Shown: positions 1 through 64,000 of the stretch, piece after piece
How the letters are laid out: every line of letters starts with the position of its first letter
How positions within the stretch are numbered: position 1 is the first letter of the stretch
NCBI GenBank assembly: GCA_050952645.1
Contig: JBMNLI010000015.1
Span: forward strand, 1 to 64,000
Reading direction: 5' to 3'
Origin: Bdellovibrionota bacterium
GTDB taxonomy: Bacteria; Bdellovibrionota_C; UBA2361; CAKMMH01
Length of the DNA: 64,000 nucleotides
Notes under the pieces: model-generated
The model's database searches: none
Told to the model about the DNA's origin: nothing
The model's input: only the letters and a program-made list of their open reading frames with translations
Made by a program: the position numbers and the translations under genes

Positions 1-114
1 TTTTAGTAGTTAGCTTACTTGTAGAACTCTTTATGAGTTAATGAAAATTATAAGTTAATAAAAATTATGAGTTAATAAAAAGTTAATAATGGTTTTTAAA
101 AAGGAGATACGATT

Positions 115-2250
115 ATGGCTAAAGATAATAATTTCACATTTGTAAAATGTCCATCGTGCAGTAGTTTAGTGCCTGCATTGTCGACTAGATGTAGAATGTG
201 TGGTGCAGATATTCAAGCACAAGATAGCAATGAGAACTCTGAGCCTAAAAAGCCGAGAACATCGAGAGTTAGGCAAAAAACTATGACTATTTCAGAAGAA
301 AAGAAAGATAGCTTTTTAGAAGAGATGGGAGTAAAGAAAGATACGCAAAGTTTTGAAGATGATAACGTAAATCCTCTCTCATATGAAGAAGAAAATTTTG
401 AAGAAAACGAATTAAGTGTAAATGAGCTAGATGTAAATGATCCACTCTCTTCATTTATAGATACCGCTACCGATGAAGAAGACATATTTATTAACGTTCC
501 AAGTGAAAGAGAGCCTCACGTTGAAGAATATTTTGGTGAGCCTATAATTGATGAGCCTATAAGTAGTGAAAATATAAATAAGTCAGATGGTGATGAAGAT
601 TATGAAGCTCCTTTTACTGAGCTTGAACCCGTAAATGAGATTGATAATAAAATGGATAATAAAGAAGATATAAGCGAAGATCTGTTTTCAGATTTAGTAG
701 ATGATATTTTTAGTGAAGACTTAGACTTTGATGATATCTTAGAAGAGGCCGATAAGGCATCGAAAGAACCTATTGGTGATCTAGAGTTATTGTTAAATGA
801 AGATGTAGAGCATGAGGCATTTGAAAAAATAGAAGAATCGCTACCTGAAAAAGATAGTAAAGAAAGCTATGAGAAAAGAGCTAAAGATAATATAAAAAGA
901 GAAATAAACAAAGAAATAAATAGAGAAACGAGAAAAGAAACGAGAGAAAATAAAAAGTTTTCAAATAGTGAAGATTTTTTAAGAGATATTTTTGATGAGG
1001 ACTCGGTAGAAGATAATATCGATAAAGACGACTACTTTGATGTAAGATCTAAAAGAGAAGATAATGCTCACTCAAAAAATAAATATTTTACTAAATCAAA
1101 CGATAAATTCGACGATGAATTTGTTGATGCTACAAAGGCGTTAAATATTAAAGATGATGGGAAAGATATGGATAAAGAAACTAAAGAAAATATAGCGAAT
1201 GCTAAAAGCAATGATAATTTAAAAGCTAATCAAAGAGATAATCAAAGAGACAATCAAAAAGCCGATGAAAAAAATATTGATAAGCTTACAAGAGAAGAAG
1301 AGAGAAGAAGGAAAAATAACGAAAGAAATAAAGAAAGAAAAAGAAAAAAGAAGTTGCGTTTAGCTAATGAAAGGAATGAAGAGAATAAAAATAGGGATAA
1401 TGAAAAAACTCAAAAAGCTACTCAGGAAATAAGTGTAGTTCCTGAGGTTAAAGAAACTTTTGAAAAACAAAAAAGTTTTAATTTAGCTAAAGGAGAGAAG
1501 AAAAACATTAAGCTTAATTTTGGCTCAAAACCTCAAGATAAAAAAGAAGATTATAAGGAAGATTATAAAGAAGATAAAAAAGATAGTATAAGAAAAGATA
1601 AGCCACTAGATGCACAAAAAGAATTAGCAAAAGACTCGCAAAAAGAGAAGCAAAAAGAAGAGCAAAAAGATTCGCAAAAAGAGAAGTTTGAGATAAAAAA
1701 AGAAGATGGAAATGTAAAATCAAAAGCTTTTCAAAGCGAAGATAAAGTCACTAAAAACATTACTGAAAACATTGCTGAAAATAATGTGAAAGAAGATAAT
1801 GCTGAAAATAAAATAGAAATTAAGCTAGAAAAAGTAAAAAAAGATAGCTTTTTAGATATACCAGAGCTAACTAAACCCGTTAAGGAGCTAGTCGATATTA
1901 AAAAGGCTAGTAAAGAAAGGCTTATAGGTTGGATAGTATCGTTTAAGAATCCTTTCGGCGAGGCATATGAGTTAAGAGAAGGAAAGCTTTTCGTAACTAA
2001 TAGCAAGCTTAAGGATAACGATTTTATTATAAAAGATGATTCAATCTCAACGCCTCACGCTTTAATTTCAATCTCTAAAAACGGTGTAAGTATCCAAGAT
2101 TTAATGAGCGATACGGGCGTTTATGTTAAGCATAGCAAAGAAGATAAATATGTAAAACAGGAAATGCCTTTTAAAGTTCAGCATGGGGATTGGATAAAAT
2201 TTGGAGACGTTGAATATTTAATCTCTTTATTAACGTATGTTGGAGAGTAG
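115..2250 (+). CDS. Zinc-ribbon / long charged low-complexity linker / C-terminal FHA-like domain protein, first gene of the T3SS-like operon
   Basis: N-terminal CPSC...CRMC; acidic then Lys/Glu-rich middle; C-terminal GWIVSF..YELREG..SISTPHALI..IQDLMSDTGVYV..HGDWIKFG fits the FHA pattern; RBS aggag upstream. Confidence 0.75.
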   Translation: MAKDNNFTFVKCPSCSSLVPALSTRCRMCGADIQAQDSNENSEPKKPRTSRVRQKTMTISEEKKDSFLEEMGVKKDTQSFEDDNVNPLSYEEENFEENELSVNELDVNDPLSSFIDTATDEEDIFINVPSEREPHVEEYFGEPIIDEPISSENINKSDGDEDYEAPFTELEPVNEIDNKMDNKEDISEDLFSDLVDDIFSEDLDFDDILEEADKASKEPIGDLELLLNEDVEHEAFEKIEESLPEKDSKESYEKRAKDNIKREINKEINRETRKETRENKKFSNSEDFLRDIFDEDSVEDNIDKDDYFDVRSKREDNAHSKNKYFTKSNDKFDDEFVDATKALNIKDDGKDMDKETKENIANAKSNDNLKANQRDNQRDNQKADEKNIDKLTREEERRRKNNERNKERKRKKKLRLANERNEENKNRDNEKTQKATQEISVVPEVKETFEKQKSFNLAKGEKKNIKLNFGSKPQDKKEDYKEDYKEDKKDSIRKDKPLDAQKELAKDSQKEKQKEEQKDSQKEKFEIKKEDGNVKSKAFQSEDKVTKNITENIAENNVKEDNAENKIEIKLEKVKKDSFLDIPELTKPVKELVDIKKASKERLIGWIVSFKNPFGEAYELREGKLFVTNSKLKDNDFIIKDDSISTPHALISISKNGVSIQDLMSDTGVYVKHSKEDKYVKQEMPFKVQHGDWIKFGDVEYLISLLTYVGE

Positions 2251-2252
2251 GT

Positions 2253-3125
2253 TTGAAATTACTTAAATTTATTATAACAATATTTTTTGTTTTTACTTTA
2301 TGCGGTTGTAGTAAGGAAATCGTCGCAAGGGGAATAGACCAAAAACAAGCGAATGAAATAGTTTCTATTTTTGCGAAATCAAATATTACTTCAAAAGTAG
2401 TAGATGACCCTAATGCAAAAAAACTATTAATGGTACAAGTTAGTAAAAAAGATTATAAAGCTGCTACTACAATATTAACTTTAAAAGGATTGCCTAGAGA
2501 TAAATCGGCAAACTTCTCTGAGATGATATCTAGACAAGGGATTTTGCCTGATTCAAAAAGGATAGAAGACCTTAGACTAGATAAAGCTTTAGCTTTAGAG
2601 ATAGAGGATAATTTATCTAAAATGCAAGAGTTTGCAAATGTTAGCGTAGTAGTAAGAAAGGAATATTTAAAGGACGATAAAGCGCCACTTGCTTCTATTT
2701 TAGTAATAAAAAAACCACACGTAGGTTTTTTTGATGAGAGAAAAATATTGAATATCGTAAAGACCGTTATTCCTGAAATAAAAGATGAGAATATAAAAAT
2801 TATAGTCGATACTGAAACGGTTCCTCCACACTTAAGCAACCAGTATGGTAGCATTTCAAAAGAAAAGGGAGAGCAAAAGCTAGTAAGATTAAATAAATTT
2901 TTAGGAAAATTTAGAATTGCTAGCGATGATTATAAGCAATTTAATATATTTTTAGCTATTATAGTTTTAGCTTCCTTATTGGTAGGATTTTTAGGTTCTC
3001 TTTTTTATATTAAATTAAAAAATATAAGGAAAGAGAAATCAAAAATAGTTGAGATATCTTCAAAAGATTTGCTAAAGGAAGCATCTTTTGAAAAAAGAGT
3101 AGTAAAAAAGGGAAATAATAAATAA
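2253..3125 (+). CDS. sctJ: Type III secretion inner-membrane ring lipoprotein, SctJ/YscJ/PrgK family
   Basis: Lipobox LCGC; GIDQKQANEIV, GLPR, GILP, ALALEIE motifs; C-terminal TM helix plus basic tail. Confidence 0.85.
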   Translation: MKLLKFIITIFFVFTLCGCSKEIVARGIDQKQANEIVSIFAKSNITSKVVDDPNAKKLLMVQVSKKDYKAATTILTLKGLPRDKSANFSEMISRQGILPDSKRIEDLRLDKALALEIEDNLSKMQEFANVSVVVRKEYLKDDKAPLASILVIKKPHVGFFDERKILNIVKTVIPEIKDENIKIIVDTETVPPHLSNQYGSISKEKGEQKLVRLNKFLGKFRIASDDYKQFNIFLAIIVLASLLVGFLGSLFYIKLKNIRKEKSKIVEISSKDLLKEASFEKRVVKKGNNK

Positions 3126-3343
3126 TGAAATTAGAAGATTTTCAAAATATGCCAGCATACGACAAAGCTTTAATTTGCAGTGCCGTTTTATTAGATGGCG
3201 AAAAGGCGGTTGCTTTTTTACAACTCGATGCTAAAAATGGGGCTAAATACGTTGAAGCATTAGAGATTTTTATTCGTATGCAAGAAGATATGAGATGCTC
3301 ATTAGCTGCTACTATTTTAAGGGATGCTCTAAATGACTTATAA
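3125..3343 (+). CDS. Small protein, weakly FliG-N-like
   Basis: Translationally coupled to sctJ; KALICSAVLLDGEKAVAFL loosely resembles the FliG N-terminal helices. Confidence 0.4.
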   Translation: MKLEDFQNMPAYDKALICSAVLLDGEKAVAFLQLDAKNGAKYVEALEIFIRMQEDMRCSLAATILRDALNDL

Positions 3344-3683
3344 TAAAGATTACTATGATGATGAGGAGATAATATCTCTTAAATCATATATAGAGAAAAT
3401 TAAAAAAGAAATTATAGAAAGACAAGATATCGTAAAGAAAAGCAAGGAAGAACTAGATGATTTATATGATAGTATGCAAAGTTTAGGAAGTGTATTTAAG
3501 AGAGCAGAAGAGGCGGTAAATTATAGTTTAAGAATACAAGAAAAGAATGTATTAAAAAAACAGATAGATATAAAAAGAAAAAATATAACTGAGCAAGAAA
3601 AAGATTTACAAAAAGCTAAAGAATTATTAAGTATAACGCAAAAAGAATTAGAAGAGCTAATAAAAGAGAGAATGATACAATGA
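3333..3683 (+). CDS. Coiled-coil protein, possible SctO/FliJ stalk
   Basis: 116 aa, entirely helical/coiled-coil composition, located within the T3SS-like operon. Confidence 0.45.
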   Translation: MTYNKDYYDDEEIISLKSYIEKIKKEIIERQDIVKKSKEELDDLYDSMQSLGSVFKRAEEAVNYSLRIQEKNVLKKQIDIKRKNITEQEKDLQKAKELLSITQKELEELIKERMIQ

Positions 3684-4699
3684 ACAGAGCTTCAAACGAT
3701 AACAACTGGGCTTTATGGTCGCCACTAGATGAATTATCTCAAGTGTCAACTAAAGAGATAATTTATTCAAAGGGATTTTTGCAATCGAACCCTGCGACGC
3801 TTTTTCCCTCATTTTCATCATTTTGGCAAAGTTTCTTTGAAAACTATTCGTTTGATATAGCTTTAGTCGATATAAAAAAATCACTAACCGTTCCAGATAA
3901 TATTTCACACTTATATAAAGGTATGATAGATAGAGAGCATATTTATGTAGGTTATGAAGATGATGAGTTTTCATATTTAGGAAACATAGTTATTCCAGCA
4001 GGAGATGAAAAAATTATTGAAATCATTATGGAGTATATGACTAGAAGGTTATTAGCTTCACTTTCTTTTTCTTGGACTGCTTCCGAAAATTCTATAATAT
4101 ATTTTGATGGCAAAACTAAGGAAAGTCCGAAATCTGAAGCTACAATCGTGCTTGATTTAAAAGTATCTGGCAAAAGAGTTAATGTTTATATAATGTGTCC
4201 ATATACGATAGTTAACACTATAGATAAATTATGGAAAGGACAAATTCAAGCCTCGTCGAAATATAGAGAGGTCTCAGAGGTATCTTTAGGTATTCAAATA
4301 GCAGAACTTGCCGTTTCTCCTGCTATGCTTAATGATTATTTAAGTAGTGGTGTAAGAGTGGGGTTAGAAAAGATAGTAAATGATAATGTTTATATAACTA
4401 AGGATAATAAGAAATTTTTAAAAGGACGATTAGTTCGTTCTAGTGATAGATTCGTTGTTGAAATTCTAGGTGGTATAGATACCGTAGCTGAAGCTTTAGA
4501 AGGAATGGTAAATATTTCAATACAACTTGGAAGTGTGCTAGTTCCTGGGTATGTAGTATCTGAGATATCTCAAAAAAATGTTTTATGGGATACGGGTTTA
4601 GAGATTACTAATGAAGTGGAAGTTTATGCAGATAATAAACTTTCTGCACATGCCGTATTGGCTTCTTATGATAAACAATTTGCAATAGAGGTGAAATAG
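3680..4699 (+). CDS. sctQ: SctQ/FliM-FliN-like sorting-platform protein with degenerate SpoA domains
   Basis: Directly upstream of sctR; two SpoA-like segments (GRLVRSSDRFVVEI; AVLASYDKQFAIEV). Confidence 0.6.
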   Translation: MNRASNDNNWALWSPLDELSQVSTKEIIYSKGFLQSNPATLFPSFSSFWQSFFENYSFDIALVDIKKSLTVPDNISHLYKGMIDREHIYVGYEDDEFSYLGNIVIPAGDEKIIEIIMEYMTRRLLASLSFSWTASENSIIYFDGKTKESPKSEATIVLDLKVSGKRVNVYIMCPYTIVNTIDKLWKGQIQASSKYREVSEVSLGIQIAELAVSPAMLNDYLSSGVRVGLEKIVNDNVYITKDNKKFLKGRLVRSSDRFVVEILGGIDTVAEALEGMVNISIQLGSVLVPGYVVSEISQKNVLWDTGLEITNEVEVYADNKLSAHAVLASYDKQFAIEVK

Positions 4700-4702
4700 T
4701 GT

Positions 4703-5419
4703 ATGAATGAGGGTATTATCTTATGTCTATCGATGCTACTTTTAACATCTTTTGTAAGGGTGTTTACCTCTCTTAGTATTTTAAGATATGGTTTAGGTCT
4801 ATATTCTTCAAGTTTTTCTCTTATCATATTTTTACTTTCAATAGCAATGAGTTTTTATATTGCATCGCCTTATATAGAAAAAGCTGGTGGTATATCAAAT
4901 GTAAATAATAATGTAAATAATTATGAAACGATGCAAGAAGAATTTAAACCGTTTATGGAAAAAAATGTAGATAAGGAGTTGTATAATAATTTTAAAAGTA
5001 AACTTAATAAAGTTATCTCTAATGGTGATATAAAAAACAAGCAAGCAAATACAAATGAAGGCAATCAAGAAAACAATCAAGAAAACAATCAAGAAAACAG
5101 GCAAGAAAACATGCAATTAAACGAACAAATAAACGCTAATGAGTCTTTAAAGGGGTTAAATAAGATAAGTAAAAAACAGGAGCTAGATTTACTAACATTT
5201 ACATTCGTTGTTTCGGAACTTAAAGATGCTCTAAAATATGGCGTTATGATTTTAATACCTTTTTTAATAATAGATTTAATAGTGATGAATATTTTTATGT
5301 CGTTAGGTATAAAAGATTTTTCTTATCTTATAGCTTCGCTTCCTATAAAGTTAGGAGTGTTTGTAGCTAGTGACGGACTTAGAATTATAAGTGAAAAGTT
5401 AATTTATTATTACATTTAA
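4703..5419 (+). CDS. sctR: Export gate protein SctR/FliP, divergent
   Basis: LTSFVRVFTSLSILRYGLG and SELKDA..IPFLIIDLIV..SLPIKLGVFVASDG match FliP/SctR signatures. Confidence 0.85.
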   Translation: MNEGIILCLSMLLLTSFVRVFTSLSILRYGLGLYSSSFSLIIFLLSIAMSFYIASPYIEKAGGISNVNNNVNNYETMQEEFKPFMEKNVDKELYNNFKSKLNKVISNGDIKNKQANTNEGNQENNQENNQENRQENMQLNEQINANESLKGLNKISKKQELDLLTFTFVVSELKDALKYGVMILIPFLIIDLIVMNIFMSLGIKDFSYLIASLPIKLGVFVASDGLRIISEKLIYYYI

Positions 5420-5424
5420 ATATT

Positions 5425-5673
5425 ATGTATATTTTTGAAAATTATGAGTTATTAAACATATTATATAAAGTATGCATATATATTATGCTACCTATTATAG
5501 CTTCAATGTTTATTGTTAGCCTGCTTTCTAGTGCTTTACAAAGTGTAATCGCTGTAAAAGATGAAACGATATCGTATTTATTAAAAATTATCGTTATGAT
5601 AGTGCTTTTATATTTTCTTTATCCGATAGCAAAAGAAATTTTAGTTGAACTTTTAGAGGTTTCGTTAAAATGA
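5425..5673 (+). CDS. sctS: Export gate protein SctS/FliQ
   Basis: 82 aa hydrophobic hairpin; LPII..SLL..LQSV..DETISYLLKI resembles the FliQ motif; follows sctR. Confidence 0.75.
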   Translation: MYIFENYELLNILYKVCIYIMLPIIASMFIVSLLSSALQSVIAVKDETISYLLKIIVMIVLLYFLYPIAKEILVELLEVSLK

Positions 5674-6236
5674 TTAGTGTAATAAAAAGTTCATATAAAA
5701 CATCCGTGTTTTTTTTAATCTTTTCGCTTATAGCTTTATTAAGCATGGCTAGCATTAATTTACTGCTTACTTTTAATTTTAATGTTTTGCAAATATCATT
5801 TTTTATAGTTAGCATTATTAGTGTTATTTTTTCCATATTTTTTCTTTGTGAAGTTTTAGAAAATAATTTTTTTATAGAGCATAATGCAAATCTGTTTAGT
5901 ATTTTTTGTGTAGTATGTGCAAGCTATTTTATGTTAGATGAGAAATTCTTAAGTAGCTTGTTAATTTATTTTGTTAGCAGGGCATCGCTAATAAATTATT
6001 TAATGTTATATTTGGCTTTTTTATCTCATATAATAGGTGCTATATTTACAGTAATTGTGAGCTTGTCGTTTTTACTCTATGCTCTAGAGCTGATTTTATC
6101 TAGCATAGTTTCATTTACTTCTTTTAAGAAAGTTTCTTTTTCATTTGTAAAGCAAGTGTCTATTATTTTTATAATTGCTTTGTCCTTTAAGTCTATTCTT
6201 TCGTTAATTTTAAGGGAGGTTGTAGGAAAATGGTAA
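5670..6236 (+). CDS. Degenerate SctT/FliR-like membrane protein
   Basis: Very hydrophobic, 188 aa, in the canonical R-S-T-U position; only weak C-terminal similarity. Confidence 0.5.
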   Translation: MISVIKSSYKTSVFFLIFSLIALLSMASINLLLTFNFNVLQISFFIVSIISVIFSIFFLCEVLENNFFIEHNANLFSIFCVVCASYFMLDEKFLSSLLIYFVSRASLINYLMLYLAFLSHIIGAIFTVIVSLSFLLYALELILSSIVSFTSFKKVSFSFVKQVSIIFIIALSFKSILSLILREVVGKW

Positions 6237-6838
6237 AAGAGTTTTTCCCAACAAAAGAGAGAGTAGATGAGTTAAGAAGCGCTGGGGTTTTTGCGTATTC
6301 TACAACTACTATAAGATTTTTAGTTTTTGCTTTATTTTTAATTTTATTATTTGTTTTTAAAAAAGATGTAAGTTCTTTTTTTAAAATAGCGCAAAGTTTT
6401 TTTAATAATGATGCAGTATCATTAAAAGGGGTAATAAAAATTTTTTTAATATTTAACATTAGTATTTTAATTTTTATTATTTCTTTAATATTGCTTCATA
6501 GTAGGTTTTCTTTTGATTTTAAGAATTTTTTAGGATTTCGTTTAACTACTAATGAGAATAATAAGGAAAGGAATATAGTTTTTGCTATATTATACTCTTT
6601 AAGTGTGATAGCTTATTTGTTTTTAGTGTATATTTTCTCTATGGAGTTTTTAAGTTTATTAAATAATAATTATAGCGATATTTTGCCACTAATATTTAAT
6701 AATATAGATAAGGGAATGTTAATTATTTCTTGTTTATTCGTTTTTTTAGGGGTATTGTCATTTTTATTTAGTAATTTTTCCTTTTTAAATAAGCATAAAA
6801 TGTCGATACAAGATATAGAAGCTGAGAAAAATGATTAA
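6230..6838 (+). CDS. sctU: SctU/FlhB N-terminal membrane domain only
   Basis: FPTKERVDELRSAGVFAYS resembles PTxKK..AR..G.V..S; ends at KMSIQDIEAE (the KMS..E.K.E linker); no NPTH domain. Confidence 0.7.
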   Translation: MVKEFFPTKERVDELRSAGVFAYSTTTIRFLVFALFLILLFVFKKDVSSFFKIAQSFFNNDAVSLKGVIKIFLIFNISILIFIISLILLHSRFSFDFKNFLGFRLTTNENNKERNIVFAILYSLSVIAYLFLVYIFSMEFLSLLNNNYSDILPLIFNNIDKGMLIISCLFVFLGVLSFLFSNFSFLNKHKMSIQDIEAEKND

Positions 6839-6855
6839 AATATTTAAGGATATTT

Positions 6856-7092
6856 ATGGGAAGTGAGATAAAAGAGAACAAGACGCTTTTTAAGCCAGAT
6901 ATATTTAACAAGGCACCGCTTATGGTGCTTATGCCTAAGATGGGTAATTTAGCAGGTCTAGAGGTTTTATACAATTCTTTTTTTGCTAGGTATGATGTTT
7001 TAAAGAAAGAAAGAGAAAAAACGCAAAAATTTATAGATGATGGTGAAGAAAAGATGTTAAGAACGATTATCTCTTGGATTTCGGGTGAATAA
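6856..7092 (+). CDS. Hypothetical protein in the T3SS-like operon
   Basis: 78 aa ORF with RBS aagga, closely spaced between neighbours. Confidence 0.6.
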   Translation: MGSEIKENKTLFKPDIFNKAPLMVLMPKMGNLAGLEVLYNSFFARYDVLKKEREKTQKFIDDGEEKMLRTIISWISGE

Positions 7093-7095
7093 ATT

Positions 7096-7533
7096 ATGAA
7101 GATAGAGGATATAAAAAAGAAATATTTAGATGAAGAGTTAGATGCGATATACTCTTTAGGACTTGCATTTATAGAAAATGGCGACTGTGTAAAAGCGAGA
7201 AATATTTTTGAAGGATTAATAGAGGTTGATAATACGTATCTTCCTGGGATTCAAGGAATGATATATTTAGAGATAGAGGCAAGGGATTTCCAAGATGCTA
7301 TTAAACTATGTCAAAAGGCTTTAGAACTCGAGCCTAACTCTTATGAGGTTATGCTTATGTACGTGTCTTGTTTAATTTCCATAGAAGATTACAGCAAGGC
7401 AGGAACGTATTTAGGTGAAATTTCCGATGCAATCGAAGATAGACTTATAGATGACTATGATATTATTCGTTTTTATAAATCTCAAATAATAAGATACCAG
7501 AATTTAAGCTCTTTGCGTCCAAGGGAGAATTAA
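7096..7533 (+). CDS. TPR protein, SycD/LcrH-like class II T3SS chaperone
   Basis: Acidic 145 aa; LDAIYSLG..GD..KA..IFEGL followed by TPR repeats; last gene of the operon. Confidence 0.65.
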   Translation: MKIEDIKKKYLDEELDAIYSLGLAFIENGDCVKARNIFEGLIEVDNTYLPGIQGMIYLEIEARDFQDAIKLCQKALELEPNSYEVMLMYVSCLISIEDYSKAGTYLGEISDAIEDRLIDDYDIIRFYKSQIIRYQNLSSLRPREN

Positions 7534-7550
7534 AAGGTCTGTTTTAAAAA

Positions 7551-7838
7551 TGGCACCGAATTGGCACTGATATGGCACCGATCTCGATTTTTTGGCACCG
7601 ATATGGCACCGATATGGCACCGATGTTAGAGGCTTTAGTTTTTCGTATTCTTTAGCCTGCACAAATAGCTTTTTTAAGAAGTTATTCCTTTTATATTTCA
7701 ATATGTTATCTCTTTTAAAAATGTATTTTCCAAAGTATTTAGTTTAGGAAAACTTGTGCGATCGCTTCCTAAAATATTTTTAAAATTGCACCGATATTGG
7801 CACCGATGTGGCACCGATATTGATTTTTTGGCACCGAT
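7551..7838 (+). repeat. Ten copies of TGGCACCGA(T) in two clusters with ~11-bp period
   Basis: Copies at 7551, 7562, 7573, 7593, 7604, 7615 and 7786, 7798, 7809, 7829. Confidence 0.9.
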
Positions 7839-7848
7839 CGGCTATAAT
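7820..7848 (+). promoter_or_regulatory. sigma70-type promoter for the AlbA_2 gene
   Basis: TTGATT-17 nt-TATAAT, with one repeat copy inside the spacer. Confidence 0.65.
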
Positions 7849-7859
7849 ATTTCATATTT

Positions 7860-7930
7860 ATGCAAATTTCTTAAAAGTAAGTTTTCTTTTAGGTTTCGTC
7901 GCAAGCGATTTTAATCTTGAAAGCTTAAAC
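7860..7930 (+). repeat. Degenerate partial copy of the MITE-like element
   Basis: atgcaaatttcttaaaagtaagttttctttta resembles 58022 atgcagatttcttaaaagccaattttctttta; tttcgtcg resembles 12068. Confidence 0.4.
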
Positions 7931-8013
7931 GATCTTGAAAACGAGGAGAACTTATTTTATGAGTGTCTTTAGATGATTTTATAAATGAAACTTAGAGAAG
8001 GGAGATATAGTAG

Positions 8014-9402
8014 ATGAAATATGTTGAATCTGAAACGGTCGAGTTAAAAGCTAAATATACAGATAATTTTATTAAGGCTGTAGTCTCTTTTTTAAATAGT
8101 GAAGGGGGGATTGTATATATAGGCATTCAAAATGATGGAACTATAGTAGGTGTTAAAGATATAGATCGTGTGCTTAAAAATATTTCAGATTGCATAACAG
8201 ATCAAATTGAACCGACTCCACGTGGAGAAATTACGAGTGAAATAATATATGAAGAAAATGTCCCAATCATTGCAGTTAATGTAAAAAAGGGAATTAAGCC
8301 TCTTTATTGTATAAAAAAATATGGGTTCTCGACGAAAGGTTGCCTTTCAAGAATAGGAACGACTTGCAAAGAAATGTCATCAGAAGAGATACAGTTTCGA
8401 TATAAATCGCAATTTATTAATGATGATTATATGTTGATAGCTCCGTCAAAGTATGCGCCACTATCATTTAATATGATGAAAATTTTACTTACGAGTAGAG
8501 GTTTTCATATTAATGAAAATTCTTTTGAGGCGTCATTTAATCTCAAGAGAAGTGATGGAGCGTATAACTTGCTTGCGGAAGTTTTAGCAGACAAAAATAT
8601 GGTGCCACTAGTATTTGTAAAATTTTCTGGTGAAGATAAAACTTCTATTTCTCAAAGAAGCAATTATGGTGAGCAGAGTTTACTTCTAGGCTACCAAAAA
8701 ATGAAAGACAGGTTGATTGCTGAGAATATATGTAAAACCGATACTTCAGTTCGTCCTAGAATAGATGAGTATCTATACGATATAAATTGCGTTAATGAAG
8801 CACTCGTTAATATGTTAGTTCATAATGATTGGACGATTACAGAACCGCAAATATCCTTTTATTCTAATCGTGTCGTTTTTACCTCTCATGGAGGACTTCC
8901 GCATGGAATTACTAAAGAAGAATTCTTTAATGGAGTTAGTAGGCCAAGAAATGCGGTGCTAATGAGAGTATTTTTAACACTTGGAATTGTTGAACACACA
9001 GGGCATGGGGTGCCTATAATCGTTAAAAAATATGGAAAAGAGGCTTTTGATATTCATAGTAATTACATTGATGTTTCTATACCTTTTAATCAAAATGTTT
9101 TGGCATCTATGTTAAGCAATGGTGTAAACGGTGTTGTCTTAAATGATATTGATAGTGAAGATATTAGTAGTGCTAGCGTAGATGATAACGCTATGCGTGC
9201 TACTAATGAAGATTTATCTGATACGGAAAAAAAATTGATTTTGGAGTTAGTTCAAGAGCCTGAAATTACATATAGTCAGTTAGCATCAAAGATTGGTATT
9301 TCAAGAAGAACGGTATCAAGAGTTATAAATTCATTAGTTCAGAAAAAATATATTGAAAGAGTAGGTGATAATAAATCTGGATTTTGGAAAATTATACGCT
9401 GA
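8014..9402 (+). CDS. AlbA_2 (Schlafen-like) + HATPase_c_4 + C-terminal winged-HTH protein (often annotated RecG-like or transcriptional regulator)
   Basis: ESETVELK..VSFLNSEGGIVYIG; EALVNMLVHNDW; PRN..LG.VE.TGHG; ITYSQLASKIGISRRTV..IERVG..KSGFW. Confidence 0.85.
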   Translation: MKYVESETVELKAKYTDNFIKAVVSFLNSEGGIVYIGIQNDGTIVGVKDIDRVLKNISDCITDQIEPTPRGEITSEIIYEENVPIIAVNVKKGIKPLYCIKKYGFSTKGCLSRIGTTCKEMSSEEIQFRYKSQFINDDYMLIAPSKYAPLSFNMMKILLTSRGFHINENSFEASFNLKRSDGAYNLLAEVLADKNMVPLVFVKFSGEDKTSISQRSNYGEQSLLLGYQKMKDRLIAENICKTDTSVRPRIDEYLYDINCVNEALVNMLVHNDWTITEPQISFYSNRVVFTSHGGLPHGITKEEFFNGVSRPRNAVLMRVFLTLGIVEHTGHGVPIIVKKYGKEAFDIHSNYIDVSIPFNQNVLASMLSNGVNGVVLNDIDSEDISSASVDDNAMRATNEDLSDTEKKLILELVQEPEITYSQLASKIGISRRTVSRVINSLVQKKYIERVGDNKSGFWKIIR

Positions 9403-9527
9403 TATAGTAAGTTGCTACTAGGTATTGATTTAGAATACTACTTGTATCTTAGAGTGATATTAAGTAAAATAATAGAAAGCAGTTTTAAAATCTAATCTTT
9501 TAATAAATATCTTTTAAAAAAGTCGTT

Positions 9528-10202
9528 ATGAATACAGATAAAATAATAAAAAAATATTGGATAATGGGTTTCCCTTATTTTGAATCAAGATTGTTTTTCG
9601 TTCCAAATGATATAGGAAGAAATTATGAGTCGCTCGTAAAAATGAAATTATACGACCCCGATGGAGCACTTATAAATGAAATAAAAATGCTAGTCAGCTC
9701 AAAATGTCCGCTAATTTTAGATTTAGAAAATTTTATGGGAGATTGCAAGCCTGAGTCTGGTATAAAGTACGGTTTGCTAGTTTGTGAAATGGATGAATAT
9801 ATAGATAGCTACCTAAGATTTCAAACTAAAAAAACTGGGGTATTCGTAGGAGAGTTAAATGAATTTAATAATAAAGCACCACTCTTTTTCCCAGTCTATT
9901 TTTCTAAGGAAAGAAATAGCGTTTTGATGCTAAGAAATAGCGAGCTTAGCGATGTTAAAATAGAATATAAAATTTTAAAAGATAATAGGGCACCAGTAAA
10001 AACTATAACTTTACAAAAAATGCACTCTAGAATAATTTTTTTAAATAATGCTTTTAAAGAACTTGTGAGCGATTTTAATGAAAAAGATTTTCAAGCGTAT
10101 TTAAGATTGTCATGCGTTGAAGGTGATTCAGTAGTCGGAGCTCAGATTATAGATTATAATGCTAACGAAAATTTAGAAGGAGATTTTTCTTCTATAGCTT
10201 AA
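9528..10202 (+). CDS. Hypothetical protein
   Basis: 224 aa ORF, no recognised motif. Confidence 0.7.
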   Translation: MNTDKIIKKYWIMGFPYFESRLFFVPNDIGRNYESLVKMKLYDPDGALINEIKMLVSSKCPLILDLENFMGDCKPESGIKYGLLVCEMDEYIDSYLRFQTKKTGVFVGELNEFNNKAPLFFPVYFSKERNSVLMLRNSELSDVKIEYKILKDNRAPVKTITLQKMHSRIIFLNNAFKELVSDFNEKDFQAYLRLSCVEGDSVVGAQIIDYNANENLEGDFSSIA

Positions 10203-10358
10203 AGGTTAATTTTTTTTTAATAGTTTAAATGAAAATTAGAGTTAGCTTTAGCTAGCAGAAACTTTTTTTTAGGAGCGTAGTTAGAGAATATAATTTTTAT
10301 GATTTTGAAAATGATTTTGAAAATATGAAGAACTAAAAATTTAGGAATAAAATAAATT

Positions 10359-11072
10359 ATGAAAAATATTAAATGGGTTTCATTTTGTGCATCGAATAAA
10401 GTGTTAAAAACGGTTATACATTTTTTCCCAAAGGTATTAAATGTAGCGACTCAATATCCCGTGATTTGCAAATTAGGATTATTTGGAGAAGGGAAAGATG
10501 CAGGAACCGTTATGGTAGATGGAGTAAGGATAAATCAAGCTAGTGGGATTTTATTAGACACGGCTTTCCCAAGTCTTAATGGAGATTACGCAGGATTTAT
10601 CGGGCTTTCAATAGAGTTTTCTTTAAGGCAGCAATCTCCTAATTTTGAAAAATTAAGTTCACTTATAGAGCTAGTGTCTTTTTCTTCATCGACTCATTTT
10701 TACCCAACATTAGTTAGCGAAGAAGAAAAGAAAAGAGCGTTTTTAAAATCGTTTCCAGTATTATTTGATACGTTATCGGAGCCAAGTTTGTTATTAGTAA
10801 ATTCGACTCTTACAGAGTTTAGGACGAATGTTCTAAACGTTGAAAATACTCTAGTAGTAGAGAATTTGCAATCATTGCCTCTAACTGCAAAAGAATATAC
10901 TTTAGATGGTTTAGATAATTTTAATGATAAGAGCAGCGTTTTTAACTCTTGTTGGACTAATGGCTACTTATCTTTATTAAGATTTGATAGTGAGATCCCA
11001 GCAGGTGTAGGCGTATATATTTTATGTAGAGATAAGTTGACGAGAAAAATTACTTCTTGTTTTAGTTTATAA
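10359..11072 (+). CDS. Hypothetical protein
   Basis: 237 aa ORF, no recognised motif. Confidence 0.7.
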   Translation: MKNIKWVSFCASNKVLKTVIHFFPKVLNVATQYPVICKLGLFGEGKDAGTVMVDGVRINQASGILLDTAFPSLNGDYAGFIGLSIEFSLRQQSPNFEKLSSLIELVSFSSSTHFYPTLVSEEEKKRAFLKSFPVLFDTLSEPSLLLVNSTLTEFRTNVLNVENTLVVENLQSLPLTAKEYTLDGLDNFNDKSSVFNSCWTNGYLSLLRFDSEIPAGVGVYILCRDKLTRKITSCFSL

Positions 11073-11098
11073 TTATAATTTTTTAAGGTAAAAAGACG

Positions 11099-11917
11099 AT
11101 GATTACTTTTTTTTCTCCTTATGGCACATTGATTAAAGAAAGTGGTTTTATGTATATGTTTGCTAGGTATATTAGCACATTTTACTCTAATATAAGCCAG
11201 CTGAAATGCAACGGTCTTTTTACTATTTGTAGTAGGGATTATTTAGAGAAAGAAAGAAGAGATTTTTTAATGTGTAGTAATTGTATGGCGTGTCAAGATG
11301 AGCTAGCTAATTGGAGCGAGATAAGCTCTTTTGAGTTATCAAAATGTTTAAGAGCAGATGCTTTAAGATATATAAAAAAAGAATTTTTATTAGTTCCCGA
11401 TGAAGAGCTTAATAATGTGTATTATGAAGAGCTAAATATTTATGATTTATGTCGGGGGTCATTTTTTAATTTTGTAGGCAATGAAATGCCAGATATTAGC
11501 AATAAAAAGAATTTACAATTAGTAAAAAAGATTATGTTATCTTCTATAAAAGTTATTGAAGCTATAAAAACGTATTATTCCAATGAAAGCCCTAGTTTGT
11601 TTTTTATCCCTTCTAGTAAAGATTTTTTAACGCATTCTATTTTAGAATATTTAAAGATAGCTAACAAAAATTTTGTCGAGATCGATTGGAGTGAAGAGAA
11701 AAATATATTTAGTATTATAAATAGTAGCAAGAAAGAATTAAAGCAGTACGAGATTTATATAGATAGTATAATTCATTTTAGGAATGATTGTTCTACTTGG
11801 CCAGAAGAGTTTATAAATATGTTAAACGATGTAGCAAATTTTGTAGGGCTTAGTGATAAGATAAGTGATACAAGCAATAATATAATAAATAGAGATAGTT
11901 ATGATAATGCTGTGTAA
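11099..11917 (+). CDS. Hypothetical protein with a Cys cluster, resembling the N-terminal part of capsule-biosynthesis proteins
   Basis: LKCNGLFTIC...MCSNCMAC motif; family assignment tentative. Confidence 0.5.
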   Translation: MITFFSPYGTLIKESGFMYMFARYISTFYSNISQLKCNGLFTICSRDYLEKERRDFLMCSNCMACQDELANWSEISSFELSKCLRADALRYIKKEFLLVPDEELNNVYYEELNIYDLCRGSFFNFVGNEMPDISNKKNLQLVKKIMLSSIKVIEAIKTYYSNESPSLFFIPSSKDFLTHSILEYLKIANKNFVEIDWSEEKNIFSIINSSKKELKQYEIYIDSIIHFRNDCSTWPEEFINMLNDVANFVGLSDKISDTSNNIINRDSYDNAV

Positions 11918-12137
11918 AAGTTTGGTTCTTTGACGTTTTAAGTGGGTTAGAAAAATTGTTTTTTCACGTTTTGAGTGGGTTGGAGTCTTTTTTATAATGT
12001 GAATTTCCAAAATTATTTTATAAAACTGTTGTTGTTTTATTAAAATAATAGTCAATTTTCTTTTGGGCTTCGTCGAGGTGAGTGATACTAATTTTAAGGT
12101 CTTTAACCACTTTAAAGCGTCAAAGAACTAAACTTTT
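11916..12137. mobile_element. MITE-like element, copy 1
   Basis: Imperfect ~30-bp terminal IR: aaaagtttggttctttgacgttttaagtgg ... ccactttaaagcgtcaaagaactaaactttt. Confidence 0.75.
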
Positions 12138-12169
12138 AAAAGGCTAGAGTTAGAGAGGGAATTTTAACG

Positions 12170-12634
12170 CTAACCTTTTAGTGTTAGTATATCTTCGAGA
12201 TTTTTCCTACAAAACCACCAAGCGAGTGCAATTGCTAGTATTGAGATCTCGTAAATCACAATTCCTAAAGTGGAATTTAAGAAAGACGTGCTAACATACA
12301 ATAACTGAAGGAAGCCTAAAGCGCCTCCTAATATAAAAAAACATGTTTTTTGAAGTCGCAAACCGATAATATGAGCGACATCAGTCGTTCTTACGGCTTG
12401 GAACCCCTTAAGTTTAATAAGTGTTGAAGCCAAGATACCTACGCAAAATGCGATGCTAAGCACTAGCGATGCAGGATAGCCTATTATCCCCACTAGAAAC
12501 GGCGCAAGGAATATTATTGCGAACGCAGTAAGTATTACCGCTATAACTATTGCTCCAAAAGTGAGAAGAGCTAGCAAGGCAACCGCCAAAATGGCAAACG
12601 CAACTAAAGTTTCAGCTCTGCTAATTTTCTTCAT
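12170..12634 (-). CDS. Hypothetical integral membrane protein
   Basis: 154 aa with several hydrophobic helices. Confidence 0.7.
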   Translation of the reverse strand: MKKISRAETLVAFAILAVALLALLTFGAIVIAVILTAFAIIFLAPFLVGIIGYPASLVLSIAFCVGILASTLIKLKGFQAVRTTDVAHIIGLRLQKTCFFILGGALGFLQLLYVSTSFLNSTLGIVIYEISILAIALAWWFCRKNLEDILTLKG

Positions 12635-12886
12635 AACAAGCCCTTTCTTATCCCTATTTCCCCCTCTACCCTAGAACTTAATGAATTTTATACCATAATA
12701 TGAAAGATAAAGTAAAGTTTAAAATTTGAAATTTATATAATTATTAAGATAAAAACTTTTATTTTTTAGAGTTATTTTAAGATATAAGATAAAAGGAGTA
12801 TTGCAAAAAGATTAGGAAACTACTTTACTTTTAAAGAATTAATAGATAGTTATAAAAAAAGAAACTTTAAAAATGTAATAAAAACA

Positions 12887-12917
12887 AACACCCTTACGTT
12901 TTTAGTGTAAAGGTGTT
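12887..12917 (-). terminator. Probable intrinsic terminator of the 86-aa ORF
   Basis: aacacccttac-loop-gtaaaggtgtt hairpin with a T-run on the minus strand. Confidence 0.5.
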
Positions 12918-12928
12918 GACGGTGTAAG

Positions 12929-13189
12929 TTATTGACGTCGATTGGTACAAACTATCGTAGCTTCTTTTCGGGTGATGAAATGTTCTTTATATATCTTAAA
13001 AAGCCTACATAAATTTTTGACCGTTTCAAACTGTTGAATAGGAGAGCTGGAATGATATTTTTCGATAATATCTAAAAATTGTCCTAATAAGTAACCTTTA
13101 GCCTGTTCTTGGTCTTGTGCTTCCATATTAGTATTCATATTAGCTTTAAATCCTGCGTCGTTTAAAACCTTAGCGACTTTAGCACACAC
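12929..13189 (-). CDS. Hypothetical protein
   Basis: 86 aa ORF followed by a terminator; start codon uncertain. Confidence 0.45.
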   Translation of the reverse strand: MCAKVAKVLNDAGFKANMNTNMEAQDQEQAKGYLLGQFLDIIEKYHSSSPIQQFETVKNLCRLFKIYKEHFITRKEATIVCTNRRQ

Positions 13190-13332
13190 ATCTTATAATA
13201 ACCTAGAAACAATCATGCTATCAGCGTAGATACTTATAAAGTGTTAGTTAAATTTTTTTTTAAATTTGTTGCAGTTTGGCTTGCAACTTGCGATTAAATA
13301 ACAAAACTTAAAAAGTTTACTAATAAATTTTA

Positions 13333-14115
13333 CTAATAATCATTAACTACTTTTTTTTTATTTTCTTTTTCTAATATGTTCTCAACTTTTTCTAATTCCT
13401 CTAGCGAGTTTACTCCTTGAACCTCATTTTCATCCGTAATTTTGCTAGCAATTACTTTTAATCCTTGCTTTGAAGCTATCTCGACTATATCTGTAAGATA
13501 ATACTCTTTTTGCGTATTGTTAGTTTTAATTTGCTTTACCGCTTCTCTTAAAAATTTAGTATTTACTGCATACACTCCCGAGTTTGATTCGGTAATCTCT
13601 AATTGATTAGGAGTGCAATCTTTCTTCTCTACGATTTTTAAAAACTCTCCATCTTCATTTTTTACTATTCTTCCATAACTCGAACTCGTAGGAGCATCAA
13701 AAGTAAGCACGTTTATAAAAGCTTCCTTTTCATAAAAAACATTCACTAGTTTTTTTATCGTCTCTTCCTTTATAAGCGGAACATCTCCATATAATATAAC
13801 CGTTATGCCCTCCTTGCTTTCCATTTTTTCTAAAGCACACATTACGGCATGCCCCGTGCCTAATTGTTCTTCTTGAAAGGCAAATTTAATATTGCTACTT
13901 AATTTTCTTTTTTTTATATCACTTAAAATAAAATCTTCTACTATCTCTCTTTGATAGCCAGTTACTACTACCGTTTCAGTAGGTGCTAACTTACTAGATG
14001 TTTCAATAACGTAAGATATAAGCTCTCTTCCATGGGCCTTTGAAAGAACTTTTGCTCGTCCTCCTCCCATACGTTTTCCAATTCCAGCTGCAAGAATAAT
14101 TACCGATGTATCCAT
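13333..14115 (-). CDS. glmU: GlmU N-terminal uridylyltransferase domain only
   Basis: ILAAGIGKRM, QEEQLGTGHAV, LYGDVPLI, YGRIV, IVEKKD, NTQKEYYLTD, GVNS; no hexapeptide domain; ATG at 14115 has a ggag RBS. Confidence 0.85.
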   Translation of the reverse strand: MDTSVIILAAGIGKRMGGGRAKVLSKAHGRELISYVIETSSKLAPTETVVVTGYQREIVEDFILSDIKKRKLSSNIKFAFQEEQLGTGHAVMCALEKMESKEGITVILYGDVPLIKEETIKKLVNVFYEKEAFINVLTFDAPTSSSYGRIVKNEDGEFLKIVEKKDCTPNQLEITESNSGVYAVNTKFLREAVKQIKTNNTQKEYYLTDIVEIASKQGLKVIASKITDENEVQGVNSLEELEKVENILEKENKKKVVNDY

Positions 14116-14472
14116 TTTTTTTAACTCCAAGTTTAAATTACTTTAAAAATTTTACTTATATTTTCAAGTTTCGGCAAGGGTTTTGCTTATAAGTATATAG
14201 GCATTTTTAGAAAGAATTACGAAAAATAAAAAAATGTAATAAAAATAATGCCTTATAAAATATTTGTTTAATATTAGTAATTTTATTGTTTGTAATTTTG
14301 ACGTTTTAATAAATAGAAATGTCGTTTTTGTGTCATTTTAATGGCGTGATTAATGGCGTGTTTTAATAGCATATAAAAAATATCAAATTAAAAATGCTAA
14401 ATAAAATGCCAAATAAGAATGCTCAAAAAAATGAGATTTAATGTTATTAGCTGTTTAGTAAAAGGTTTTAAT

Positions 14473-15390
14473 ATGATTGATTTAACTGTTTGGTCCCTTC
14501 TAGTAGATATCGCCCTTATGGGTGCACTCGTTTATTTAGCTTATAGACTTACTAGAGCCGAGTCTGTTGCGGTTAAAATAGATAAAGTGGGAGACTTAGA
14601 AAAAACTTTAAGAAAAATTATAAATGAAGCAGAAGAAAGCTCTATAAACTTAGATCAAAATTTACGCTCTAGACAGAAAAATTTAGAAACTTTGCTAGAA
14701 GAGCTTAAAAGTTTAGAAGATAGAGTAAATAAAAGTTTAAACGTTTCAAATGAGGTAAAAGTAGGGTTAGAAAAAAGTTTAGAAGATGGCAAAATACTAA
14801 TGCAAAAATTAGCAACCCTTGCAAGTTTAGCAAATAAAGGGAAACAAGCTAGTAATATATCTAACAATATATCTAACAATATATCTAACAATGTATCTAG
14901 TAATGTAGCTAGTAATGTATCTAGTAATGCAGAAAGAGAAAGATTTATTGAATTAAAAAATGAGGTAAGTCCTCAAACAAACTCTGAAAGAAATTTTGAA
15001 ACAAACTTTGAAACAAATAAGAAAACTTCTGAAGCTCAAAAATCAAATTTATCTACTAGCTTATCTTCAAAGGGAGTTTCAAAGGGGTTAGCTAGTAATA
15101 TAGAAAAAGAGGTTTATAACGAAAAACAAAATATAACTTCAAACGTATTTAACAAGGAAAATTTAGAAACTATTAGAACTCTTAAAAATTACGAACTAGC
15201 TTATGCACTATTAAAAAAAGGATTGTCTATAAGTGCTATCTCGGAAAAAACAAATATTTCAACTTCCGAATTATTAAAAATGAAAGATGAGTCTCTTTCA
15301 AATAGTGATATAAATAAAATCGTTGCTGTTGCAGACGATGAGCGTTTAGGAGTGCTTTCTAAAATGCGTCGAGAATTAGCAACGCTATAA
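14473..15390 (+). CDS. Membrane-anchored coiled-coil protein with C-terminal HTH-like segment, first gene of the flg operon
   Basis: N-terminal TM, coiled coil, SNNI repeats, LLKKGLSISAISEKTNIS. Confidence 0.6.
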   Translation: MIDLTVWSLLVDIALMGALVYLAYRLTRAESVAVKIDKVGDLEKTLRKIINEAEESSINLDQNLRSRQKNLETLLEELKSLEDRVNKSLNVSNEVKVGLEKSLEDGKILMQKLATLASLANKGKQASNISNNISNNISNNVSSNVASNVSSNAERERFIELKNEVSPQTNSERNFETNFETNKKTSEAQKSNLSTSLSSKGVSKGLASNIEKEVYNEKQNITSNVFNKENLETIRTLKNYELAYALLKKGLSISAISEKTNISTSELLKMKDESLSNSDINKIVAVADDERLGVLSKMRRELATL

Positions 15391-15459
15391 TTTATATTAT
15401 AAAAATTTATATTATAAAAATTTATAAAATAATTTATTAAAAGGAGAAGATAAAAACAA

Positions 15460-16230
15460 ATGGACAGAGGGACATACGCAGCAGCATCAAATGGAGTAAT
15501 GCAGTTAAGAAAATTAGATATAACTACTAATAATTTAGCTAACTTAAAAACTGCTGGTTTTAAAAAACAAGTGCTAGTAGGAAATACTCAAACGTTTGAT
15601 GAAACATTAGCAAGCTTGCAAGGATTAAAAGACCCTTATGCTAAATATGATCACGAAAGAACTCCTGGGGTTACGAACACTATGGCCGTTACGGATTTCT
15701 CTATTGGCTCTATCGAAACGACGAATAATCCTTTAAATGTAGCGATAAAAAATGAAAATGAGTTTTTTACTATACAAGGAGAAAATGGAGAGATGCTCTA
15801 CACGAAAGCTGGCGACTTTACATTAAATGAAAATAGTGAGCTAGTCCTTCATGATGGAAAATACGTTTTAGGTGGTGGAAGCCCAATACCAACTACTGGT
15901 GTTGGTAAAATTCAGATCGCTGCTAATGGTGAAGTGCTTAGCGATAATAATGTGGTAGGTGCATTAACTGTCGTGAGAATAGATGATTTAAAAGCACTAG
16001 AAAGAGTAGGAGGAAACTGCTTTAAAATAAAAGATGGGGAGAGCGTAAACGTTGAAGAAGTATCTCCTAATTTAATAGAAAACTCGTTAGAGATGTCTAA
16101 CGTGTCTGCCGTAAATAGCATACTAGACTTAATGACTGCCCATAGAGGCTTTCAACTTTATACTCAAACGGCAAACTCGATAGACCAAATGAATCAAACA
16201 TCGATTACGAGAGTAGGAGTGAGTAGATAA
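15460..16230 (+). CDS. flgF: Flagellar basal-body rod protein FlgF
   Basis: NNLANLKTAGFK; T.NPLNVAI; YTKAGDF; LEMSNVSAV. Confidence 0.9.
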   Translation: MDRGTYAAASNGVMQLRKLDITTNNLANLKTAGFKKQVLVGNTQTFDETLASLQGLKDPYAKYDHERTPGVTNTMAVTDFSIGSIETTNNPLNVAIKNENEFFTIQGENGEMLYTKAGDFTLNENSELVLHDGKYVLGGGSPIPTTGVGKIQIAANGEVLSDNNVVGALTVVRIDDLKALERVGGNCFKIKDGESVNVEEVSPNLIENSLEMSNVSAVNSILDLMTAHRGFQLYTQTANSIDQMNQTSITRVGVSR

Positions 16231-16280
16231 GTTTAATAGTTTTTTAAAAGTTTTATTTATTTTTTTAAAGGTGAACTTAT

Positions 16281-17069
16281 ATGATAAGAGCTTTATATAC
16301 ATCGGCAACTGGAATGAATGCACAACAAACTAATATTGATGTTATCTCAAATAATTTAGCTAACGTTAATACGACGGGTTATAAATCTGGTAGAGCCGAG
16401 TTTCAAGATTTAATATATCAATACGTTCTTGAGCCAGGGGCTAAAACCTCAGATAGCACTCAAAATCCAACTGGTATCCAAGTTGGTTTAGGTGTAAAAA
16501 CCTCATCTGTGCAAAAAGTTTTTATGCAAGGAGACCTTAAAAATACTGATAGAAATTTAGATGTAGCTATTCAAGGAGAAGGATTTTTTAAAGTAATAAT
16601 GCCAAATGGTGATACGGCATACACTAGAACTGGCTCATTTAAATTAGACAAAGATGGAAAATTAGTAACGGCAGATGGCTATGAGTTAGACCCTAGTATA
16701 ACGGTTCCCGATGATACCACTTCGATAAGTATCTCTGAAAATGGTATCGTTAGCATCACTCAACCTGGAAGCGCTTCTATGACAGACCTAGGGCAGCTTA
16801 CGGCGGTAAGATTTCCTAACCAAGCTGGGCTAAAAGCGATGGGACAAAACTTGTATTTAGAGTCTGCATCTTCTGGAGCACCTAGTGAGGGTGTGTTTTC
16901 TGAAAATGGTTTTGGAACTCTAAATCAAGGGTTTTTAGAAACTAGTAATGTTAGTGTAGTAGAACAAGTAGTAAATATGATCACGGCACAACGTGCTTAT
17001 GAAGCTTCTTCAAAAGGCATCACTACTGCCGATGATATGATTAACTTAGCGATAAATATGAAGAGATAA
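16281..17069 (+). CDS. flgG: Flagellar distal rod protein FlgG
   Basis: MIRALYTSATGM..NNLANVNTTGYK..FQDL..GIQVGLG..QGFLETSNV..MITAQRAYE. Confidence 0.97.
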   Translation: MIRALYTSATGMNAQQTNIDVISNNLANVNTTGYKSGRAEFQDLIYQYVLEPGAKTSDSTQNPTGIQVGLGVKTSSVQKVFMQGDLKNTDRNLDVAIQGEGFFKVIMPNGDTAYTRTGSFKLDKDGKLVTADGYELDPSITVPDDTTSISISENGIVSITQPGSASMTDLGQLTAVRFPNQAGLKAMGQNLYLESASSGAPSEGVFSENGFGTLNQGFLETSNVSVVEQVVNMITAQRAYEASSKGITTADDMINLAINMKR

Positions 17070-17100
17070 AAAGTAATTTAATTAAAGGAAAGAATTTTTA

Positions 17101-18102
17101 ATGAAACTAAAATTAAAGAAACTAAAAAATTTATTTTTATATTTATTTTTTTTATGCACGGCATTAAGCCTTAATCCTAGTGCTTACGCTTACGATATTT
17201 ACATTCGGGGTAGACAAGAGGTAACTATTACTAAACCTATCGTTACTTTATCAGATATAGCAAGCATAGAGTCGAGCAAGAATAATCTAGATGAGATTAT
17301 TATAAGCGTAGGAAAAACTTTTATCCAAAATAGCCCAGCGCCTAATAAAGAAGCAGTTATATCTGCTAATAAAATAGTTTCAATAATGAAACGTGAAGGA
17401 TTAAAGCTAGATAAGATAGGGTATGTATTTCCTAAAAATATTAAAGTTAAAAGAGCTGGGAGACCCTTAACTAGCAATGAGGTAAAGTTAGCACTCGATA
17501 ATTATTTAGAGGAAAATTATTTAGAAGAAAAAAATAAGGAAATAACTGTAAATAAAATATATTTAAAAGATAATATTTTTGTAGCACCAGATGATATATC
17601 GATAGAAGTTTCATCTTTTTCAAAAGACCCACTAAATAAAAAAATAGCGAATGTTCTTCTAAGTGTGGCGTCTAGCAATGGGGATACTCAAAAAATTGCT
17701 GTAAGCGCAAATATTGAGGAGTGGAAAGATGTCCCCGTTGCTAATAGACAAATTTATAAAGGAGAGGTCGTAGGAGAAAGTGATTTCATAATGGCAAGAA
17801 TGAATTTATCGAAACTTCCTAAAGAATCGCTAGATGTAGAAAAAGAAGTTATAGGAAAGGAAGCTACAAGAAATATAAATAAAGGAGATGTTTTCTCAAA
17901 CAATACTTTAATTTTACCACCTATAATAAAACAAGGTGAAAAGATAAAAATAGTTTACGAAACTTCGCTTTTATCTGCCGTTGCAACTGGTGTTGCTATG
18001 CAAGATGGAGGCGAGAATGAAAGAATAAAAATAAAAAATGATTCATCTAATAAATTATTAGAAGGGGAAGTAGTAGAGCAAGGTTTAGTGAGGGTTAATT
18101 AA
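17101..18102 (+). CDS. flgA: Flagellar P-ring chaperone FlgA, long form
   Basis: Signal peptide; SAF domain; G.AMQDGG..E.IKIKN.SS.K. Confidence 0.9.
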   Translation: MKLKLKKLKNLFLYLFFLCTALSLNPSAYAYDIYIRGRQEVTITKPIVTLSDIASIESSKNNLDEIIISVGKTFIQNSPAPNKEAVISANKIVSIMKREGLKLDKIGYVFPKNIKVKRAGRPLTSNEVKLALDNYLEENYLEEKNKEITVNKIYLKDNIFVAPDDISIEVSSFSKDPLNKKIANVLLSVASSNGDTQKIAVSANIEEWKDVPVANRQIYKGEVVGESDFIMARMNLSKLPKESLDVEKEVIGKEATRNINKGDVFSNNTLILPPIIKQGEKIKIVYETSLLSAVATGVAMQDGGENERIKIKNDSSNKLLEGEVVEQGLVRVN

Positions 18103-19092
18103 ATGATAAAAAAAATAGTAAGCATAAGTTTAATTTTTTTAGTAGCTTGTAGCACTCCAGTTTTGCAAAGAAAGGAGCCAGTTATTCCAAGTTTGGAATA
18201 TTCAAAAAATCTACAAGAAAAAATAGAAAAAGAAAAAATGCAAGAAAACTTAGAATATCAAAGAAAGCTTGCAGATTATGAAAAGATGGCAAGCATCGAA
18301 GAGATGCGAGCTAGGTACCATTTTGCTAGTGGCAACTATCCTAATAATGAACAAGAGCTAACGGCTAGTTTAGATGCTACTCAAAATGTAAATATAAATA
18401 GTGAAATAAATGGTGAAATAAATAGTGATATAAATGAAAGTAAAGGAGAAACTCAATATTTTGAAACTAAAAAAAATGTAGGCAGACCTAAATACGCAAG
18501 CCCTCTAATGTATGGAGATACGGGACGCTCGCCCTCGCTGTGGGAAGATAGTAAGACTGGGGGAAGTGATCTTTTTAGAGATGACAGAGCGTGGCTTCCT
18601 GGGGATTTAGTTACTATCTTAATTACTGAAAAATCTGATGCAAAAGGAGAAGCAGATACGAACACTAAAAAGGAAACTACGCTTTTAGGCGGAATTTCAG
18701 CTTTGATAGGTATAGATTCTTGGTTTGCAGATAAAAACAAGAGAGTAGATCCTAAAACTATGTTTAGCACTAATAGTAGTCTTGAATATAAAGGAAGCGG
18801 TGATACTACTAGAAAAAGCACTTTGACAGCAAAAATTTCTGCAATGGTTATGGAGGTTTTGCCAACGGGATTATTAAGAGTCGAGGGCGAGAAGATCGTT
18901 TCTGTAAACTCTGAAGAACAAATTATAAAAATTTCAGGTATAGTGCGTCCTAAAGATGTTAATTCTTATAATGAAATAGATTCATCTAAATTAGCAAATA
19001 TGAGAGTCGATTATTATGGACAAGGCGCTTTACAAGACGTTCAAACTCCTGGTTGGGGAACGAGATTTATTACAAAACTTTGGCCGTTTTAA
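18103..19092 (+). CDS. flgH: Flagellar L-ring protein FlgH with long N-terminal insertion
   Basis: Lipobox LVAC; LFRDDRA..GDLVTILI.E; SGIVRPKD; PGW..KLWPF. Confidence 0.93.
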   Translation: MIKKIVSISLIFLVACSTPVLQRKEPVIPSLEYSKNLQEKIEKEKMQENLEYQRKLADYEKMASIEEMRARYHFASGNYPNNEQELTASLDATQNVNINSEINGEINSDINESKGETQYFETKKNVGRPKYASPLMYGDTGRSPSLWEDSKTGGSDLFRDDRAWLPGDLVTILITEKSDAKGEADTNTKKETTLLGGISALIGIDSWFADKNKRVDPKTMFSTNSSLEYKGSGDTTRKSTLTAKISAMVMEVLPTGLLRVEGEKIVSVNSEEQIIKISGIVRPKDVNSYNEIDSSKLANMRVDYYGQGALQDVQTPGWGTRFITKLWPF

Positions 19093-19186
19093 TAAGAGTG
19101 TAAGCAAAGATTGTTAAAGAAATATTTAAAAAGGTTTAAAGGTTTGTGGAAAAATTTATTATTTTATTAAAATTAAGAGATAGAAA

Positions 19187-20296
19187 ATGAAAAAATTATT
19201 TTTAATAATTACTTTTACATTATTTATAACTTCACAATTTATAGCTTCACAAGCTTTTGCTGCTAGGTTAAAAGATATCGCAGATGTAGAAGGCGTTAGA
19301 GGAAACGACTTATTAGGTTACGGTATAGTAATAGGTTTAAATGGCACTGGAGATGGCGGAAGTGTAGATTTTACTAGTAAGAGTATATCAAACTTATTAG
19401 AAAAAATGGGACTTAAAGTAGACCCTAAAGATGTAAAAGTAAAAAATGTTGCAGGCGTTGTAGTAACTGCAAAATTGCCTCCTTTTGCAAGACCTGGCTC
19501 GAAGATAGACGTTACGTTATCTTCGATAGGAGATGCAAAAAGCATTCAAGGTGGCACTTTGCTTTTAACACCACTTAAAGCAGCAGATGGAAACGTGTAT
19601 GCTATCGCTCAAGGTCCTATTACAGTAGGGGGATTTTCTATTGAGGCTACGTCAGATGCGGCTGTAAAAAACCATCCAACGGTCGGACAAATAGCAGAAG
19701 GTGCAACCGTAGAAAAGATGATACCATTCGATTTATTTCAAAGTAAGAGAGTAAGAATAGTTTTAAGAGAGCCTGATTTTACGACGGTAACGAAAGTGGT
19801 AGACGCTTTAAATGCGGAACTTGGAGCCCCAGTAGCTTCTGCTATCGATGGTGCTTCGGTGCAAATTCCTTTAGTTGGAAAATTAAAAGACGACCCGATA
19901 GGTATGATAGCAAGGTTAGAGCATGTAAATATAGTTCAAGACTCTAGTGCAAAAGTTATAGTTAACGAAAAAACGGGAACTATTATAATGGGAGAAAATG
20001 TAAAGGTTGGAAAAGTAGCATTAGCACACGGCAATTTAAATATCGTAATAAGGAGCGACACTCAAGTATCTCAGCCTGAGGCTTTCGCTACCTCGGGAAC
20101 TACGGAGATAGTTACTAATCAAGACGTGACTGTAGGCGAAGAAAATGTTGGCTTAAACTTAATAGAGGGAGAGCTTTCTTTAGGTGAATTAGTTAAAGCT
20201 TTAAATGCCCTTGGTGCAACTCCTAGAGATTTAATATCGATATTTTCAGCATTAAAAAGAGCAGGCGCCTTACATGCCGACTTGGTTATAATGTAA
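19187..20296 (+). CDS. flgI: Flagellar P-ring protein FlgI
   Basis: ARLKDIA..GVR.N.L.GYG.VIGLNGTGD; LKRAGALHADL. Confidence 0.97.
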   Translation: MKKLFLIITFTLFITSQFIASQAFAARLKDIADVEGVRGNDLLGYGIVIGLNGTGDGGSVDFTSKSISNLLEKMGLKVDPKDVKVKNVAGVVVTAKLPPFARPGSKIDVTLSSIGDAKSIQGGTLLLTPLKAADGNVYAIAQGPITVGGFSIEATSDAAVKNHPTVGQIAEGATVEKMIPFDLFQSKRVRIVLREPDFTTVTKVVDALNAELGAPVASAIDGASVQIPLVGKLKDDPIGMIARLEHVNIVQDSSAKVIVNEKTGTIIMGENVKVGKVALAHGNLNIVIRSDTQVSQPEAFATSGTTEIVTNQDVTVGEENVGLNLIEGELSLGELVKALNALGATPRDLISIFSALKRAGALHADLVIM

Positions 20297-20402
20297 AAGA
20301 TGTTATGATGTTATGATGAGTAATATAATAAAGTTAAATATAATAATGTTAAATATAATAAATTAAAAAATAATAAAGTAAAATATAATAAGGTAAAAAA
20401 AA

Positions 20403-20756
20403 ATGGATAATGCTTCGTTAGGTTTAAATTTAAATATTTCTAGTAGCTTTATAAAAAATAGTAATGATATTTTAAGATTAAAAAATAGTGCTAATAATAT
20501 TGCTACTAAACAAGATAAATCTGCAAATGAAATAAGAGAAGCTGCTAGGGATTTTGAGGCTATGCTTTTATCTCAAATGATGAATGAGATGTGGAAAAGT
20601 GTGCCAGAAAATAGCTTATTTGGCAAAAGCCAAGAGGAAGATTATTTTAGAGAAATGTTAAATTTAGAGGTTGCAAAAGAGGTTGCGAGTGGGCAAGGTT
20701 TAGGAGTGCAAGATTTAGTTATCGCTGAGCTTGAAAAAAAGAGTGGTAAAGAATAA
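20403..20756 (+). CDS. flgJ: FlgJ rod-binding domain protein, no muramidase domain
   Basis: AARDFEAMLLSQMMNEM..SV..GQGLG. Confidence 0.85.
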   Translation: MDNASLGLNLNISSSFIKNSNDILRLKNSANNIATKQDKSANEIREAARDFEAMLLSQMMNEMWKSVPENSLFGKSQEEDYFREMLNLEVAKEVASGQGLGVQDLVIAELEKKSGKE

Positions 20757-20812
20757 AAAAATAATATGAAACTATATCGCTTTTTTGTAATCTAAATATT
20801 AGTAATAAAGTA

Positions 20813-20931
20813 AATTATTTGGTTCTTTGACGTTTTAGGTGGGTTAGAAAAATTGTTTTTTTTAGGGTCGATGAGTGATACTAATTTTAAGGTCTAAAAC
20901 CCACCTTAAAACGTCAAAGAACTAATTATTT
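20813..20931. mobile_element. MITE-like element, copy 2 (short)
   Basis: ggttctttgacgttttaggtggg ... cccaccttaaaacgtcaaagaact, flanked by direct repeat aattattt. Confidence 0.75.
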
Positions 20932-20942
20932 GGAGTAATTAT

Positions 20943-21314
20943 ATGAAAATAAATCCTAATGATATAGCAATAAGACAAGAGTTACTTTCTAAGATTTTAA
21001 ATAAAGATAAGTCTGAAGAATCGAGTGCAGTTCAATATAAAGAAAGTGATGCTAGCAAAGTTTATGCAAATGATGAGAAAAGAGTTTTAGCAGATAAAGT
21101 AAACATTAGCTTAGCTCAATATATAAGTGATAATATTTCTAAAGAAGCTATTTTATCTGAAAGAGAAGCAAAGGTAGCCAAGTTAAAAGAACTTTATAAT
21201 AAAGGTGAGTATAGAAGCGTAGAGACAAGGGAACTTGCGCAATCTTTCGTTGATGGCATTGAAGAGGAGATAAGTATAGCAAGAAATACGATATTCTTTG
21301 ATGAAGATGAATAG
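20943..21314 (+). CDS. flgM: Anti-sigma28 factor FlgM
   Basis: DKVNIS..REAKVAKLKELYNKGEY..ELAQ; located between flgJ and flgN. Confidence 0.75.
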   Translation: MKINPNDIAIRQELLSKILNKDKSEESSAVQYKESDASKVYANDEKRVLADKVNISLAQYISDNISKEAILSEREAKVAKLKELYNKGEYRSVETRELAQSFVDGIEEEISIARNTIFFDEDE

Positions 21315-21336
21315 ATAAAAAAGGTTATAAAAAAAA

Positions 21337-21831
21337 ATGGCATTAAACTATCAAACATATAGGGATTTACTAGATAATATAAATAAACAATTGACTCTTT
21401 ACGAAGAGTATATAAAGGCACAAAACGATGAAAAAGAAAGCTTAAAAAAAGCTGATATTAAAAAGGTAAAAGAAAACACTGCGCTAAGATCTAATATTCT
21501 AGAATATATTCATTTACACAAAAATAAACTTTCTGATATTTTAACTAAAGAAGGAGAAAGTAAGATTTTAAAACTCGTTAATAAAAAAGCTAGCGCCGAG
21601 CAAAAATCTATTTTAATTCCTAAAATTAGAAGATTAAGAGAGTTAGTAAAAAACACTCAAGGAAAAGCTAGAGAGTATTCCGAGCTTTTAGATTTTTCTT
21701 CAAATTTAGTAAATGGTTCTCTTTCTATTTTATGGTCTGCAACTCAAGGTATATTTAAATCTTATGGAAGAGATAGAAATATACATGAAGCCTACCACCC
21801 AAGCTTGATAAATAAAGAAAGAAAATTATAG
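21337..21831 (+). CDS. flgN: Flagellar export chaperone FlgN
   Basis: Helical 164 aa protein after flgM, with a C-terminal YG motif. Confidence 0.7.
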   Translation: MALNYQTYRDLLDNINKQLTLYEEYIKAQNDEKESLKKADIKKVKENTALRSNILEYIHLHKNKLSDILTKEGESKILKLVNKKASAEQKSILIPKIRRLRELVKNTQGKAREYSELLDFSSNLVNGSLSILWSATQGIFKSYGRDRNIHEAYHPSLINKERKL

Positions 21832-22203
21832 TATTTCCTTAAGAAATTATCATTTTAGTCATTTATTTTTTTAACCTATCACAAAAACTCTATAAAAGTG
21901 TAATTGTTGCAGTTTGAATTCATAGTATATTAATCATTAATGGAGAATATTATGGAAGCATTAAAAGAGACAAATACAAATAAGCAAGAGTTATTGAAAA
22001 TTTTTAGCTCTTTGATTATTTAGTTTCTTTAAAATTTTTTGTTAATATTTTATTTTTGATTCTTTGTTAATTTTTTTTGCTAAAACTTTAGGGAATAATA
22101 ACTACTTATATAGTACAGTCTTTTTTATAAATTTCAAGGCTTATATTTTGTATGTTTTGTGATACGTTTTTTTTTATTAGTATCGTTTCTAGTTTCTGTT
22201 TTA

Positions 22204-23727
22204 CTAGTGCTCGCTATCTTCTGAATATGAGTTTTCAGTATCTCCGTTTTCAGTATCTTTTGCAATCAATGCTAGCACTTCTTTTGCATGGCTCGTCATT
22301 GGGTTTGTTTCAGCTTGGTCGTGTAAAACAAGCTCTTTATAAAGTTTTATTTGTAGCTCTTTTTTTATATCTTCAAACTCAGGACGGTTTGCTAAATTTT
22401 CTTGCTCATATGGGTCGAGAGTCGTATTGTAAAGTTCCTCTTCTCTATTTGGTTCGGTTTCTGAATACATAAACTCTTTTGTATGGTATCCAATATAAAC
22501 ATATCTGTCCCTACGTAGATCACCATTTCCTTGAATTAAAATTCCATCTCTTAAATTTTGCCCATTTATAATATCTAAAAGTGAAATGCCCGAAACTTGG
22601 TATTCATTTTTATCGATGCCTGCAAGCGCTGCAAGAGTTGGGGCGATGTCGATATTTGCAGTTATTTCATAAATCTTAGTTTTAGGAAATAAACTCTCGT
22701 CTTTATTAGGTTTTGGGTAGCTTATGGCTAGTGGAATTCTAGTAGCCTCTTCGTATACATTGTTTTTAGATTGCAAGCAATGTTCGCCCCACATTAAACC
22801 GTTATCAGACATATAAATAAAAATAGTATTTTCATAAAGTCCAAATTTTTTTAATCTATCTATAATTTTTTTTACTCCTAAGTCGACGGACATAAGAGTA
22901 GCAAGTTGCTTAGAAGCAAAGTTTTTTATATTTTTTTCTCTTCTTCTCTTAAGTCTCTTGTTTCCTTTTCCTGAATAATTTTTTTTTCTTTTATTTACCC
23001 AATCTGCTTTTCCAGTATCACTTAAATCTAAAAAAGTAGGAGCGGCGTTAAATTCTCTTTTATTATATTTCTTTTTATATTCTTCATCAGGGATAGCAGG
23101 GCTATGAGGTGCATTGTGGGAAAGAACTAAAAAGAACGGTTTGTTTTTTTTTCTTGCGCTTTTAATAAAATCTCTCGCTTGCCTATTCCAAAAATTAGTT
23201 ACGTAAAAATTGCTTTTTTTAGAAAATCTTCCATTTTTATTTACTTTTAAATTGTTATAATGAGCACTTCCTTTTCTATGTGAAACCCAAAAATCGAACT
23301 CGCTTCTTCTGTTTTTAGAATATTTCCCATCGGAAGTATTGTGGAATTTTCCAACTAATCCTGTGTAGTAGCCAGATTCCTTTAGTCTTTTTGCGATAGA
23401 ATATTCGTTTAACGCTACTTTTTCTTCTGAACTATTGTTAGGCATGTCGTGCTCTGTAGCGTGTAGCCCTGTAAAAATGCTTGCCCTGCTAGGCCCACAA
23501 ATAGGAGTTGTGGCAAAATGATTTTTAAATTGAGTGCCATTTAAAAATATTTCATTATAGACCGTAGGCATAGTCGTTTCATTTATAGTATCTGCTCTTT
23601 GATCATCTGTTAATATAAAAACGATATTTGGTCTAGTATCGTCGCTACAATAACCCATATTTGTATTTAATAAAAATATTGTTAGAATAAATTTAAGTAA
23701 TAAAATTTTAATTTTTGTTTTTTTCAT
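22204..23727 (-). CDS. Secreted Cys-type sulfatase
   Basis: PNIVFILTDDQR; CGPSRASIFTG (CxPSR); GYYTGLVGKFH; SDNG..GEH. Confidence 0.93.
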   Translation of the reverse strand: MKKTKIKILLLKFILTIFLLNTNMGYCSDDTRPNIVFILTDDQRADTINETTMPTVYNEIFLNGTQFKNHFATTPICGPSRASIFTGLHATEHDMPNNSSEEKVALNEYSIAKRLKESGYYTGLVGKFHNTSDGKYSKNRRSEFDFWVSHRKGSAHYNNLKVNKNGRFSKKSNFYVTNFWNRQARDFIKSARKKNKPFFLVLSHNAPHSPAIPDEEYKKKYNKREFNAAPTFLDLSDTGKADWVNKRKKNYSGKGNKRLKRRREKNIKNFASKQLATLMSVDLGVKKIIDRLKKFGLYENTIFIYMSDNGLMWGEHCLQSKNNVYEEATRIPLAISYPKPNKDESLFPKTKIYEITANIDIAPTLAALAGIDKNEYQVSGISLLDIINGQNLRDGILIQGNGDLRRDRYVYIGYHTKEFMYSETEPNREEELYNTTLDPYEQENLANRPEFEDIKKELQIKLYKELVLHDQAETNPMTSHAKEVLALIAKDTENGDTENSYSEDSEH

Positions 23728-23846
23728 AATATAATTTTTCCGATTTTATTATTTTTATTATTTTTATTCTTTGTTCTTTTTTGTTCTTTGTTTATATGCT
23801 TATATATTTATTATGATGTTAATTTAAATAAATATGATTTTTAAAA

Positions 23847-24971
23847 ATGTTTACTAAGTCAGACGCAATACATATCACGATAAAGCCTCGTGGCCCAATT
23901 TGCAACCTGTCTTGCAAATATTGTTATTATTTAAGTAAAAGCTCTCTTTATAATAATACAAATTTTTCGATAAAGTTCAAGACATATATTTTATTATTAG
24001 AAAATTTAAAAACTTTTTCTAGCCGTAGCACTATAACTTGGCAAGGAGGAGAGCCTACATTACGAGGGTTAGATTTTTTTAAGGCGGCTTTAGATTACCA
24101 AAAAAAACATGGAATAAAAATAAGAAATTATTTTCAAACTAATGGAATAAATTTAAATAAAGAGTGGATAGAGTTTTTTAAAGAAAATGATTTCTTAGTC
24201 GGTATAAGTCTCGATGGCCCTAAAGAGTTGCATGAAAAAAATAGGGTTTCAAGTAGCAAAGAAAGTTATTATGAAAAAATAATTTCTAATATAAGGGCGC
24301 TTCAAAAATACGATGTCGATTTTAATATACTTACTACCGTTAATAAGGCGAATGTAAATTATGCAAAAGAAGTTTACGATTATTTTGTTAATGATTTAAA
24401 TGTAAATTTTTTACAATTTATTCCCATAGTTCAAAGTGTTTCAGGCTCTGGATTTAATAGAGAAAATAAATTAAATCCCGCTTCGATTTTACCAGAAGAG
24501 TACGCAAATTTTATGATCTCGATATTTGATATGTGGTATAAAAATGATGTGGGCAAGGTTTCTGTGCAACTTTTTGAGGTAATAATGAGTTCCTGGTTAG
24601 GCACGGAACATGGGCTTTGTGAGTTTCAAAAAAATTGTGGACAAGCGTTATGTTTAGAGCATAATGGTGATTTATACGCGTGTGATCATTTCGTAGAAAA
24701 AGATTTTTTGCTTGGCAATATACATGAAAAAAGTTTAAGAGAGTGTTTCGACAATCAAAAGTTTTACGATTTTAGAACGTATAAAAGACGAGCCGTTAGT
24801 AAAGAGTGTGTGGCGTGTGAATATTTTTTTATTTGCCATGGAGAATGTCCTAAAAATTGGATATTAAAAGATAAGGAGGGAAAAAGAAAAAATTATCTAT
24901 GTGAAAGTTATAAGAAAATTTTTAAGCATACTTCAGGAAAGCTATTAGCGCTTCTTTCTAAAAGTAAGTAA
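23847..24971 (+). CDS. Anaerobic sulfatase maturase (radical SAM/SPASM)
   Basis: CNLSCKYCYY; WQGGEPTL; GISLDGP; SPASM cysteines; divergent from the sulfatase. Confidence 0.92.
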   Translation: MFTKSDAIHITIKPRGPICNLSCKYCYYLSKSSLYNNTNFSIKFKTYILLLENLKTFSSRSTITWQGGEPTLRGLDFFKAALDYQKKHGIKIRNYFQTNGINLNKEWIEFFKENDFLVGISLDGPKELHEKNRVSSSKESYYEKIISNIRALQKYDVDFNILTTVNKANVNYAKEVYDYFVNDLNVNFLQFIPIVQSVSGSGFNRENKLNPASILPEEYANFMISIFDMWYKNDVGKVSVQLFEVIMSSWLGTEHGLCEFQKNCGQALCLEHNGDLYACDHFVEKDFLLGNIHEKSLRECFDNQKFYDFRTYKRRAVSKECVACEYFFICHGECPKNWILKDKEGKRKNYLCESYKKIFKHTSGKLLALLSKSK

Positions 24972-24997
24972 TAAATAAAATATAATTAAAAATAAAA

Positions 24998-25459
24998 ATG
25001 AATAGTAATTTTAAAAAAGAAACGTTAGAAAAGTATATGAGATTAGTTTTAAAAGAGGCGACTTTAGCTTTTAACGAGGGAGAAGTGCCTATCGCTAGTC
25101 TTATAGTAAAGGATGGGGAAATATTATCACTAGAACGAAATAGGGTAGAGGCTTTACAAGATGCGACAAAGCATGCTGAAATGCTAGCTTTGCAGGCGGC
25201 ATCAAAAAAAATTAGGAATTGGCGTTTAGATGGAGCGAGTTTGTTTGTAAATGTCGAGCCTTGCACTATGTGTATGGGAGCAATAGAGTTAGCAAGAATA
25301 AGTAGCGTTATTTATGGCGCTAGTGAGCCACTAAGGGGCGCTTGTGGTTCTAGGTATGATCTATCTATGTATAACCTTAAGAAAATAAAAATTATAAGTG
25401 GTATATTAGAAAATGAAGCTAGCGAGTTATTAAAGATGGCTTTTATGAAAAAACGATAA
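24998..25459 (+). CDS. tadA: tRNA adenosine(34) deaminase
   Basis: EVPI, HAE, EPCTMC. Confidence 0.9.
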   Translation: MNSNFKKETLEKYMRLVLKEATLAFNEGEVPIASLIVKDGEILSLERNRVEALQDATKHAEMLALQAASKKIRNWRLDGASLFVNVEPCTMCMGAIELARISSVIYGASEPLRGACGSRYDLSMYNLKKIKIISGILENEASELLKMAFMKKR

Positions 25460-25513
25460 TATAAAAAACAAAATTTTAAAAAGAGCGTTTTTTAAAGGTA
25501 GGCTTTAATATAT

Positions 25514-25813
25514 TCAATATATTCCTACGGCTTCTTTTAAGAATGCTTTAGCGACATCTTTAGAGTCGTAAGTTAGCGTGCCTTTGTTATATCTATTTTT
25601 TAGTTCTGAGATTTTTTTAGAGTTATCGGTTTTAGTTTCTTCTTTAACACCTTTAACATTTATGCGATCTTCATTAAGGGCTTCATGTGCTTTATGTGAT
25701 TCGTTAAGAGCACTTGCATTGCTATCAACTTTTTTATTTTTATGTTGATAATCATTTATATTACCATTTGCTAAAAGGTTTACTGCATCGATATTTTTAT
25801 TTTTAATTTCCAT
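25514..25813 (-). CDS. Second FlgM-like anti-sigma28 factor
   Basis: DRINV..KISELKNRYNKGTLTYDSKDVAKAFL matches the FlgM C-terminal motif. Confidence 0.7.
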   Translation of the reverse strand: MEIKNKNIDAVNLLANGNINDYQHKNKKVDSNASALNESHKAHEALNEDRINVKGVKEETKTDNSKKISELKNRYNKGTLTYDSKDVAKAFLKEAVGIY

Positions 25814-25964
25814 TACATCACCTCAAAGGTTTTTAGAGTTTTACATAATAAAATTATTTATTTGCAAAGATAACTTTTTAAAAGATAACTTATTATGAGA
25901 TAACTTTTTATAAATTCTACCTTCCTTGGAAATTTATTTTTTTGCATATCCCTTGCAAGTTAAG

Positions 25965-25992
25965 CAATCGGTAATATAATATAAAAACTTGA
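25965..25992 (-). promoter_or_regulatory. Candidate sigma28 promoter for the second flgM-like gene
   Basis: Minus strand TCAA-N16-ACCGATTG, close to consensus TAAA-N15/16-GCCGATAA. Confidence 0.45.
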
Positions 25993-26059
25993 GAAAACTA
26001 CTTTAAAAAATTTTAATAAAATTTTAAGAAAAATAAAAAATATTTGTTTATATAAAATT

Positions 26060-26530
26060 ATGAAAAAAATAGAGTTAATTAGCATATCTAGAGTTAAGCA
26101 AGATTTTATTTTAAAGGGGGAAAGGGAGTATGCTAAAAGGCTATCTAAATTTGTAGATTTAAAGATTACAGATTATAACTTAGATTTTTCAATAAGTTGC
26201 CCTAAAAGTGAGATAATTAAGCAAGAAGGGGAGTATTTTTTAAAAAGAGTCTCTAAGGGGCAAATGTTAGTTTTGTTAGATGAGAAAGGCAAAAAATTTA
26301 ACTCTAAGGAGTTTGCTAGTTTTATAGAAAAACAATATGCTAATCCAAATGCTCTATGTTTTGCTATTGGTGGTGCTTATGGTTGGTGTGAGAATGTAAA
26401 GAAAAAGGCAGATATGCTTTTATCTCTTTCAGATTTAACGTTTCCTTATCAGCTTACACGTCTTATAATGGTTGAGCAACTTTATAGAGCTTTTACGATT
26501 ATAAATAATTTTCCATATCATAAGGAGTGA
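26060..26530 (+). CDS. rlmH: 23S rRNA pseudouridine-1915 methyltransferase
   Basis: LDEKGK..S.EFA; FAIGGAYG; LSLS.LTFP..L.RL..EQLYRA..PYHK. Confidence 0.95.
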   Translation: MKKIELISISRVKQDFILKGEREYAKRLSKFVDLKITDYNLDFSISCPKSEIIKQEGEYFLKRVSKGQMLVLLDEKGKKFNSKEFASFIEKQYANPNALCFAIGGAYGWCENVKKKADMLLSLSDLTFPYQLTRLIMVEQLYRAFTIINNFPYHKE

Positions 26531-26539
26531 TTAAAAATT

Positions 26540-27022
26540 ATGTCTAAGATAAAAAGATTCGATACCTCTGTTTTAGGTGAAATGCTTATTGGAAAGGATC
26601 CTTTAAAAATAGTAAGGCATTTTTTATTAAAAAAGGGGCATGACCCAGATAAGACTATTAAGGAAGAAACTAATAATTCTTGTCGTTGGATGATCGACCT
26701 TTCTAATGGCTATGAGTTAGAGATATATTTAGATAAGATAAGAACTCCATCGCAGGCAACGGTATATATGGGGATAAATATTTTGCCCGTTCCTATTAGG
26801 GGATCTTTAGATTTTTTAGTATCGGTTTTAGAAATTGCAGATGGTTTGATAGGTGCTAAGTTAGGTTTAGTAGGTTATTTTATTATCTTAAGTGTTGGTT
26901 TAGGTGCTGAAAGAATAACTTACGAAGAGCTAGATTATAATTATCGATTGATCTTAGCACAAAAAGATTGGGTAAAAGAAGCGATATTAAATGAGTTCGA
27001 AGAAGAAGATATAGATGTGTAG
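26540..27022 (+). CDS. YbjN/CesT-like (T3SS chaperone fold) protein
   Basis: Acidic 160 aa; W...beta strands...LPVP..FL..LE..L.GAKLGL pattern. Confidence 0.5.
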   Translation: MSKIKRFDTSVLGEMLIGKDPLKIVRHFLLKKGHDPDKTIKEETNNSCRWMIDLSNGYELEIYLDKIRTPSQATVYMGINILPVPIRGSLDFLVSVLEIADGLIGAKLGLVGYFIILSVGLGAERITYEELDYNYRLILAQKDWVKEAILNEFEEEDIDV

Positions 27023-27224
27023 AAGATATATGTAGAGAATGTATAGAGAAAAAATAAGGACGGCTTTTTTTTAAGAGTTTCGTTTTAAAATACTTTGAAA
27101 ATATATAAAAAAATATAACTAGCTCGTTTTTTATTAAGATTTTTTTAAAAATTTACTCTTTTATATTTCAAAAGATTATCGTATCATTAAAAAGTTTAGT
27201 ATATTTAGGTTACTTAAAGGAAAA

Positions 27225-27779
27225 ATGTTAAAAGATTTCAATTTCAAACTTAAAGGCTTCTTCAGTTTCATATTAATACTTATGGGAGCCTCGTTTGGCA
27301 TATATTACATCGGTGCTCACAGTGATAAGTTTGATGCAATATTAAAAAACTTTAGCATTAACGCAGAAGAAGTTCAGGGTATAGTAGCTTTTTCAATCAT
27401 ATTCTTTCTTATCGTTAGATTAGTCTCAAACTCCTTAGTTCGCCCTTTCGTAAATTTAAATGAAAAAAGAGAAGATGCCACAGTAAATAAAATAAAAAAA
27501 GCAAACGAGTTGCTAGAAGAAGCAAGCATTTTAGAAGACGAGTTTTATAAAAAAGCAAACGAAGAAAAAAGACATGCTTTAACACAAAAGGCTATTATCT
27601 TAACTGATGCAAGACGTAAGGCAGAAGATGTGATTTTTCAAACTGAAAATGAGATTTCTGCTCAAGTTGCTAGCGCTAAAGAGCGCATAGACTTAAGAAG
27701 TAAAATTATGTTAAATGAACTAGTTCTTAAGAAACAAGAATTCGTGGATATGATAAAAGATAAGGTTATAAATCTTTAA
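27225..27779 (+). CDS. ATP synthase F0 subunit b'
   Basis: TM segment, RPF..L.EKRE, coiled coil; first gene of the atp operon. Confidence 0.8.
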   Translation: MLKDFNFKLKGFFSFILILMGASFGIYYIGAHSDKFDAILKNFSINAEEVQGIVAFSIIFFLIVRLVSNSLVRPFVNLNEKREDATVNKIKKANELLEEASILEDEFYKKANEEKRHALTQKAIILTDARRKAEDVIFQTENEISAQVASAKERIDLRSKIMLNELVLKKQEFVDMIKDKVINL

Positions 27780-27796
27780 ATTTATAAGTTTAAATC

Positions 27797-28411
27797 ATGA
27801 AAAATAAAATATTAAAAGTTATAGTTTCAACATCATTAGTTCCGTTTAAAACGCTTGTTAAAACGTTTTTATTAACGCTAGCGTTAATGCAAGTATTAAC
27901 GCCAAGCTTGCTTCTAGCTTCCGATGGAGGTTCCCACGGCATAGAAAGTCTTACTTGGTACTACATAAACTCTGGGCTTTTCTTTGGAGTGCTGTTTTTA
28001 ATATTAAGAAAGCCTTGCAAAAAATATTTTGCAAGTAGAAGAGAGGTAATAATAAGTAATGTAGACGAAGCTAGTAAAGCTCTAGAAGATGCCCAAAAGG
28101 CGCTAGCTAATGCTAAAAGAAAACATGAGTTTTTAGAAGAAGAACTTGGTAAAATAAGAGATGAAATAATAGATGAGGCTAACGAACAAGCAAATCACAT
28201 AATAAATATGGCTACTGAAAAAGCAGAATATTTAAAGAGTATGTCTAAAAAAATGATAGAAGCTGAAGAAAAAAAGGCGCTGAAAAATTTAAACGCTGCA
28301 TTTGGAAAAATTTTAATAGAAGATACTACTAATGATATTAAATCAAGTTTAAGCGCTGAAAATGATAATGAGCTTATCTTGAAAAAAATTAATGAGAGTA
28401 TGCTAACTTAA
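27797..28411 (+). CDS. atpF: ATP synthase F0 subunit b
   Basis: W..IN..LF..L...KP...F.SRR..I coiled coil. Confidence 0.88.
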   Translation: MKNKILKVIVSTSLVPFKTLVKTFLLTLALMQVLTPSLLLASDGGSHGIESLTWYYINSGLFFGVLFLILRKPCKKYFASRREVIISNVDEASKALEDAQKALANAKRKHEFLEEELGKIRDEIIDEANEQANHIINMATEKAEYLKSMSKKMIEAEEKKALKNLNAAFGKILIEDTTNDIKSSLSAENDNELILKKINESMLT

Positions 28412-28426
28412 AGGGAATGTAAAAAC

Positions 28427-28960
28427 GTGTCTTACTATAATATAAAAATTGCAAAAAAATATGCAAAAGTGTTATTCGATTTATCTAGCCCTGATAAACT
28501 AGATTTAAGGCGTGATAAGCTCTTTTTGTTTGTAGAGATTTTTAAAAACGCTAAGAGTGTTTTATTAAGTCCCATAGTGCAATTTAATAAAAAAATAGAA
28601 ATATTAAATTTATTATTTGAAAAATTAAATGAAGAAGATAAAGAGCTTAAAAATTTTATCAGAGTAATGCTTGATAATAAAAGATTAGGCATTTTAGAAG
28701 ATGTTTTAGCGTGCTACGATGAGATAGTAAAAGAATATAGGAAGATAGCATCTTTCGAGTTGACGGTTGCAAGAGAGTTAGACGAAAATGTAAAAGAGGA
28801 AATATCTTCAAAACTTGCGACTATCGTAAAAAATAAAGTAGATATTAAGTGGGCAGTTGAGCCTAACATTATCGGTGGAATAATAATAAAGTGTGGAGAT
28901 AAGCTTTTAGATGCTAGCATTAAGGGAGAAATTAATAACCTTGCATCGCAGATAATGTAA
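28427..28960 (+). CDS. atpH: ATP synthase delta subunit
   Basis: AKKYAKVLF; IIGGIIIKCGDKLLDASIKG. Confidence 0.93.
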   Translation: MSYYNIKIAKKYAKVLFDLSSPDKLDLRRDKLFLFVEIFKNAKSVLLSPIVQFNKKIEILNLLFEKLNEEDKELKNFIRVMLDNKRLGILEDVLACYDEIVKEYRKIASFELTVARELDENVKEEISSKLATIVKNKVDIKWAVEPNIIGGIIIKCGDKLLDASIKGEINNLASQIM

Positions 28961-29062
28961 ACATAAAAATAATTGTAGGCTAATAAAAAAATTTTAAAAG
29001 AAGTTTTTAGTTTAAAAATTTTATTATTAAAAGTTTATTTATACAAAAAAGGATAAAATGTT

Positions 29063-30604
29063 ATGCAGATAACGGCACAAGAAATTGGAAATATTCTAAA
29101 AGAGAAAATCTCTAATTATTCAAGTAATGAAGAACTTGCAGAAACTGGGGTCGTTCTTTCGGTAGGGGATGGAATTTGTAAAGTATATGGTCTTAGAAAT
29201 GTAGTAATGGGAGAACTCGTAGAGTTTCCAAATTCTGTAAAAGGTTTAGCTATTAATCTTGAGCAAGATAGCGTCGGTATTATACTAATGGGAGAGCAAA
29301 CGGCTGTAAAAGAGGGGGATATCGTTAGAAGGAGTGGAATTATCGCTTCTGTTCCCGTAGGAGATGCTTTAAAAGGACGAGTTATTGATGCTCTTGGAAA
29401 TCCTATCGATGGGCTTGGTGATATTGAAACTACGGAAACGAGAAGAATAGAAATTAAAGCCCCTGGCATAGTAAAAAGAAAATCCGTTCACGAGCCTCTT
29501 CAAACTGGGTTAAAAGCCATAGATGCAATGACCCCTATCGGGCGAGGGCAGCGTGAACTTATAATAGGCGATAAAAAAACTGGCAAAACGGCAGTGGCGT
29601 TAGATACTATTATAAATCAAAAAGGAACGGGAGTAGTTTGCATATACGTTGCAATTGGGCAAAAAAGATCATCGGTAGCACAAGTCGTTGCAAATTTAAA
29701 AGAGCATGGCGCTATGGAACACACTATAGTAGTTGCTGCTACGGCATCTGAGCCAGCACCTTATTCGTATTTTGCACCATTTGCAGGTTGTGCAATCGGT
29801 GAATACTTTATGGATAAAGGAGAGCATGCGCTTATCGTTTACGATGATTTATCTAAGCACGCCATAGCTTATAGAGCTATTTCGCTATTGCTTAGAAGAC
29901 CGCCAGGACGTGAAGCATTCCCAGGGGATGTGTTTTATTTACATTCAAGGCTCTTAGAGAGAGCTTCAAAATTAAGTGATGATATGGGAGCAGGCTCCCT
30001 TACGGCACTTCCAATAATAGAAACTCAAGAAGGGGATGTATCGGCTTATATTCCTACGAACGTTATTTCTATTACTGATGGTCAAATATACTTAGAGACC
30101 GATTTATTTAACTCAGGTGTTAGACCTGCTGTGAATGTAGGGCTTTCAGTGTCGAGAGTAGGGGGAGCCGCGCAAGTTAGTGGAATGAAGAAAGTTGCAG
30201 GAACTTTGAGGCTTGATTTAGCTCAATTTAGAGAAAAACAAGCCTTCGCTCAGTTTGGCTCAGACCTTGATGCTACTACTAAAGCACAGCTTGAAAGAGG
30301 GCAGAGGTTAGTTGAGATTTTAAAACAACCTCAATATAAGCCGATGCCGGTAGAGTACCAAATCATTTCAATTTATGCGGTAAGTAGTGGTTTTGCAGAT
30401 GATATAGCACTAAATGAGATTAGTGCATTTGAAAAGGCTCTCCATGAATATTTAAGTTCATCTTGCAAAAATTTCATAAAGGTTTTTGCAAAAAATCCTG
30501 TTATTTCAGATGATATAAAGGGAGAGCTAGATGAAATTATATCGAAAGTAGCGAGTGATTTTAAAGTTGCTACTAGTGATGAAACTAGTAAGAGTGTTGC
30601 ATGA
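29063..30604 (+). CDS. atpA: ATP synthase alpha subunit
   Basis: [40 protein letters not shown]. Confidence 0.99.
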
Positions 30605-30728
30605 TAGTGATATGAGTGATACATGCTAATGACTAAAATATTATTAGTGGAATATTATTAGTAGAAATAATATTAGCAGAATAATATTTTAGTAGTAAGC
30701 AGTAAATTTTACGTTGGTTATATAAAAA

Positions 30729-31613
30729 ATGGCTGGATTAAAAGAGATTAAAAGAAGATTAAAATCTGTTCAAAATACTAAAAAAATTACTTATGCTATG
30801 AAGTTAGTAGCGGCTGCGAAACTACAAAAAGTGCAAGAGAAAGTTTGTGCTCTTCAGAGGTATTCTAAGGTTTTATCACAAATATTTACCGAAACTATTT
30901 TAGCGTTTGAAGATAAGAAAATAGATTTAAAATTACTAGAGAAAAGGGAAACGATAAAAAACATTCGTCTTATAATTATCGGAGGCTCAAGAGGGCTTTG
31001 TGCTGGATTTAATACGAACTTAAATAAAAAAATATCAGAGGTTTTAGCAAGTTTAAAAAAAAATTATCCTAGTGCTAATATAGAAATTTATATCCTAGGT
31101 AAAAAAGTTGTAGAGTTTTTCAGAAGAGAGAAAAAAACTTTTAGCAAAGTGTATGATAATTTAAGTGATAATGTTTTTGATTGGCCGGTAGAAGAAATTT
31201 TAAAAGAAATGGAGGAGGATTTCTTAGATAATAAGGTAGATAAAGTTTTTGTGCTTTATACGAAATTTTATTCTGCATTATCAGTTATGCCAACGCTCGA
31301 AGAGGTTTTGCCAGTAAAGCAAGAAGAAATGATGATTGATGCTACGACCGATGCGGCACTAAAAATTTTTGAGCCTACTAAAGAAAAACTTTTAGAAAGC
31401 TTGCTTCCAAAGTTTTTAAAAGTAAAATTTTTACAAATAGCACTAAACTCAAATGCTAGTGAAAATGGTAGTAGAATGACCGCCATGGACTCGGCAACGA
31501 ATAATGCGAGTGATTTAATAGATAGGTTGCAGCTCGATTTTAACAAGTTAAGGCAATCGGCAATTACATCTGAGCTTTTAGATATTATTGGTGGTGCTGA
31601 GGCTTTGAAATAA
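30729..31613 (+). CDS. atpG: ATP synthase gamma subunit
   Basis: KITYAMKLVAAAK; RGLCAGFN; SRMTAMDSAT.NA; RQSAITSEL. Confidence 0.98.
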   Translation: MAGLKEIKRRLKSVQNTKKITYAMKLVAAAKLQKVQEKVCALQRYSKVLSQIFTETILAFEDKKIDLKLLEKRETIKNIRLIIIGGSRGLCAGFNTNLNKKISEVLASLKKNYPSANIEIYILGKKVVEFFRREKKTFSKVYDNLSDNVFDWPVEEILKEMEEDFLDNKVDKVFVLYTKFYSALSVMPTLEEVLPVKQEEMMIDATTDAALKIFEPTKEKLLESLLPKFLKVKFLQIALNSNASENGSRMTAMDSATNNASDLIDRLQLDFNKLRQSAITSELLDIIGGAEALK

Positions 31614-31701
31614 AATTAAAAAAATAAAATTAAAGAAATAAATTTTAAAAATAGAGTGTAATGTATATTTAAGGAAATATTTATATTTAAGGAAATATTA
31701 A

Positions 31702-33150
<1,449 letters not shown>

Positions 33151-33244
33151 GTGGGGATTTAGAGCTACTTTCAAGTGTGAAGAACTAAAATAAAGTATAA
33201 AACAATGCGTAGCGTGTAAAACATATAGGAAAAATTAAGGAAAT

Positions 33245-33499
33245 ATGCAAGATTTTATAAATTTAAAAATCATATCGACTGATGAATTGATAGAGGACAC
33301 AAAGGTAAATTATGTTTTTATTCCCGACCCTGCAGGAGGAATTAAGATGTATCCTAAGCATTGTAATTATACTGGTATTATTTCCGAGGGAACGCTTTAT
33401 TACCAAAAAAAAGATAGTGAAGATATAGATAAACTTTTAATTAAAGGTGGAGTTTGCTCGTTTATAGAGAATAAATTGGAAGTTTTAGTAGATTTGTAA
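33245..33499 (+). CDS. atpC: ATP synthase epsilon subunit, N-terminal beta-sandwich only
   Basis: Follows atpD; G.I.MYPKH..IKGG; 84 aa without C-terminal helices. Confidence 0.8.
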   Translation: MQDFINLKIISTDELIEDTKVNYVFIPDPAGGIKMYPKHCNYTGIISEGTLYYQKKDSEDIDKLLIKGGVCSFIENKLEVLVDL

Positions 33500-33868
33500 G
33501 TTTTGCTCAATCCTTTCTTAATGCTTTTTTGGATGCTTTCTTTGATGATTTAAATTACTTTAATTATTTAAATTATTTATTATCAAAATTTAAGTTATTA
33601 TTATCTCTAAAACTAAAACGCCGTTTGTTTTACTTCTTAAAAGTATTTATTTTTTTTCATCTTTATGAAACTTATATAATTTAATAACATCTTTTTATAT
33701 AGACGAAAAAAAAGCTAAAGAAATGACTAATGAAATGTCGTTACTATTAGTTGTGAAAGAGTTGTAAAAGATAGTTGTAAATAAGGTTTCTATCTTACAT
33801 TTTTTTAAATTTTAGTTTAAAAATTTAAGGTTGTTTTATATTTATATATATACAAAAGGTGTTTTCAT

Positions 33869-36800
33869 ATGAAAAAAATAAATAAAGTGTCTAATATATT
33901 CCTACTATTTTTATTTTCAATAAGTTTTATAGGGGCAAACGTAGCTAGCGCTACTATGACGGATAATCAAGCTAAGCGTGTTGAAAATTTTGGGAGAAGT
34001 GATTTAGGTAGCATGTATTTATTCTATGCGCTAGAGAAAGCGCTGGCCGATAATGGCATTGCAACCGATTTAAAGTGTAAGTATAGTTCGCACCCTAATA
34101 AAGTTCCTGAGGTCGCATATACTGCTTTTGGATTAGATATAAACAATGCTAACGATAAAGCTTCGTTAGAAGCACTTCTTAATAACTCTACTTTTCCTTA
34201 TTGTTCTTCAGAGTTTACTAGAAATATGTATGTAGGTAAAAGTGTAGCGGCTAATGATGAGACGGCAGATGAGTTTTGTAAAGCTATGGGCTACGAAGCG
34301 TATATCGCAGGTTCTGGGCAAACATCTAAATATAGCTCTTATGGTAGTGAGTTAGTAGTGTCTTATGATACAAAAAGTGGTAACTGGAAACGTGCTACTA
34401 ATGGAACTCACTATATTACTTTAACGTGCGGAACTACAAAATGCATGAAAGATGATGATTGCAAAGAGAGTCAATATTGCGCACCAAATGGCACTTGCGT
34501 TTCTTTTAGTAATGATTATTTAGCTGAATGTAATAATGGTAAAGATGATGATGGTGATGGGAAAATAGATGATAAAGACCCAGAGTGTAAAGGTTTCGTA
34601 GGTGGCACTGGGTATATAGATACGATATTGATGAATGAAACACAGGGGCAATATAAAGCATCTTGTGAAACTTACACGATGCCTAAAGATGGTGAAATTT
34701 TAATAAATTTAAAAGATGATGATGTAGCGGTTATAGTAAAAAGAAAAGATGATAATAAAACTGTGATTTTAGCTAAAAGCAACGATCCTTTTCCTTTTGG
34801 AAGTTGCGCAGTGTCTACTCCAATAAATCAAGCAGATGCAAATAATAAAACTAATAAAAGAAATGGTAGTTTAGGTCAAAACGATGCAATTTTTTACGGT
34901 AGAGATGGAAAACTAGTAGCATATTTTCAAGCAGACGGGCATCGCACAGTTCCAGATAAAGCATGGAGTCCTAAGTATGAAGACAGGAAATTAAGAACTG
35001 TAAGTCTTAAGGCTGGTGATGTTGTTTATCTAGCTACAAGGTCTGATAAAACTGCTAACTCAAGAAATCCTAACACCATAGTAAGATTTCAAGAACCACG
35101 TAATTTTAGAGAATCGGTTTGCGATGTAAACTATGGCGATACTACTTCTGGTAAAAGAGTATGCTCAACGCTTGCTAAGCCAGTATGCTCAAAGGGAAGT
35201 TGTGTAGCGTGCCCAGCAAGTCAAGTTTACAACAAGACTCTAAAAGCATGTGTTGAATGTATAAGTGATACCGATTGTAAATCTGGTCAAGCTTGCCAAA
35301 ACAATAAGTGTCTAGATAAATACACTTGTTCAAAAAATACTACTACGGGTAAAGTGGTAGTTAATAAAAATGGAGTAGAGTTAACTACTAAATTAGATAA
35401 GTGTGAAGGCAATAAGCAATACGTGTATACTTGCCCATCGACAACTTCGGTAGGCACTGAGATAGTAGTAAAAGAGACTATTACCAACTGTAAGTATGGT
35501 TGCGATACTAAAACTAAAAAATGCTATGACACAGAGTGTGACGCAAACTACGGTGATACCACTTCGGGCAAAAAAGCTTGTAAAACGATTGCTAAACCAG
35601 TATGTAGCGATGGAAGCTGCGTAGGTTGTCCTAATAGCGAAGTTTATAGCGAAGATAAAAAATCTTGCGTAGCTTGCGTAGTAGATGGCGATTGCGCAAA
35701 GGGGCAAGTGTGCCAAAACAATAAGTGCTTAAATAAATACACTTGTTCAAAAAATACTACTACGGGTAAAGTGATAGTTAATAAAAATGGAGTAGAGTTA
35801 ACTACTAAATTAGATAAGTGTGAAGGCAATAAGCAATACGTGTATACTTGCCCATCGACAACTTCGGTAGGCACTGAGATAGTAGTAAAAGAGACTATTA
35901 CCAACTGTAAGTATGGTTGCGATACTAAAACTAAAAAATGCTATGACACAGAGTGTGACGCAAACTACGGTGATACCACTTCGGGCAAAAAAGCTTGTAA
36001 AACGATTGCTAAACCAGTATGTAGCGATGGAAGCTGCGTAGGTTGTCCTAATAGCGAAGTTTATAGCGAAGATAAAAAATCTTGCGTAGCTTGCGTAGTA
36101 GATGGCGATTGCGCAAAGGGGCAAGTGTGTCAAGACAATAAGTGCTTAGATAAATACACTTGTTCAAAAAATACTACTACGGGTAAAGTGATAGTTAATA
36201 AAAATGGAGTAGAGTTAACTACTAAATTAGATAAGTGTGAAGGCAATAAGCAATACGTGTATACTTGCCCATCGACAACTTCGGTAGGCACTGAGATAGT
36301 AGTAAAAGAGACTATTACCAACTGTAAGTATGGTTGCGATACTAAAACTAAAAAATGCTATGACACAGAGTGTGACGCAAACTACGGTGATACCACTTCG
36401 GGCAAAAAAGCTTGTAAAACGATTGATAAACCAGTATGTAGCGATGGAAGCTGCGTAGGTTGTCCTAATAGCGAAGTTTATAGTGAAGATAAAAAATCTT
36501 GCGTAGCTTGTGTAGAAGATAGTGATTGTGAAGCAGGGCAAGTGTGTCAAGATAATAAGTGTTTAGATGAATATACTTGTGCTAAAGATGATACAGGCAA
36601 AGTGGTAGTTAAGAAAAATGGTGTAGAAATAACGGCTAAATCGAAAACAGATAAGTGTGAAAATGATAAGCAATATGAATACACTTGCTCAGCTACTACT
36701 TTAGTAGGCACTGAGATAACCGTAAAAGAAACTATTACTAATTGTGAACATGGCTGTAATAGTGAAACTAAAAAATGCAATGATGCTGAGTGTGATGTAA

Positions 36801-38020
36801 ATTACGGAGATACTACTGAAGGGAAAAAAGCTTGCTCAGAAGATAAACCAATATGTGAAAATGGAAGTTGCAAAAGCTGTCCAAACAATGAAATATACAA
36901 CATAAGCCAAATGAAATGTGTAGAGTGTAATGTAGATACGGATTGTAAAGACGGCTTGGTTTGCGATAAGGATAATAATAAGTGCGTAGATAAGCAAAAA
37001 GCAGTGATACCACTATTTAATTGTATAATCGATAATTTAGATGGAACCTACACGGCATATTTTGGTTATGAAAACCCTAATGCTGAGGTAATAAATGTTC
37101 AAGCTTGTTCAAATAAGCAAGGAGCTAAGAATATTATAAATAACACTACGACTTATTGTGAGCAACCTAGCGAGTTTGAGGTAGGAACTGTAAAGGGAGC
37201 TTTCTACGTTCCGTTTAGCCAAGGACAAACAGTATCGTGGACTTTACAAAATAATAGCGAGGCTGAAAAAACGGTTTCTGCAACTAGTGCATCTGTAAGA
37301 TGTGCACCGTTAGAGCCTTATGCTCAATGTATAGATAGAAATAAAGATGGCTCATATAAGGCACATTTTGGGTATACTAATAGAAATGGCTTTGAGGTTG
37401 AAATTCCAAATGGTTCTGCTAACAATTTATCGACTAATGAAAATGTTCAGCCTGAGCATTTTGTTGCAGGAAAAATAGATAACGCTTTAAGTATAGATTT
37501 TACAGAAAGTGCTACTTGGAATTTAGATGGAAACAAAGCTACTGCTACTAAGAAGACTAAACCTTGTATAGAGGTAAACTGCACTGAGACTTCAATAGTT
37601 CAAGCTAAGAAATCACTACATGGAGATGAGTTTGTAGAGATGCTTGAAGCTGAAACGGAAAGCTTACTTGAAGAATTAAATCCATTTCCTCAAATAAGAG
37701 ATATCGAAGCTTCGGCAGATAGAAGAATAAACAGAGCTGAGAAAAATAACGATACGATTAAAAAACTTGTCCTTAAGCTTCCAGATGTAATGTTTAATTG
37801 TGATAACGCAGATTTCTGTCCGCTTTACGATAATCAAGGAACATTAAACTTGATTGAAAGAAAGTTAAGAAAACTTCGTAGACAAGTTGGAAGAACGATA
37901 AGACAAAGAAACATCGATGAGAAAACCAGAACTAGACTTCTTAATATCAATGCCCAAATCTTGGCAGGAAAGATAAGCGCACTTAATTCGATCCCAAGAT
38001 TTGCTAATGATTGTGATTAA
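33869..38020 (+). CDS. Large secreted Cys-rich repeat protein A
   Basis: Signal peptide; CNNGKDDDGDGKIDDKDPEC putative metal-binding motif; 139-aa Cys repeats; two YxAxFGYxN modules; basic helical C-terminus. Confidence 0.85.
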   Translation: MKKINKVSNIFLLFLFSISFIGANVASATMTDNQAKRVENFGRSDLGSMYLFYALEKALADNGIATDLKCKYSSHPNKVPEVAYTAFGLDINNANDKASLEALLNNSTFPYCSSEFTRNMYVGKSVAANDETADEFCKAMGYEAYIAGSGQTSKYSSYGSELVVSYDTKSGNWKRATNGTHYITLTCGTTKCMKDDDCKESQYCAPNGTCVSFSNDYLAECNNGKDDDGDGKIDDKDPECKGFVGGTGYIDTILMNETQGQYKASCETYTMPKDGEILINLKDDDVAVIVKRKDDNKTVILAKSNDPFPFGSCAVSTPINQADANNKTNKRNGSLGQNDAIFYGRDGKLVAYFQADGHRTVPDKAWSPKYEDRKLRTVSLKAGDVVYLATRSDKTANSRNPNTIVRFQEPRNFRESVCDVNYGDTTSGKRVCSTLAKPVCSKGSCVACPASQVYNKTLKACVECISDTDCKSGQACQNNKCLDKYTCSKNTTTGKVVVNKNGVELTTKLDKCEGNKQYVYTCPSTTSVGTEIVVKETITNCKYGCDTKTKKCYDTECDANYGDTTSGKKACKTIAKPVCSDGSCVGCPNSEVYSEDKKSCVACVVDGDCAKGQVCQNNKCLNKYTCSKNTTTGKVIVNKNGVELTTKLDKCEGNKQYVYTCPSTTSVGTEIVVKETITNCKYGCDTKTKKCYDTECDANYGDTTSGKKACKTIAKPVCSDGSCVGCPNSEVYSEDKKSCVACVVDGDCAKGQVCQDNKCLDKYTCSKNTTTGKVIVNKNGVELTTKLDKCEGNKQYVYTCPSTTSVGTEIVVKETITNCKYGCDTKTKKCYDTECDANYGDTTSGKKACKTIDKPVCSDGSCVGCPNSEVYSEDKKSCVACVEDSDCEAGQVCQDNKCLDEYTCAKDDTGKVVVKKNGVEITAKSKTDKCENDKQYEYTCSATTLVGTEITVKETITNCEHGCNSETKKCNDAECDVNYGDTTEGKKACSEDKPICENGSCKSCPNNEIYNISQMKCVECNVDTDCKDGLVCDKDNNKCVDKQKAVIPLFNCIIDNLDGTYTAYFGYENPNAEVINVQACSNKQGAKNIINNTTTYCEQPSEFEVGTVKGAFYVPFSQGQTVSWTLQNNSEAEKTVSATSASVRCAPLEPYAQCIDRNKDGSYKAHFGYTNRNGFEVEIPNGSANNLSTNENVQPEHFVAGKIDNALSIDFTESATWNLDGNKATATKKTKPCIEVNCTETSIVQAKKSLHGDEFVEMLEAETESLLEELNPFPQIRDIEASADRRINRAEKNNDTIKKLVLKLPDVMFNCDNADFCPLYDNQGTLNLIERKLRKLRRQVGRTIRQRNIDEKTRTRLLNINAQILAGKISALNSIPRFANDCD
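35287..36570 (+). repeat. About three near-identical 417-bp tandem repeats in protein A
   Basis: Near-identical antisense ORFs at 35393, 35810 and 36227 (offset 417 bp); degenerate partial copies on both sides. Confidence 0.9.
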
Positions 38021-38067
38021 ATAATATTATAATTAGAAATCGAAAAGAAGTTTAGAAAAATTAAAAG

Positions 38068-38124
38068 AGACTAGCTTGCTTAAAGTTTTTAGATTAGACT
38101 TTTTAAGTGGCTAGTCTTTTTTTT
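38068..38124 (+). terminator. Probable intrinsic terminator after protein A
   Basis: agactagc...gctagtct stem followed by a T-run. Confidence 0.6.
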
Positions 38125-38257
38125 ATTTATTTATTATTTATTGCTTAGTTTTGTTTTTTTTAAAATAAACATCTATCGTTATTAGTAAAATTTCTGGTAA
38201 AATAAGCCTTGTGAAATAAGATTTCTTTTTTGAGCATTTTATTAAGGTTTATTTTAT

Positions 38258-41200
38258 ATGAAAAAAATAAATAAAGTATCTAATATATTCTTATTATTTT
38301 TAGTTGCAATAAGTTTTTTAAGAGTAAATGTAGCTAATGCAACGATGTCTACATCCGAAGCTAAACACACCGAAAGTTTCGGAAAAAGCGATTTAGGTAG
38401 CATGTATTTATTCTACACGCTAGAGAAAGCGCTTATAGATAAAGGCATTGCAACCGATTTAAAGTGTAAGTATAGTTCTCACCCTAACAAAGTTCCTGAG
38501 GTCGCATATACTGCTTTTGGATTAGATATAAATAATGCTAATGATAAAGCTTCGTTAGAAGCACTTCTTAATAACTCTACTTTTCCTTATTGTTCTTCAG
38601 AGTTTATTAGAAATATGTATGTAGGTAGAAGTGTAGCGGCTAATGATGAGACGGCAGATGAGTTTTGTAAAGCTATGGGCTACGAAGCGTATATCGTAGG
38701 TTCTGGGCAAACATCTAAATATAGCTCATACGGTAGCGAGTTAGTGGTCTCTTTCAATGTTAATAATTCTAAATGGGAATTACTTCCTAAAGCTAAAGAT
38801 AACAAAGGGACTCATTATATTACCTTAACGTGCGGAACTACAAAATGTATGGAAGATGATGATTGTGAAGGAGGACAAGTATGTAAGCAAGGTGAGTGTT
38901 TAGATGTATACACTTGTTTAAAAGATAAGGCTGGCAGGGTAGTCGTTAGCAAGAATGGTGTAGAGCTTACAAAAGAGGTAAAAACCGATAAGTGTGAAAA
39001 CAATGAACTATACATATATAGTTGTGTAGTAGATAGACTAATAGGCTCAAAGATAGTAATAAGTGAAGAAAAGACCGTTTGCGAGTATGGTTGCGATAAC
39101 AAGACTACGCAATGCTATGCTACAGAGTGTGATGTAAATTATGGTGATACTACGGCAGGTAAAAGGGCGTGTCCTACAATAAGTAGACCCATATGTAATT
39201 GCGATATCGGTCAGTGTAAAGCATGCTCAAATAATGAAATATATAATGAAGCTAAATTAAAATGTGTAGAGTGTAATAAAGATGCAGACTGTAAAAATTC
39301 TGCTAAACCATTTTGTAATTTAAATTTATGTCAAGCTACTTGTAAAACGGATGCACAGTGTAAGGCTAAAAATTTAAGCAGGCAAGTTTGTAATAATGGA
39401 GTTTGCGTAGAGTGCGTTGCCGATAGCGATTGCCAAGGAGGGAAAGTTTGTAAAAATAATAGTTGCTTAGATAAATATACTTGCGTAAAAGATAAAACGG
39501 GTAAAGTGTCTGTTTATAAAAACGGTGTAGAGTTAGAAACGGAAGCAAAAAAGGATAAGTGCGTAGACGATGCACTCTTTATATATAATTGCTCTGCTAC
39601 TACTTTAGTAGGTTCAAAGATAGTTGTAAATGAAGAAAAGACAGTTTGCGAGTATGGTTGCGATACTGAAACTAAAGAATGTTATAAAACCGAATGCGAT
39701 GCAAACTATGGGGATAATGTAGTAGGGAAAAGAGCTTGCAAAGTGCTTTCATCTCCAGTTTGCGAAAATGGAAATTGTGTAGCGTGTCCTAATAGTAAAG
39801 TTTATAACTCTGCTAAAAAATCTTGCGTCGAGTGTAATACGAATGCGAATTGTAAAGAAGAAGCAAGGCCTATATGCTTAAGCGATAATACTTGTGGTTG
39901 CAGTGTAAACGATGATTGCCCTTCGGCTAGGCCAGTTTGCGAAAATAAAAATTGCGTAGCGTGTCCTAGTAGTAAAGTTTATAACTCTGCTAAAAAATCT
40001 TGTGTCGAGTGTAATACGAATGCGAATTGTAAAGAAGAAGCAAGGCCTATATGTTTAAGCGATAACACTTGTGGTTGTAATGTAAACGATGATTGCCCTG
40101 TAGATAATCCTTTTTGTAATACCGCTATACATCAATGTACTAATAAATGCGTTAAAAATGTAGATTGTAAAAATAAAGATTTAAGCAAACCAGTTTGCGA
40201 TAATGGAGTTTGCGTAGAGTGCGTTGCCGATAGCGATTGCCAAGGAGAGAAAGTTTGCAAAAATAATAGTTGCTTAGATAAATATACTTGCGCAAAAGAT
40301 GATGCAGGTAAAGTGTCTGTTTATAAAAATGGTGTAGAGTTAGAAACGGAAGCAAAAAAGGATAAGTGCGTAGACGATGCACTCTTTATATATAATTGCT
40401 CTGCTACTACTTTAGTAGGTTCAAAGATAGTTGTAAATGAAGAAAAGACAGTTTGCGAGTATGGTTGCGATACTGAAACTAAAGAATGTTATAAAACCGA
40501 ATGCGATGCAAACTATGGGGATAATGTAGTAGGGAAAAGAGCTTGCAAAGTGCTTTCATCTCCAGTTTGCGAAAATGGAAATTGTGTAGCGTGTCCTAAT
40601 AGTAAAGTTTATAACTCTGCTAAAAAATCTTGCGTCGAGTGTAATACGAATGCGAATTGTAAAGAAGAAGCAAGGCCTATATGTTTAAGCGATAATACTT
40701 GTGGTTGCAGTGTAAACGATGATTGCCCTGTAGCTAATCCAGTTTGCGAAAATGGGAGTTGTGTAGCGTGCCCTAATAGTAAGGTTTATAACTCTGCTAA
40801 AAAATCTTGTGTCGAGTGTAATACGAATGCGAATTGTAAAGAAGAAGCAAGGCCTATATGTTTAAGCGATAACACTTGTGGTTGCAGTGTAAACGATGAT
40901 TGCCATGCAGATAATCCTTTTTGTAATACCGCTATACATCAATGTACTAATAAATGCGTTAAAAATGTAGATTGTAAAAATAAAGATTTAAGCAAACCAG
41001 TTTGCGATAATGGAGTTTGCGTAGAGTGCGTTGCCGATAGCGATTGCCAAGGAGAGAAAGTTTGCAAAAATAATAGTTGCTTAGATAAATATACTTGCGC
41101 AAAAGATGATGCAGGTAAAGTGTCTGTTTATAAAAACGGCTTGGAGATAACGGTAAAATTAGATAAGTGTGAAAACGATAAGCAATACGTATATAGCTGT

Positions 41201-43234
41201 GAGAGCGATACACAACTAGGCTCTGAGATATTAGTAAGAGAAGAGATGAATAGTTGTGAGTATGGTTGCGATAGTAAAATTAAGAAATGTAATGCAAAAG
41301 AGTGTGATGTAAGCTACGGAGATACTAGAGCAGGCAAAAGAGCTTGCATTGCTACTAAGCCAGTTTGTGAAAATGGAAGCTGTAAAAGTTGTAAAGACTA
41401 TGAGATATATAATAAAGAGCTATTAAAATGTGTGGAGTGTAATGTTGATGTAGATTGTAGAGATAAGGCTAAGCCATTTTGTAATTTAAATTTGTGTCAA
41501 GCTACTTGTAAAACAGATACGCAATGTAAAAATATAGATGCTAGTAAACCCGTATGTGATACTGCGTCAGGTTTATGCGTAGAATGCACTAGTAGTAATC
41601 AAACACAATGTAAAGAGACTAAACCTATATGCTTAAGCGATAATACTTGTGGCTGTAATGTAAACACTGATTGCCCTGTAGCTAATCCTTTTTGCTTAGA
41701 TAATAAAGTTTGCGTAAATAAATGCTCTAAAGATGCTGATTGCTTAGGCGATACTCCCGTATGTGATACTGCGTCAGGTTTATGCGTAGAGTGTGTTAAG
41801 AATGAAGATTGTAAAGAAGAAGCTAAGCCTATATGCTTAAGCGATAATACTTGTGGTTGTAATGATAGTAGTGTTTGTCCTGAAGACTTGCAATTTTGCT
41901 CAGATAATAAAGTTTGCGTAGAAAATTGCACTAGCGATGAAGAATGCAGGGCTAAAAATGAAACTAAACCTGTATGTAATGATACGACTGGAAAATGCGA
42001 AGAATGCGTGACGGATGTAGATTGTGATGGGGAGCGAGTGTGTAGTATAGATACTTATACTTGTGTAGAGTGTAAAGAGGATAAGGATTGTAAGGACGGG
42101 AAAGTATGCAACCTTGATACTAATACTTGTGTAGAATGTAATAAAGATGATGATTGCAATGGAAATGCTGTTTGCGATAAAGATATTTATAAATGCAAAG
42201 ATACGCAAAAAGCAGTGCTTCCTATATTTAATTGTGTAATTGATAACTTAGATGGAACTTACACGGCATATTTTGGTTATGAAAATCCTAATGCAGAGGT
42301 TATCGATATTCAAGCTTGCTCAAAGACTAAAGGAATTATAAATACCATTAATGACACTACTACTTTTTGCGAGCAGACTAGCAAGTTTAAAGTTGGAACT
42401 GTAAAAGGAGCTTTTTATATTCCATTTAATAAAGGACAAACGGTATTGTGGACTTTGCAAAATAGTAGCGAAGCTCCAAGAGTAGTTTCTGCTACGAGTG
42501 ATGCGGTAAGATGCACGCCATTAGAGCCTTATGCGCAATGTATAGATAAAAATAAAGATGGCTCGTATAAGGCGCATTTTGGGTATACTAATAAAAATGG
42601 TTTTGAGATTGAAATTCCAAATGGTTCTGCAAATTATTTATCGACGAAAGAAAATGTTCAACCTGAACACTTTTTTGTAGGTAAAATAGATAATGCGTTA
42701 AGCATAGATTTTACTAGTAGCATTACTTGGAATTTAAATGGAAAAGAAGCTACTATAACTAAAAAAACAAAGCCTTGTGTCGAGGTTAATTGCACCGAAA
42801 CATCTCTTATTAAAGTTAAGCACTCACTACACGGAGATGAGTTTGAGGCGATGCTTGAAACGCAAACTGAAAGCTTACTAAAAGAAAAAAAGCCTTTTCC
42901 TTTTATAAGAGATATTGAAGCTTCGGCAGATAGAAGAATAAATAGAGCTAAGAAAAACAACGATACGATTAAGAAGCTTGCTTTAAGGTTTCCAGATATA
43001 ATGTTTAATTGTGATAATGCAGATTTTTGTCCGCTTTACGATAATCAAGAAATATTAAATTCTATCGAAAGAAGATTAAGAAAACTTCGTAGACAAGTTG
43101 GCAGAACGGTTAGACAAAGAAATATTGACGCAAAGATTAGGACTAAACTTCTTAATAAAAACGCACAAATTTTAGCTAGCAAAATGGATATACTTAACTC
43201 TATTCCAAGGTTTGCTAACGATTGCGAAAGTTGA
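38258..43234 (+). CDS. Large secreted Cys-rich repeat protein B, paralog of A
   Basis: Shares the ~190-aa N-terminal domain and ~340-aa C-terminal region with A; different repeat core. Confidence 0.85.
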   Translation: MKKINKVSNIFLLFLVAISFLRVNVANATMSTSEAKHTESFGKSDLGSMYLFYTLEKALIDKGIATDLKCKYSSHPNKVPEVAYTAFGLDINNANDKASLEALLNNSTFPYCSSEFIRNMYVGRSVAANDETADEFCKAMGYEAYIVGSGQTSKYSSYGSELVVSFNVNNSKWELLPKAKDNKGTHYITLTCGTTKCMEDDDCEGGQVCKQGECLDVYTCLKDKAGRVVVSKNGVELTKEVKTDKCENNELYIYSCVVDRLIGSKIVISEEKTVCEYGCDNKTTQCYATECDVNYGDTTAGKRACPTISRPICNCDIGQCKACSNNEIYNEAKLKCVECNKDADCKNSAKPFCNLNLCQATCKTDAQCKAKNLSRQVCNNGVCVECVADSDCQGGKVCKNNSCLDKYTCVKDKTGKVSVYKNGVELETEAKKDKCVDDALFIYNCSATTLVGSKIVVNEEKTVCEYGCDTETKECYKTECDANYGDNVVGKRACKVLSSPVCENGNCVACPNSKVYNSAKKSCVECNTNANCKEEARPICLSDNTCGCSVNDDCPSARPVCENKNCVACPSSKVYNSAKKSCVECNTNANCKEEARPICLSDNTCGCNVNDDCPVDNPFCNTAIHQCTNKCVKNVDCKNKDLSKPVCDNGVCVECVADSDCQGEKVCKNNSCLDKYTCAKDDAGKVSVYKNGVELETEAKKDKCVDDALFIYNCSATTLVGSKIVVNEEKTVCEYGCDTETKECYKTECDANYGDNVVGKRACKVLSSPVCENGNCVACPNSKVYNSAKKSCVECNTNANCKEEARPICLSDNTCGCSVNDDCPVANPVCENGSCVACPNSKVYNSAKKSCVECNTNANCKEEARPICLSDNTCGCSVNDDCHADNPFCNTAIHQCTNKCVKNVDCKNKDLSKPVCDNGVCVECVADSDCQGEKVCKNNSCLDKYTCAKDDAGKVSVYKNGLEITVKLDKCENDKQYVYSCESDTQLGSEILVREEMNSCEYGCDSKIKKCNAKECDVSYGDTRAGKRACIATKPVCENGSCKSCKDYEIYNKELLKCVECNVDVDCRDKAKPFCNLNLCQATCKTDTQCKNIDASKPVCDTASGLCVECTSSNQTQCKETKPICLSDNTCGCNVNTDCPVANPFCLDNKVCVNKCSKDADCLGDTPVCDTASGLCVECVKNEDCKEEAKPICLSDNTCGCNDSSVCPEDLQFCSDNKVCVENCTSDEECRAKNETKPVCNDTTGKCEECVTDVDCDGERVCSIDTYTCVECKEDKDCKDGKVCNLDTNTCVECNKDDDCNGNAVCDKDIYKCKDTQKAVLPIFNCVIDNLDGTYTAYFGYENPNAEVIDIQACSKTKGIINTINDTTTFCEQTSKFKVGTVKGAFYIPFNKGQTVLWTLQNSSEAPRVVSATSDAVRCTPLEPYAQCIDKNKDGSYKAHFGYTNKNGFEIEIPNGSANYLSTKENVQPEHFFVGKIDNALSIDFTSSITWNLNGKEATITKKTKPCVEVNCTETSLIKVKHSLHGDEFEAMLETQTESLLKEKKPFPFIRDIEASADRRINRAKKNNDTIKKLALRFPDIMFNCDNADFCPLYDNQEILNSIERRLRKLRRQVGRTVRQRNIDAKIRTKLLNKNAQILASKMDILNSIPRFANDCES
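39394..41140 (+). repeat. 807-bp tandem repeats with nested 177-bp sub-repeats in protein B
   Basis: taatggagtttgcgtagagtgcg at 39394, 40201 and 41008; ccagtttgcgaaaat at 39755 and 39932. Confidence 0.88.
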
Positions 43235-43351
43235 TAAAAGAAAGTTTAAAAGAGGGGTTAGTCTTTTTTTAAATATTAACTATTTTAAATAAATATTTAT
43301 CATAGTATACTATGAGTTGAGTTTCCAATTTTTTATAAAGGAGATTTTATT

Positions 43352-43732
43352 ATGGATAATCCTCAAGATTATAAATATACTAAAGAGCATCAATGGGTAG
43401 CGATAAAAGGCGATACGGCAATTATAGGCATTACAGATTATGCTCAATCTGAGCTAGGTGAGATAGTTTTTATTGAGCTTCCAAGTGTTGGGGATAGTAT
43501 TAAAAAAGATGCTGTTTTATGCGTTGCTGAGTCTACTAAAACTGCTTCAGATGTTCACGTTCCAATCTCTGGAGATATCGTAGAGGTAAATGAGGAGTTA
43601 GAAGATAATCCTAGTTTAATAAATAAAGATCCTTATAAGAGCGGTTGGATAATAAAAATAGCTAACTTTAGCAAAAGCGAGTTTGAAAGTTTAATGTCTA
43701 CCTCTGAATACCAAGCTTACATAGCTCATTAA
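43352..43732 (+). CDS. gcvH: Glycine cleavage system H protein
   Basis: YTKEHQW; GITDYAQSELGEIVF; ESTK lipoyl site; NKDPY..GW. Confidence 0.95.
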   Translation: MDNPQDYKYTKEHQWVAIKGDTAIIGITDYAQSELGEIVFIELPSVGDSIKKDAVLCVAESTKTASDVHVPISGDIVEVNEELEDNPSLINKDPYKSGWIIKIANFSKSEFESLMSTSEYQAYIAH

Positions 43733-43897
43733 AAATTACCTCTGGCTAAAGCTTTCGTCAATTTTATTTTAAGCTATATTAAACTTAAAGAACTTTTAAA
43801 AGGTGTTGATGTTAATATAAAATTTTCTAAAAAAGATTAAAGTTATCCTTAGGTTTTTCGAGTAAATTTATATTGACATTAACAAAAAATATTATTT

Positions 43898-45331
43898 TCA
43901 TTCTTGTAATCGTCTAATTCTCTTATTTATTATATAGCCCACATAAAAAATAATAAGCGGAAAAATAAGGGCACTTAATGATGATATTATAACAAGATCT
44001 TCTATATTATGTAAGTTCGAATAAATACTTAGGGGAAGTGATAAGAAAATAGCACTACCAATAGCAAAAGGAATAGCAATTGGTAATGACAGTTTGCCAA
44101 ATAATGTTAATATTGTTGGAAAAAAGCCTGCAGCTCTAATGGTTCCTATTATGAAAAACATAGCTTTTAAATTGGGTTTTAAAAATGCTATGATTGTACT
44201 TATGATTGCGATTGAAATTATGAAAAGGCGAGAAATATTTATAGCAGATAATTTCTTATTTTTTTTGAGGTAGGTTTCATAAATATCAACATAGCCTATA
44301 GAACATGTTGCACACAATGCTGAGTCTATCGTAGAGCACAACCCTGCTAAAATCGTAATGCAATAGAATGAAATAACGAATTTCTCAAATAGAGAACTTA
44401 TTACAATACCTCCTATTAGTTGCTCATCATTTAGCAATATTTTTCCAGATCTGAAAAGTTCTACACCGATATATCCTAATAATGAGAGTGCAAAAGGGAC
44501 AATTATATACATTAATGATGCCGATAAAAAAGATTTAGTTACATTGTTTTTATTACTGCCCATAACACGTTGAAAAAACATTTGGTCAGTAATTGGTCCT
44601 GTCCATAGCGTTATAAAAGAAGGAATAGCAAAATATTTAATGGTGTTAATATCTAATAAATTGATATTGTTGTGTAATCCTCCAATATTATTGCGAATGG
44701 TTTCAATTCCACCAGTTTTGTATATGGCAATAGGGATAATGATAATAATAAAAGCATATATAATTATCATTTCAAAACAATCTGTTATTATAGAAGCTTG
44801 AAAACCACTAATTAAAGAATAGGCTGTGGTGATTGCGATTATAAGCAATATTACGACATTTGTATTAATCCCAGTAAGCATTGATATTAGCTTTGCTCCA
44901 ATTACTGAATTTAAGACGAGAGCTGTTATCTGACATAGTAAAATTAACAATATATATGTAAAATGGACTGTCGTGTTATTTTTATATTTTTTTCTCATAA
45001 ATTCAGCGAGCGTATAGCCATATGGTAAGTAATTTTTAAATTTTTGTGCAAAGAATATGTAAATATAAAAACATGTAAAGTTCGGTAATAAAAACCAAAA
45101 TACTCCTACATATCCAGATGTAAATGCTTGAGAAGAAGATAAGAAAAGAGCTGGCCCCCATATCCAAGTCGCCGCTATACTTAACCCATTAAATATCCAA
45201 GGGACACTTCTGTTTGCTACTAAAAATGTATCAATATTAAAATTTTTTACATTGAAAATACACGTAATAAATATATTTGACAGCGCAAATATAGCAAATA
45301 CTATGTATCCATCTATTTTTGAGAGAAACAA
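43898..45331 (-). CDS. Sodium:solute symporter (SSS) family transporter
   Basis: FLVANR..SIAATWIWGPALF; YSLISGFQASIITD; DQMFFQR; AGLCSTIDSAL; many TM helices. Confidence 0.88.
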   Translation of the reverse strand: MFLSKIDGYIVFAIFALSNIFITCIFNVKNFNIDTFLVANRSVPWIFNGLSIAATWIWGPALFLSSSQAFTSGYVGVFWFLLPNFTCFYIYIFFAQKFKNYLPYGYTLAEFMRKKYKNNTTVHFTYILLILLCQITALVLNSVIGAKLISMLTGINTNVVILLIIAITTAYSLISGFQASIITDCFEMIIIYAFIIIIIPIAIYKTGGIETIRNNIGGLHNNINLLDINTIKYFAIPSFITLWTGPITDQMFFQRVMGSNKNNVTKSFLSASLMYIIVPFALSLLGYIGVELFRSGKILLNDEQLIGGIVISSLFEKFVISFYCITILAGLCSTIDSALCATCSIGYVDIYETYLKKNKKLSAINISRLFIISIAIISTIIAFLKPNLKAMFFIIGTIRAAGFFPTILTLFGKLSLPIAIPFAIGSAIFLSLPLSIYSNLHNIEDLVIISSLSALIFPLIIFYVGYIINKRIRRLQE

Positions 45332-45339
45332 GGCGACCT

Positions 45340-45996
45340 TTAAATTCTAATAGGGAAAATATTATTTACATATCTTTGAGCCATGATCATAATTTTTAAG
45401 TAATACCCAGATATAAAAACTCGTTCTTTATATAAATTAAAATCTTTTTGTGAAATTTTTCTTGTATCTTTTGTATATTTATTATTTTCAAAAATTTTTC
45501 CATCGATATCTACATATTGCTTCTTGTCAAAAAATAATAGAATGGCGTCGTTTATATTTAATTCAAATATGCCATATACCTCACCTATCTGAAGGTTGAA
45601 ATCGGTCAAAACACTCTGCGTGTTAGCCATAAATACATTACAAAATTCGTAATTTTTATAATTATGACTAGTATATATGTTTCGAAAGACTCCTAAAAAC
45701 TGCTTGTCTGATAAGATTATATTTTTTCCAAGTTCTTCAGTAAGTTCTCTAAAGCCATCTTCTGGAGTTTCACCTGACATTAAATGTCCACTCGCAGATG
45801 CATCAAAAGTATTAGGACCAATTCTATTTTTGGAACCTCTGAGTTGGATATAAATAATATTTTTTTCTTTATTTATTAACCAACAAGCAAATGTTTGATG
45901 CCATAGACCTTTTTGGTGAACATTGTCAATAGATGCTTGATAGGGGGCAATTTTGTTGTACATTTCGTCAAATATGTCTATTTCTTCCATACACAT
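45340..45996 (-). CDS. Nudix hydrolase (IDI/YfcD-like)
   Basis: HQKGLWH; GHLMSGETPEDGFRELTEELG Nudix box. Confidence 0.85.
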   Translation of the reverse strand: MCMEEIDIFDEMYNKIAPYQASIDNVHQKGLWHQTFACWLINKEKNIIYIQLRGSKNRIGPNTFDASASGHLMSGETPEDGFRELTEELGKNIILSDKQFLGVFRNIYTSHNYKNYEFCNVFMANTQSVLTDFNLQIGEVYGIFELNINDAILLFFDKKQYVDIDGKIFENNKYTKDTRKISQKDFNLYKERVFISGYYLKIMIMAQRYVNNIFPIRI

Positions 45997-46125
45997 TTCT
46001 TTCTTTGTATATTTTTTATTTATATTTTCAATAAATTAAAAGTATTTTTTCAATAATGATTGATAATATTTCTTTTTTTGTACAAAATCAATATGTAATT
46101 TTTAAAAATTTTGAGGATAATAAAA

Positions 46126-47808
46126 ATGTTGTTTGATAATAATGTCGTACATAAAAATAATTATGCATTTGATGATTTGTCAAAATGGAAAATTATAAAT
46201 TATAGGTCAATTAACGATTTAATAACTGCAGAATTTCTTCACGATTTATACAACCAAGCTGAACTACAGATAAATCCTGTTCGTTTTAGAAATACAGTAT
46301 GTGTGATTGAAAATGGTGGTTTTAAAAGTTATGCACCAATTGTTGAATGGGAAGCTATGGCAAAAATTTTAGGGAATAATTTAATAATGAGCCAATCATT
46401 AAGAGAAAAATTTTCAGATTACCTAGAAAGACCACAAGCTGAGCTATTGGAATTCATTGAAAAATTAGAGAAACGGTATGTTATAGAAAAAAACAACATT
46501 TCAAAAGAAGAAATATTTTATGATTTATCTCAACTTCATTTTTTAGCTTTAAATCAAATTTATGCGATTAATTTAGTTCAGTTTGAACATGCTTTAGATT
46601 TCGCAATAAAAAAAATTAATGATAGTAAACATTTAAATTGGAATGATTTATTGTTTACAACTTCATTAACAAAAAGCGGTGAAGAGAAATTGCGAATGCT
46701 GGAATTATCTTTAGATATAACGGATAAGAAGTTATCATTTGACGATGCGATTGCAATTTATAATAATGAATTTTCATTTTTATTTTGTGCATATGGTGCA
46801 AAAGTTTTTGATTTTCAAAAACATTCAGAAAAAAAAATGCATGAAATATTGGATACAAGTGTCGATGAGAGAAGAAAGCAAATAGAAATTATAAAAAATA
46901 AAAAAGAAAGCATAGTAAAAAGTAAGGACTTGTCTTTACTTAATTCGCTAGCTGATTTAGCTACTAAACTTGCTACTCGTCGAGATAACAATAAAGCTCT
47001 AATGGGTAAAGTTGCAAAACTAAGAGCGTGTATATTAGATACCATACAAGTATTAACAAATATAAATCGTCAAGAACTAAATTTTTATTTTTTAAATGAT
47101 TTATACAATCTTTTAGTGGAGGGGAAAAAACTTTCTAGTGATATAATAAAAAAAAGAAGTGGAAGAATCGTATTAAAACGCGAAGAAAAAGTTTTATATC
47201 AAAGTGAAGCTATAAAATTATCTGAAGTTATATTATCCAAACATAACTATACTGACAGTCATTATTTAAAAGGAGAAATAGCAAGTGGCGGGAAAGTTCG
47301 AGGTTATGTAAGAAAGGTATTAAATATGATGGACGCCATGAAGATAGCTCCTAATGAAATATTGGTTGCTTATGGAACCGATTTTGATCTAATCACTGGT
47401 CTACAAAATTGTGCTGGAGTTGTTACTGAAGAAGGAGGGATTTTAAGTCATGCATCTGTAATATCAAGAGAGTTGTCAAAGCCTTGTTTAATAAATGTAG
47501 AAGATGTTATGAGTATATTGCAAAATGGATGGTTTATTGAATTAGACGCAGATAATGAAAGGATAAAAATACTTAAAACAAATAAAGGTAATGAAAGCAA
47601 ATTGCAACTTTTATCTAATATTCCAATGCAATTTATCAAAGGGGAAAAAGCGAAAAATTTAAGAATATTGTCTGATAATAATATACCAGTAATGATGGGT
47701 TTTTTGATTGATGTATCTTCAGAAATTAATTTGATAAATGTGGCACAAGAAATTGTAATGCGACTTCTTCCTAAATTTTCATCTTGTATAGTAAGAAGCA
47801 TTCTTTGA
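46126..47808 (+). CDS. Dikinase-like protein, 5' part: helical domain + phospho-His swivel domain + start of the ATP-grasp domain
   Basis: GEIASGGKVRG..EILVA..T..GVVTEEGGILSHASVISREL.KPC; GEKAKNL; ends inside the VRS motif. Confidence 0.85.
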   Translation: MLFDNNVVHKNNYAFDDLSKWKIINYRSINDLITAEFLHDLYNQAELQINPVRFRNTVCVIENGGFKSYAPIVEWEAMAKILGNNLIMSQSLREKFSDYLERPQAELLEFIEKLEKRYVIEKNNISKEEIFYDLSQLHFLALNQIYAINLVQFEHALDFAIKKINDSKHLNWNDLLFTTSLTKSGEEKLRMLELSLDITDKKLSFDDAIAIYNNEFSFLFCAYGAKVFDFQKHSEKKMHEILDTSVDERRKQIEIIKNKKESIVKSKDLSLLNSLADLATKLATRRDNNKALMGKVAKLRACILDTIQVLTNINRQELNFYFLNDLYNLLVEGKKLSSDIIKKRSGRIVLKREEKVLYQSEAIKLSEVILSKHNYTDSHYLKGEIASGGKVRGYVRKVLNMMDAMKIAPNEILVAYGTDFDLITGLQNCAGVVTEEGGILSHASVISRELSKPCLINVEDVMSILQNGWFIELDADNERIKILKTNKGNESKLQLLSNIPMQFIKGEKAKNLRILSDNNIPVMMGFLIDVSSEINLINVAQEIVMRLLPKFSSCIVRSIL

Positions 47809-48986
47809 TGGAAGATTTAAAGTTTCAATCAATGGCAGGAAACTTTGAATCTATTATATGTCAATTAGAAGAAGCGGCTGTTCTTAAGGCTATTCATGAA
47901 GTAGTGGCATCTTATGATACTCCTAAAATAGGAATGTTGCCTAGAATAAAATCAAGTTCTGTATTGGTTCAACCGTATTACAAGCAAATAATTGGTGGCG
48001 TGGCTTTTTCGCATAATCCAGTTAATGGAAGGCGAGAATTGATAGTTGAATCTAGTAGTTTAGGGGCTGATGCTGTTGTGAATGGCAAATCTGAGAAATT
48101 AGTTATACCAAATGTAGTTTCTCAAGAATTAAAAAAGTATATGGAAAAAATTGAGAAAATATTAAAATGTCCAATAGATGTAGAATGGGGGTATGGTGAT
48201 GATGGAATAAAAATATTTCAAGCACGTCCAATAGTTTTTAAAAATAAAATGGCGAGAATGGATAATAAGAAAAGGTTATTAGTAATTGCTGGTGGGCAAG
48301 GCAATAGAATTAAGAAAATGTTTAATACAAGCAATATTCCTTTTACCAAACATGTACTGCCACTACCGACAAATGGTAGAAATGTAATTGGTGCAATTGT
48401 TGATAGGGCAAAAAAATCATTTAGCAATGTAGATATAATTGCAAGTGATTCTACTATCCCATTTTTTACTCCATTGTTTGAGCAAGAAAATAATTTAAAA
48501 ATTATAAATGACCATAAAATGTTCGGACCTCTCTATTATCCTTTTATATACTTAATAAAAACAAAACAAAGAGTGTATGCTTGTTGTGGAGACATATATA
48601 GCGATTTCAATTGGGAAGATATGGAAATTTTTCATAATAAACATGCAGGTTGTGTAACAGCATTAGTTTCTAAGAGTTTTCCTACGCAGAATGCAGCTTG
48701 TTTTGAAATTGATAGTGATAGCCGTATTGTAAAATATACAAGAAGAGAAAATTCTGAAAAAGACCTGATAAATATTGGTGCTTACATCTTTGATTGGTCT
48801 TCAAGCTTATCTGAAATAATAAAGGAACTAATAATAAATAAAAATTGTAAAGAAGATTTGTTTTTTAAAAAATGCATAGATTACAATATATTATATGGTT
48901 ATACTACAAACGAATTATCTTGTAACATAAACACACCAGAAACTTATAATAGCCTTATTGATAAATTAAAGATGGCAAATTTCTAA
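47784..48986 (+). CDS. 3' part of the frameshifted fusion: PPDK-type ATP-grasp domain + NTP-transferase domain
   Basis: ED..SMAG.FES; VLVQ..GGVAFS.NP; DVEW..IFQARPI; then IAGGQGNRI..KHVLP..GD..INIGAYIF..NINTPE. Confidence 0.8.
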   Translation: MYSKKHSLMEDLKFQSMAGNFESIICQLEEAAVLKAIHEVVASYDTPKIGMLPRIKSSSVLVQPYYKQIIGGVAFSHNPVNGRRELIVESSSLGADAVVNGKSEKLVIPNVVSQELKKYMEKIEKILKCPIDVEWGYGDDGIKIFQARPIVFKNKMARMDNKKRLLVIAGGQGNRIKKMFNTSNIPFTKHVLPLPTNGRNVIGAIVDRAKKSFSNVDIIASDSTIPFFTPLFEQENNLKIINDHKMFGPLYYPFIYLIKTKQRVYACCGDIYSDFNWEDMEIFHNKHAGCVTALVSKSFPTQNAACFEIDSDSRIVKYTRRENSEKDLINIGAYIFDWSSSLSEIIKELIINKNCKEDLFFKKCIDYNILYGYTTNELSCNINTPETYNSLIDKLKMANF

Positions 48987-49002
48987 ATTTCTGTTTTTTA
49001 TG

Positions 49003-49203
49003 TGAACTACACTCAATATTTTGGACGTGAAATTTCGTGTATTTGAAAATCTAAATAAAATAAATTATAAATTCAGGACTTATTCCTCTATGGGGTTGTG
49101 CTAACACAACCTTATAGAGGAAGCGAAAATCCCACAACTATTGATTATAAAAACTAGCTTCCATTTCATTAGGTGTTAAATAGCCTAGTGAACTGTGTGG
49201 CCG
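49003..49203 (-). mobile_element. IS3-family (IS150-like) right-end remnant
   Basis: Minus strand reads RPHSSLGYLTPNEME..stop; tgaactacactcaatattttggac resembles IS150-type IRs. Confidence 0.65.
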
Positions 49204-49307
49204 CTAGCGGATTGTCAAATTAAACTAGACACTTTTTGTTTTAAAAAAGTGCCACTGTGATATACTCTAACAAAATTGTTTATTTATTATTAAAAGGAGT
49301 ATATCAA

Positions 49308-49535
49308 ATGGCACACAGACATCTTACCATAGATGAAGTAATTTATATAGAGCGTTATCACAAAACTAATACAAAAGTTAGTGAAATATGTGAAATTATG
49401 GTTCGTTCACGGTAAACGGTTTACAATGTTATTAACTTTTTAGAGTCTGGTGGTAATGCTACAGAATATTACGATAGATATAAAGCGAATAAGAGTAGGT
49501 GTGGAGCTAAAAAGAAAACACTAGTTTTTGTTTAA
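49308..49535 (+). pseudogene. IS30-family transposase 5' fragment with an internal stop
   Basis: MAHRHLTIDE..RSR*TVYNV..EYYDRYKANKSRCG; RBS aaggag; TAA at 49413. Confidence 0.75.
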
Positions 49536-49562
49536 AAATTTTTAAAATTTTTGTAAAAAAAC

Positions 49563-50507
49563 TTAATTAAATAAACATGTTAGGGAAAATATAATATTAG
49601 GAAATCTAAATATAAAATTAGTTTTTCGATGTAGACTATATAAAAAATGGGAATTTAGGTAACGTCTTGCAATCGTATCATTTCTTTGCTCTACGTGTGA
49701 ATTATCATTAGATTGATATTCTCTCGATCTTGTTATAATTATAGGCTCCCTTCCACGTTCTAGCCTTTCTTCATTAAGATATTTAAGCATATGTGTATTA
49801 AGCATTTCAGTTCCATTGTCCGAATCATAACCTTTCAAATCAAATGGTAAACCATCTTCTATATCTTCAAACACTCTTACAATACCAAGAGAGCCTTTTC
49901 CATAAGTACACCTAGCTTCTGTCCATAATGTATTTATATCTACAGATGTAAAGCTATAAATAAATTCTCCAGATAAACTACCACCACAGTGTGCAACTGT
50001 GTCAGCTTCAATATGTCCAGGTATCTTTACATCCCATATATTTTTTTGCACAGGTATCTCTTTTCTAAAAGTGCTAGGACGTGTAGTGCTTTTACCCTTT
50101 AGTCCTTTGTATTCCTTTAGTATTCTATCTATTGTAGCTCTACTAACAGATAGTAATAAAGCACGCACTTCTTCATCATATTTTACGCCCATATATTCCT
50201 CAATACTTTTAACCCAAACTTTCATATCTGCTTTTAGTATTCCAGAACACGAATAGTCGTGAAGCTTCCAAATTTCCTTTAATGCCTTTTTAAAATCTTC
50301 TCTTTGATAAATACCTTTCCTACCAACCCTCTTAGGTTTTAAAGGTCTACCTTGCTTCCTTGGCTTAGTAAGTCTTATAGCTTGACGATAGCCAACACCT
50401 AACTTTTCTTGAATTTCCTTTAAGACAGCTCCTTTACTTTTCTTGTCAAGTTTATGATAACGAGCCTTAATCGAATTTAAATATAATTCTCTTTCATACT
50501 TTTCCAT
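49563..50507 (-). mobile_element. rve-type DDE transposase (ISNCY-like), C-terminally truncated
   Basis: PGHIEADTVAHCG; DINTLWTE; DSDNGTE; SREYQSNDNSHVEQRN; repeated gtgacatct(a)attatgag.caa end motifs at 50549 and 50606. Confidence 0.8.
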
Positions 50508-50762
50508 AGACACCACCTGTATAATAAAAACACGGTTTATATATTTCAGTGACATCTATTATGAGCCAACGCTTCATTTTTTTAACATATTAGAATGACC
50601 ATTCGGTGACATCTAATTATGAGTCAAATCGAAAAAGCTCTTTTTATATTTTTAATTATTGACTTTTAGAGTAATTTTGTTAGTATACAAGGATATGATT
50701 TTGAAAAAAATCGTTTTTTATCATTAGTGATAATGTTATTAATGATAGATACTCTTTAATGG

Positions 50763-50838
50763 GGGCGCTTAGCTCAATTGGTAGAGCGTCAGCCTTACAA
50801 GCTGGGGGTTATAGGTTCGAGTCCTATAGCGCCCACCA
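50763..50838 (+). tRNA. tRNA-Val (anticodon TAC)
   Basis: GGGCGCT/AGCGCCC acceptor stem, D-arm, anticodon loop cttacaa, GGTTCGAGTCC T-arm, encoded CCA. Confidence 0.97.
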
Positions 50839-50940
50839 TTTTTCTTTTTTATCATTTCTTTTTTTCTTCTTTTTTTCTTCTTTTTCTTCTTCTTTTTCCC
50901 TTTCTTTCCTTTCGCTCTAATTTAATTTTTTCTTTGGATG

Positions 50941-51570
50941 TTATTTTTTAATTTTTAGTATAATAAATATAGGGTTTCCCTTATGTTTAATTTTTAAAAT
51001 TTTTTCTTTAAAGATTTTTCCTTGAAGTTTGAGCGTTAATTTTTCCTTATCGACTAAAATAGTTTTTTTAGTCCCCATTATGGCTTCTTTAGGAGTTAAG
51101 TAGATTTCTAAAAAATCAAAAAGCTTATCATCTTTAATACAAATCTCTTTTTTATCTTTTTTTGAAAATCTAAAAAGACTAGGCGTGTTTTTAATTCTAT
51201 TTAAATATTTTTTTAGCAAAGTTTTAAGTCTACTTTTTTTAGTAGTTTTTATGTTTTTTTGATTGTTGTCTTTTTGATTATTTTTTTGGCTATTATTTTG
51301 GCTATTATAAAGGGAGGCACTCTTAGTGTAAGCGCTTATTATTATTTTTTTAATTTTTTCATCGTATTCTTGCTTAAGTGTAAGATTCTTTAATGTTTCG
51401 TAGCTTTCCGAAATTTCTTTAAATTTTTCAGATGCATCAGGTTCGTTATTTATGTCGGGATGATACTTTCTAGCTAAGGTTTTATAAGCTTTGCTTATTT
51501 CTTTTTGTGTCGCATTAAAATTTAATCCTAAAATTTTATAATAATTTTTCATACCGTTAAAAGATATCAC
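50941..51570 (-). CDS. J-domain (DnaJ-like) protein
   Basis: NYYKILG..ARKYHPD..KFKEISESYETL; short C-terminal remnant of the DnaJ C domain. Confidence 0.88.
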   Translation of the reverse strand: MISFNGMKNYYKILGLNFNATQKEISKAYKTLARKYHPDINNEPDASEKFKEISESYETLKNLTLKQEYDEKIKKIIISAYTKSASLYNSQNNSQKNNQKDNNQKNIKTTKKSRLKTLLKKYLNRIKNTPSLFRFSKKDKKEICIKDDKLFDFLEIYLTPKEAIMGTKKTILVDKEKLTLKLQGKIFKEKILKIKHKGNPIFIILKIKK

Positions 51571-51604
51571 GAGTTATTAGTTATGTCTTTACAGTTTTTT
51601 AATT

Positions 51605-52129
51605 TTGATGCACAGTTTAAGTGTGAAGAAATTAAAGTTTTTTGCTATAATAATATCGTTTTCGTTGTTTTTTAGGACGCATAACGCATTTGCGCTTTCT
51701 AAAATCGTTTTAGGTCCTAATTCTATGAAATATAAAGGAAACTTATTTTGCCCATTAGACAAAAAGTATAAGGGGCTTACATCTAACTTTGGATATCGCT
51801 CTAAAGGTTTCCATGAGGGGGTCGATATGAAAGCGGCTACTAATACTAATATATATGCTAGTCATAGTGGTGTAGTAGTAGTGAGTAAAAAAAATCGTTT
51901 TGGATATGGGAATATGGTCGTAATTAAAGGGCGTGGTATAATGACCGTTTATTCTCATAATAATAGAAATTTAGTAAGAGTTGGAGATAAGGTAGAAAAG
52001 GGAGAGCGTATAGCTTTAGTAGGCAGTACTGGGCGTTCTACGGGGCCTCATCTCCATTTTGAGATTAGAGTTCCTGTAAATAAAAAATGGTATGCAGTGA
52101 ATCCTAATTTTTTTAAGGTGTGTCGATAA
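51605..52129 (+). CDS. M23 family metallopeptidase
   Basis: HEGVD; YSH; GSTGRSTGPHLHFEIR; signal peptide. Confidence 0.92.
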   Translation: MMHSLSVKKLKFFAIIISFSLFFRTHNAFALSKIVLGPNSMKYKGNLFCPLDKKYKGLTSNFGYRSKGFHEGVDMKAATNTNIYASHSGVVVVSKKNRFGYGNMVVIKGRGIMTVYSHNNRNLVRVGDKVEKGERIALVGSTGRSTGPHLHFEIRVPVNKKWYAVNPNFFKVCR

Positions 52130-52140
52130 TTAAATAATTA

Positions 52141-52231
52141 AGGTTTTTTACGAGTTTAAAGTGGGTTAGAGAAATTAATTTTTGGCGTATCAAGTGGTTG
52201 ATGCTAATTTTTAAGATCTTAAAGCCCTCAC
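52141..52231. mobile_element. MITE-like element, degenerate copy 3
   Basis: tttaaagtgggttagagaaatt ... gatgctaatttttaagatct matches copies 1 and 2. Confidence 0.55.
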
Positions 52232-52305
52232 AATTAAATATGAAGAAAAACTAAATATGAAGAAATAAATATAAAGAAAAGCCTAATAATTAAGGAGAAA
52301 AGAGT

Positions 52306-53308
52306 TTGAGAGATTTAAGTTTAAATATAAACCAAGGGGTAGCTAGTCAAGCTAGCGATGTAGAAAGATTAAAACAAATACAAGATAAAATAGTTGCTAT
52401 GACAAAAAGCTCAAGTGAGATTATAAAAACGCAAGAAATAAGCTAGTTTGTAATATAATAGTTTTAGAACAAGAGATAACTAGTCTCGAGGTCGTGACGA
52501 ATGTCGATAAGTCGTCAGACCGAAATATTAGTGATAAAATTAAAAAAGATTTTCCTAATACGGCTATCCTTTCTGAGGAAAGTGCCCCAGAAATTAGAGA
52601 TGAATTGTTTGCTGAAATGTTTTTATAGTAGATTCTCTAGATGGTTCAGGAAATTTTACTAATGGGCATAACTATTCTGCTGTGGCGATAGCTTATGCAG
52701 AAAAGGGCGAGGTTCTCGTTGGGGTAGTTCATAATCCTTTTGAAAATAAAATTTATACGGCTATAAAAGGTCAAGGTTCTTATATTCATGTGCTAGATAA
52801 AGATGGTGAAGTTGAAAATGTTTCTAAGCTTAAGTGCGTAAATTATAGTCCTTGCATAATGCCTGCGTGTGGAGCTTTTTACGATGAAAGGTCGTTTGAT
52901 TGTTTTTGTAATTTTATTAAATTGCTTTATAAATGGCGTGAGTCAAAAGATTTATCATTAGACTTAAGACGGCTTGGAAGTGGTGCTTTGAATATTGTGC
53001 AAATTGGAGAAGGGCGTTTTCATTTCTTTTTTGAAACTCCTAGACCTTGGGACGTTGCAGCATCGGTGTTAATCGCTAAAGAGGCTGGTGCCGTTGTAGC
53101 TCACTATCTTCCTAAAGAAAAAAATATTCCTCTTGATATGGATCCTTATGGAATATTTGTACGAACGCCTTTTATTTATAAAGAACTTGGAGAGCTTTTT
53201 TATCAAGCTTTTCTCCCTTTTGGGCAAGAAAGATACCCAGATTTGAATAATACAGAACTAGAGAAACTTTTCTTTGAAACTCGTTGGAATAGAGATGTTC
53301 GTGCGTAA
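52306..53308 (+). pseudogene. Inositol monophosphatase-family pseudogene, paralog of the next gene
   Basis: ERLKQIQ, ILSEESAP and DSLDGSGNF segments lie in different frames separated by stops; 3' part intact (PWDVAA). Confidence 0.75.
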
Positions 53309-53573
53309 ACGTATATGCTAATAAATGGTAGAGGGATAAAGTAATGTAGCACTCATAGGTAATACTTAGGCGTCTTATGAAGCTTAACTAAATAGAAAAT
53401 GTCTTGAAGTGAATCTTAATTTTTTAAAAAAAGCAATAAGTACAGAATAATGTTTCTAATAAGTAAAATATATTGCAGAACGATGTTTTAAATATAAGGC
53501 TAAAGTGATAAACTTCCGATTTGTGGATTTTATATAAGCTTTAAAAGCTTTTACTTAATTGCAGGAGGCAAAC

Positions 53574-54734
53574 ATGGATTTAGCAAGAGAAAACTATTAT
53601 AAAAAACAAGGGCAAGGCAAATTTAATCCTAGACAAAGAGGGGACAGTTTAGGTCAATATGAAATTAGAACTAGTGAAGATTTAAGAAGAGATGCTTTAG
53701 AGTTTGAAAGATTAAAAAACATACAAAAATCATTAATAAATATGGTTCATGGAGCAGGTGAAATAGTAGTAAAAATAAGAAATGAAGCCTTGGATTCGAA
53801 AGGGAGGGCGAGTAATAAAAATGTATTTAGTGTTTCATATAAGGATGAGACTGTAGGAAGGTCTGTCGTAAGTCAAGCAGATCTTCGTTCTGAAGAATAT
53901 ATTTTAGAAAAAATTAGAAAAAATTTTTCCAATGTTTATATCCTTTCTGAGGAAAGTGCTCCTGATGTTAAATCTGAATTATTTGAAGGAAATGGTTTTA
54001 TAATAGATCCTATCGATGGTTCAGGAAATTTTATTAATGGTATCGACTATTGTTTTATAGTGATAGCTTATGCCGAAAAAGGTGATGTTCTTACTAGTGT
54101 TGTTTATAATCCATTTAAAAAAGAAACTTTTACAGCGATAAAAGATCATGGTGCTTTCCTTCAATTTGAAAAAAATGGAGAAAAATTTGAAAAGAGTCTT
54201 CATTGCAAAGATGCTATCGAATGTATTATGCCAATATTCGGAGCTTATTATGATAGAAAATCAAGAAAATCTATTAATGACTTTAATGATTCGTTAATGG
54301 AGTGGAAGCCTAAAGTTTTATCTTTAAACATTTTTACTAAAAGATCTGGTGGTATAACAACAGAATGGAAGGCTAAAGAAGGATGTTCAATTGATGTGAG
54401 ACGGTTTGGAAGTGGTGCTGGAAATATAGCAGAAGTAGCCGCAGGGCGTTTTGATTGTTTTTTTGAGCATACTGCAAAACCTTGGGATGTTGCTGCATCG
54501 ATATTAATTGCTAGAGAAGCTGGAGCAATTGTTACTCATTATCTTCCATCGAAAAATGATGTGCCACGATGTATGGATCCTTATGGAATATTCGTAGGAA
54601 CTCCTTTTACCCACAATAGGTTTGCTAATTTTTTCCATAAAGCTTTTCTGCCCTATTGGAGAGAAAATTATCCAAATTTAAGCGATGAAGATCTTTGGGT
54701 TCTTTCTGTAAAACGTTGGTATGATACCTTGTAA
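53574..54734 (+). CDS. Inositol monophosphatase (SuhB-like) family protein
   Basis: ILSEE; IDPIDGSGNF; RRFGSGA; KPWDVAA; RBS aggagg. Confidence 0.9.
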   Translation: MDLARENYYKKQGQGKFNPRQRGDSLGQYEIRTSEDLRRDALEFERLKNIQKSLINMVHGAGEIVVKIRNEALDSKGRASNKNVFSVSYKDETVGRSVVSQADLRSEEYILEKIRKNFSNVYILSEESAPDVKSELFEGNGFIIDPIDGSGNFINGIDYCFIVIAYAEKGDVLTSVVYNPFKKETFTAIKDHGAFLQFEKNGEKFEKSLHCKDAIECIMPIFGAYYDRKSRKSINDFNDSLMEWKPKVLSLNIFTKRSGGITTEWKAKEGCSIDVRRFGSGAGNIAEVAAGRFDCFFEHTAKPWDVAASILIAREAGAIVTHYLPSKNDVPRCMDPYGIFVGTPFTHNRFANFFHKAFLPYWRENYPNLSDEDLWVLSVKRWYDTL

Positions 54735-54989
54735 TAGAGTGCTTAAACTTATGTATTAGAAAGCTAAAGACTAAAGAAAATTTTTGTGATAGCTTAAATT
54801 CACCTTAAAGTTTGAAGAACATTTTAAAAAAAATACAACAATAGTTTTGTGAAACAATTAAAAATAATTTTTTCAATTCCCATTTACGAGTAGGACACAG
54901 GATGCTTAAAGATATTTATATTTTAGTCTTTTCTTGTTATAATCAAGTTTTAGGAAAATAATATTACTATTAGAAAAGAAAAATATTTT

Positions 54990-56054
54990 ATGAGAAATTA
55001 TAAAGATAAGATAAAAACTAGAGAAGAATTAGTAAAAATCGTTAAAGATGCACAAGAAGAAGGTAAAAAAGTTGGATATAGCTCTGGGGCTTTCGACTTG
55101 ATGCATGGGGGGCATGTCGATTATCTTGTAAAAGCTAAAGCGTTATGTGATATCTTTATAATAGGAGTAAATACCGATAACTCCGTTAAAAATTATAAAG
55201 ACCCTAAAAGACCGATATGTAATTGTGAAGATAGAACGGATCTGATTGCAGCGCTCGAGTGCGTAGATTACGTTTTTAATTTTGATGAATTAAATAATAA
55301 CGTAAATATAATGACATTAAAGCCTGATTTTTATATAAAAGCGGGCGATTACGATATGTCTAGGCTTTCTTCAGCGCCTCTTATAGAGAGCTATGGAGGA
55401 AAAGTAGAGTTAATTCCTGTAGTTAAAGATGTTTCGACTACAAAGGTCATAAAAAAGATAATCGATTTGTACGGTGTAGAAGGATGCACATCTTATGATG
55501 AAAGCATTAAGTATGAAAAACGTCCTGCAGTATTTCTTGATAGAGATGGCGTAATAAATGAAGAGATAGAGTATTTAAGTGAGCCTGAGAAGTTTAAGCT
55601 TCTTCCTAATGTGGCAGAAGGGATAAAAGCTTTCCAAGATATGGGGTATAGAATTATAGTAGTAACTAATCAACCAGGGATTGGATTAGGCTATTATACT
55701 AAAGAGGATTTTTTTAAAGTTACTAAACAAATGTTTAAAGAACTTAGCCCTCATGGAATATGCTTTGATAAAATTTACTATTCACCACATTCAAAATCAG
55801 ATAATTCCACTTGGAGAAAACCAGATATCGGCATGATTTTACAGGCTAAAAAAGACTTAAATGTCGACTTAGAAAACTCATTTTTGATTGGTGATAAAAC
55901 GCTTGATATTAAGTGCGCTAAAAATGCAGGGGTAAAGAGCATACTAGTAAAAACTGGTGCAGCTGGCACAGATAAGCTTTTTGATGTGCCCCCAGATTTT
56001 GTGGCAGATGATTTATTAGAAGCTAGTAAGATCGTTAAAAACTTAAAAAGTTAA
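54990..56054 (+). CDS. Bifunctional heptose-1-phosphate adenylyltransferase (HldC-like) / heptose-1,7-bisphosphate phosphatase (GmhB-like)
   Basis: GAFDLMHGGH..KAGDY..STT; then FLDRDGVIN..VTNQ.G..RKP..GM..IGDK..D. Confidence 0.88.
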   Translation: MRNYKDKIKTREELVKIVKDAQEEGKKVGYSSGAFDLMHGGHVDYLVKAKALCDIFIIGVNTDNSVKNYKDPKRPICNCEDRTDLIAALECVDYVFNFDELNNNVNIMTLKPDFYIKAGDYDMSRLSSAPLIESYGGKVELIPVVKDVSTTKVIKKIIDLYGVEGCTSYDESIKYEKRPAVFLDRDGVINEEIEYLSEPEKFKLLPNVAEGIKAFQDMGYRIIVVTNQPGIGLGYYTKEDFFKVTKQMFKELSPHGICFDKIYYSPHSKSDNSTWRKPDIGMILQAKKDLNVDLENSFLIGDKTLDIKCAKNAGVKSILVKTGAAGTDKLFDVPPDFVADDLLEASKIVKNLKS

Positions 56055-56138
56055 TCACTCTTAATTTTACTTTATTTTACTTTCTTACTTTTTTTTATTT
56101 TACGTATGTTATGTTTATAAATCTTATTTATTATAAGT

Positions 56139-57026
56139 TTATAATGGTTTGATTTCTTTATCTATCTTTCTTATTAGTCCTGAAAGCACTGCACCGTTTC
56201 CAAATTCTTTATAATTTGTCGGAGCGTATAAAGATGTAATATTATTGATAGATTCTGTAAAACGCACTTTTGAAAAACTTTGATAATATAAAGACTCTCT
56301 TATATCATCACTGTTTCTTATATCGCTTGCAGAATAGTTTGCTATCACTGGAAAAATAGGCTCGTTTATAGCTACCTTTTCAAGTTCAAGTTTTAATTTA
56401 TCGCCAGCCTCTTTCATAAGTATTGTATGAAAGGGAGCACTTACTGCTAAATCGATAAGTCTAGCATCTGGTAAATAATTTTTAGCCTCTTGTACGGCAT
56501 CATTTTCTCCTGCAATTACGATTTGAGATGGGGAGTTTAAGTTTGCAATATCGACAAACCCATTTTTAACCTTAGAAATAGCATCTAAAATTTCCTCTTC
56601 ACTCTTTCCTATAACGGCAGTCATTTTTCCCTTAACTTTGCTTGCCACTTCTTTCATAAAAGTGCCACGCTTAAAAACTAAATTAACGCCATCTTCAAAA
56701 GAGAGTGCTTTGCTAGCTACGAGTGCACTATATTCGCCAAGGCTATGTCCTGCACTTGCTACTATTTCATAATCTTCTTTGTATTCACTTTTCCAAATTT
56801 CAAAACATATAATGCTTACGGTTAATATAGAGGTTTGTGTAATATCGCTTTCTAGAAGTCGTGAAGATGGCCCCTGAAAGCAGATATCACTTAGTGAAAA
56901 ACCTAAAACTTCATTTGCTCTATTAAATAAATCTTTTGCTATATCGTATTTATCGTATAAATCTTTTCCCATTCCGACGCTTTGCGAGCCTTGCCCAGGG
57001 AATAATGCTAGTAATTTTATAGTCAT
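56139..57026 (-). CDS. fabD: Malonyl-CoA:ACP transacylase
   Basis: FPGQGSQ; GHSLGEY; VSAPFH. Confidence 0.95.
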   Translation of the reverse strand: MTIKLLALFPGQGSQSVGMGKDLYDKYDIAKDLFNRANEVLGFSLSDICFQGPSSRLLESDITQTSILTVSIICFEIWKSEYKEDYEIVASAGHSLGEYSALVASKALSFEDGVNLVFKRGTFMKEVASKVKGKMTAVIGKSEEEILDAISKVKNGFVDIANLNSPSQIVIAGENDAVQEAKNYLPDARLIDLAVSAPFHTILMKEAGDKLKLELEKVAINEPIFPVIANYSASDIRNSDDIRESLYYQSFSKVRFTESINNITSLYAPTNYKEFGNGAVLSGLIRKIDKEIKPL

Positions 57027-57157
57027 AAAAACTCCAATATTTAGTTTGATAATCTTTATGAATTTTACATTATTTTTAGGGAAATACAACTACTTATAAA
57101 ATTTAAGTGGAGCAAAAACTTATAAGGGTGGACTAATAATATACTTATCGTTAGGAG

Positions 57158-57964
57158 TTGTTGTATATGAGGTTAGATAATGTAGGTTATGAAAGTTATA
57201 AAGAAGAACGTCTTAGTGATGTTCATAGTGTTGTTCAAAATGATGTTCAATACAGATTACAAAAATATATCGAAGACAATGGTTTGCACTCGCTTCCTGA
57301 AAGCCTTTTCGATATAACGCTTAGAAAGTTCGAGGAGGGATATGAAATTTTAGATTTTTTCCCTGAGAAAAATTTTGAAAATAAAGGCTTTTATAGATTC
57401 TTAATGCTCAAAGTAAAAGATTTGAAAAATGGGAGCATTTATAATTACCCTATGCAAATAAACGATAACTCAAAGGAGCGTTTCGGCATTTTATATATCC
57501 CTAAGATTGGAGATAAGTTTATATTTATAAATGAGTTTAGGTTAGGGGCAGGGGATTTTATTTTAAACTTTCCAAGGGGGTTCCCAGAAAAAATAGATAA
57601 TGTCTTAAGAGAATTTTTAGAAGAAGTAAGCGATGATTTCGATTGGAGTAAGATGAAAATAAATAAAATAGGCAAAATTTTTGAAGCTCCATCGGTTTCT
57701 TTTAATAAGCCTGAATTTTATGAGTTAGAATATTTAGGTGATGTAAGCTCTATAAAATTTGGTGGCACGGAACAAAATAGGATAGTGCTTTTAACTGAAG
57801 AAGAGGTAGATGAAAAGATTTTAAATGGTGAGATTTGTGATAATTATACTCTTGCTGCTTGGGGATGTTATAAGGCAAGAAAAACGCAAAGGGAAACTAA
57901 GGGATTATCGCTATTAGAAAAGATAAAAGATTTTTTTTCTACTTATTTTTTATCTGATGATTAA
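57158..57964 (+). CDS. Nudix-family hydrolase (ADP-ribose pyrophosphatase-like)
   Basis: EFR..FPRGF..LREFLEE (shortened Nudix box); GEICDNYT. Confidence 0.65.
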   Translation: MLYMRLDNVGYESYKEERLSDVHSVVQNDVQYRLQKYIEDNGLHSLPESLFDITLRKFEEGYEILDFFPEKNFENKGFYRFLMLKVKDLKNGSIYNYPMQINDNSKERFGILYIPKIGDKFIFINEFRLGAGDFILNFPRGFPEKIDNVLREFLEEVSDDFDWSKMKINKIGKIFEAPSVSFNKPEFYELEYLGDVSSIKFGGTEQNRIVLLTEEEVDEKILNGEICDNYTLAAWGCYKARKTQRETKGLSLLEKIKDFFSTYFLSDD

Positions 57965-57990
57965 CTTTTTTAAAAAATTATAGCTATATT

Positions 57991-58125
57991 ATTATAGCTA
58001 TATTTAAAGTCAATTTATTTTATGCAGATTTCTTAAAAGCCAATTTTCTTTTATACTTCTTGTGTGAAGAGATGCTAATTTTTTAGGATTTAAAACCACT
58101 TTAAAACGTATAAAGAACTAAAAAA
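57991..58125. mobile_element. MITE-like element, copy 4 (partial)
   Basis: Right IR ccactttaaaacgtataaagaact; internal part is the reverse complement of 60798-60840. Confidence 0.65.
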
Positions 58126-58173
58126 CTATCCTAATTATCTAATTTAATATTTCAAATTAAATAAAAAAATTTA

Positions 58174-58209
58174 TGCATGCTAGAAGCGCAAGTTAGCGCT
58201 TCTTTTAGC
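58174..58209 (+). terminator. Hairpin targeted by the group IIC intron
   Basis: agaagcgc-aagtta-gcgcttct followed by ttt immediately before the intron 5' end. Confidence 0.65.
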
Positions 58210-60103
58210 GTGTGCCGGGCACGACATAGTTCTAGCGGGTGAAAGTCCCGTCACGGGTAGTTGTCACCAAGTGTAGTGATGCCACAAGCTCGAAGCAGTA
58301 ATGTTAGAGTGAAGGAAGTGGCGGATCAAAACCAAGGAGCCTACGAACAGAAACCAGATACAAGGCTAAATGGTGGGTGAGGTTGCGCTACAAACCGAAG
58401 CCCTAAAGACAAACGTAAAACCAAACGAGTAAATCTGGAGGTTGTCTGGTGAAAGAACTATGCCTTACCCCGGGAGGTCCAGATAGCGTGCTATGCACGT
58501 GCGATATAAAGCTTATATCTGGAAGTCAGTTGATACCATAGTACTTGAGACACCACTCAAGGAAGGGTTGAACGTTAATATATTGTGAATCACTGTAAGC
58601 AAGGCTAGAAGAGTCCGAAATTGAAGATATGCCTAACAAACAGGAACGTAACCTGTGGGGGCAGAAGATAGAGGGGGTGTTTTCTAGTAGCTTTACAAAC
58701 AGAGGGAGGAGCAACAGGTGGAATTGATTGAACTAATTATATCAGACAAAAATATAGATGAGGCTATAAAGGCTGTTAAGCGAAATAAAGGTGCATCTGG
58801 TGTAGATGATATGCCAGTAGATGAGCTTGAAGACTATTTTGCCGTTCACAGAGAAGAGATAAAATCTCAGATACGTGAAGGGAATTATAAGCCGAGTCCA
58901 GTTAAGAGAGTGTATATACCTAAAGCTAATGGTAAGATGAGACCTTTAGGAATACCTACAGTAGTAGATAGGGTAATTCAACAAGCGGTAGCGCAAATAC
59001 TAGCACGCGGATACGAAAAGTATTTTAGTAATAGTAGCTATGGCTTTAGACCTAGAAGGAATTGCCATCTAGCAGTATATAGAACTCTTGAGTACTTGAA
59101 AAGAGGCTATGATTGGGTTATAGACCTAGACATAGAGAAATATTTTGATACTGTTAATCACGACAAATTAATTTCGATAATCAGGGAACGCATCAAAGAT
59201 GCGAAGACACTACGATTGATAAGACAGTTCTTAAGAGCTGGTATAATGGAAGATGGATTGTTTACTGTAAGTGAGAAAGGAGTTCCGCAAGGAGGTCCAT
59301 TATCCCCAGTATTATCTAACATATACCTTGATAAGCTCGACAAGGAACTGGAAGCAAGAGGACTTAAGTTTGTTAGATATGCCGATGACTGTAATATATT
59401 TGTTAGAAGTGAAAAGGCTGCTAATAGAGTAATGAAGTCCGTTGCGAGTTGGTTGGAGCGTAAGCTACGACTTAAAATTAATTCAAGTAAGAGTAAAATC
59501 TCTAGGCCGACGGAAAGCACTTTCTTAGGCTTTACCTACTGGAAGAGTGGGTATAAAACTTGGAAATGTAAACCTGCTGAAGATCGCAAACGAAAACTCT
59601 ATGATAAAACTAGAGAAATTCTTTGTAGACGGAAGGCAATGGCACGAACGTTAGGTTCGACATTTCAACAGCTAAGCTGGTTAATTAAAGGTTGGATAAA
59701 CTATTATAAGATAGGAACTCTTAAGACTTTTATAGATAAATATGGTCAATGGCTTAGACACAAAGTGAGGGTTATAATACTTAAACAGTGGAAATTGCCG
59801 AGACGAATCTATCTAAATCTTAAGAAATTGAACCGAATGCTTGGTTGCAATTTTAGAAATGAAGAAATCTATAAGGTTGCTAACAGCAGACTCGGCTGGT
59901 ATAGACGCAGTTCGTGGTACGTAGTGAATTATGCATTAAGCCCTAAAATATTGGGGCGTAAAACAAAGGAACGAATTGGTTTAATCGACCCTTTGACGTA
60001 TTACCTGAGTATTACTTGATATTATATTAATGGAGCGCCGTATACGAGACCCGTACGTACGGTGCGACGGGAGGGAGAGGGTATAGCCCTCGCTCTACCC
60101 TAT
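58210..60103 (+). mobile_element. Group II intron, class C
   Basis: 5' GTGTG; gggtgaaagtccc; domain V gagcgccgtatacg..cgtacgtacggtgcg with CGC triad; domain VI ending ctaccctat. Confidence 0.9.
58718..60019 (+). CDS. ltrA: Group II intron reverse transcriptase/maturase, no endonuclease domain
   Basis: NKGASGVD; RPLGIPTVVDRVIQQA; SYGFRP; GVPQGGPLSP; RYADD; FLGF; GWINYY. Confidence 0.95.
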   Translation: MELIELIISDKNIDEAIKAVKRNKGASGVDDMPVDELEDYFAVHREEIKSQIREGNYKPSPVKRVYIPKANGKMRPLGIPTVVDRVIQQAVAQILARGYEKYFSNSSYGFRPRRNCHLAVYRTLEYLKRGYDWVIDLDIEKYFDTVNHDKLISIIRERIKDAKTLRLIRQFLRAGIMEDGLFTVSEKGVPQGGPLSPVLSNIYLDKLDKELEARGLKFVRYADDCNIFVRSEKAANRVMKSVASWLERKLRLKINSSKSKISRPTESTFLGFTYWKSGYKTWKCKPAEDRKRKLYDKTREILCRRKAMARTLGSTFQQLSWLIKGWINYYKIGTLKTFIDKYGQWLRHKVRVIILKQWKLPRRIYLNLKKLNRMLGCNFRNEEIYKVANSRLGWYRRSSWYVVNYALSPKILGRKTKERIGLIDPLTYYLSIT

Positions 60104-60180
60104 ATGCAAAAAAGCTAAAGAATTTCTAAAAATTTTTAGCTATTAGTTTTATTTTATAAAAACCTGCAAAAGAGATTTTT

Positions 60181-60570
60181 TTAGTGTTTACTTCCACAAT
60201 AAGCAGTTGGAGCAATAGCATTAGAAGTATGCCTAGGATCAAGATAGCTAGAACTATTTCCAAGACTGCAAGGTGTCTCTTTTCCTGTCAAAGCAGCAAG
60301 AAGTTCTTCGTTCGTTTCTTGGAGCTTGCGGAAGTCATTTTGCAAATTGGCAAGTTGCTGAGAAATGCTTTCTTGTCCCTTTTTTAAATCAAAACACCTG
60401 TCAGCTGCTTCTTTTGCATATGCTAATATTGAAATTAGTAAACGCTTAAGTTTATCTTTAAATAGATTTTCTAATCTACGTCTAACCGTTTGTCTATCTC
60501 TTTCGCGTTTTGCAGCACTAGCTCCTCTGCTACTTTGATCAAATTTATCATCGTTGTCATATTTAGACAT
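60181..60570 (-). CDS. Hypothetical coiled-coil protein
   Basis: 129 aa ORF with a purine-rich RBS; no recognised motif. Confidence 0.6.
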   Translation of the reverse strand: MSKYDNDDKFDQSSRGASAAKRERDRQTVRRRLENLFKDKLKRLLISILAYAKEAADRCFDLKKGQESISQQLANLQNDFRKLQETNEELLAALTGKETPCSLGNSSSYLDPRHTSNAIAPTAYCGSKH

Positions 60571-60721
60571 AACAAATCTCTCTTTCTATTAACCCATACT
60601 TTAATATTCTTTTGTATATTAAAGTAGGAACCTTAGCTCGTTTTAACTTAAATGCTTACGTTGTTGCATTAAAGCAAACAGTTAAAGTTTATAAAAAATT
60701 AAGTAATTAGTCAAAAAAACT

Positions 60722-60942
60722 TCGTTTTAAGGTGGGTTTTAGACCTTAAGAATTAGTATCACTCACCCCACGAAGCCCAAAAGGAAATTGACTTTAAGGG
60801 AATTTGTATAAAATAAATTGACTTTAAATATAGCTGTAATTTTTTTTTAACTATAGCTAGTTTTCTATAAAAGCCAATTTTCTTTTAAACTAACCCCTAA
60901 AAACAATTTTTCTAACCCACCTAAAACGTCAAAGAACCAAAA
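60722..60942. mobile_element. MITE-like element, copy 5 (opposite orientation)
   Basis: cgttttaaggtgggttttagacc ... ctaacccacctaaaacgtcaaagaacc is the reverse complement of copies 1 and 2. Confidence 0.75.
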
Positions 60943-61091
60943 AAATTATCGATTTTAGCATTTTAAGAAGATTGTAATTTTTAACTCCATTGAGAAAAGT
61001 AGTAATTTATTGTAAAATTTTATTTTGATTTAATGATTGTTTAATATTTTATTTAAAGATTGATTTTATATATTTATAGGGATTATAAACC

Positions 61092-63725
61092 GTGTCAGAT
61101 AGATTAGAAAAAATAACTAGCGATGAAATTAGAGAGAAGTTTTTACAATATTTTGAGTCGAAAGATCATTTAAGAATAAAAAATTCTTCAATTATACCTA
61201 AAAACGATCCTACACTTCTTTTTATAAATGCAGGTATGGCTCCAATGAAAAAATTTTTTACAGGAGAGGAAAAACCTGAACATCCAAGGCTTTGTAATGT
61301 GCAATCTTGTATACGAACTATAGATTTAGATGATGTAGGCGATAGGTCTCATTTAACAAGCTTTTTAATGCTAGGTAGCTGGTCTATCGGAGATTATTTT
61401 AAAGAAGGAGCTATAAAATTAGCATACGAATTTTTAACTAAACATCTAAATATTCCTAAAGAAAAGCTATACGTAACGGTTTTTAAAGGAAATAAAGAAC
61501 TCGGACTAGATGTCGATAGTGAAGCAAAAAAATATTGGCTTGAGGTAGGCGTGCCTAATGAACATATCGTAGAATGTCCTATGGAAGATAATTTTTGGAT
61601 GGCAGGAGAAACGGGACCTTGTGGCCCATGCACAGAGGTTTTTTACGATACTAGAGATGATGATGTAAATAAATACGTTGTAGGTGGTCATTTTGATACT
61701 AAGACTAGATATCTAGAAATTTGGAACGCTGGAGTATTTATGCAGTACAATAGGAATTTAGATGGAACGTATAGTCCGCTAAAATTTAAAAGCATCGATA
61801 CTGGCGCTGGGCTTGAAAGATTAGCAATGACGCTAAATGGGTTTTCTTCCGTTTATGATACGGATTTATTAAAACCTATAGTCGATAAAGTAAATGAAAT
61901 TTCAGAAAATAAGCTATCTGAAAAAACTGTTAGAATATTAACCGATCATATAAGAACTATATGTTTAATTTTATCTGAAAAATTAGCTCCATCAAATGAA
62001 GGACGTGGATACGTTCCTAGAAAGCTAATAAGAAGATGTATTTTATTAACTACTAAAGAGGGAGTAAAAGATTTTGATTATATCTGTCTTTTAAATTTTG
62101 TAATATCAAAATATAGTAATATTTTTCCTCTATTTAAAGAGAATAAATCGTTTTTGATTTCTCATTTTGAAAAAGAGTATGAGCAATTTAATAAAATTCT
62201 TATTTCGGGATTAGAAAAATTAGATGAGATAAAAGCTAAAGGAAGTAGTATCTCAAAAGAAGATGCGTTCGATTTAGTTACGACCTATGGACTTCCTTTC
62301 GATATTATTGAAGATTACGCTAAGGACAATAGGCTAACGGTAGATAAAGATGGATTTGAAAAAAAACTAGAAGAACATAAAGATATTTCTAAAAAACAAT
62401 CGTTAGCTAGCACTCAAAGCCTTAATATATCTAGTGACGCGTTAGAAAGTTTTAAAGAAACTGAATTTAAAGGTTATGAGGCATTAGAAATTAAATCGAA
62501 TATTGTAGCACTCTTAGACGATGAGAAAATTATAGATGAAATTCTAGATAATAAATTAGATAACAAAGATGATGAAGATAATAATGGTAATAATAATGGT
62601 AATAAATATATTATAATAACTAAAGAAACTCCATTTTATGCCGAAGCTGGGGGGCAAGTAGCAGATAGTGGAATAATATTTACAGACGATGCTAAATTTA
62701 TAGTAAATGATGTTCAAAAAACTAAAAATGGAGTATTTTTACATTTTGTAAGTAAAGAAAAAGGTGGCATAAAAAAAGGCGATGTAGTCACGTTAAGTGT
62801 AAATAAAGAGGTAAGAGTTAAAATTGCTAACGCTCATACCGCTGCGCATTTACTTCATAAGGTGCTAAGAGATATTCTAGGGAATGATGTTCACCAAGCA
62901 GGCTCTAAAGTCGATAGTGAAAGGGTTCGTTTCGATTTTAATTGTGAAGATAAAATTTCTGAAGAAACTCTTTTAGAAATTGAAAGGAAAGTAAATGAGC
63001 TTATAAGAGAGAACCTCGATTGTAGTATCGCTTATAAAACGCTAGAAGAGGCTCAAAAAGAAGGTGCGATAGCATTATTTGAAACTAAGTATGGAAATTT
63101 AGTAAGGGTAGTTTCTTTTGGAAATGTATCGAAAGAACTTTGCTCAGGAACTCACACTAGCAGAACTGGTAATATCGGTTTATTCATTATTTTAAGTGTT
63201 GATGGAATAGGAAAGGGTATAAGAAGAATAAGTGCTATTACGGGAGCCGAGGCTATACAATACGTGCAAAATCATAAAAGACTAATTGGAGATATTTCTA
63301 ATAAGTTAAAAGCTAAGGAATGTACGATATTGCAAAAAATCGATGCTTTAGAGGAAAAAGCAAAGAGTAGTAAAATAAATGCTATTAAAGAAATAGATGT
63401 AAATAGTTTAACGAAAATAGAGAACGCATCTTCTGCTAATCTTTTATTTTTATATCAAGAAAAATTTGAAAAATTATTAAAAGATAAACTTTCGGTGATA
63501 GCCAATAATGAAAAAAGCATTATCGTATATTTAGCTGGTGGCGAGTTAAAGCAAATAATGGTTATATCTTCTAAAGCGACTGAAAAAGATTTTAAAGCAA
63601 ATGAAATATTAAAAAACATTTTATCAAAATTTGGTGGTAAAGGTAATGGAAATTCTTTTTTAGCATCGGGTGGAGGTATACCTGTTAAAGAAGATGAGTT
63701 GATGGAATTTTTAAAAGAAATTTAA
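61092..63725 (+). CDS. alaS: Alanine--tRNA ligase
   Basis: DPTLLFINAGM; GDYFK; GPCGPCTE; IDTGAGLER; HTAAHLL; ELCSGTH. Confidence 0.97.
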   Translation: MSDRLEKITSDEIREKFLQYFESKDHLRIKNSSIIPKNDPTLLFINAGMAPMKKFFTGEEKPEHPRLCNVQSCIRTIDLDDVGDRSHLTSFLMLGSWSIGDYFKEGAIKLAYEFLTKHLNIPKEKLYVTVFKGNKELGLDVDSEAKKYWLEVGVPNEHIVECPMEDNFWMAGETGPCGPCTEVFYDTRDDDVNKYVVGGHFDTKTRYLEIWNAGVFMQYNRNLDGTYSPLKFKSIDTGAGLERLAMTLNGFSSVYDTDLLKPIVDKVNEISENKLSEKTVRILTDHIRTICLILSEKLAPSNEGRGYVPRKLIRRCILLTTKEGVKDFDYICLLNFVISKYSNIFPLFKENKSFLISHFEKEYEQFNKILISGLEKLDEIKAKGSSISKEDAFDLVTTYGLPFDIIEDYAKDNRLTVDKDGFEKKLEEHKDISKKQSLASTQSLNISSDALESFKETEFKGYEALEIKSNIVALLDDEKIIDEILDNKLDNKDDEDNNGNNNGNKYIIITKETPFYAEAGGQVADSGIIFTDDAKFIVNDVQKTKNGVFLHFVSKEKGGIKKGDVVTLSVNKEVRVKIANAHTAAHLLHKVLRDILGNDVHQAGSKVDSERVRFDFNCEDKISEETLLEIERKVNELIRENLDCSIAYKTLEEAQKEGAIALFETKYGNLVRVVSFGNVSKELCSGTHTSRTGNIGLFIILSVDGIGKGIRRISAITGAEAIQYVQNHKRLIGDISNKLKAKECTILQKIDALEEKAKSSKINAIKEIDVNSLTKIENASSANLLFLYQEKFEKLLKDKLSVIANNEKSIIVYLAGGELKQIMVISSKATEKDFKANEILKNILSKFGGKGNGNSFLASGGGIPVKEDELMEFLKEI

Positions 63726-63791
63726 AAAATTTAAAAAATTTAAAGTAGCATATAATATATATTTTAAGAAAATACATTTAGGAGAATATTT

Positions 63792-64000
63792 ATGGCGATT
63801 AAAGTTTTAGTAAATGGTGGAAGTGGTAGAATGGGGCAAGAGGTGATAAAGGCGGTTAGTAAAGATGATGCTCTCTCTTTAGTAGGTTTTGTCGATGTTA
63901 ATGATAATTTAGAGGAAAAAATCAAAGAACTTTCTCCGCAAGTAGTAGTAGATTTTACGGTGCCAAGCGCTGTATATAAAAATTTAATGGTGATTATAAA
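63792..64000 (+). CDS. dapB: 4-hydroxy-tetrahydrodipicolinate reductase, 5' part (runs off the window)
   Basis: MAIKVLVNGGSGRMGQEV..VVVDFTVP; RBS ggag. Confidence 0.88.
   Translation, partial: MAIKVLVNGGSGRMGQEVIKAVSKDDALSLVGFVDVNDNLEEKIKELSPQVVVDFTVPSAVYKNLMVII

Follow-up and report, generated by a model that had tools for sequence, protein, structure and literature searches.

The closest known counterpart of the locus analysed here is the type III secretion-like system T3SS* of Myxococcus xanthus (MXAN_2434-2464), the 'Myxo long' type of Abby and Rocha (2012), which acts with the Kil Tad-like pilus. In the accessible portions of two reports (PMC12075869, PMC10433427), the Kil pilus is described as recruiting T3SS*, and a joint machine is proposed. 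How cargo leaves the cell, and whether T3SS* and Kil form one complex, are left open in the accessible text of these papers and of PMC12428579, the last of which describes the co-occurrence of Kil and T3SS* as apparently restricted to one myxobacterial suborder. A preliminary description of our locus had cited T3SS* for its role in contact-dependent prey killing; according to the accessible portion of PMC12075869, T3SS* is required to lyse prey and for Tips 1-3 to be toxic, but killing itself needs Kil.

The locus is an operon at one end of a 64,000-nucleotide stretch of DNA from a Bdellovibrionota bacterium (the window; the genome is G000). We found no description of this operon in the literature, and the supplements of myxobacterial MAG surveys may list some of the genomes that carry it. 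Its suggested likeness to the Myxococcus needle-less system was supported by gene content. Both have no secretin and no needle gene that could be found (the controls of our needle search were also blank), and both carry, in the same order, genes for SctJ, a FliG-like protein, SctO, Q, R, S, T and U, followed by a small gene and one for a TPR protein; SctL, SctN and a few others of the Myxo long series are missing here. Both also have FHA proteins nearby and a co-occurring Tad pilus, known here from genes alone. In contrast, of the two loci only Myxo long carries SctL and SctN; its SctU is complete, with an NPxH site, and it lies apart from the Kil genes, which have their own secretin, KilC (accessible portions of PMC10433427 and PMC8460266). 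In the system described here, SctV lies behind tadC, SctU ends before its C-domain, the FliG-like gene has been shortened to 72 aa, SctL and SctN are unlinked or lost, and a Tad secretin was not found.

Gene content of the operon

The operon consists of eleven intact ORFs, separated by at most 17 nt or joined by short overlaps (Table 1), just as tightly coupled as originally noted. The window's first letter is at a contig end, and the contig starts 114 nt upstream of the operon, so the upstream context is unreadable in G000, a point that the preliminary description missed. A multi-FHA gene that lies upstream of the operon in 20/20 relatives was not found in G000, where its best match is a different FHA protein; it may have been lost or may fall in an assembly gap. 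Promoter and terminator counts in the stretch showed no excess over shuffles.

Table 1. Products of the operon's eleven ORFs, with coordinates counted from the first letter of the window.
Product	Coordinates	Strand	Features
711-aa FHA protein	115..2250	+	Zinc ribbon (CxxC..CxxC) at the N-terminus, then a long acidic linker of low complexity and an FHA domain at the C-terminus
SctJ, inner-membrane ring lipoprotein	2253..3125	+	TTG start, lipobox-like LCGC, C-terminal TM 227-245
72-aa helical protein, likely isolated FliG-like ring-adaptor N-terminal domain	3125..3343	+	20/20 loci; dN/dS 0.10
SctO/FliJ-like stalk, 116-aa coiled coil	3333..3683	+	13/20 order loci; dN/dS 0.12
SctQ	3680..4699	+	CheC-like FliM middle domain and two SPOA domains (FliM-FliN fusion architecture)
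SctR/FliP export-gate subunit	4703..5419	+	PF00813 (FliP) 3.3e-32; dN/dS 0.14
SctS/FliQ export-gate subunit	5425..5673	+	PF01313 (Bac_export_3) 6.4e-8; TIGR01403 7.2e-6
188-aa multi-helix membrane protein, likely shortened SctT/FliR	5670..6236	+	Position between sctS and sctU
SctU, four TM helices	6230..6838	+	Stops before cytoplasmic NPTH autocleavage/switch domain; dN/dS 0.67
78-aa conserved protein, predicted TPR-protein partner, SctX-like by position	6856..7092	+	Alignment
145-aa TPR chaperone, SctY/SycD class	7096..7533	+	TIGR02552 5.7e-7; NF052415 2.1e-4; dN/dS 0.09

The gene labels first proposed stood on direct matches for the FHA protein, SctJ, SctQ, SctR, SctS, SctU and the TPR protein, while those of SctO, SctT and the FliG-like protein were reached only through relatives or profiles. 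The 711-aa protein, present in 20/20 relative loci, matched PF00498 (1.8e-8) and PF16697 (2.4e-6); a hydropathy scan gave it no membrane segment, and it is therefore not a ring-forming SctD. SctJ matched YscJ_FliF (1.1e-10) and TIGR02544 (8.3e-23) and was present in 38/41 genomes (dN/dS 0.27), which together with a separate FliF on contig C10 agrees with the original assignment of the ring gene as SctJ-type and not FliF. SctQ, whose sequence matched FliMN_C (1.5e-5), yielded a predicted structure with a pLDDT of 89.6 and a pTM of 0.83, for which Foldseek retrieved FliM(SPOA)::FliN (5.5e-9) and the FliM middle domain (6.6e-5).

A profile of the 72-aa protein aligned to the N-terminal ~70 residues of a myxobacterial protein encoded after sctJ, which carries FliG_M/FliG_C (best E 8e-4, Z=1000); compared directly, the 72-aa protein did not match the FliG of G000, and a PDB profile search and the Atlas returned nothing. 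No direct family match was obtained from G000's own SctO, and its positional equivalents in relatives match FliJ (PF02050) or a YscO-like family (PF16789), at best with 1.6e-10. For the candidate SctT, 3/6 positional equivalents from the sister orders match Bac_export_1 (PF01311, best 4e-13), the matching genes being longer; a seventh sister-order candidate was an unrelated transferase. The 188-aa protein itself, from a family of 248 representatives, was blank against Pfam, PDB profiles and, with hhalign, a 4-sequence FliR/SctT alignment. Its model matched FliR weakly (Z 6.3, rmsd 5.4, 159 aligned), its best Foldseek E was 2.1, and fold searches retrieved mostly generic helical bundles. The export-gate parts R, S and U are in the window and V is on contig C12, with T assigned by position and sister-order matches only.

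The preliminary description had overlooked that SctU is cut short before its cytoplasmic domain. The protein covers positions 5-218 of the 335 of PF01312 (Bac_export_2, 5e-11), and the cytoplasmic NPTH domain was missing in 21/21 sequences (15/15 from the window's order and 6/6 from the sister orders). The products of the last two genes are a predicted SctX/SctY-like pair: the genes are fused in genome G021, the predicted complex scored 0.84 against 0.01 for the best control, and a profile of the TPR protein matched YscY (E 2.1e-5, probability 77). By sequence, the 78-aa protein matched neither YscX nor the product of the myxobacterial gene in the same position, and a PDB search and the Atlas gave nothing usable.

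Linkage to SctV and Tad pilus genes

The SctV missing from the operon is encoded on contig C12 of G000 (114771-116855) directly behind tadC. As in other Tad/Flp (type IVc) loci, cpaE, flp, cpaB, cpaF, tadB and tadC form one operon there, and CpaF retains its Walker A, acidic box and His box. Unlike in those loci, the CpaC/RcpA secretin was not found, the operon runs on into sctV and a pseudokinase gene, and in many relatives the entire export operon also follows. The gene immediately upstream of the linked SctV was tadC in 10/10 loci of the order and in 9/10 sister-order loci with upstream DNA. In 11 of the 15 sister-order genomes examined, SctV continues directly into the operon, usually behind Tad genes, with SctV, the pseudokinase, the multi-FHA protein, the zinc-ribbon FHA protein, SctJ and SctQ contiguous; of the other four, two reach SctJ or the FHA gene, one has a contig break and one is split. 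The same SctV-to-SctQ contiguity was seen in 1/23 order relatives (G004), the operon being apart from the Tad genes in 22/23 and in G000, and SctV is still behind tadC even where the remaining operon has moved. The head of the cluster in relatives consists of kinase, PP2C and FHA genes, which are present but relocated in G000. This larger Tad, SctV and phospho-signalling cluster has the operon as its distal half, and the 'minimal' stand-alone unit of the preliminary description was not supported; the genome also holds a second needle-less system.

The SctV motifs RLIL and DGAMKFVQGD were invariant across 10 sequences. In quick SctV/FlhA trees (61 rows; the last two took 25 and 17, with most long branches omitted), the linked SctV fell outside the FlhA clade (SH-aLRT 97-99), was not grouped with YscV, HrcV or RhcV, and was placed outside the Myxo and canonical sequences (SH-aLRT 93-96), with an AU test permitting the Myxo long clade (p 0.2). 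The system shares with canonical injectisomes (Yersinia Ysc, Hrp2 and rhizobial Rhc) homologues of SctJ, O, Q, R, S, T, U and V and a TPR protein similar to YscY, but differs from them in this placement of SctV, in having no SctC and no SctU switch, and in that neither SctD nor SctF was found. With the flagellar export apparatus and C-ring it shares the FliM-middle and two-SPOA fold of SctQ, FliG-like and FliJ-like genes, and homology to FliP/Q/R, FlhB and FlhA; it differs in its SctJ-type lipoprotein ring and again in its SctV. The flagellar FliF, G, H, I, J, M, N, P, Q, R, FlhA and FlhB of G000 are encoded outside the operon, and FHIPEP, FliP and ring genes each occur three times in the genome, so those of this system are not the only copies. 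Together with the SctV trees, this separate set upholds the non-flagellar identity initially claimed.

Retention, selection and losses

SctQ was found in 115/124 genomes of the phylum, where it is kept single-copy, and in 71/73 of those of high quality; SctR scored above a strict cut-off in at least 66/124. The dN/dS ratio was below 1 in all ten genes tested, ranging from 0.09 to 0.36 in nine and reaching 0.67 in SctU. The ten genes are under purifying selection, as the preliminary description had surmised in arguing for selection rather than decay. The long branches, the truncated SctU with its ratio of 0.67 and the degenerate copies in family f28 and genomes G041 and G067 would fit the decay of an injectisome, or of a duplicated flagellar export operon, into a relic. 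However, the retention in 115/124 genomes and the dN/dS values largely refute such a relic, and with the complete separate flagellar set and a SctV outside the FlhA clade also against it, we regard it as very improbable.

SctT, SctU and SctV are fast-evolving, and in some lineages only the FHA/J/Q/V half stays in place, R-U being lost or relocated: these genes are missing behind Q in G091, G053 and G054, and no SctR of this type was found in G067. SctV is barely recognisable in f28 (5.8e-15), and the operon of G025 is without sctJ. Profiles of SctQ and SctR, used to look for homologues, retrieved no named myxobacterial matches. The gene losses are relevant to a rather unlikely alternative, in which a remnant that no longer exports serves in the membrane as a scaffold or contact sensor, positioning and switching the Tad pilus via FHA and phosphothreonine, with SctV forming a ring that conducts ions or anchors. 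For a scaffold one can cite that the FHA proteins, the 72-aa protein and SctQ are the most constant members, with R-U, SctO and SctJ lost or moved in several lineages, that the SctU C-domain is gone throughout, and that G023 (97% complete) and G034 (94%) keep the system while FliI/SctN was not found in them. The methionine-loop position of SctR is moreover polar (GIKDF) in an alignment of 34 FliP/SctR sequences, the two gasket-loop methionines occurring in 0/20 SctR of this system versus 5/6 of the second. Nevertheless, these methionines are also missing from functional HrcR and from myxobacterial short-locus SctR, and because of HrcR we rejected their loss as a sign of a non-functional SctR. 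Selection on R, S, T and U in the window's family, the wide occurrence of SctR and the retained chaperone pair and SctV channel motifs also argue against a mere scaffold.

In all loci read, SctL, SctN and a full-length SctU were absent from the operon. The ATPase clade that best tracks the system was present in 25/33 sister-order genomes and 0/91 in the window's order; the nearest outside relatives of this extra sister-order ATPase are for the most part SctN proteins from myxobacteria and bradymonads (~47-53% identity), a further likeness to Myxo long. G000 has one SctL-SctN pair for its two systems, on contig C3, with normal ATPase motifs. In a quick tree this C3 ATPase falls in the other ATPase clade (SH-aLRT 100), and in G015 an ATPase of its type is ~9 kb from the second system's SctV. 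A fifth ATPase match in G000, on C10, was Rho, and a weak match in G023 belonged to an F-type ATPase operon. Genome G051 has both ATPase clades, and one genome (G059, 97% complete) has the entire operon without the ATPase of the candidate clade. The dedicated SctL/SctN pair appears to have been lost in the window's order, so the gate there would either be powered by the proton-motive force only or rely on an ATPase borrowed from the second system. Of the parts noted from the start as missing from the window, SctV was located on C12 and a SctL-SctN pair, with an ATPase of the other clade, on C3; the flagellar set is separate.

Borrowing is also central to the idea of an independent needle-less exporter that is merely co-regulated with Tad, shares the second system's SctL/SctN and feeds periplasmic proteins to a type II secretion system. 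The intact C3 pair, a complete-looking T2SS operon in G000, the SctO still in the window and the assembly of M. xanthus Kil without T3SS* (accessible portion of PMC12075869) are consistent with it. We nevertheless consider it unlikely, given the clade and neighbourhood of the C3 ATPase, the absence of SctO from 7/20 order operons and a SctV that remains behind tadC where other operon genes have moved.

The two PF00263 secretins of G000 have GspD and PilQ domain layouts. A Tad or T3SS secretin was not found in six genomes, G000 and five others, with positive search controls; the five others have at most two PF00263 secretins each, of similar sizes and with domains untyped. The needle family PF09392 was found in 0/21 genomes and the ring SctD (TIGR02500) in 0/21 above cut-off, control genomes also being without a match.

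A proposed contact machine

Since the export core and the Tad pilus share a gene cluster in many relatives, they are likely a single contact machine, which on our best reading resembles the Myxococcus Kil and T3SS* by analogy but is co-encoded. The inventory of components, their linkage to Tad genes, a SctU that has lost its switch domain and the action of selection are directly established. On balance we favour a core that, with SctV, exports proteins to the periplasm under the Tad pilus, from where they would be delivered on contact; that this uncultured lineage secretes and preys is what we infer from its genes. Points that weigh against this reading are the fast evolution and patchy retention of gate genes, the separation of operon and Tad genes in most order relatives, the secretin that was not found and the indirect assignment of the ATPase. 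The operon would supply the inner-membrane ring, export-gate subunits and cytoplasmic ring and would likely assemble with the tadC-linked SctV. Given its invariant channel motifs, SctV would drive export by protons, and the SctX/SctY-like pair would dock on it. With no needle there would be no substrate switch, which may account for the loss of the SctU C-domain. Assembly on contact would be timed by the Ser/Thr kinase, PP2C phosphatase, pseudokinase and FHA proteins encoded in the cluster, and cargo would cross the outer membrane on the pilus or via a borrowed secretin (PilQ or GspD), with other bacteria as the target.

A broader reading, which we offer tentatively, is a phylum-wide hybrid in which the Tad pilus replaces the type III needle and secretin and this order's gate works without an ATPase or substrate switch of its own. 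If true, the system would amount to a naturally occurring minimal type III exporter, possibly on a branch as deep as the myxobacterial systems or deeper. With no SctU switch, a short SctT and perhaps no ATPase, the system is a natural test of gate reduction, and it adds new taxa for the flagellum-to-injectisome transition.

G000 also has a second Tad cluster and a T4a pilus, and either of these, or its T2SS, could be the partner of the export core instead.

Composition and conservation of the operon

Contig C15 of the source genome (G000; 1.95 Mb, 93.75% complete) begins with the window, and the operon consists of eleven ORFs on the plus strand between 115 and 7533 with intergenic gaps of at most 17 nt, as tightly coupled as the preliminary description had claimed. 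Pfam and NCBIfam searches returned matches for FHA, SctJ, a SPOA protein, SctR, SctS, the N-terminal part of SctU, and a TPR protein of the SycD/SctY class. Judging by the same-position genes of relatives, the coiled-coil protein appears SctO/FliJ-like and the 188-aa membrane protein, whose own fold match is weak, SctT-like. For the 72-aa protein, a match (E 8e-4 at Z=1000) was obtained to the N-terminal part of the FliG-like protein encoded after sctJ in myxobacteria, and SctQ was confidently predicted to comprise a FliM middle domain and two SPOA domains (pLDDT 89.6).

The 78-aa protein was predicted to bind the TPR protein, with a complex score of 0.84 versus 0.01 for the best control, passing a mark that is reached by 116/157 solved complexes and 2/215 mismatched pairs. 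At least 83% of the contacts agree between runs, with a partner pLDDT of at least 71, and in one other genome (G021) the two genes are fused; the pass could stem from resemblance to solved chaperone complexes.

JC-corrected dN/dS against a same-genus genome was computed for the ten operon genes other than the FHA gene; SctU has the highest value (0.67) and the rest lie at 0.09-0.36, which upholds the proposal of selection rather than decay. SctU stops before the cytoplasmic domain in all 21 examined sequences of this system (15/15 from the order of the source genome, 6/6 from sister orders of the same uncultured phylum), in contrast to myxobacterial SctU, which retains the NPxH site. The SctR methionine loop is polar, with two methionines in 0/20 sequences versus 5/6 in a second needle-less T3SS-like set of the same genome; the loop of HrcR is polar too. 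Some lineages carry still more reduced versions, among them a genome missing SctR of this type (G067), a family with degenerate SctV (f28), and a genome whose operon contains no sctJ (G025). Functions for the NPTH site, the methionine gasket, the SctV channel motifs, and SctX/SctY are taken here as background.

The Schlafen-type gene directly downstream (see the table) lies outside the operon in relatives. In many relatives, two sigma-70-like genes and a gene of about 113 aa are often found flanking the TPR end of the operon (L057 in the table is an example).

Linkage to Tad pilus genes

The window operon makes up one half of a larger cluster. It encodes a genuine needle-less type III core, under selection, whose genes are tied to those of a Tad pilus in genomes across the uncultured phylum. 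A third SctV gene of the source genome, on contig C12, is immediately preceded by cpaE, flp, cpaB, cpaF, tadB, and tadC and followed by a gene for a 776-aa protein whose relatives bear a degenerate kinase and HEAT repeats. In another genome, G004, PP2C, FHA, and Ser/Thr kinase genes stand at the head of one unbroken run that comprises the Tad genes, sctV, the gene for the pseudokinase, a multi-FHA gene, and a window-type operon. A continuous Tad-to-operon run was found in 1 of the 23 order relatives read, the others being split after the pseudokinase gene like the source genome. In 11/15 sister-order genomes examined, sctV continues into sctJ and sctQ. The gene directly upstream of the C12-type sctV is tadC at 10/10 order loci and at 9/10 sister-order loci with upstream DNA, and SctQ of the operon type is present in 115/124 genomes of the phylum (71/73 high-quality genomes). 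With two possible source runs set aside, six DNA runs from six studies contain 0.27-0.44 of the words; their labels are digester, landfill, bioreactor, or wastewater.

Published articles (PMC12075869, PMC3459982, PMC10433427, PMC10469934, PMC12428579, PMC8460266) describe the needle-less T3SS of Myxococcus (T3SS*) as including SctN, SctL, SctD, and SctI and as clustering separately from the genes of Kil, a Tad-like pilus, propose a joint complex of the two, and state that their co-occurrence appears confined to one myxobacterial suborder. Here, in contrast, sctV sits directly behind tadC. A literature search, with most subscription journals outside its coverage, found no description of an sctV-containing Tad operon or of this lineage's system.

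Descent, ATPase, and possible mode of action

The SctV of this system falls outside the FlhA clade (SH-aLRT 97-99), which supports its being distinct from the flagellar system. In quick trees with long branches, it also branches apart from a clade that unites the myxobacterial and canonical SctV proteins (93-96), but an AU test did not reject grouping it with the myxobacterial T3SS* locus (the Myxo long locus; p 0.2). A possible kinship with that locus is suggested by the order of the genes, the presence of a FliG-like gene, and the nearest outside relatives of the ATPase. In line with the earlier reading as a T3SS derivative, the system is classed as a needle-less variant of the Myxococcus kind; it does not belong to the canonical injectisome family. 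The 9.8-Mb genome G128 has six FlhA/SctV genes, four of which form their own clade and several of which adjoin TPR and kinase genes (L249-L254).

Sister orders often have three ATPases, namely FliI and two stand-alone SctL-SctN pairs. The stand-alone ATPases form two clades (SH-aLRT 100 each), and the six sequences tested from the order, that of the source genome among them, all fall in a single one (the retained clade). The other, candidate clade occurs in 25/33 sister-order genomes versus 0/91 in the order, by a cut-off chosen after the best scores of the source genome (2.4e-143 and 5.8e-130) had been seen. Distances in the candidate clade correlate with those of this system's SctV at Spearman 0.91 versus 0.59 for the second SctV, and those in the retained clade at 0.68 and 0.61, respectively, all from 21 non-independent pairs of seven genomes; these correlations probably lean on G054. 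Genomes with a reduced system (G041, G042, G067) lack the candidate clade, but so does G059, which has a full operon, and f28 retains it. In two genomes that have the system (G023, G034), no FliI/SctN was detected, and one order genome (G120) gave three ATPase matches. Loss of the ATPase in this order is likely.

The source genome has two secretins, of GspD and PilQ layout, and in each of five others no more than two were found; searches for SctF and SctD gave no match in 21 genomes, nor in any control genome. We lean slightly toward an exporter that would act at the inner membrane beneath the Tad pilus, driven by protons via SctV and without a substrate switch, its assembly controlled by kinase and FHA proteins and its outward route provided by the pilus or a borrowed secretin. 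What we say of export, of contact with the partner, of the outer route, and of predation is inferred. On the main rival reading, which we consider rather improbable, the operon product would not secrete but would serve the pilus as a scaffold or sensor.

Other export and pilus genes of the source genome

The source genome encodes three FlhA/SctV, three FliP/SctR, three FliF/SctJ, and two FliI/SctN proteins, and one of its export sets is flagellar, as had been anticipated; flagellar fliG is detached from fliF-fliH-fliI, on another contig. The second needle-less system, dispersed over contigs C17 and C10, is kept in sister orders. Two separate genes encode its SctU, divided at the autocleavage position; in the source genome the first half ends in VIIVD, and a histidine-kinase gene lies between the two. 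This layout is also seen in G016, G051, and G063. A second Tad cluster has no adjoining secretin gene and adjoins type IVa pilus assembly genes.

Locations of further features in the source genome and relatives
Feature	Location	Content
Second system, C17 part	G000 C17:277500-283900 (L022)	sigma factor, SctJ, SPOA protein, 110-aa gene, SctV, TPR protein
Second system, C10 part	G000 C10:227000-232300 (L023)	SctI-like gene, SctR, S, T
Split SctU of second system	G000 C17:20177-23062; L024:8175-11063; also L286, L287, L288	two genes
Reverse transcriptase	L023:10116-11417	group II intron type, between sctR and sctS of second system
ORF in window	58718-60019	same length and start as the reverse transcriptase
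Flagellar genes	G000 C10:312000-316000 and C12:30862-31866	fliF-fliH-fliI and detached fliG
Second Tad cluster	G000 C9:48100-56100 (L283)	cpaE, flp, cpaB, cpaF, tadB, tadC, TadG-like gene
Gene downstream of operon	window 8014-9402	Schlafen/AlbA_2, HATPase_c_4, HTH
Two ORFs	window 9528-11072	no Pfam/NCBIfam match; G015 homologues between second SctV cluster and sctL-sctN
Flank of TPR end	L057:3258-5754 (with equivalents in many relatives)	
Two paralogues	window 33869-43234	1383 and 1658 aa

The two paralogues in the window are very large and secreted-looking, with near-identical starts.

Follow-up and report, generated by a model that had tools for sequence, protein, structure and literature searches.

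Loss of the methionine gasket and glutamine belts from a conserved third type III export gate in a class of Bdellovibrionota

The type III export gate encoded near the start of the DNA analysed here lacks the methionine gasket and the glutamine belts, and this loss is real and class-wide. The DNA (the window, 64,000 nucleotides) forms the beginning of contig C15 in a genome of 1.95 Mb that is 94% complete. The Met gate and Gln belts were defined in earlier work (PMC7943601, PMC8239009) and, together with the plug, have been described as a mechanism universal to type III secretion (PMC8239009). Judged from its sequences, the gate in the window, designated gate B, is an old and conserved third type III export core.

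The genes of gate B lie on the plus strand between positions 115 and 7533 (Table 1), in the order FHA-domain protein, SctJ, 72-aa protein, coiled-coil protein, SctQ, SctR, SctS, 188-aa protein, SctU, 78-aa protein and TPR protein. No Pfam, PDB or Atlas match was obtained for the 72-aa protein, and its interpretation as a FliG fragment was unsupported (Prob 0.7%). The coiled-coil protein matches the family at the same position in other orders (E 9e-6) and compares with FliJ at Prob 0.6%. A resemblance of the 78-aa protein to SctX found no support in a PDB profile search, which gave no credible match, and the TPR protein scores under the cut-offs of both TIGR02552 (E 6e-7) and NF052415 (E 2e-4). 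Positions 8014-11917 of the window, which separate the gate B cluster from the flagellar genes, contain a gene for an AlbA_2/RecG-C/HTH protein and three ORFs unmatched in Pfam; many relatives have FliA-like sigma genes after the cluster instead. Further downstream, positions 33869-38020 and 38258-43234 encode tandem paralogous and very large Cys-rich repeat proteins of 1383 and 1658 aa that have their N- and C-terminal domains in common.

Table 1 Features of the gate B gene cluster in the window
Feature	Position	Strand	Evidence or remark
Zn-ribbon and FHA-domain protein with long acidic low-complexity middle	115..2250	+	Pfam FHA E 1.8e-8; family f12, 26 B loci
SctJ-like inner-membrane ring lipoprotein	2253..3125	+	YscJ_FliF E 1e-10; TIGR02544 E 8e-23, under cut-off
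72-aa conserved protein, AVLLDG motif	3125..3343	+	Family f14
Coiled-coil protein in SctO/FliJ position	3333..3683	+	Label from position and shape only
SctQ-like C-ring protein	3680..4699	+	FliMN_C E 1.5e-5; family f7, 30 B loci
SctR of gate B, 238 aa	4703..5419	+	FliP/SctR Pfam E 3e-32
GLGLYSSSF, Q2-belt segment of SctR	4790..4816	+	Profile alignment to FliP
QENN-repeat insertion in SctR periplasmic domain, strain-specific	5054..5116	+	Missing in 8 close relatives; pLDDT 57-66
SLGIKDFSY segment of SctR	5300..5326	+	Sequence read
I-K-D on the three M-loop positions	5309..5317	+	Profile alignment to FliP
SctS of gate B, 82 aa	5425..5673	+	FliQ/SctS E 6e-8
LQSVIAVKDET, lost Q-x-Q-x-Q belt of SctS	5536..5568	+	Alignment
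188-aa hydrophobic protein in SctT position, likely shortened SctT	5670..6236	+	Transitive profile link
Stretch aligned to FliR/SctT plug, about 10 residues short, no DP motif	5859..5891	+	Position inferred
SctU, membrane part only	6230..6838	+	Bac_export_2 positions 5-218 of 335
78-aa conserved protein, always directly before TPR gene	6856..7092	+	Family f11, 27 B loci
TPR protein, weakly LcrH/SycD- and SctY-chaperone-like	7096..7533	+	Family f4, 34 B loci

For each of FliP/SctR, the FlhB/SctU membrane part, FlhA/SctV and FliF/SctJ, the window's genome encodes three proteins, against only two type III ATPases and two secretins. Its export gates are the flagellar gate (loop M-I-T), a non-flagellar gate A on contig C10 (loop M-Y-M) and gate B. 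Gate B was recovered in 38 of 40 relatives of the same order and gate A in 37 of 40, the relatives without a recovered A or B being genomes that are only 62-89% complete. Three genomes of 92-97% completeness (G021, G023, G034) gave no flagellar FliP match, yet have both A and B; the flagellar comparison covers only 30 flagellar loci fetched from relatives. B-type SctR was also read in 25 of the 30 loci returned from other orders of the class (33 genomes), and the 120 genomes sampled from the phylum-level group of the window all belong to this same class. The B-type SctR family comprises about 150 clusters at 50% identity. In a quick tree of 80 proteins, a 99% branch sets gate B and its other-order kin apart from the rest, another 99% branch splits A and B from flagellar FliP, and several of the B branches are long.

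The non-flagellar system of gate A, the second one without a secretin, has an intact Met loop and intact Gln belts (C17:277565-283884 and C10:227027-232236). Its neighbours include a sigma factor, a gene with weak likeness to SctI (Pfam E 0.004) and a conserved protein of about 100 aa, whose resemblance to the needle subunit SctF received no support from a PDB profile search. The SctU of gate A is naturally split into a membrane part of about 250-270 aa that ends near the cleavage site (C17:22292-23062) and a separate FlhB C-terminal-part gene of about 90 aa nearby (C17:20174-20452). This split occurs in at least 11 loci (L082-L118), the small gene usually lying after a histidine-kinase-like gene. 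Between sctR and sctS of gate A there is a reverse-transcriptase gene (C10:228115-229416), which we take to be of the group II intron type; an apparently identical copy occupies positions 58718-60019 of the window.

The SctR of gate B is a member of the FliP/SctR family by Pfam, over the cut-off, and it remains under the equivalog cut-offs of TIGR01102 and TIGR01103. Its AlphaFold model (pLDDT 85.9) matches FliP/SpaP chains in Foldseek with prob 1.00. The initial annotation had read the usual GMMM loop as SLGIKDFSY, with Lys and Asp in place of Met, and the G.QQ.PP segment as GLGLYSSSF. Both readings were borne out when a profile of 35 gate B orthologues was aligned to solved FliP chains. The alignment is ungapped at both sites, with G-V-T-Q-L-S of gate B opposite G-M-M-M-L-S of FliP and G-L-K-G-L-G opposite G-L-Q-Q-T-P, and thus aligns I-K-D of the window's protein with the three Met positions and L-Y-S-S with the Q2 belt, the Gln of which is gone.

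At least two Met residues are present in the loop of 72 of 77 canonical FliP and 31 of 39 gate A SctR proteins (with two G037 fragments dropped and the MMM-type FliP of G033 counted as canonical), as compared to none of the 39 gate B copies and none of the 25 other-order B-type copies. The same was found for all 149 that could be anchored among 150 B-profile representatives, which are the best matches to the profile and were chosen without regard to gene context. The loop of gate B has a hydrophobic-polar-polar consensus, I/V-T-Q. Its position 1 is still hydrophobic and only the lumen-facing positions 2 and 3 are polar, both of these being non-hydrophobic in 37 of 39 gate B copies, 18 of 25 other-order copies and 135 of 149 representatives. 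Gln is found at position 3 in 94 of the 149, and a charge at position 2 or 3 in 7 of the 39. The K/D loop is a local form, with V-K-D in 7 of 10 close matches, and IKDF as a new conserved motif is ruled out, since it is a family-level variant of the order consensus. Hydrophobic residues still at the gate positions, or relatives retaining GMMM, had been named in advance as observations that would speak against a loss; neither was borne out, given the counts at positions 2 and 3 and the finding that GMMM occurs in no relative's B copy. As to the Q2 positions, Gln is found in 5 of 39 B copies versus 36 of 39 A copies, and residue 34 of this belt, with Gln in 92% of A, shows the lowest conservation among 176 columns of the B-type proteins. 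Fixed at 97-100% in the 150 representatives are F17, G30, G32, P186, D191, P214, K216, F220 and G225. GMMM is not universal even in flagella, since the flagellar FliP of this class (G000:C15:91136-92222 and its kin) has M-I-T in 32 of 32 copies.

The claim that the Q..TQIQEQ motif of SctS is replaced by LQSVIAVKDET held for the Q-x-Q-x-Q belt, which is lost, but not for the helix Gln and the salt-bridge pair, which are kept. That annotation had placed both ORFs and all three segments correctly. No Q1-belt Gln is left in 32 of 39 gate B SctS proteins, whereas at least two are present in 33 of 33 gate A SctS proteins, a count that excludes four mis-picked gate A ORFs. The salt bridge in B has Asp or Glu in 36 of 39 copies (Asp in 22) and Lys or Arg in 39 of 39; the window's protein has Asp and Lys.

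The 188-aa protein that follows SctS is likely a shortened SctT. ORFs at this position measure 153-230 aa in gate B and mostly 210-286 aa in gate A. Direct comparisons with the protein gave little: it has no Pfam match, a profile comparison with FliR and gate A SctT gave Prob <1%, its model (pLDDT 75) had no Foldseek match under E 0.001 and none to FliR/SctT, VIA-align returned generic helical bundles only (best Z 10.0, rmsd 5.1, 184 aligned), and an Atlas look-up yielded nothing usable. The relationship is instead suggested by a transitive link, in which the 188-aa protein matches the same-position protein of other orders (profile Prob 59%, E 9e-5) and the latter matches gate A SctT (profile Prob 97%); all three other-order copies that were checked are over the Pfam cut-off for Bac_export_1 (FliR). 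According to the transitive alignment, the plug is about 10 residues shorter in gate B; the SctT alignment (A3) omits 12 of 39 ORFs, which comprise weak, short or mis-picked rows and some near-duplicates. A predicted complex of three SctR subunits with the 188-aa protein lends weak support, with a score of 0.37 against 0.00 for the best control, contact agreement of at least 50% and partner pLDDT of at least 48. Of the solved pairs, 116 of 157 attained the same mark, as did 2 of 215 mismatched ones; only 18 solved pairs and both mismatches did so at scores of 0.60 or less, and resemblance to solved gates may contribute.

Every SctU of gate B that was read, 32 from the order and 17 from other orders, ends short of the autocleaving cytoplasmic switch domain, and its length in the 32 B loci is 173-242 aa. 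A frameshift hiding the C-domain was rejected, since the three plus-strand frames show no continuation past the stop. As far as the genes tell, the erosion of gating elements in gate B reaches SctT and SctU as well.

Such erosion could in principle mean that a defunct secretion system is decaying, be it in this strain or in a whole lineage, and gate B is indeed the most divergent of the three gates, with an operon that is often broken and shortened SctT and SctU proteins. We nevertheless consider decay highly improbable. Intact ORFs occur in 38 of 40 relatives within the order and in 25 genomes of other orders, the family comprises the roughly 150 clusters mentioned above, and the three genomes without a flagellar FliP match retain gate B. 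For SctR of the window against that of a genus mate, dN/dS is 0.11 for gate B, 0.10 for gate A and 0.10 for the flagellar gate, with dS near saturation; the least saturated pair (G025/G036) gave 0.16 for SctR, 0.31 for SctS, 0.26 for SctT and 0.27 for SctU, and 0.04 for the flagellar gate. These values (0.11-0.31 over the four proteins) indicate that gate B is constrained, yet less than the flagellar gate. Strain-specific decay is ruled out by the spread of the gate, the loop statistics and dN/dS.

The genomic setting connects gate B to a Tad pilus. Two non-flagellar types of SctV were distinguished, one of about 620 aa that occurs with a sigma factor, SctJ, SctQ and a small conserved protein (21 loci), and one of about 700 aa that is located directly after TadB/TadC and before a pseudokinase in 21 of 21 loci, one of these contigs showing TadC only. 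The gate B SctV of the window's genome (G000:C12:114771-116855) was given to B by gene order; all membrane-domain motifs are conserved in 21 copies, with 66% in that domain as compared to 57% for the SctV of gate A. The complete gene run reads CpaB-CpaF-TadB-TadC-SctV-pseudokinase-multi-FHA-FHA-SctJ-72aa-coiled coil-SctQ-SctR-S-T-U and is preceded, in six continuous loci, by phosphatase-FHA-kinase-CpaE-Flp. From phosphatase to SctRSTU it is present in seven genomes, with gate B as the tail and all genes on a single strand, and the intergenic gaps in six full runs are mostly below 100 bases, few being larger. Among 20 other-order B loci with long flanks, the run is unbroken on a single strand in six, reaches SctV at the contig end in two, ends earlier at the contig end in four and is broken in eight. 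Within the order of the window, the run is complete in G004 and extends as far as SctV, at a contig end, in G035; the Tad features detected by Pfam in G004 are the Flp pilin, CpaB, CpaE, the CpaF ATPase, TadB, TadC and FHA proteins. In the window's genome and most of the order, the Tad-SctV half is separate from the SctJ-SctRSTU half. The pieces in the window's genome are on C17, C12 (Tad locus at C12:108545-114610) and C15, and only the multi-FHA gene is absent, which would be expected just before the start of C15, its place in close kin. A counter-case is G040, where gate B adjoins the SctV cluster of gate A on the opposite strand. A literature search, with most subscription papers and all supplements outside its coverage, found no description of such an arrangement. 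The window's genome also has a second Tad locus (G000:C9:48100-56080, L238) with CpaE, Flp, CpaB, CpaF, TadB, TadC and two TadE/TadG-like ORFs; neither a secretin nor SctV was found in it.

No secretin, needle or rod gene, or type III ATPase is present in the seven full runs. Genomes have two or three secretins, all outside the run, and the two of the window's genome lie in T2SS-like and PilQ-like contexts, from which they were named; small rod/needle-like genes accompany gate A only. With a match threshold of E 1e-90, more than two type III ATPases were found in none of 41 genomes of the order, despite the presence of up to three gates. The two ATPases of the order are FliI and a stand-alone SctL-SctN, the neighbours of which link it neither to A nor to B in 21 loci. 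In G023 and G034 (94-97% complete), A, B and both SctV types are kept and no type III ATPase was found; the best match in G023 belongs to a second F-ATPase operon, as reading of the locus showed, and the three matches in G034 were judged by score. A third, slowly evolving SctL-SctN clade was observed in all five other-order genomes tested (loci L241, L244, L246, L248, L249) and was not found among the 41 genomes of the window's order. This clade may be the ATPase of gate B, lost in the window's order alongside the erosion of SctT, SctU and SctS. In G043 both A and B occur with the third ATPase clade alone, which is compatible with either assignment.

SctRST nucleates the rings of the basal body. 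Our preferred reading, to which we give an even chance, is that gate B is a scaffold that does not export and that couples the rings formed by SctV, SctJ and SctQ to the Tad motor. Nucleation of these rings would be the task of SctRSTU, and the rings, with FHA/kinase/phosphatase signalling, would position the pilus and trigger it at cell contact. The proteins would still form the usual cup, but no polypeptide would pass through it, so that the lumen residues would be relaxed. Since neither a rod nor a needle would ever be inserted, the packing of SctS and the loop of SctU would keep the cup closed. The machine, which is known here from its genes, would serve contact-dependent predation. A scaffold fits best because the substrate-contact elements, the switch domain, the axial subunits and probably the ATPase are jointly lost, with frame and SctV intact. 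The M-loop, the Q1 and Q2 belts, the plug and the SctU switch domain erode together in a frame that is kept, two genomes of 94-97% completeness keep B without a detected type III ATPase, and the run from Tad-SctV to SctR is unbroken in 6 of 20 other-order loci as well as in G004. Several observations are less easily accommodated, including the mild Gln preference at loop position 3, which pure relaxation does not require, the intact SctV motifs and kept chaperone-like TPR gene, and the SctT-position protein without fold match to FliR/SctT. Furthermore, the third ATPase clade of other orders may belong to B and the order's single stand-alone SctL-SctN could be shared, the Tad and SctRSTU halves are apart in most of the order, 8 of 20 other-order loci are broken and G040 deviates, and the results leave without explanation how a leak is avoided in the absence of gasket or plug.

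Work on Salmonella bears directly on this issue. Position 1 of the loop is structural there, and gates with polar residues at positions 2 and 3 leak but export; S, T, N or Q at these positions and plug loss strongly raise ion permeability, and FliR without plug leaks and still exports (PMC8239009). Single charges and strictly charged loop residues block export with little leak, and the M-E-R pair is motile (PMC8239009). Thus, because a polar loop, the M-E-R pair and plug deletion are all compatible with export in Salmonella, residue losses alone do not mean that there is no export. Leaky gates do cost Salmonella growth (PMC8239009, PMC7943601), belt and FliQ-loop mutations impair secretion (PMC7943601, PMC7064499), and isolated FliPQR is closed, but with gasket and plug present (PMC7064499).

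These data give weight to the main rival of a scaffold, which corresponds to the non-canonical cargo suggested in the initial annotation and which we regard as rather unlikely: gate B would be an unsealed exporter whose polar ring (I/V-T-Q, here I-K-D) lets unfolded effectors into the periplasm, driven by SctV together with an SctN that is either shared or encoded separately, and the Tad pilus would replace the needle in delivery to the target. Brief assembly, limited to contact, would make the leak tolerable. Export competence of polar loops, of an opposite-charge pair and of plug-less FliR in Salmonella (PMC8239009) agrees with this; K-D of the window and 6 of 25 other-order loops are pairs of that kind. 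So do the intact SctV motifs, the third SctL-SctN clade in 5 of 5 other-order genomes, in which the gate B SctT is full length, and the fact that the same model was proposed for Kil/T3SS* of Myxococcus (PMC12075869). However, all four substrate-contact elements are gone together from gate B, and the mutation of single elements of this kind already impairs secretion (PMC7943601, PMC7064499), SctU lacks the substrate-docking domain, the run has no candidate substrate gene, and the third ATPase was not found in the 41 genomes of the order.

It is improbable that gate B is a regulated or open ion or solute conduit, the polar ring of which passes ions as a contact signal or for coupling to the Tad motor, even though both changes that raise permeability, S/T/N/Q and plug loss, match gate B, in which neither position is hydrophobic in 135 of 149 representatives. 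A loop that ranges from neutral T-Q to K-D and E-R would make a poor selective filter, leaky gates slow growth (PMC8239009, PMC7943601), and charged residues blocked export with little leak (PMC8239009). The original guess of a permanently open, ion-conducting channel was the least likely of the four, since leaks cost growth and strictly charged loops block export (PMC8239009, PMC7943601), whereas scaffold-only, also among those guesses, fits best. A wider proposal, for which we see a fair but somewhat less than even chance, is that a hybrid of Tad motor and type III basal body forms one unit throughout the class, its gate having changed from an unsealed channel with ATPase, as in other orders, to an ATPase-free hub in the order of the window.

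What the class offers is a paralogue without gasket and belts that is under purifying selection, with two Met-keeping gates as controls in the same genomes. The conservation of such a gate-less paralogue implies that the channel role of SctRSTU is separable from its structural role. The shared run also provides independent genomic support for the open proposal that the Kil pilus and the needle-less T3SS* of predatory bacteria form a single complex, and it names candidate couplers, i.e. the pseudokinase, the multi-FHA membrane protein and two small conserved proteins. If the hybrid machine is real, it would be a genetic fusion of Kil and T3SS*, which are kept apart in Myxococcus, and the class would show successive natural steps in the evolution of a protein channel into a scaffold. 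If the SctR loop of myxobacteria were also free of Met, what is new would shrink to the fused layout.

The closest known counterpart is Kil/T3SS* of Myxococcus xanthus (MXAN_2434-2464), which likewise combines a Tad motor, FHA proteins, a basal body without secretin and needle, and LcrH-like chaperones. Kil and T3SS* co-localise and were proposed to be a single complex (PMC12075869); the system is also treated in PMC11509652. However, Kil and T3SS* of Myxococcus are encoded in separate clusters (PMC12075869, PMC10433427, PMC12428579), the T3SS* cluster carries SctN/SctL (PMC10433427) and Kil has its own secretin (KilC/RcpA), whereas gate B is part of a single gene run without type III ATPase and secretin. 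Gate B further lacks gasket, belts and SctU switch domain; no named myxobacterial SctR was among the 120 matches listed. A review calls the co-occurrence of Kil and T3SS* restricted to Cystobacterinae (PMC12428579), and Kil-like Tad systems are described as common in Bdellovibrionota (PMC13200544). The gate B machine works like Kil/T3SS* but is not classed as a member of it, in view of the shared run, the lack of ATPase and secretin in the run and the failed tests for a canonical gate.

The short and long non-flagellar 'Myxo' loci likewise represent two secretin-less systems per genome, vertically kept and once regarded as relics (PMC3459982). Unlike these, as far as they are described, the present class within Bdellovibrionota has one system that is joined to Tad and gate-less and another with Met and rod/needle-like genes. 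With the canonical gate, SctR5S4T1U1/FliP5Q4R1B1 (PDB 6f2d, 6r6b, 6s3l, 7ah9), gate B shares the SctR fold, the R-S-T-U order, the scaffold residues, the SctS salt bridge and an FlhB-like membrane part; it differs in its hydrophobic-polar-polar M-loop, the disappearance of Q1 and Q2, the short plug and the truncated SctU. Finally, polar loop variants of FliP occur in nature and pair with Asp in the FliQ salt bridge (PMC8239009), a pairing to which the flagellar pair of this class conforms, with M-I-T in FliP and Asp in 29 of 29 FliQ proteins. These natural FliP variants are isolated and found in working flagella, whereas gate B is a whole paralogue without gating elements.

What the first reader, a model, noticed from the sequence alone, without database searches (positions are those of the whole stretch)
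43898..48986. Import-phosphorylate-nucleotidylate island with a domain-permuted dikinase fused to an NTP-transferase
Seen: divergent units, Nudix + SSS transporter on the minus strand and, on the plus strand, a protein with the order helical domain / phospho-His swivel / ATP-grasp / NTP-transferase, next to three IS remnants. Established: PPDK-like small-molecule kinases (rifampin phosphotransferase; Campylobacter glutamine kinase Cj1418, which works with cytidylyltransferase Cj1416) have the ATP-grasp first and the His domain last. Inference: a self-contained pathway that imports a solute, phosphorylates it via phospho-His, activates it as an NDP-conjugate and uses the Nudix enzyme for turnover. 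The product could be a surface or nucleic-acid modification, or a detoxified compound. I do not recognise this architecture.
Basis: partly seen in the sequence, partly recalled or inferred. Interest (0 to 1): 0.8.

Follow-up and report, generated by a model that had tools for sequence, protein, structure and literature searches.

The report
Mobile phosphorylate-then-nucleotidylate cassette, broken here
This is a frameshift-broken copy of a mobile gene cassette, scattered across many unrelated, mostly small-genome bacteria, whose intact form is predicted to import a small molecule, phosphorylate it and join it to a nucleotide (likely GDP), making an unknown and likely bioactive compound; searches found no description of the family.

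Summary
The plus-strand gene is split by a one-base deletion near 47,800. A contig from another study carries the open allele, and nine intact 941-971 aa homologs show the order acceptor / phospho-His / ATP-grasp / NTP-transferase. The island is a 7-kb insertion absent from a same-genus genome. The acceptor and His domains have the rifampin-phosphotransferase fold. This domain order is already known from glucan water dikinase, and split forms from HpeHI and agrocin AgnD1/D2, so the permutation is not the novelty. The pairing is: across 39 loci the kinase sits with a GDP-mannose-pyrophosphorylase-like transferase (21) or an unnamed GalT-fold protein (14), never both; the other 4 are fragments or cut off. 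This supports X to X-phosphate to NDP-X. Nudix linkage holds in the fused clade, SSS linkage only in a sub-clade (indirect evidence). Other partners include a FusB-like zinc finger (19 of 39), alternating hydrolases, and AlaRS-like plus peptide-ligase genes, but no glycosyltransferases. The product is therefore likely a bioactive nucleotide rather than a surface donor. The substrate is unknown. New variant of a known kind.

The parts
43733..50762 (.). Inserted island between gcvH and the 5' side of tRNA-Val
   Evidence: gcvH stop to tRNA-Val is 7,030 bp here and about 113 bp in same-genus genome G001; no full-length homolog in 40 relatives
43898..45331 (-). Sodium:solute symporter, 477 aa; some close homologs are named urea-proton symporter by JGI
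   Evidence: PF00474 E 9e-28; homologs at 47-68% identity; on the same contig as fused kinases by contig-length match
45340..45996 (-). Nudix hydrolase, IDI/YfcD-like, 218 aa
   Evidence: PF00293, NF002995/NF011922 below cut-off; 48-58% identical copies beside the kinase in L009, L010, L016
46126..47808 (+). 5' half of the kinase gene (ATG 46126 after GAGGA; the ORF finder starts at TTG 46111): acceptor domain, His swivel and first part of the ATP-grasp
46180..47193 (+). Acceptor (substrate-binding) domain of rifampin-phosphotransferase fold; invariant N30, R32, Y47, N154, E159, Y228 and R291-D292-x-x-K295 (numbering from 46111)
   Evidence: homolog P0002 residues 14-484 align to RPH-Lm 327-867, Z 18.5, rmsd 4.7-4.8, 401-406 aligned; conservation in 64 non-redundant members
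47425..47451 (+). T-E-E-G-G-I-L-S-H motif; His447 is the predicted phosphocarrier
   Evidence: His invariant in 64 of 64; motif T/SxxGGxxxH described in PMC12167813; position
47799..47800 (+). One-base frameshift inside the ATP-grasp domain
   Evidence: natural split forms break between the His and ATP-grasp domains, not here
47784..48986 (+). 3' half: rest of a minimal ATP-grasp domain (to about 48240), then the NTP-transferase domain
   Evidence: PF01326; 59% identical to P0002 558-955
48258..48983 (+). GDP-mannose-pyrophosphorylase-like nucleotidyltransferase; an invariant Arg aligns with the Glu of the F-V-E-K motif
49206..49539 (+). IS30-like remnant (family name recalled): multi-copy end, HTH_38 fragment with an in-frame stop
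   Evidence: (HTH_38 E 0.028, weak)
49534..49662 (.). Second IS end, 96% identical to a piece beside an ISL3-like transposase on contig C10 (ISL3 label recalled from a motif)
49563..50570 (-). IS481-like integrase/transposase ORF (330 aa) whose 3' end runs into the second remnant
   Evidence: NF033577 E 1e-4, below cut-off; fragments elsewhere in the genome
50763..50838 (+). tRNA-Val(TAC), right flank
43352..43732 (+). gcvH, left flank

Best explanation
This is a horizontally acquired cassette, broken here by a frameshift, whose intact form is predicted to import a small polar anion X, phosphorylate it through a phospho-histidine and convert X-phosphate into a nucleoside-diphosphate conjugate, likely GDP-X, that is likely a bioactive nucleotide or its precursor. 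Step 1 (inferred from fold and residues): the ATP-grasp loads His447 (ATP to AMP + Pi), the His domain swivels to the acceptor domain, and R291/D292/K295 place the phosphate as R666/E667/K670 do in rifampin phosphotransferase. Step 2 (inferred from gene pairing): a GMPP-like transferase, or a GalT-fold enzyme where that is missing, adds the NMP. Step 3 (inferred): one hydrolase per cassette (Nudix here; histidine phosphatase or HIT elsewhere) undoes or finishes the product and protects the host, and a FusB-like zinc-finger protein, absent here, would add target protection. I favour a nitrogen acceptor (P-N bond, as with Cj1418 and TalE; sulfamate- or amidine-type X) over a plain sugar, but X is not identified. 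Shown: the genes, the break, the folds of homologs, the co-occurrence. Inferred: every reaction. The two-step chemistry alone I put at about 0.8; the confidence below covers the whole statement.
For: Fusion in 9 homolog clusters. The same three modules occur as adjacent separate genes in CPR and other bacteria. Of 39 non-redundant loci: 21 GMPP-like only, 14 GalT-fold only, 0 both, 4 neither (two gene fragments, two cut by contig or flank end). The swap needs 4-5 changes on the kinase tree, and 4 of 4 independent pairs go the predicted way. The replacement protein has invariant H-x-H and the GalT/Ap4A-phosphorylase fold: Z 9.3 to GalT and 9.8 to DUF4931; the top 11 Foldseek ranks listed are all GalT/Apa2-type. 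The transferase profile is closest to GDP-mannose pyrophosphorylases (E 1e-14 to 8e-12; next family 2e-4), with Arg at the sugar-binding Glu position. Acceptor-site invariants are polar. Arg-to-His spacing is 152-158 residues versus 159 in RPH (PMC4844700). 29 of 35 well-covered loci carry a His-phosphatase, HIT or this Nudix. Secondary-metabolite-type partners: AlaRS-like fragment + L-amino-acid-ligase ATP-grasps + MFS in 3 loci, and a kinase-less copy on Sulfobacillus plasmid pL15; sulfotransferase-like in 7 loci, 6 with an amidino-hydrolase. This mix recalls the ascamycin cluster (PMC9113183). PPDK-like enzymes form or are proposed to form N-P bonds in talopeptin, MeOPN, agrocin 84 and phaseolotoxin (PMC6482885, PMC4530439). 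Distribution is patchy and decay is frequent: 5 of 39 loci broken.
Against: No biochemistry exists. RPH, HpeHI and GWD, the closest folds or domain orders, are O-kinases. Both transferase folds classically act on sugar 1-phosphates, and cupins occur in 12 of 39 loci. The acceptor domain shows no significant match to the Cj1418-like family (hhalign probability 0.75%) or AgnD1 (0.3%). The independent-pair test has too few pairs (p 0.125), and its rows were those holding one of the two genes. Neighbour HMMs were built from these same loci. Most loci, including this one, have no exporter or ligase. The FusB-like gene is absent from this genome with the cassette-derived profile and from 20 of 39 loci. 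The GalT-fold family also occurs without a detectable kinase on a Streptomyces plasmid. Nucleotide specificity rests on family likeness only.
Confidence: 0.45

Rival explanations
1. Salvage pathway: the cassette imports a sugar or sugar acid from the host or environment, phosphorylates the anomeric carbon and makes an NDP-sugar for envelope synthesis, like AmgK-MurU, GalK-GalT or Fkp (pathways recalled).
For: GMPP-like and GalT-like enzymes both make NDP-sugars from sugar 1-phosphates; cupins in 12 of 39 loci; many hosts are small-genome, host-dependent lineages (titles); SSS family includes sugar importers.
Against: Glu of the E-K motif replaced by invariant Arg; the importers are SsuA/TauA-like (NCBIfam E 9e-36, below cut-off) or resemble urea-type SSS; no glycosyltransferase among 137 neighbours; patchy and often broken; does not explain FusB-like or AlaRS-like partners.
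Confidence: 0.2
2. Detoxification or resistance cassette: an incoming translation inhibitor is inactivated by phosphorylation and nucleotidylation, while a FusB-like protein protects EF-G.
For: The acceptor fold is that of the resistance kinase RPH; full-length FusB-like proteins in Bacillota loci (NF000340 E 2e-9, below cut-off); island context with IS remnants; GNAT, HAD and HIT neighbours.
Against: An importer is part of the cassette in 11 of 39 loci; hydrolases would undo inactivation; ligase and exporter genes in the L011/L020/L082 type look biosynthetic.
Confidence: 0.18
3. MeOPN-like donor pathway: kinase, nucleotidyltransferase, amido/amidino-hydrolase and P-loop kinase make an activated phosphoramidate that sulfotransferase-fold enzymes move onto a surface polymer.
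For: L022, L027 and L041 hold kinase + transferase + ADI-like hydrolase + P-loop kinase + two sulfotransferase-like genes, parallel to Cj1418/1416/1417/1415 (functions of the last three recalled).
Against: Only 3 of 39 loci have that full set and the window has none of the extra genes; the acceptor and transferase profiles do not match the Cj1418-like loci L093-L101; no capsule genes among scanned neighbours.
Confidence: 0.1
4. The genes are chance neighbours on decaying islands and the NTP-transferase does not act on the kinase product.
For: Several copies are broken; partner genes vary widely.
Against: Fusion, fission and strict either-or replacement; in 25 weaker-match control loci the transferase appears once and the GalT-fold and FusB-like genes never.
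Confidence: 0.04

Closest known systems
Rifampin phosphotransferase RPH-Lm (PDB 5FBT/5HV1; PMC4844700)
   Same: Acceptor + His domains superpose (Z 18.5); R-[DE]-x-x-K motif about 158 residues before the His; ATP-grasp motifs kept.
   Different: ATP-grasp is after the His domain and shorter (about 215 aa); 14% identity; polar rather than hydrophobic pocket; fused NTP-transferase; NF041857 score 40 versus cut-off 999.
Two-component dikinases HpeHI, CreHI, PpsAB (PMC12167813)
   Same: Acceptor+His subunit separate from the ATP-grasp subunit, as in the split members here.
   Different: They act on phenols in catabolism; HpeH is 71 kDa versus about 485 aa here; no nucleotidyltransferase partner in the passages read.
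Glucan water dikinase StGWD1 (PMC13553574)
   Same: Order central acceptor domain, His domain, C-terminal ATP-binding domain.
   Different: Plant starch enzyme with CBMs and no NTP-transferase; acceptor-domain homology not tested.
Campylobacter MeOPN pathway Cj1418 + Cj1416 (PMC6482885, PMC6429109; PRK05849 family identified as Cj1418-like by gene context)
   Same: Dikinase followed by nucleotidyl transfer; the R-E-x-x-K helix aligns; PRK05849 is the best NCBIfam match of the ATP-grasp half (E 4e-15).
   Different: ATP-grasp first; acceptor domain not detectably related; its transferase (LicC-like by recalled motif) is not hit by this family's profile; no glutamine amidotransferase neighbour here.
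Agrocin 84 cluster AgnD1/AgnD2 on pAgK84 (NC_006277; names by inference from PMC4530439)
   Same: 467-aa acceptor+His gene directly followed by a 301-aa ATP-grasp gene; cluster also holds Nudix genes, a nucleotidyltransferase and an aaRS-like gene.
   Different: Acceptor domain shows no HMM or hhalign match; its nucleotidyltransferase does not match this family's profile.
TalE (talopeptin N-P kinase, PMC6482885) and ascamycin cluster (PMC9113183)
   Same: PPDK-like kinase with ATP-grasp ligase and MFS (tal); AlaRS-like, sulfotransferase, APS kinase and amidinotransferase genes (acm).
   Different: tal uses a glycosyltransferase in step 2; no PPDK-like kinase is mentioned for acm in the passages read; sequences not compared.

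Membership tests
RPH-type small-molecule dikinase superfamily | ATP-grasp domain of PPDK_N type with K22/R117/E297-type residues | tested here: met
   PF01326 in 9 of 9 intact homologs; G-x-K-A, V-R-S, D-x-E-W, Q-x-R-P motifs; Z 19-21. In the window the domain is split by the frameshift.
RPH-type small-molecule dikinase superfamily | His swivel with T/SxxGGxxxH | tested here: met
   TEEGGILSH, His invariant in 64 of 64
RPH-type small-molecule dikinase superfamily | RIF-BD-like acceptor fold with Arg/Glu/Lys phosphate site | tested here: met
   Z 18.5 over about 400 residues; R-D-x-x-K invariant, spacing as in RPH; residue-level superposition not inspected
RPH-type small-molecule dikinase superfamily | ATP to AMP + Pi with phosphoryl transfer to a small molecule | not testable with these tools
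   needs an assay
Rifamycin-inactivating Rph (NF041857) | Model cut-off and rifampin-binding residues | tested here: not met
   40 and 26 bits for the halves versus 999; acceptor domain alone has no Rph hit in 29 members
Cj1418-like glutamine kinase (PRK05849) | Full-length match, ATP-grasp first | tested here: not met
   55.6 bits versus cut-off 501; order differs; hhalign probability 0.75% for the acceptor domain; 1 of 29 acceptor domains hits the model at E 4e-4
Cj1418-like glutamine kinase (PRK05849) | Linked cytidylyltransferase, glutamine amidotransferase and APS-kinase-like genes | tested here: not met
   Those neighbours flank L093-L101 (read from sequence); here the transferase is GMPP-like and no glutamine amidotransferase was among 137 neighbours
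GDP-mannose pyrophosphorylase | G-G-x-G-x-R, P-K, G-P-L motifs and SpsA-like fold | tested here: met
GDP-mannose pyrophosphorylase | E-K sugar-phosphate motif and C-terminal left-handed beta-helix | tested here: not met
   Arg replaces Glu; domain ends at about 240 aa; 21 bits versus cut-off 440
GalT/Apa2 (HIT superfamily) nucleotidyltransferase, for the replacement gene in other loci | Duplicated HIT fold with H-x-H motif | tested here: met
   transferase versus hydrolase activity not testable
FusB-type EF-G-binding protein, for the neighbour in other loci | C4 treble-clef zinc finger | tested here: met
   four invariant Cys in 20 sequences; PF16571; fusB model E 2e-9, far below cut-off
FusB-type EF-G-binding protein, for the neighbour in other loci | Binds EF-G domain IV | not tested

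The most novel reading that the evidence does not exclude
The cassette makes a natural non-hydrolysable GTP mimic (GDP-NH-X, for example GDP-sulfamate) that jams EF-G on the ribosome. The FusB-like zinc-finger protein and the rotating hydrolase are its immunity factors. It would be a new class of nucleotide antibiotic or abortive-defence toxin, and would explain stand-alone FusB-like domains in bacteria with no fusidic-acid link. Pointers: GMPP-like transferase with an anion-binding Arg; FusB-like gene in 19 of 39 loci, the only copy found in both genomes checked that have one; sulfotransferase module and importer never together (0 of 35, p 0.07), as if X is either made or imported; repeated inactivation.
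Probability: 0.1. Interest if true: 0.9.

Novelty: new variant of a known kind. Interest (0 to 1): 0.6.

Why it matters
It defines an unnamed family (85 clusters at 50% identity with E at most 1e-30) in which an RPH-type kinase is paired with one of two unrelated nucleotidyltransferases wherever the locus is whole. Single-polypeptide versions make the chemistry directly testable with one protein, ATP, NTPs and a metabolite pool. It gives a predicted function to an unannotated GalT-fold family. It also gives a substrate lead for one branch of the many orphan swivel kinases of CPR and DPANN microbes. Members occur in cultured organisms such as Lactobacillus melliventris, where the cluster looks like a peptidyl-nucleotide antibiotic cluster. 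This particular copy is predicted dead.

Tried and rejected
Assembly-error reading of the frameshift: disfavoured because X1's contig equals the window, though X1 may be the source sample. Programmed frameshift: no slippery heptamer or long homopolymer at the break (read from sequence). tRNA 3' att site: the insertion is on the tRNA's 5' side and no flanking direct repeat was among the families shown. Anti-phage system: no PADLOC hit for 10 proteins. Phage-borne DNA modification: only His-domain-level hits in INPHARED and 2 weak viral loci. Plasmid copies of the full kinase: none at 80% coverage or more. Riboswitch or leader RNA: Rfam on the window, L009, L018 and L022 gave only tRNAs and a group II intron. 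Kinase fused to the GalT-fold protein: none among 787-2245 aa candidates, which is weak evidence. ESM Atlas gave no named family for either protein; one cluster near the acceptor domain has Rph_4th on 21% of members. PDB sequence searches with the acceptor profile or the GalT-like profile found nothing meaningful. SSS direct context: not found in 67 loci or in 5 genomes with kinase homologs. A search of 80 genomes in the order of L016 found only the two known remnants. No RNA holder was listed. The promoter scan was uninformative (51 sites versus 35.6 +/- 6 in shuffles). The careful tree did not finish; the quick tree is used. Literature searches that found no description of this family; the library lacks most subscription papers. 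PMC1482666, PMC5938751 and PMC6643271 were not held. No supplements were opened; the TalE homolog survey (Fig. S31 of PMC6482885) and the RPH phylogeny may include members.

Full report
Observation. The region holds an SSS transporter (43898-45331) and a Nudix gene (45340-45996) on the minus strand and, divergently, a kinase gene in two ORFs, 46111-47808 and 47784-48986. The break lies in the V-R-S-x-x-x-x-E-D motif of the ATP-grasp domain, one base short. Run X1, which may be the source, has a 7,090-nt contig identical to the window across the site. A 151-nt contig of X2, another study, has one extra base there, which opens the frame and gives the R-S-N motif found in 9 of 9 intact homologs. 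X6 seems to share the window's allele but barely spans the site. X2 also shows a different one-base loss at 47565 and a two-base insertion in the SSS gene, each in one contig under depth 5 and so possibly errors. Natural split members break between the His and ATP-grasp domains, not inside the ATP-grasp, so this copy is predicted non-functional as a kinase.

Island. In same-genus genome G001, gcvH and tRNA-Val are about 113 bp apart; here they are 7,030 bp apart. Of 41 genomes searched, only G000 has a full-length match; 11 others hit only at weak, mostly His-domain level. Three IS-like remnants follow the kinase. The cassette's other usual partners were not found elsewhere in G000 with cassette-derived profiles, apart from one weak histidine phosphatase and one weak HIT hit.

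Architecture. One search returned 153 homologs (120 listed), of which 9 are 941-971 aa at 43-60% identity. All 9 hit PEP-utilizers and PPDK_N, and 6 of 9 hit NTP_transferase. An AlphaFold model of P0002 (mean pLDDT 74, pTM 0.43, 9 sequences) aligns residues 14-484 with the rifampin-binding and His domains of RPH (Z 18.5, rmsd 4.7-4.8), 491-714 with PPDK/RPH ATP-grasp (Z 19-21) and 717-955 with GMPPB (Z 20.4). In 64 non-redundant members the His motif and R291-D292-x-x-K295 are invariant, 152-158 residues before the His. RPH's essential R666/E667 and K670 lie 159 residues before H825 (PMC4844700, passages). The other acceptor-site invariants are polar (N30, R32, Y47, N154, E159, Y228). The transferase profile matches GDP-mannose pyrophosphorylases best, by eight or more orders of magnitude, with an invariant Arg where they have the Glu of F-V-E-K; the sugar-binding role of that Glu is recalled. 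An acceptor-domain profile finds 85 clusters at E up to 1e-30 and 1,306 at 1e-3 among 1.84 billion representatives. The weak tail includes many ~480-aa and multi-repeat proteins like the CPR/DPANN swivel modules that earlier scan notes describe (unchecked notes).

Gene context. Scans gave 57 GTDB, 8 metagenome and 2 viral loci. 44 loci including the window have the acceptor domain at E below 1e-20. I dropped 5 (L078 same as L010, L081 near L011, L083 and L084 same as L082, L079 a 1.5-kb fragment), leaving 39. Hosts named in the records include Rickettsiales and other Alphaproteobacteria, Saccharibacteria and other CPR, Bacilli, Clostridia, Mollicutes, Myxococcales and Aminicenantes. Within 7 kb, 21 have the GMPP-like transferase (fused or separate), 14 have an unannotated 300-440 aa protein, none has both, and 4 have neither: L016 and L050 are remnants, L042 and L082 are cut by contig or flank ends. 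The unannotated protein has invariant H-x-H and folds (pLDDT 82) as a GalT/Ap4A-phosphorylase protein. So step 2 is filled by either of two unrelated nucleotidyl-transfer folds. On the quick tree of the kinase the swap needs 4-5 changes, and 4 of 4 independent pairs agree, p 0.125. Neighbour HMMs were built from these loci, so presence calls are partly by construction. In 25 weaker-match control loci (L050 is in both sets) the transferase appears once and the GalT-fold and FusB-like genes never.

Other partners, of 39: FusB-like zinc finger 19, histidine phosphatase 18, cupins 12, SsuA/TauA-like ABC importer 10, HIT 8, sulfotransferase-like 7, ADI/DDAH-like 6, P-loop kinase 5, this Nudix subfamily 4, AlaRS-like fragment with L-amino-acid ligase 3. 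In 35 well-covered loci (L016, L021, L042, L050 also dropped), 29 have a phosphatase, HIT or Nudix; phosphatase and HIT never co-occur; the sulfotransferase module and an importer never co-occur (p 0.07; kin not independent). No glycosyltransferase or LicD was among 137 neighbours scanned, chosen as up to about 3 per cluster within the cassette regions.

The Nudix is beside the kinase in the window, L009, L010 and L016. The SSS is in none of 67 loci with DNA. However, 9 of 18 longest-contig lengths of its closest homolog clusters equal those of fused-kinase clusters, in four separate cluster pairs and on contigs as short as 6,588 bp, against 0 of 88 for distant SSS proteins. This is indirect but hard to get by chance. 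SSS linkage is thus a sub-clade trait.

Decay. Five of 39 loci are broken (window, L016, L050, L025, L034), and P0004 and P0234 end just before the transferase domain. This fits an accessory, sometimes costly function.

Mechanism. The evidence supports X to X-phosphate to NDP-X (about 0.8). For the role I favour a bioactive nucleotide with a P-N bond (0.45 overall). TalE and Cj1418 are N-kinases, and PPDK-like genes are proposed for N-P bonds in agrocin 84 and phaseolotoxin (PMC6482885, parts 1-2 of 3; PMC4530439 and PMC11278893, passages; PMC6429109, passages). The AlaRS-like, sulfotransferase and amidino-enzyme partners recall ascamycin (PMC9113183, passages). FusB binds EF-G domain IV (PMC3352095, passages). 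Against this, RPH, HpeHI and GWD are O-kinases, both transferase folds normally use sugar 1-phosphates, and the acceptor domain is not detectably related to Cj1418-like or AgnD1 proteins. Salvage (0.2), detoxification (0.18) and a MeOPN-like donor (0.1) remain open.

Comparison with what is known. The acceptor-His-ATP order is that of glucan water dikinase (PMC13553574, passages). The split is that of HpeHI, CreHI and PpsAB (PMC12167813, passages) and of the pAgK84 pair. It works like Cj1418 + Cj1416 but fails membership of that family and of Rph. The family, its GMPP-derived or GalT-fold partner and the FusB-like link were not found in the paper searches or earlier scan notes.

Verdict. Real, conserved and apparently undescribed, built from known parts, broken in this strain, substrate unknown. 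New variant of a known kind; interest 0.6.

Noticed in passing
window 33869-43234: Two tandem paralogous giant Cys-rich proteins (1383 and 1658 aa) with signal-peptide-like starts and internal repeats; only a Dumpy DPY module hit for the first.
   Followed up: no
window 52616-54734: Two inositol-monophosphatase-family ORFs that are absent at this position in same-genus G001, so a second insertion.
   Followed up: partly
window 58292-60103: Group II intron with reverse transcriptase/maturase ORF.
   Followed up: no
window 49083-49122 to 49206: Short palindromic element; runs X2 and X4 skip 49084-49205 with a different 25-nt filler, so the island's right end varies between strains.
   Followed up: no
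G000 contig C16 about 24000-26500: Regularly repeated short units that look like a CRISPR array, seen in six-frame translation.
   Followed up: no
L011:1540-11860, L020:8750-18914, L082, L108:5785-10146: Candidate peptidyl-nucleotide antibiotic cluster: kinase, AlaRS-like fragment, two ATP-grasp ligases, MFS, SsuA-like ABC and GalT-fold gene (the last not seen in L082), in Streptococcus sp. and Lactobacillus melliventris; a kinase-less, Tn3-flanked partial copy lies on conjugative plasmid pL15 of Sulfobacillus.
   Followed up: partly
L080:3798-19740: Family kinase beside two further PPDK-like genes (890 and 1027 aa), a TLC ATP/ADP transporter, CysD/CysN-like genes, sulfotransferase-like and ADI-like genes.
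   Followed up: partly
L109:9917-12745: The GalT-fold family recurs on 11 Streptomyces/Kitasatospora plasmid records; in the one examined it lies beside an adenylate-kinase-like gene with no swivel kinase.
   Followed up: partly
L040:6761-7861: Second, divergent acceptor-domain-only paralog without a His domain near the main kinase.
   Followed up: no
P0281 (1073 aa): Family kinase fused to a C-terminal APH/choline-kinase-like domain instead of the NTP-transferase.
   Followed up: no
L009, L010: The fused cassette sits in islands with HEPN/Toprim, IrrE-like peptidase, ParB-methylase and recombinase-like genes; L010 also has a cyclodipeptide synthase upstream.
   Followed up: no
P0019: A 700-aa family member is annotated in Staphylococcus saprophyticus; context not available.
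   Followed up: no
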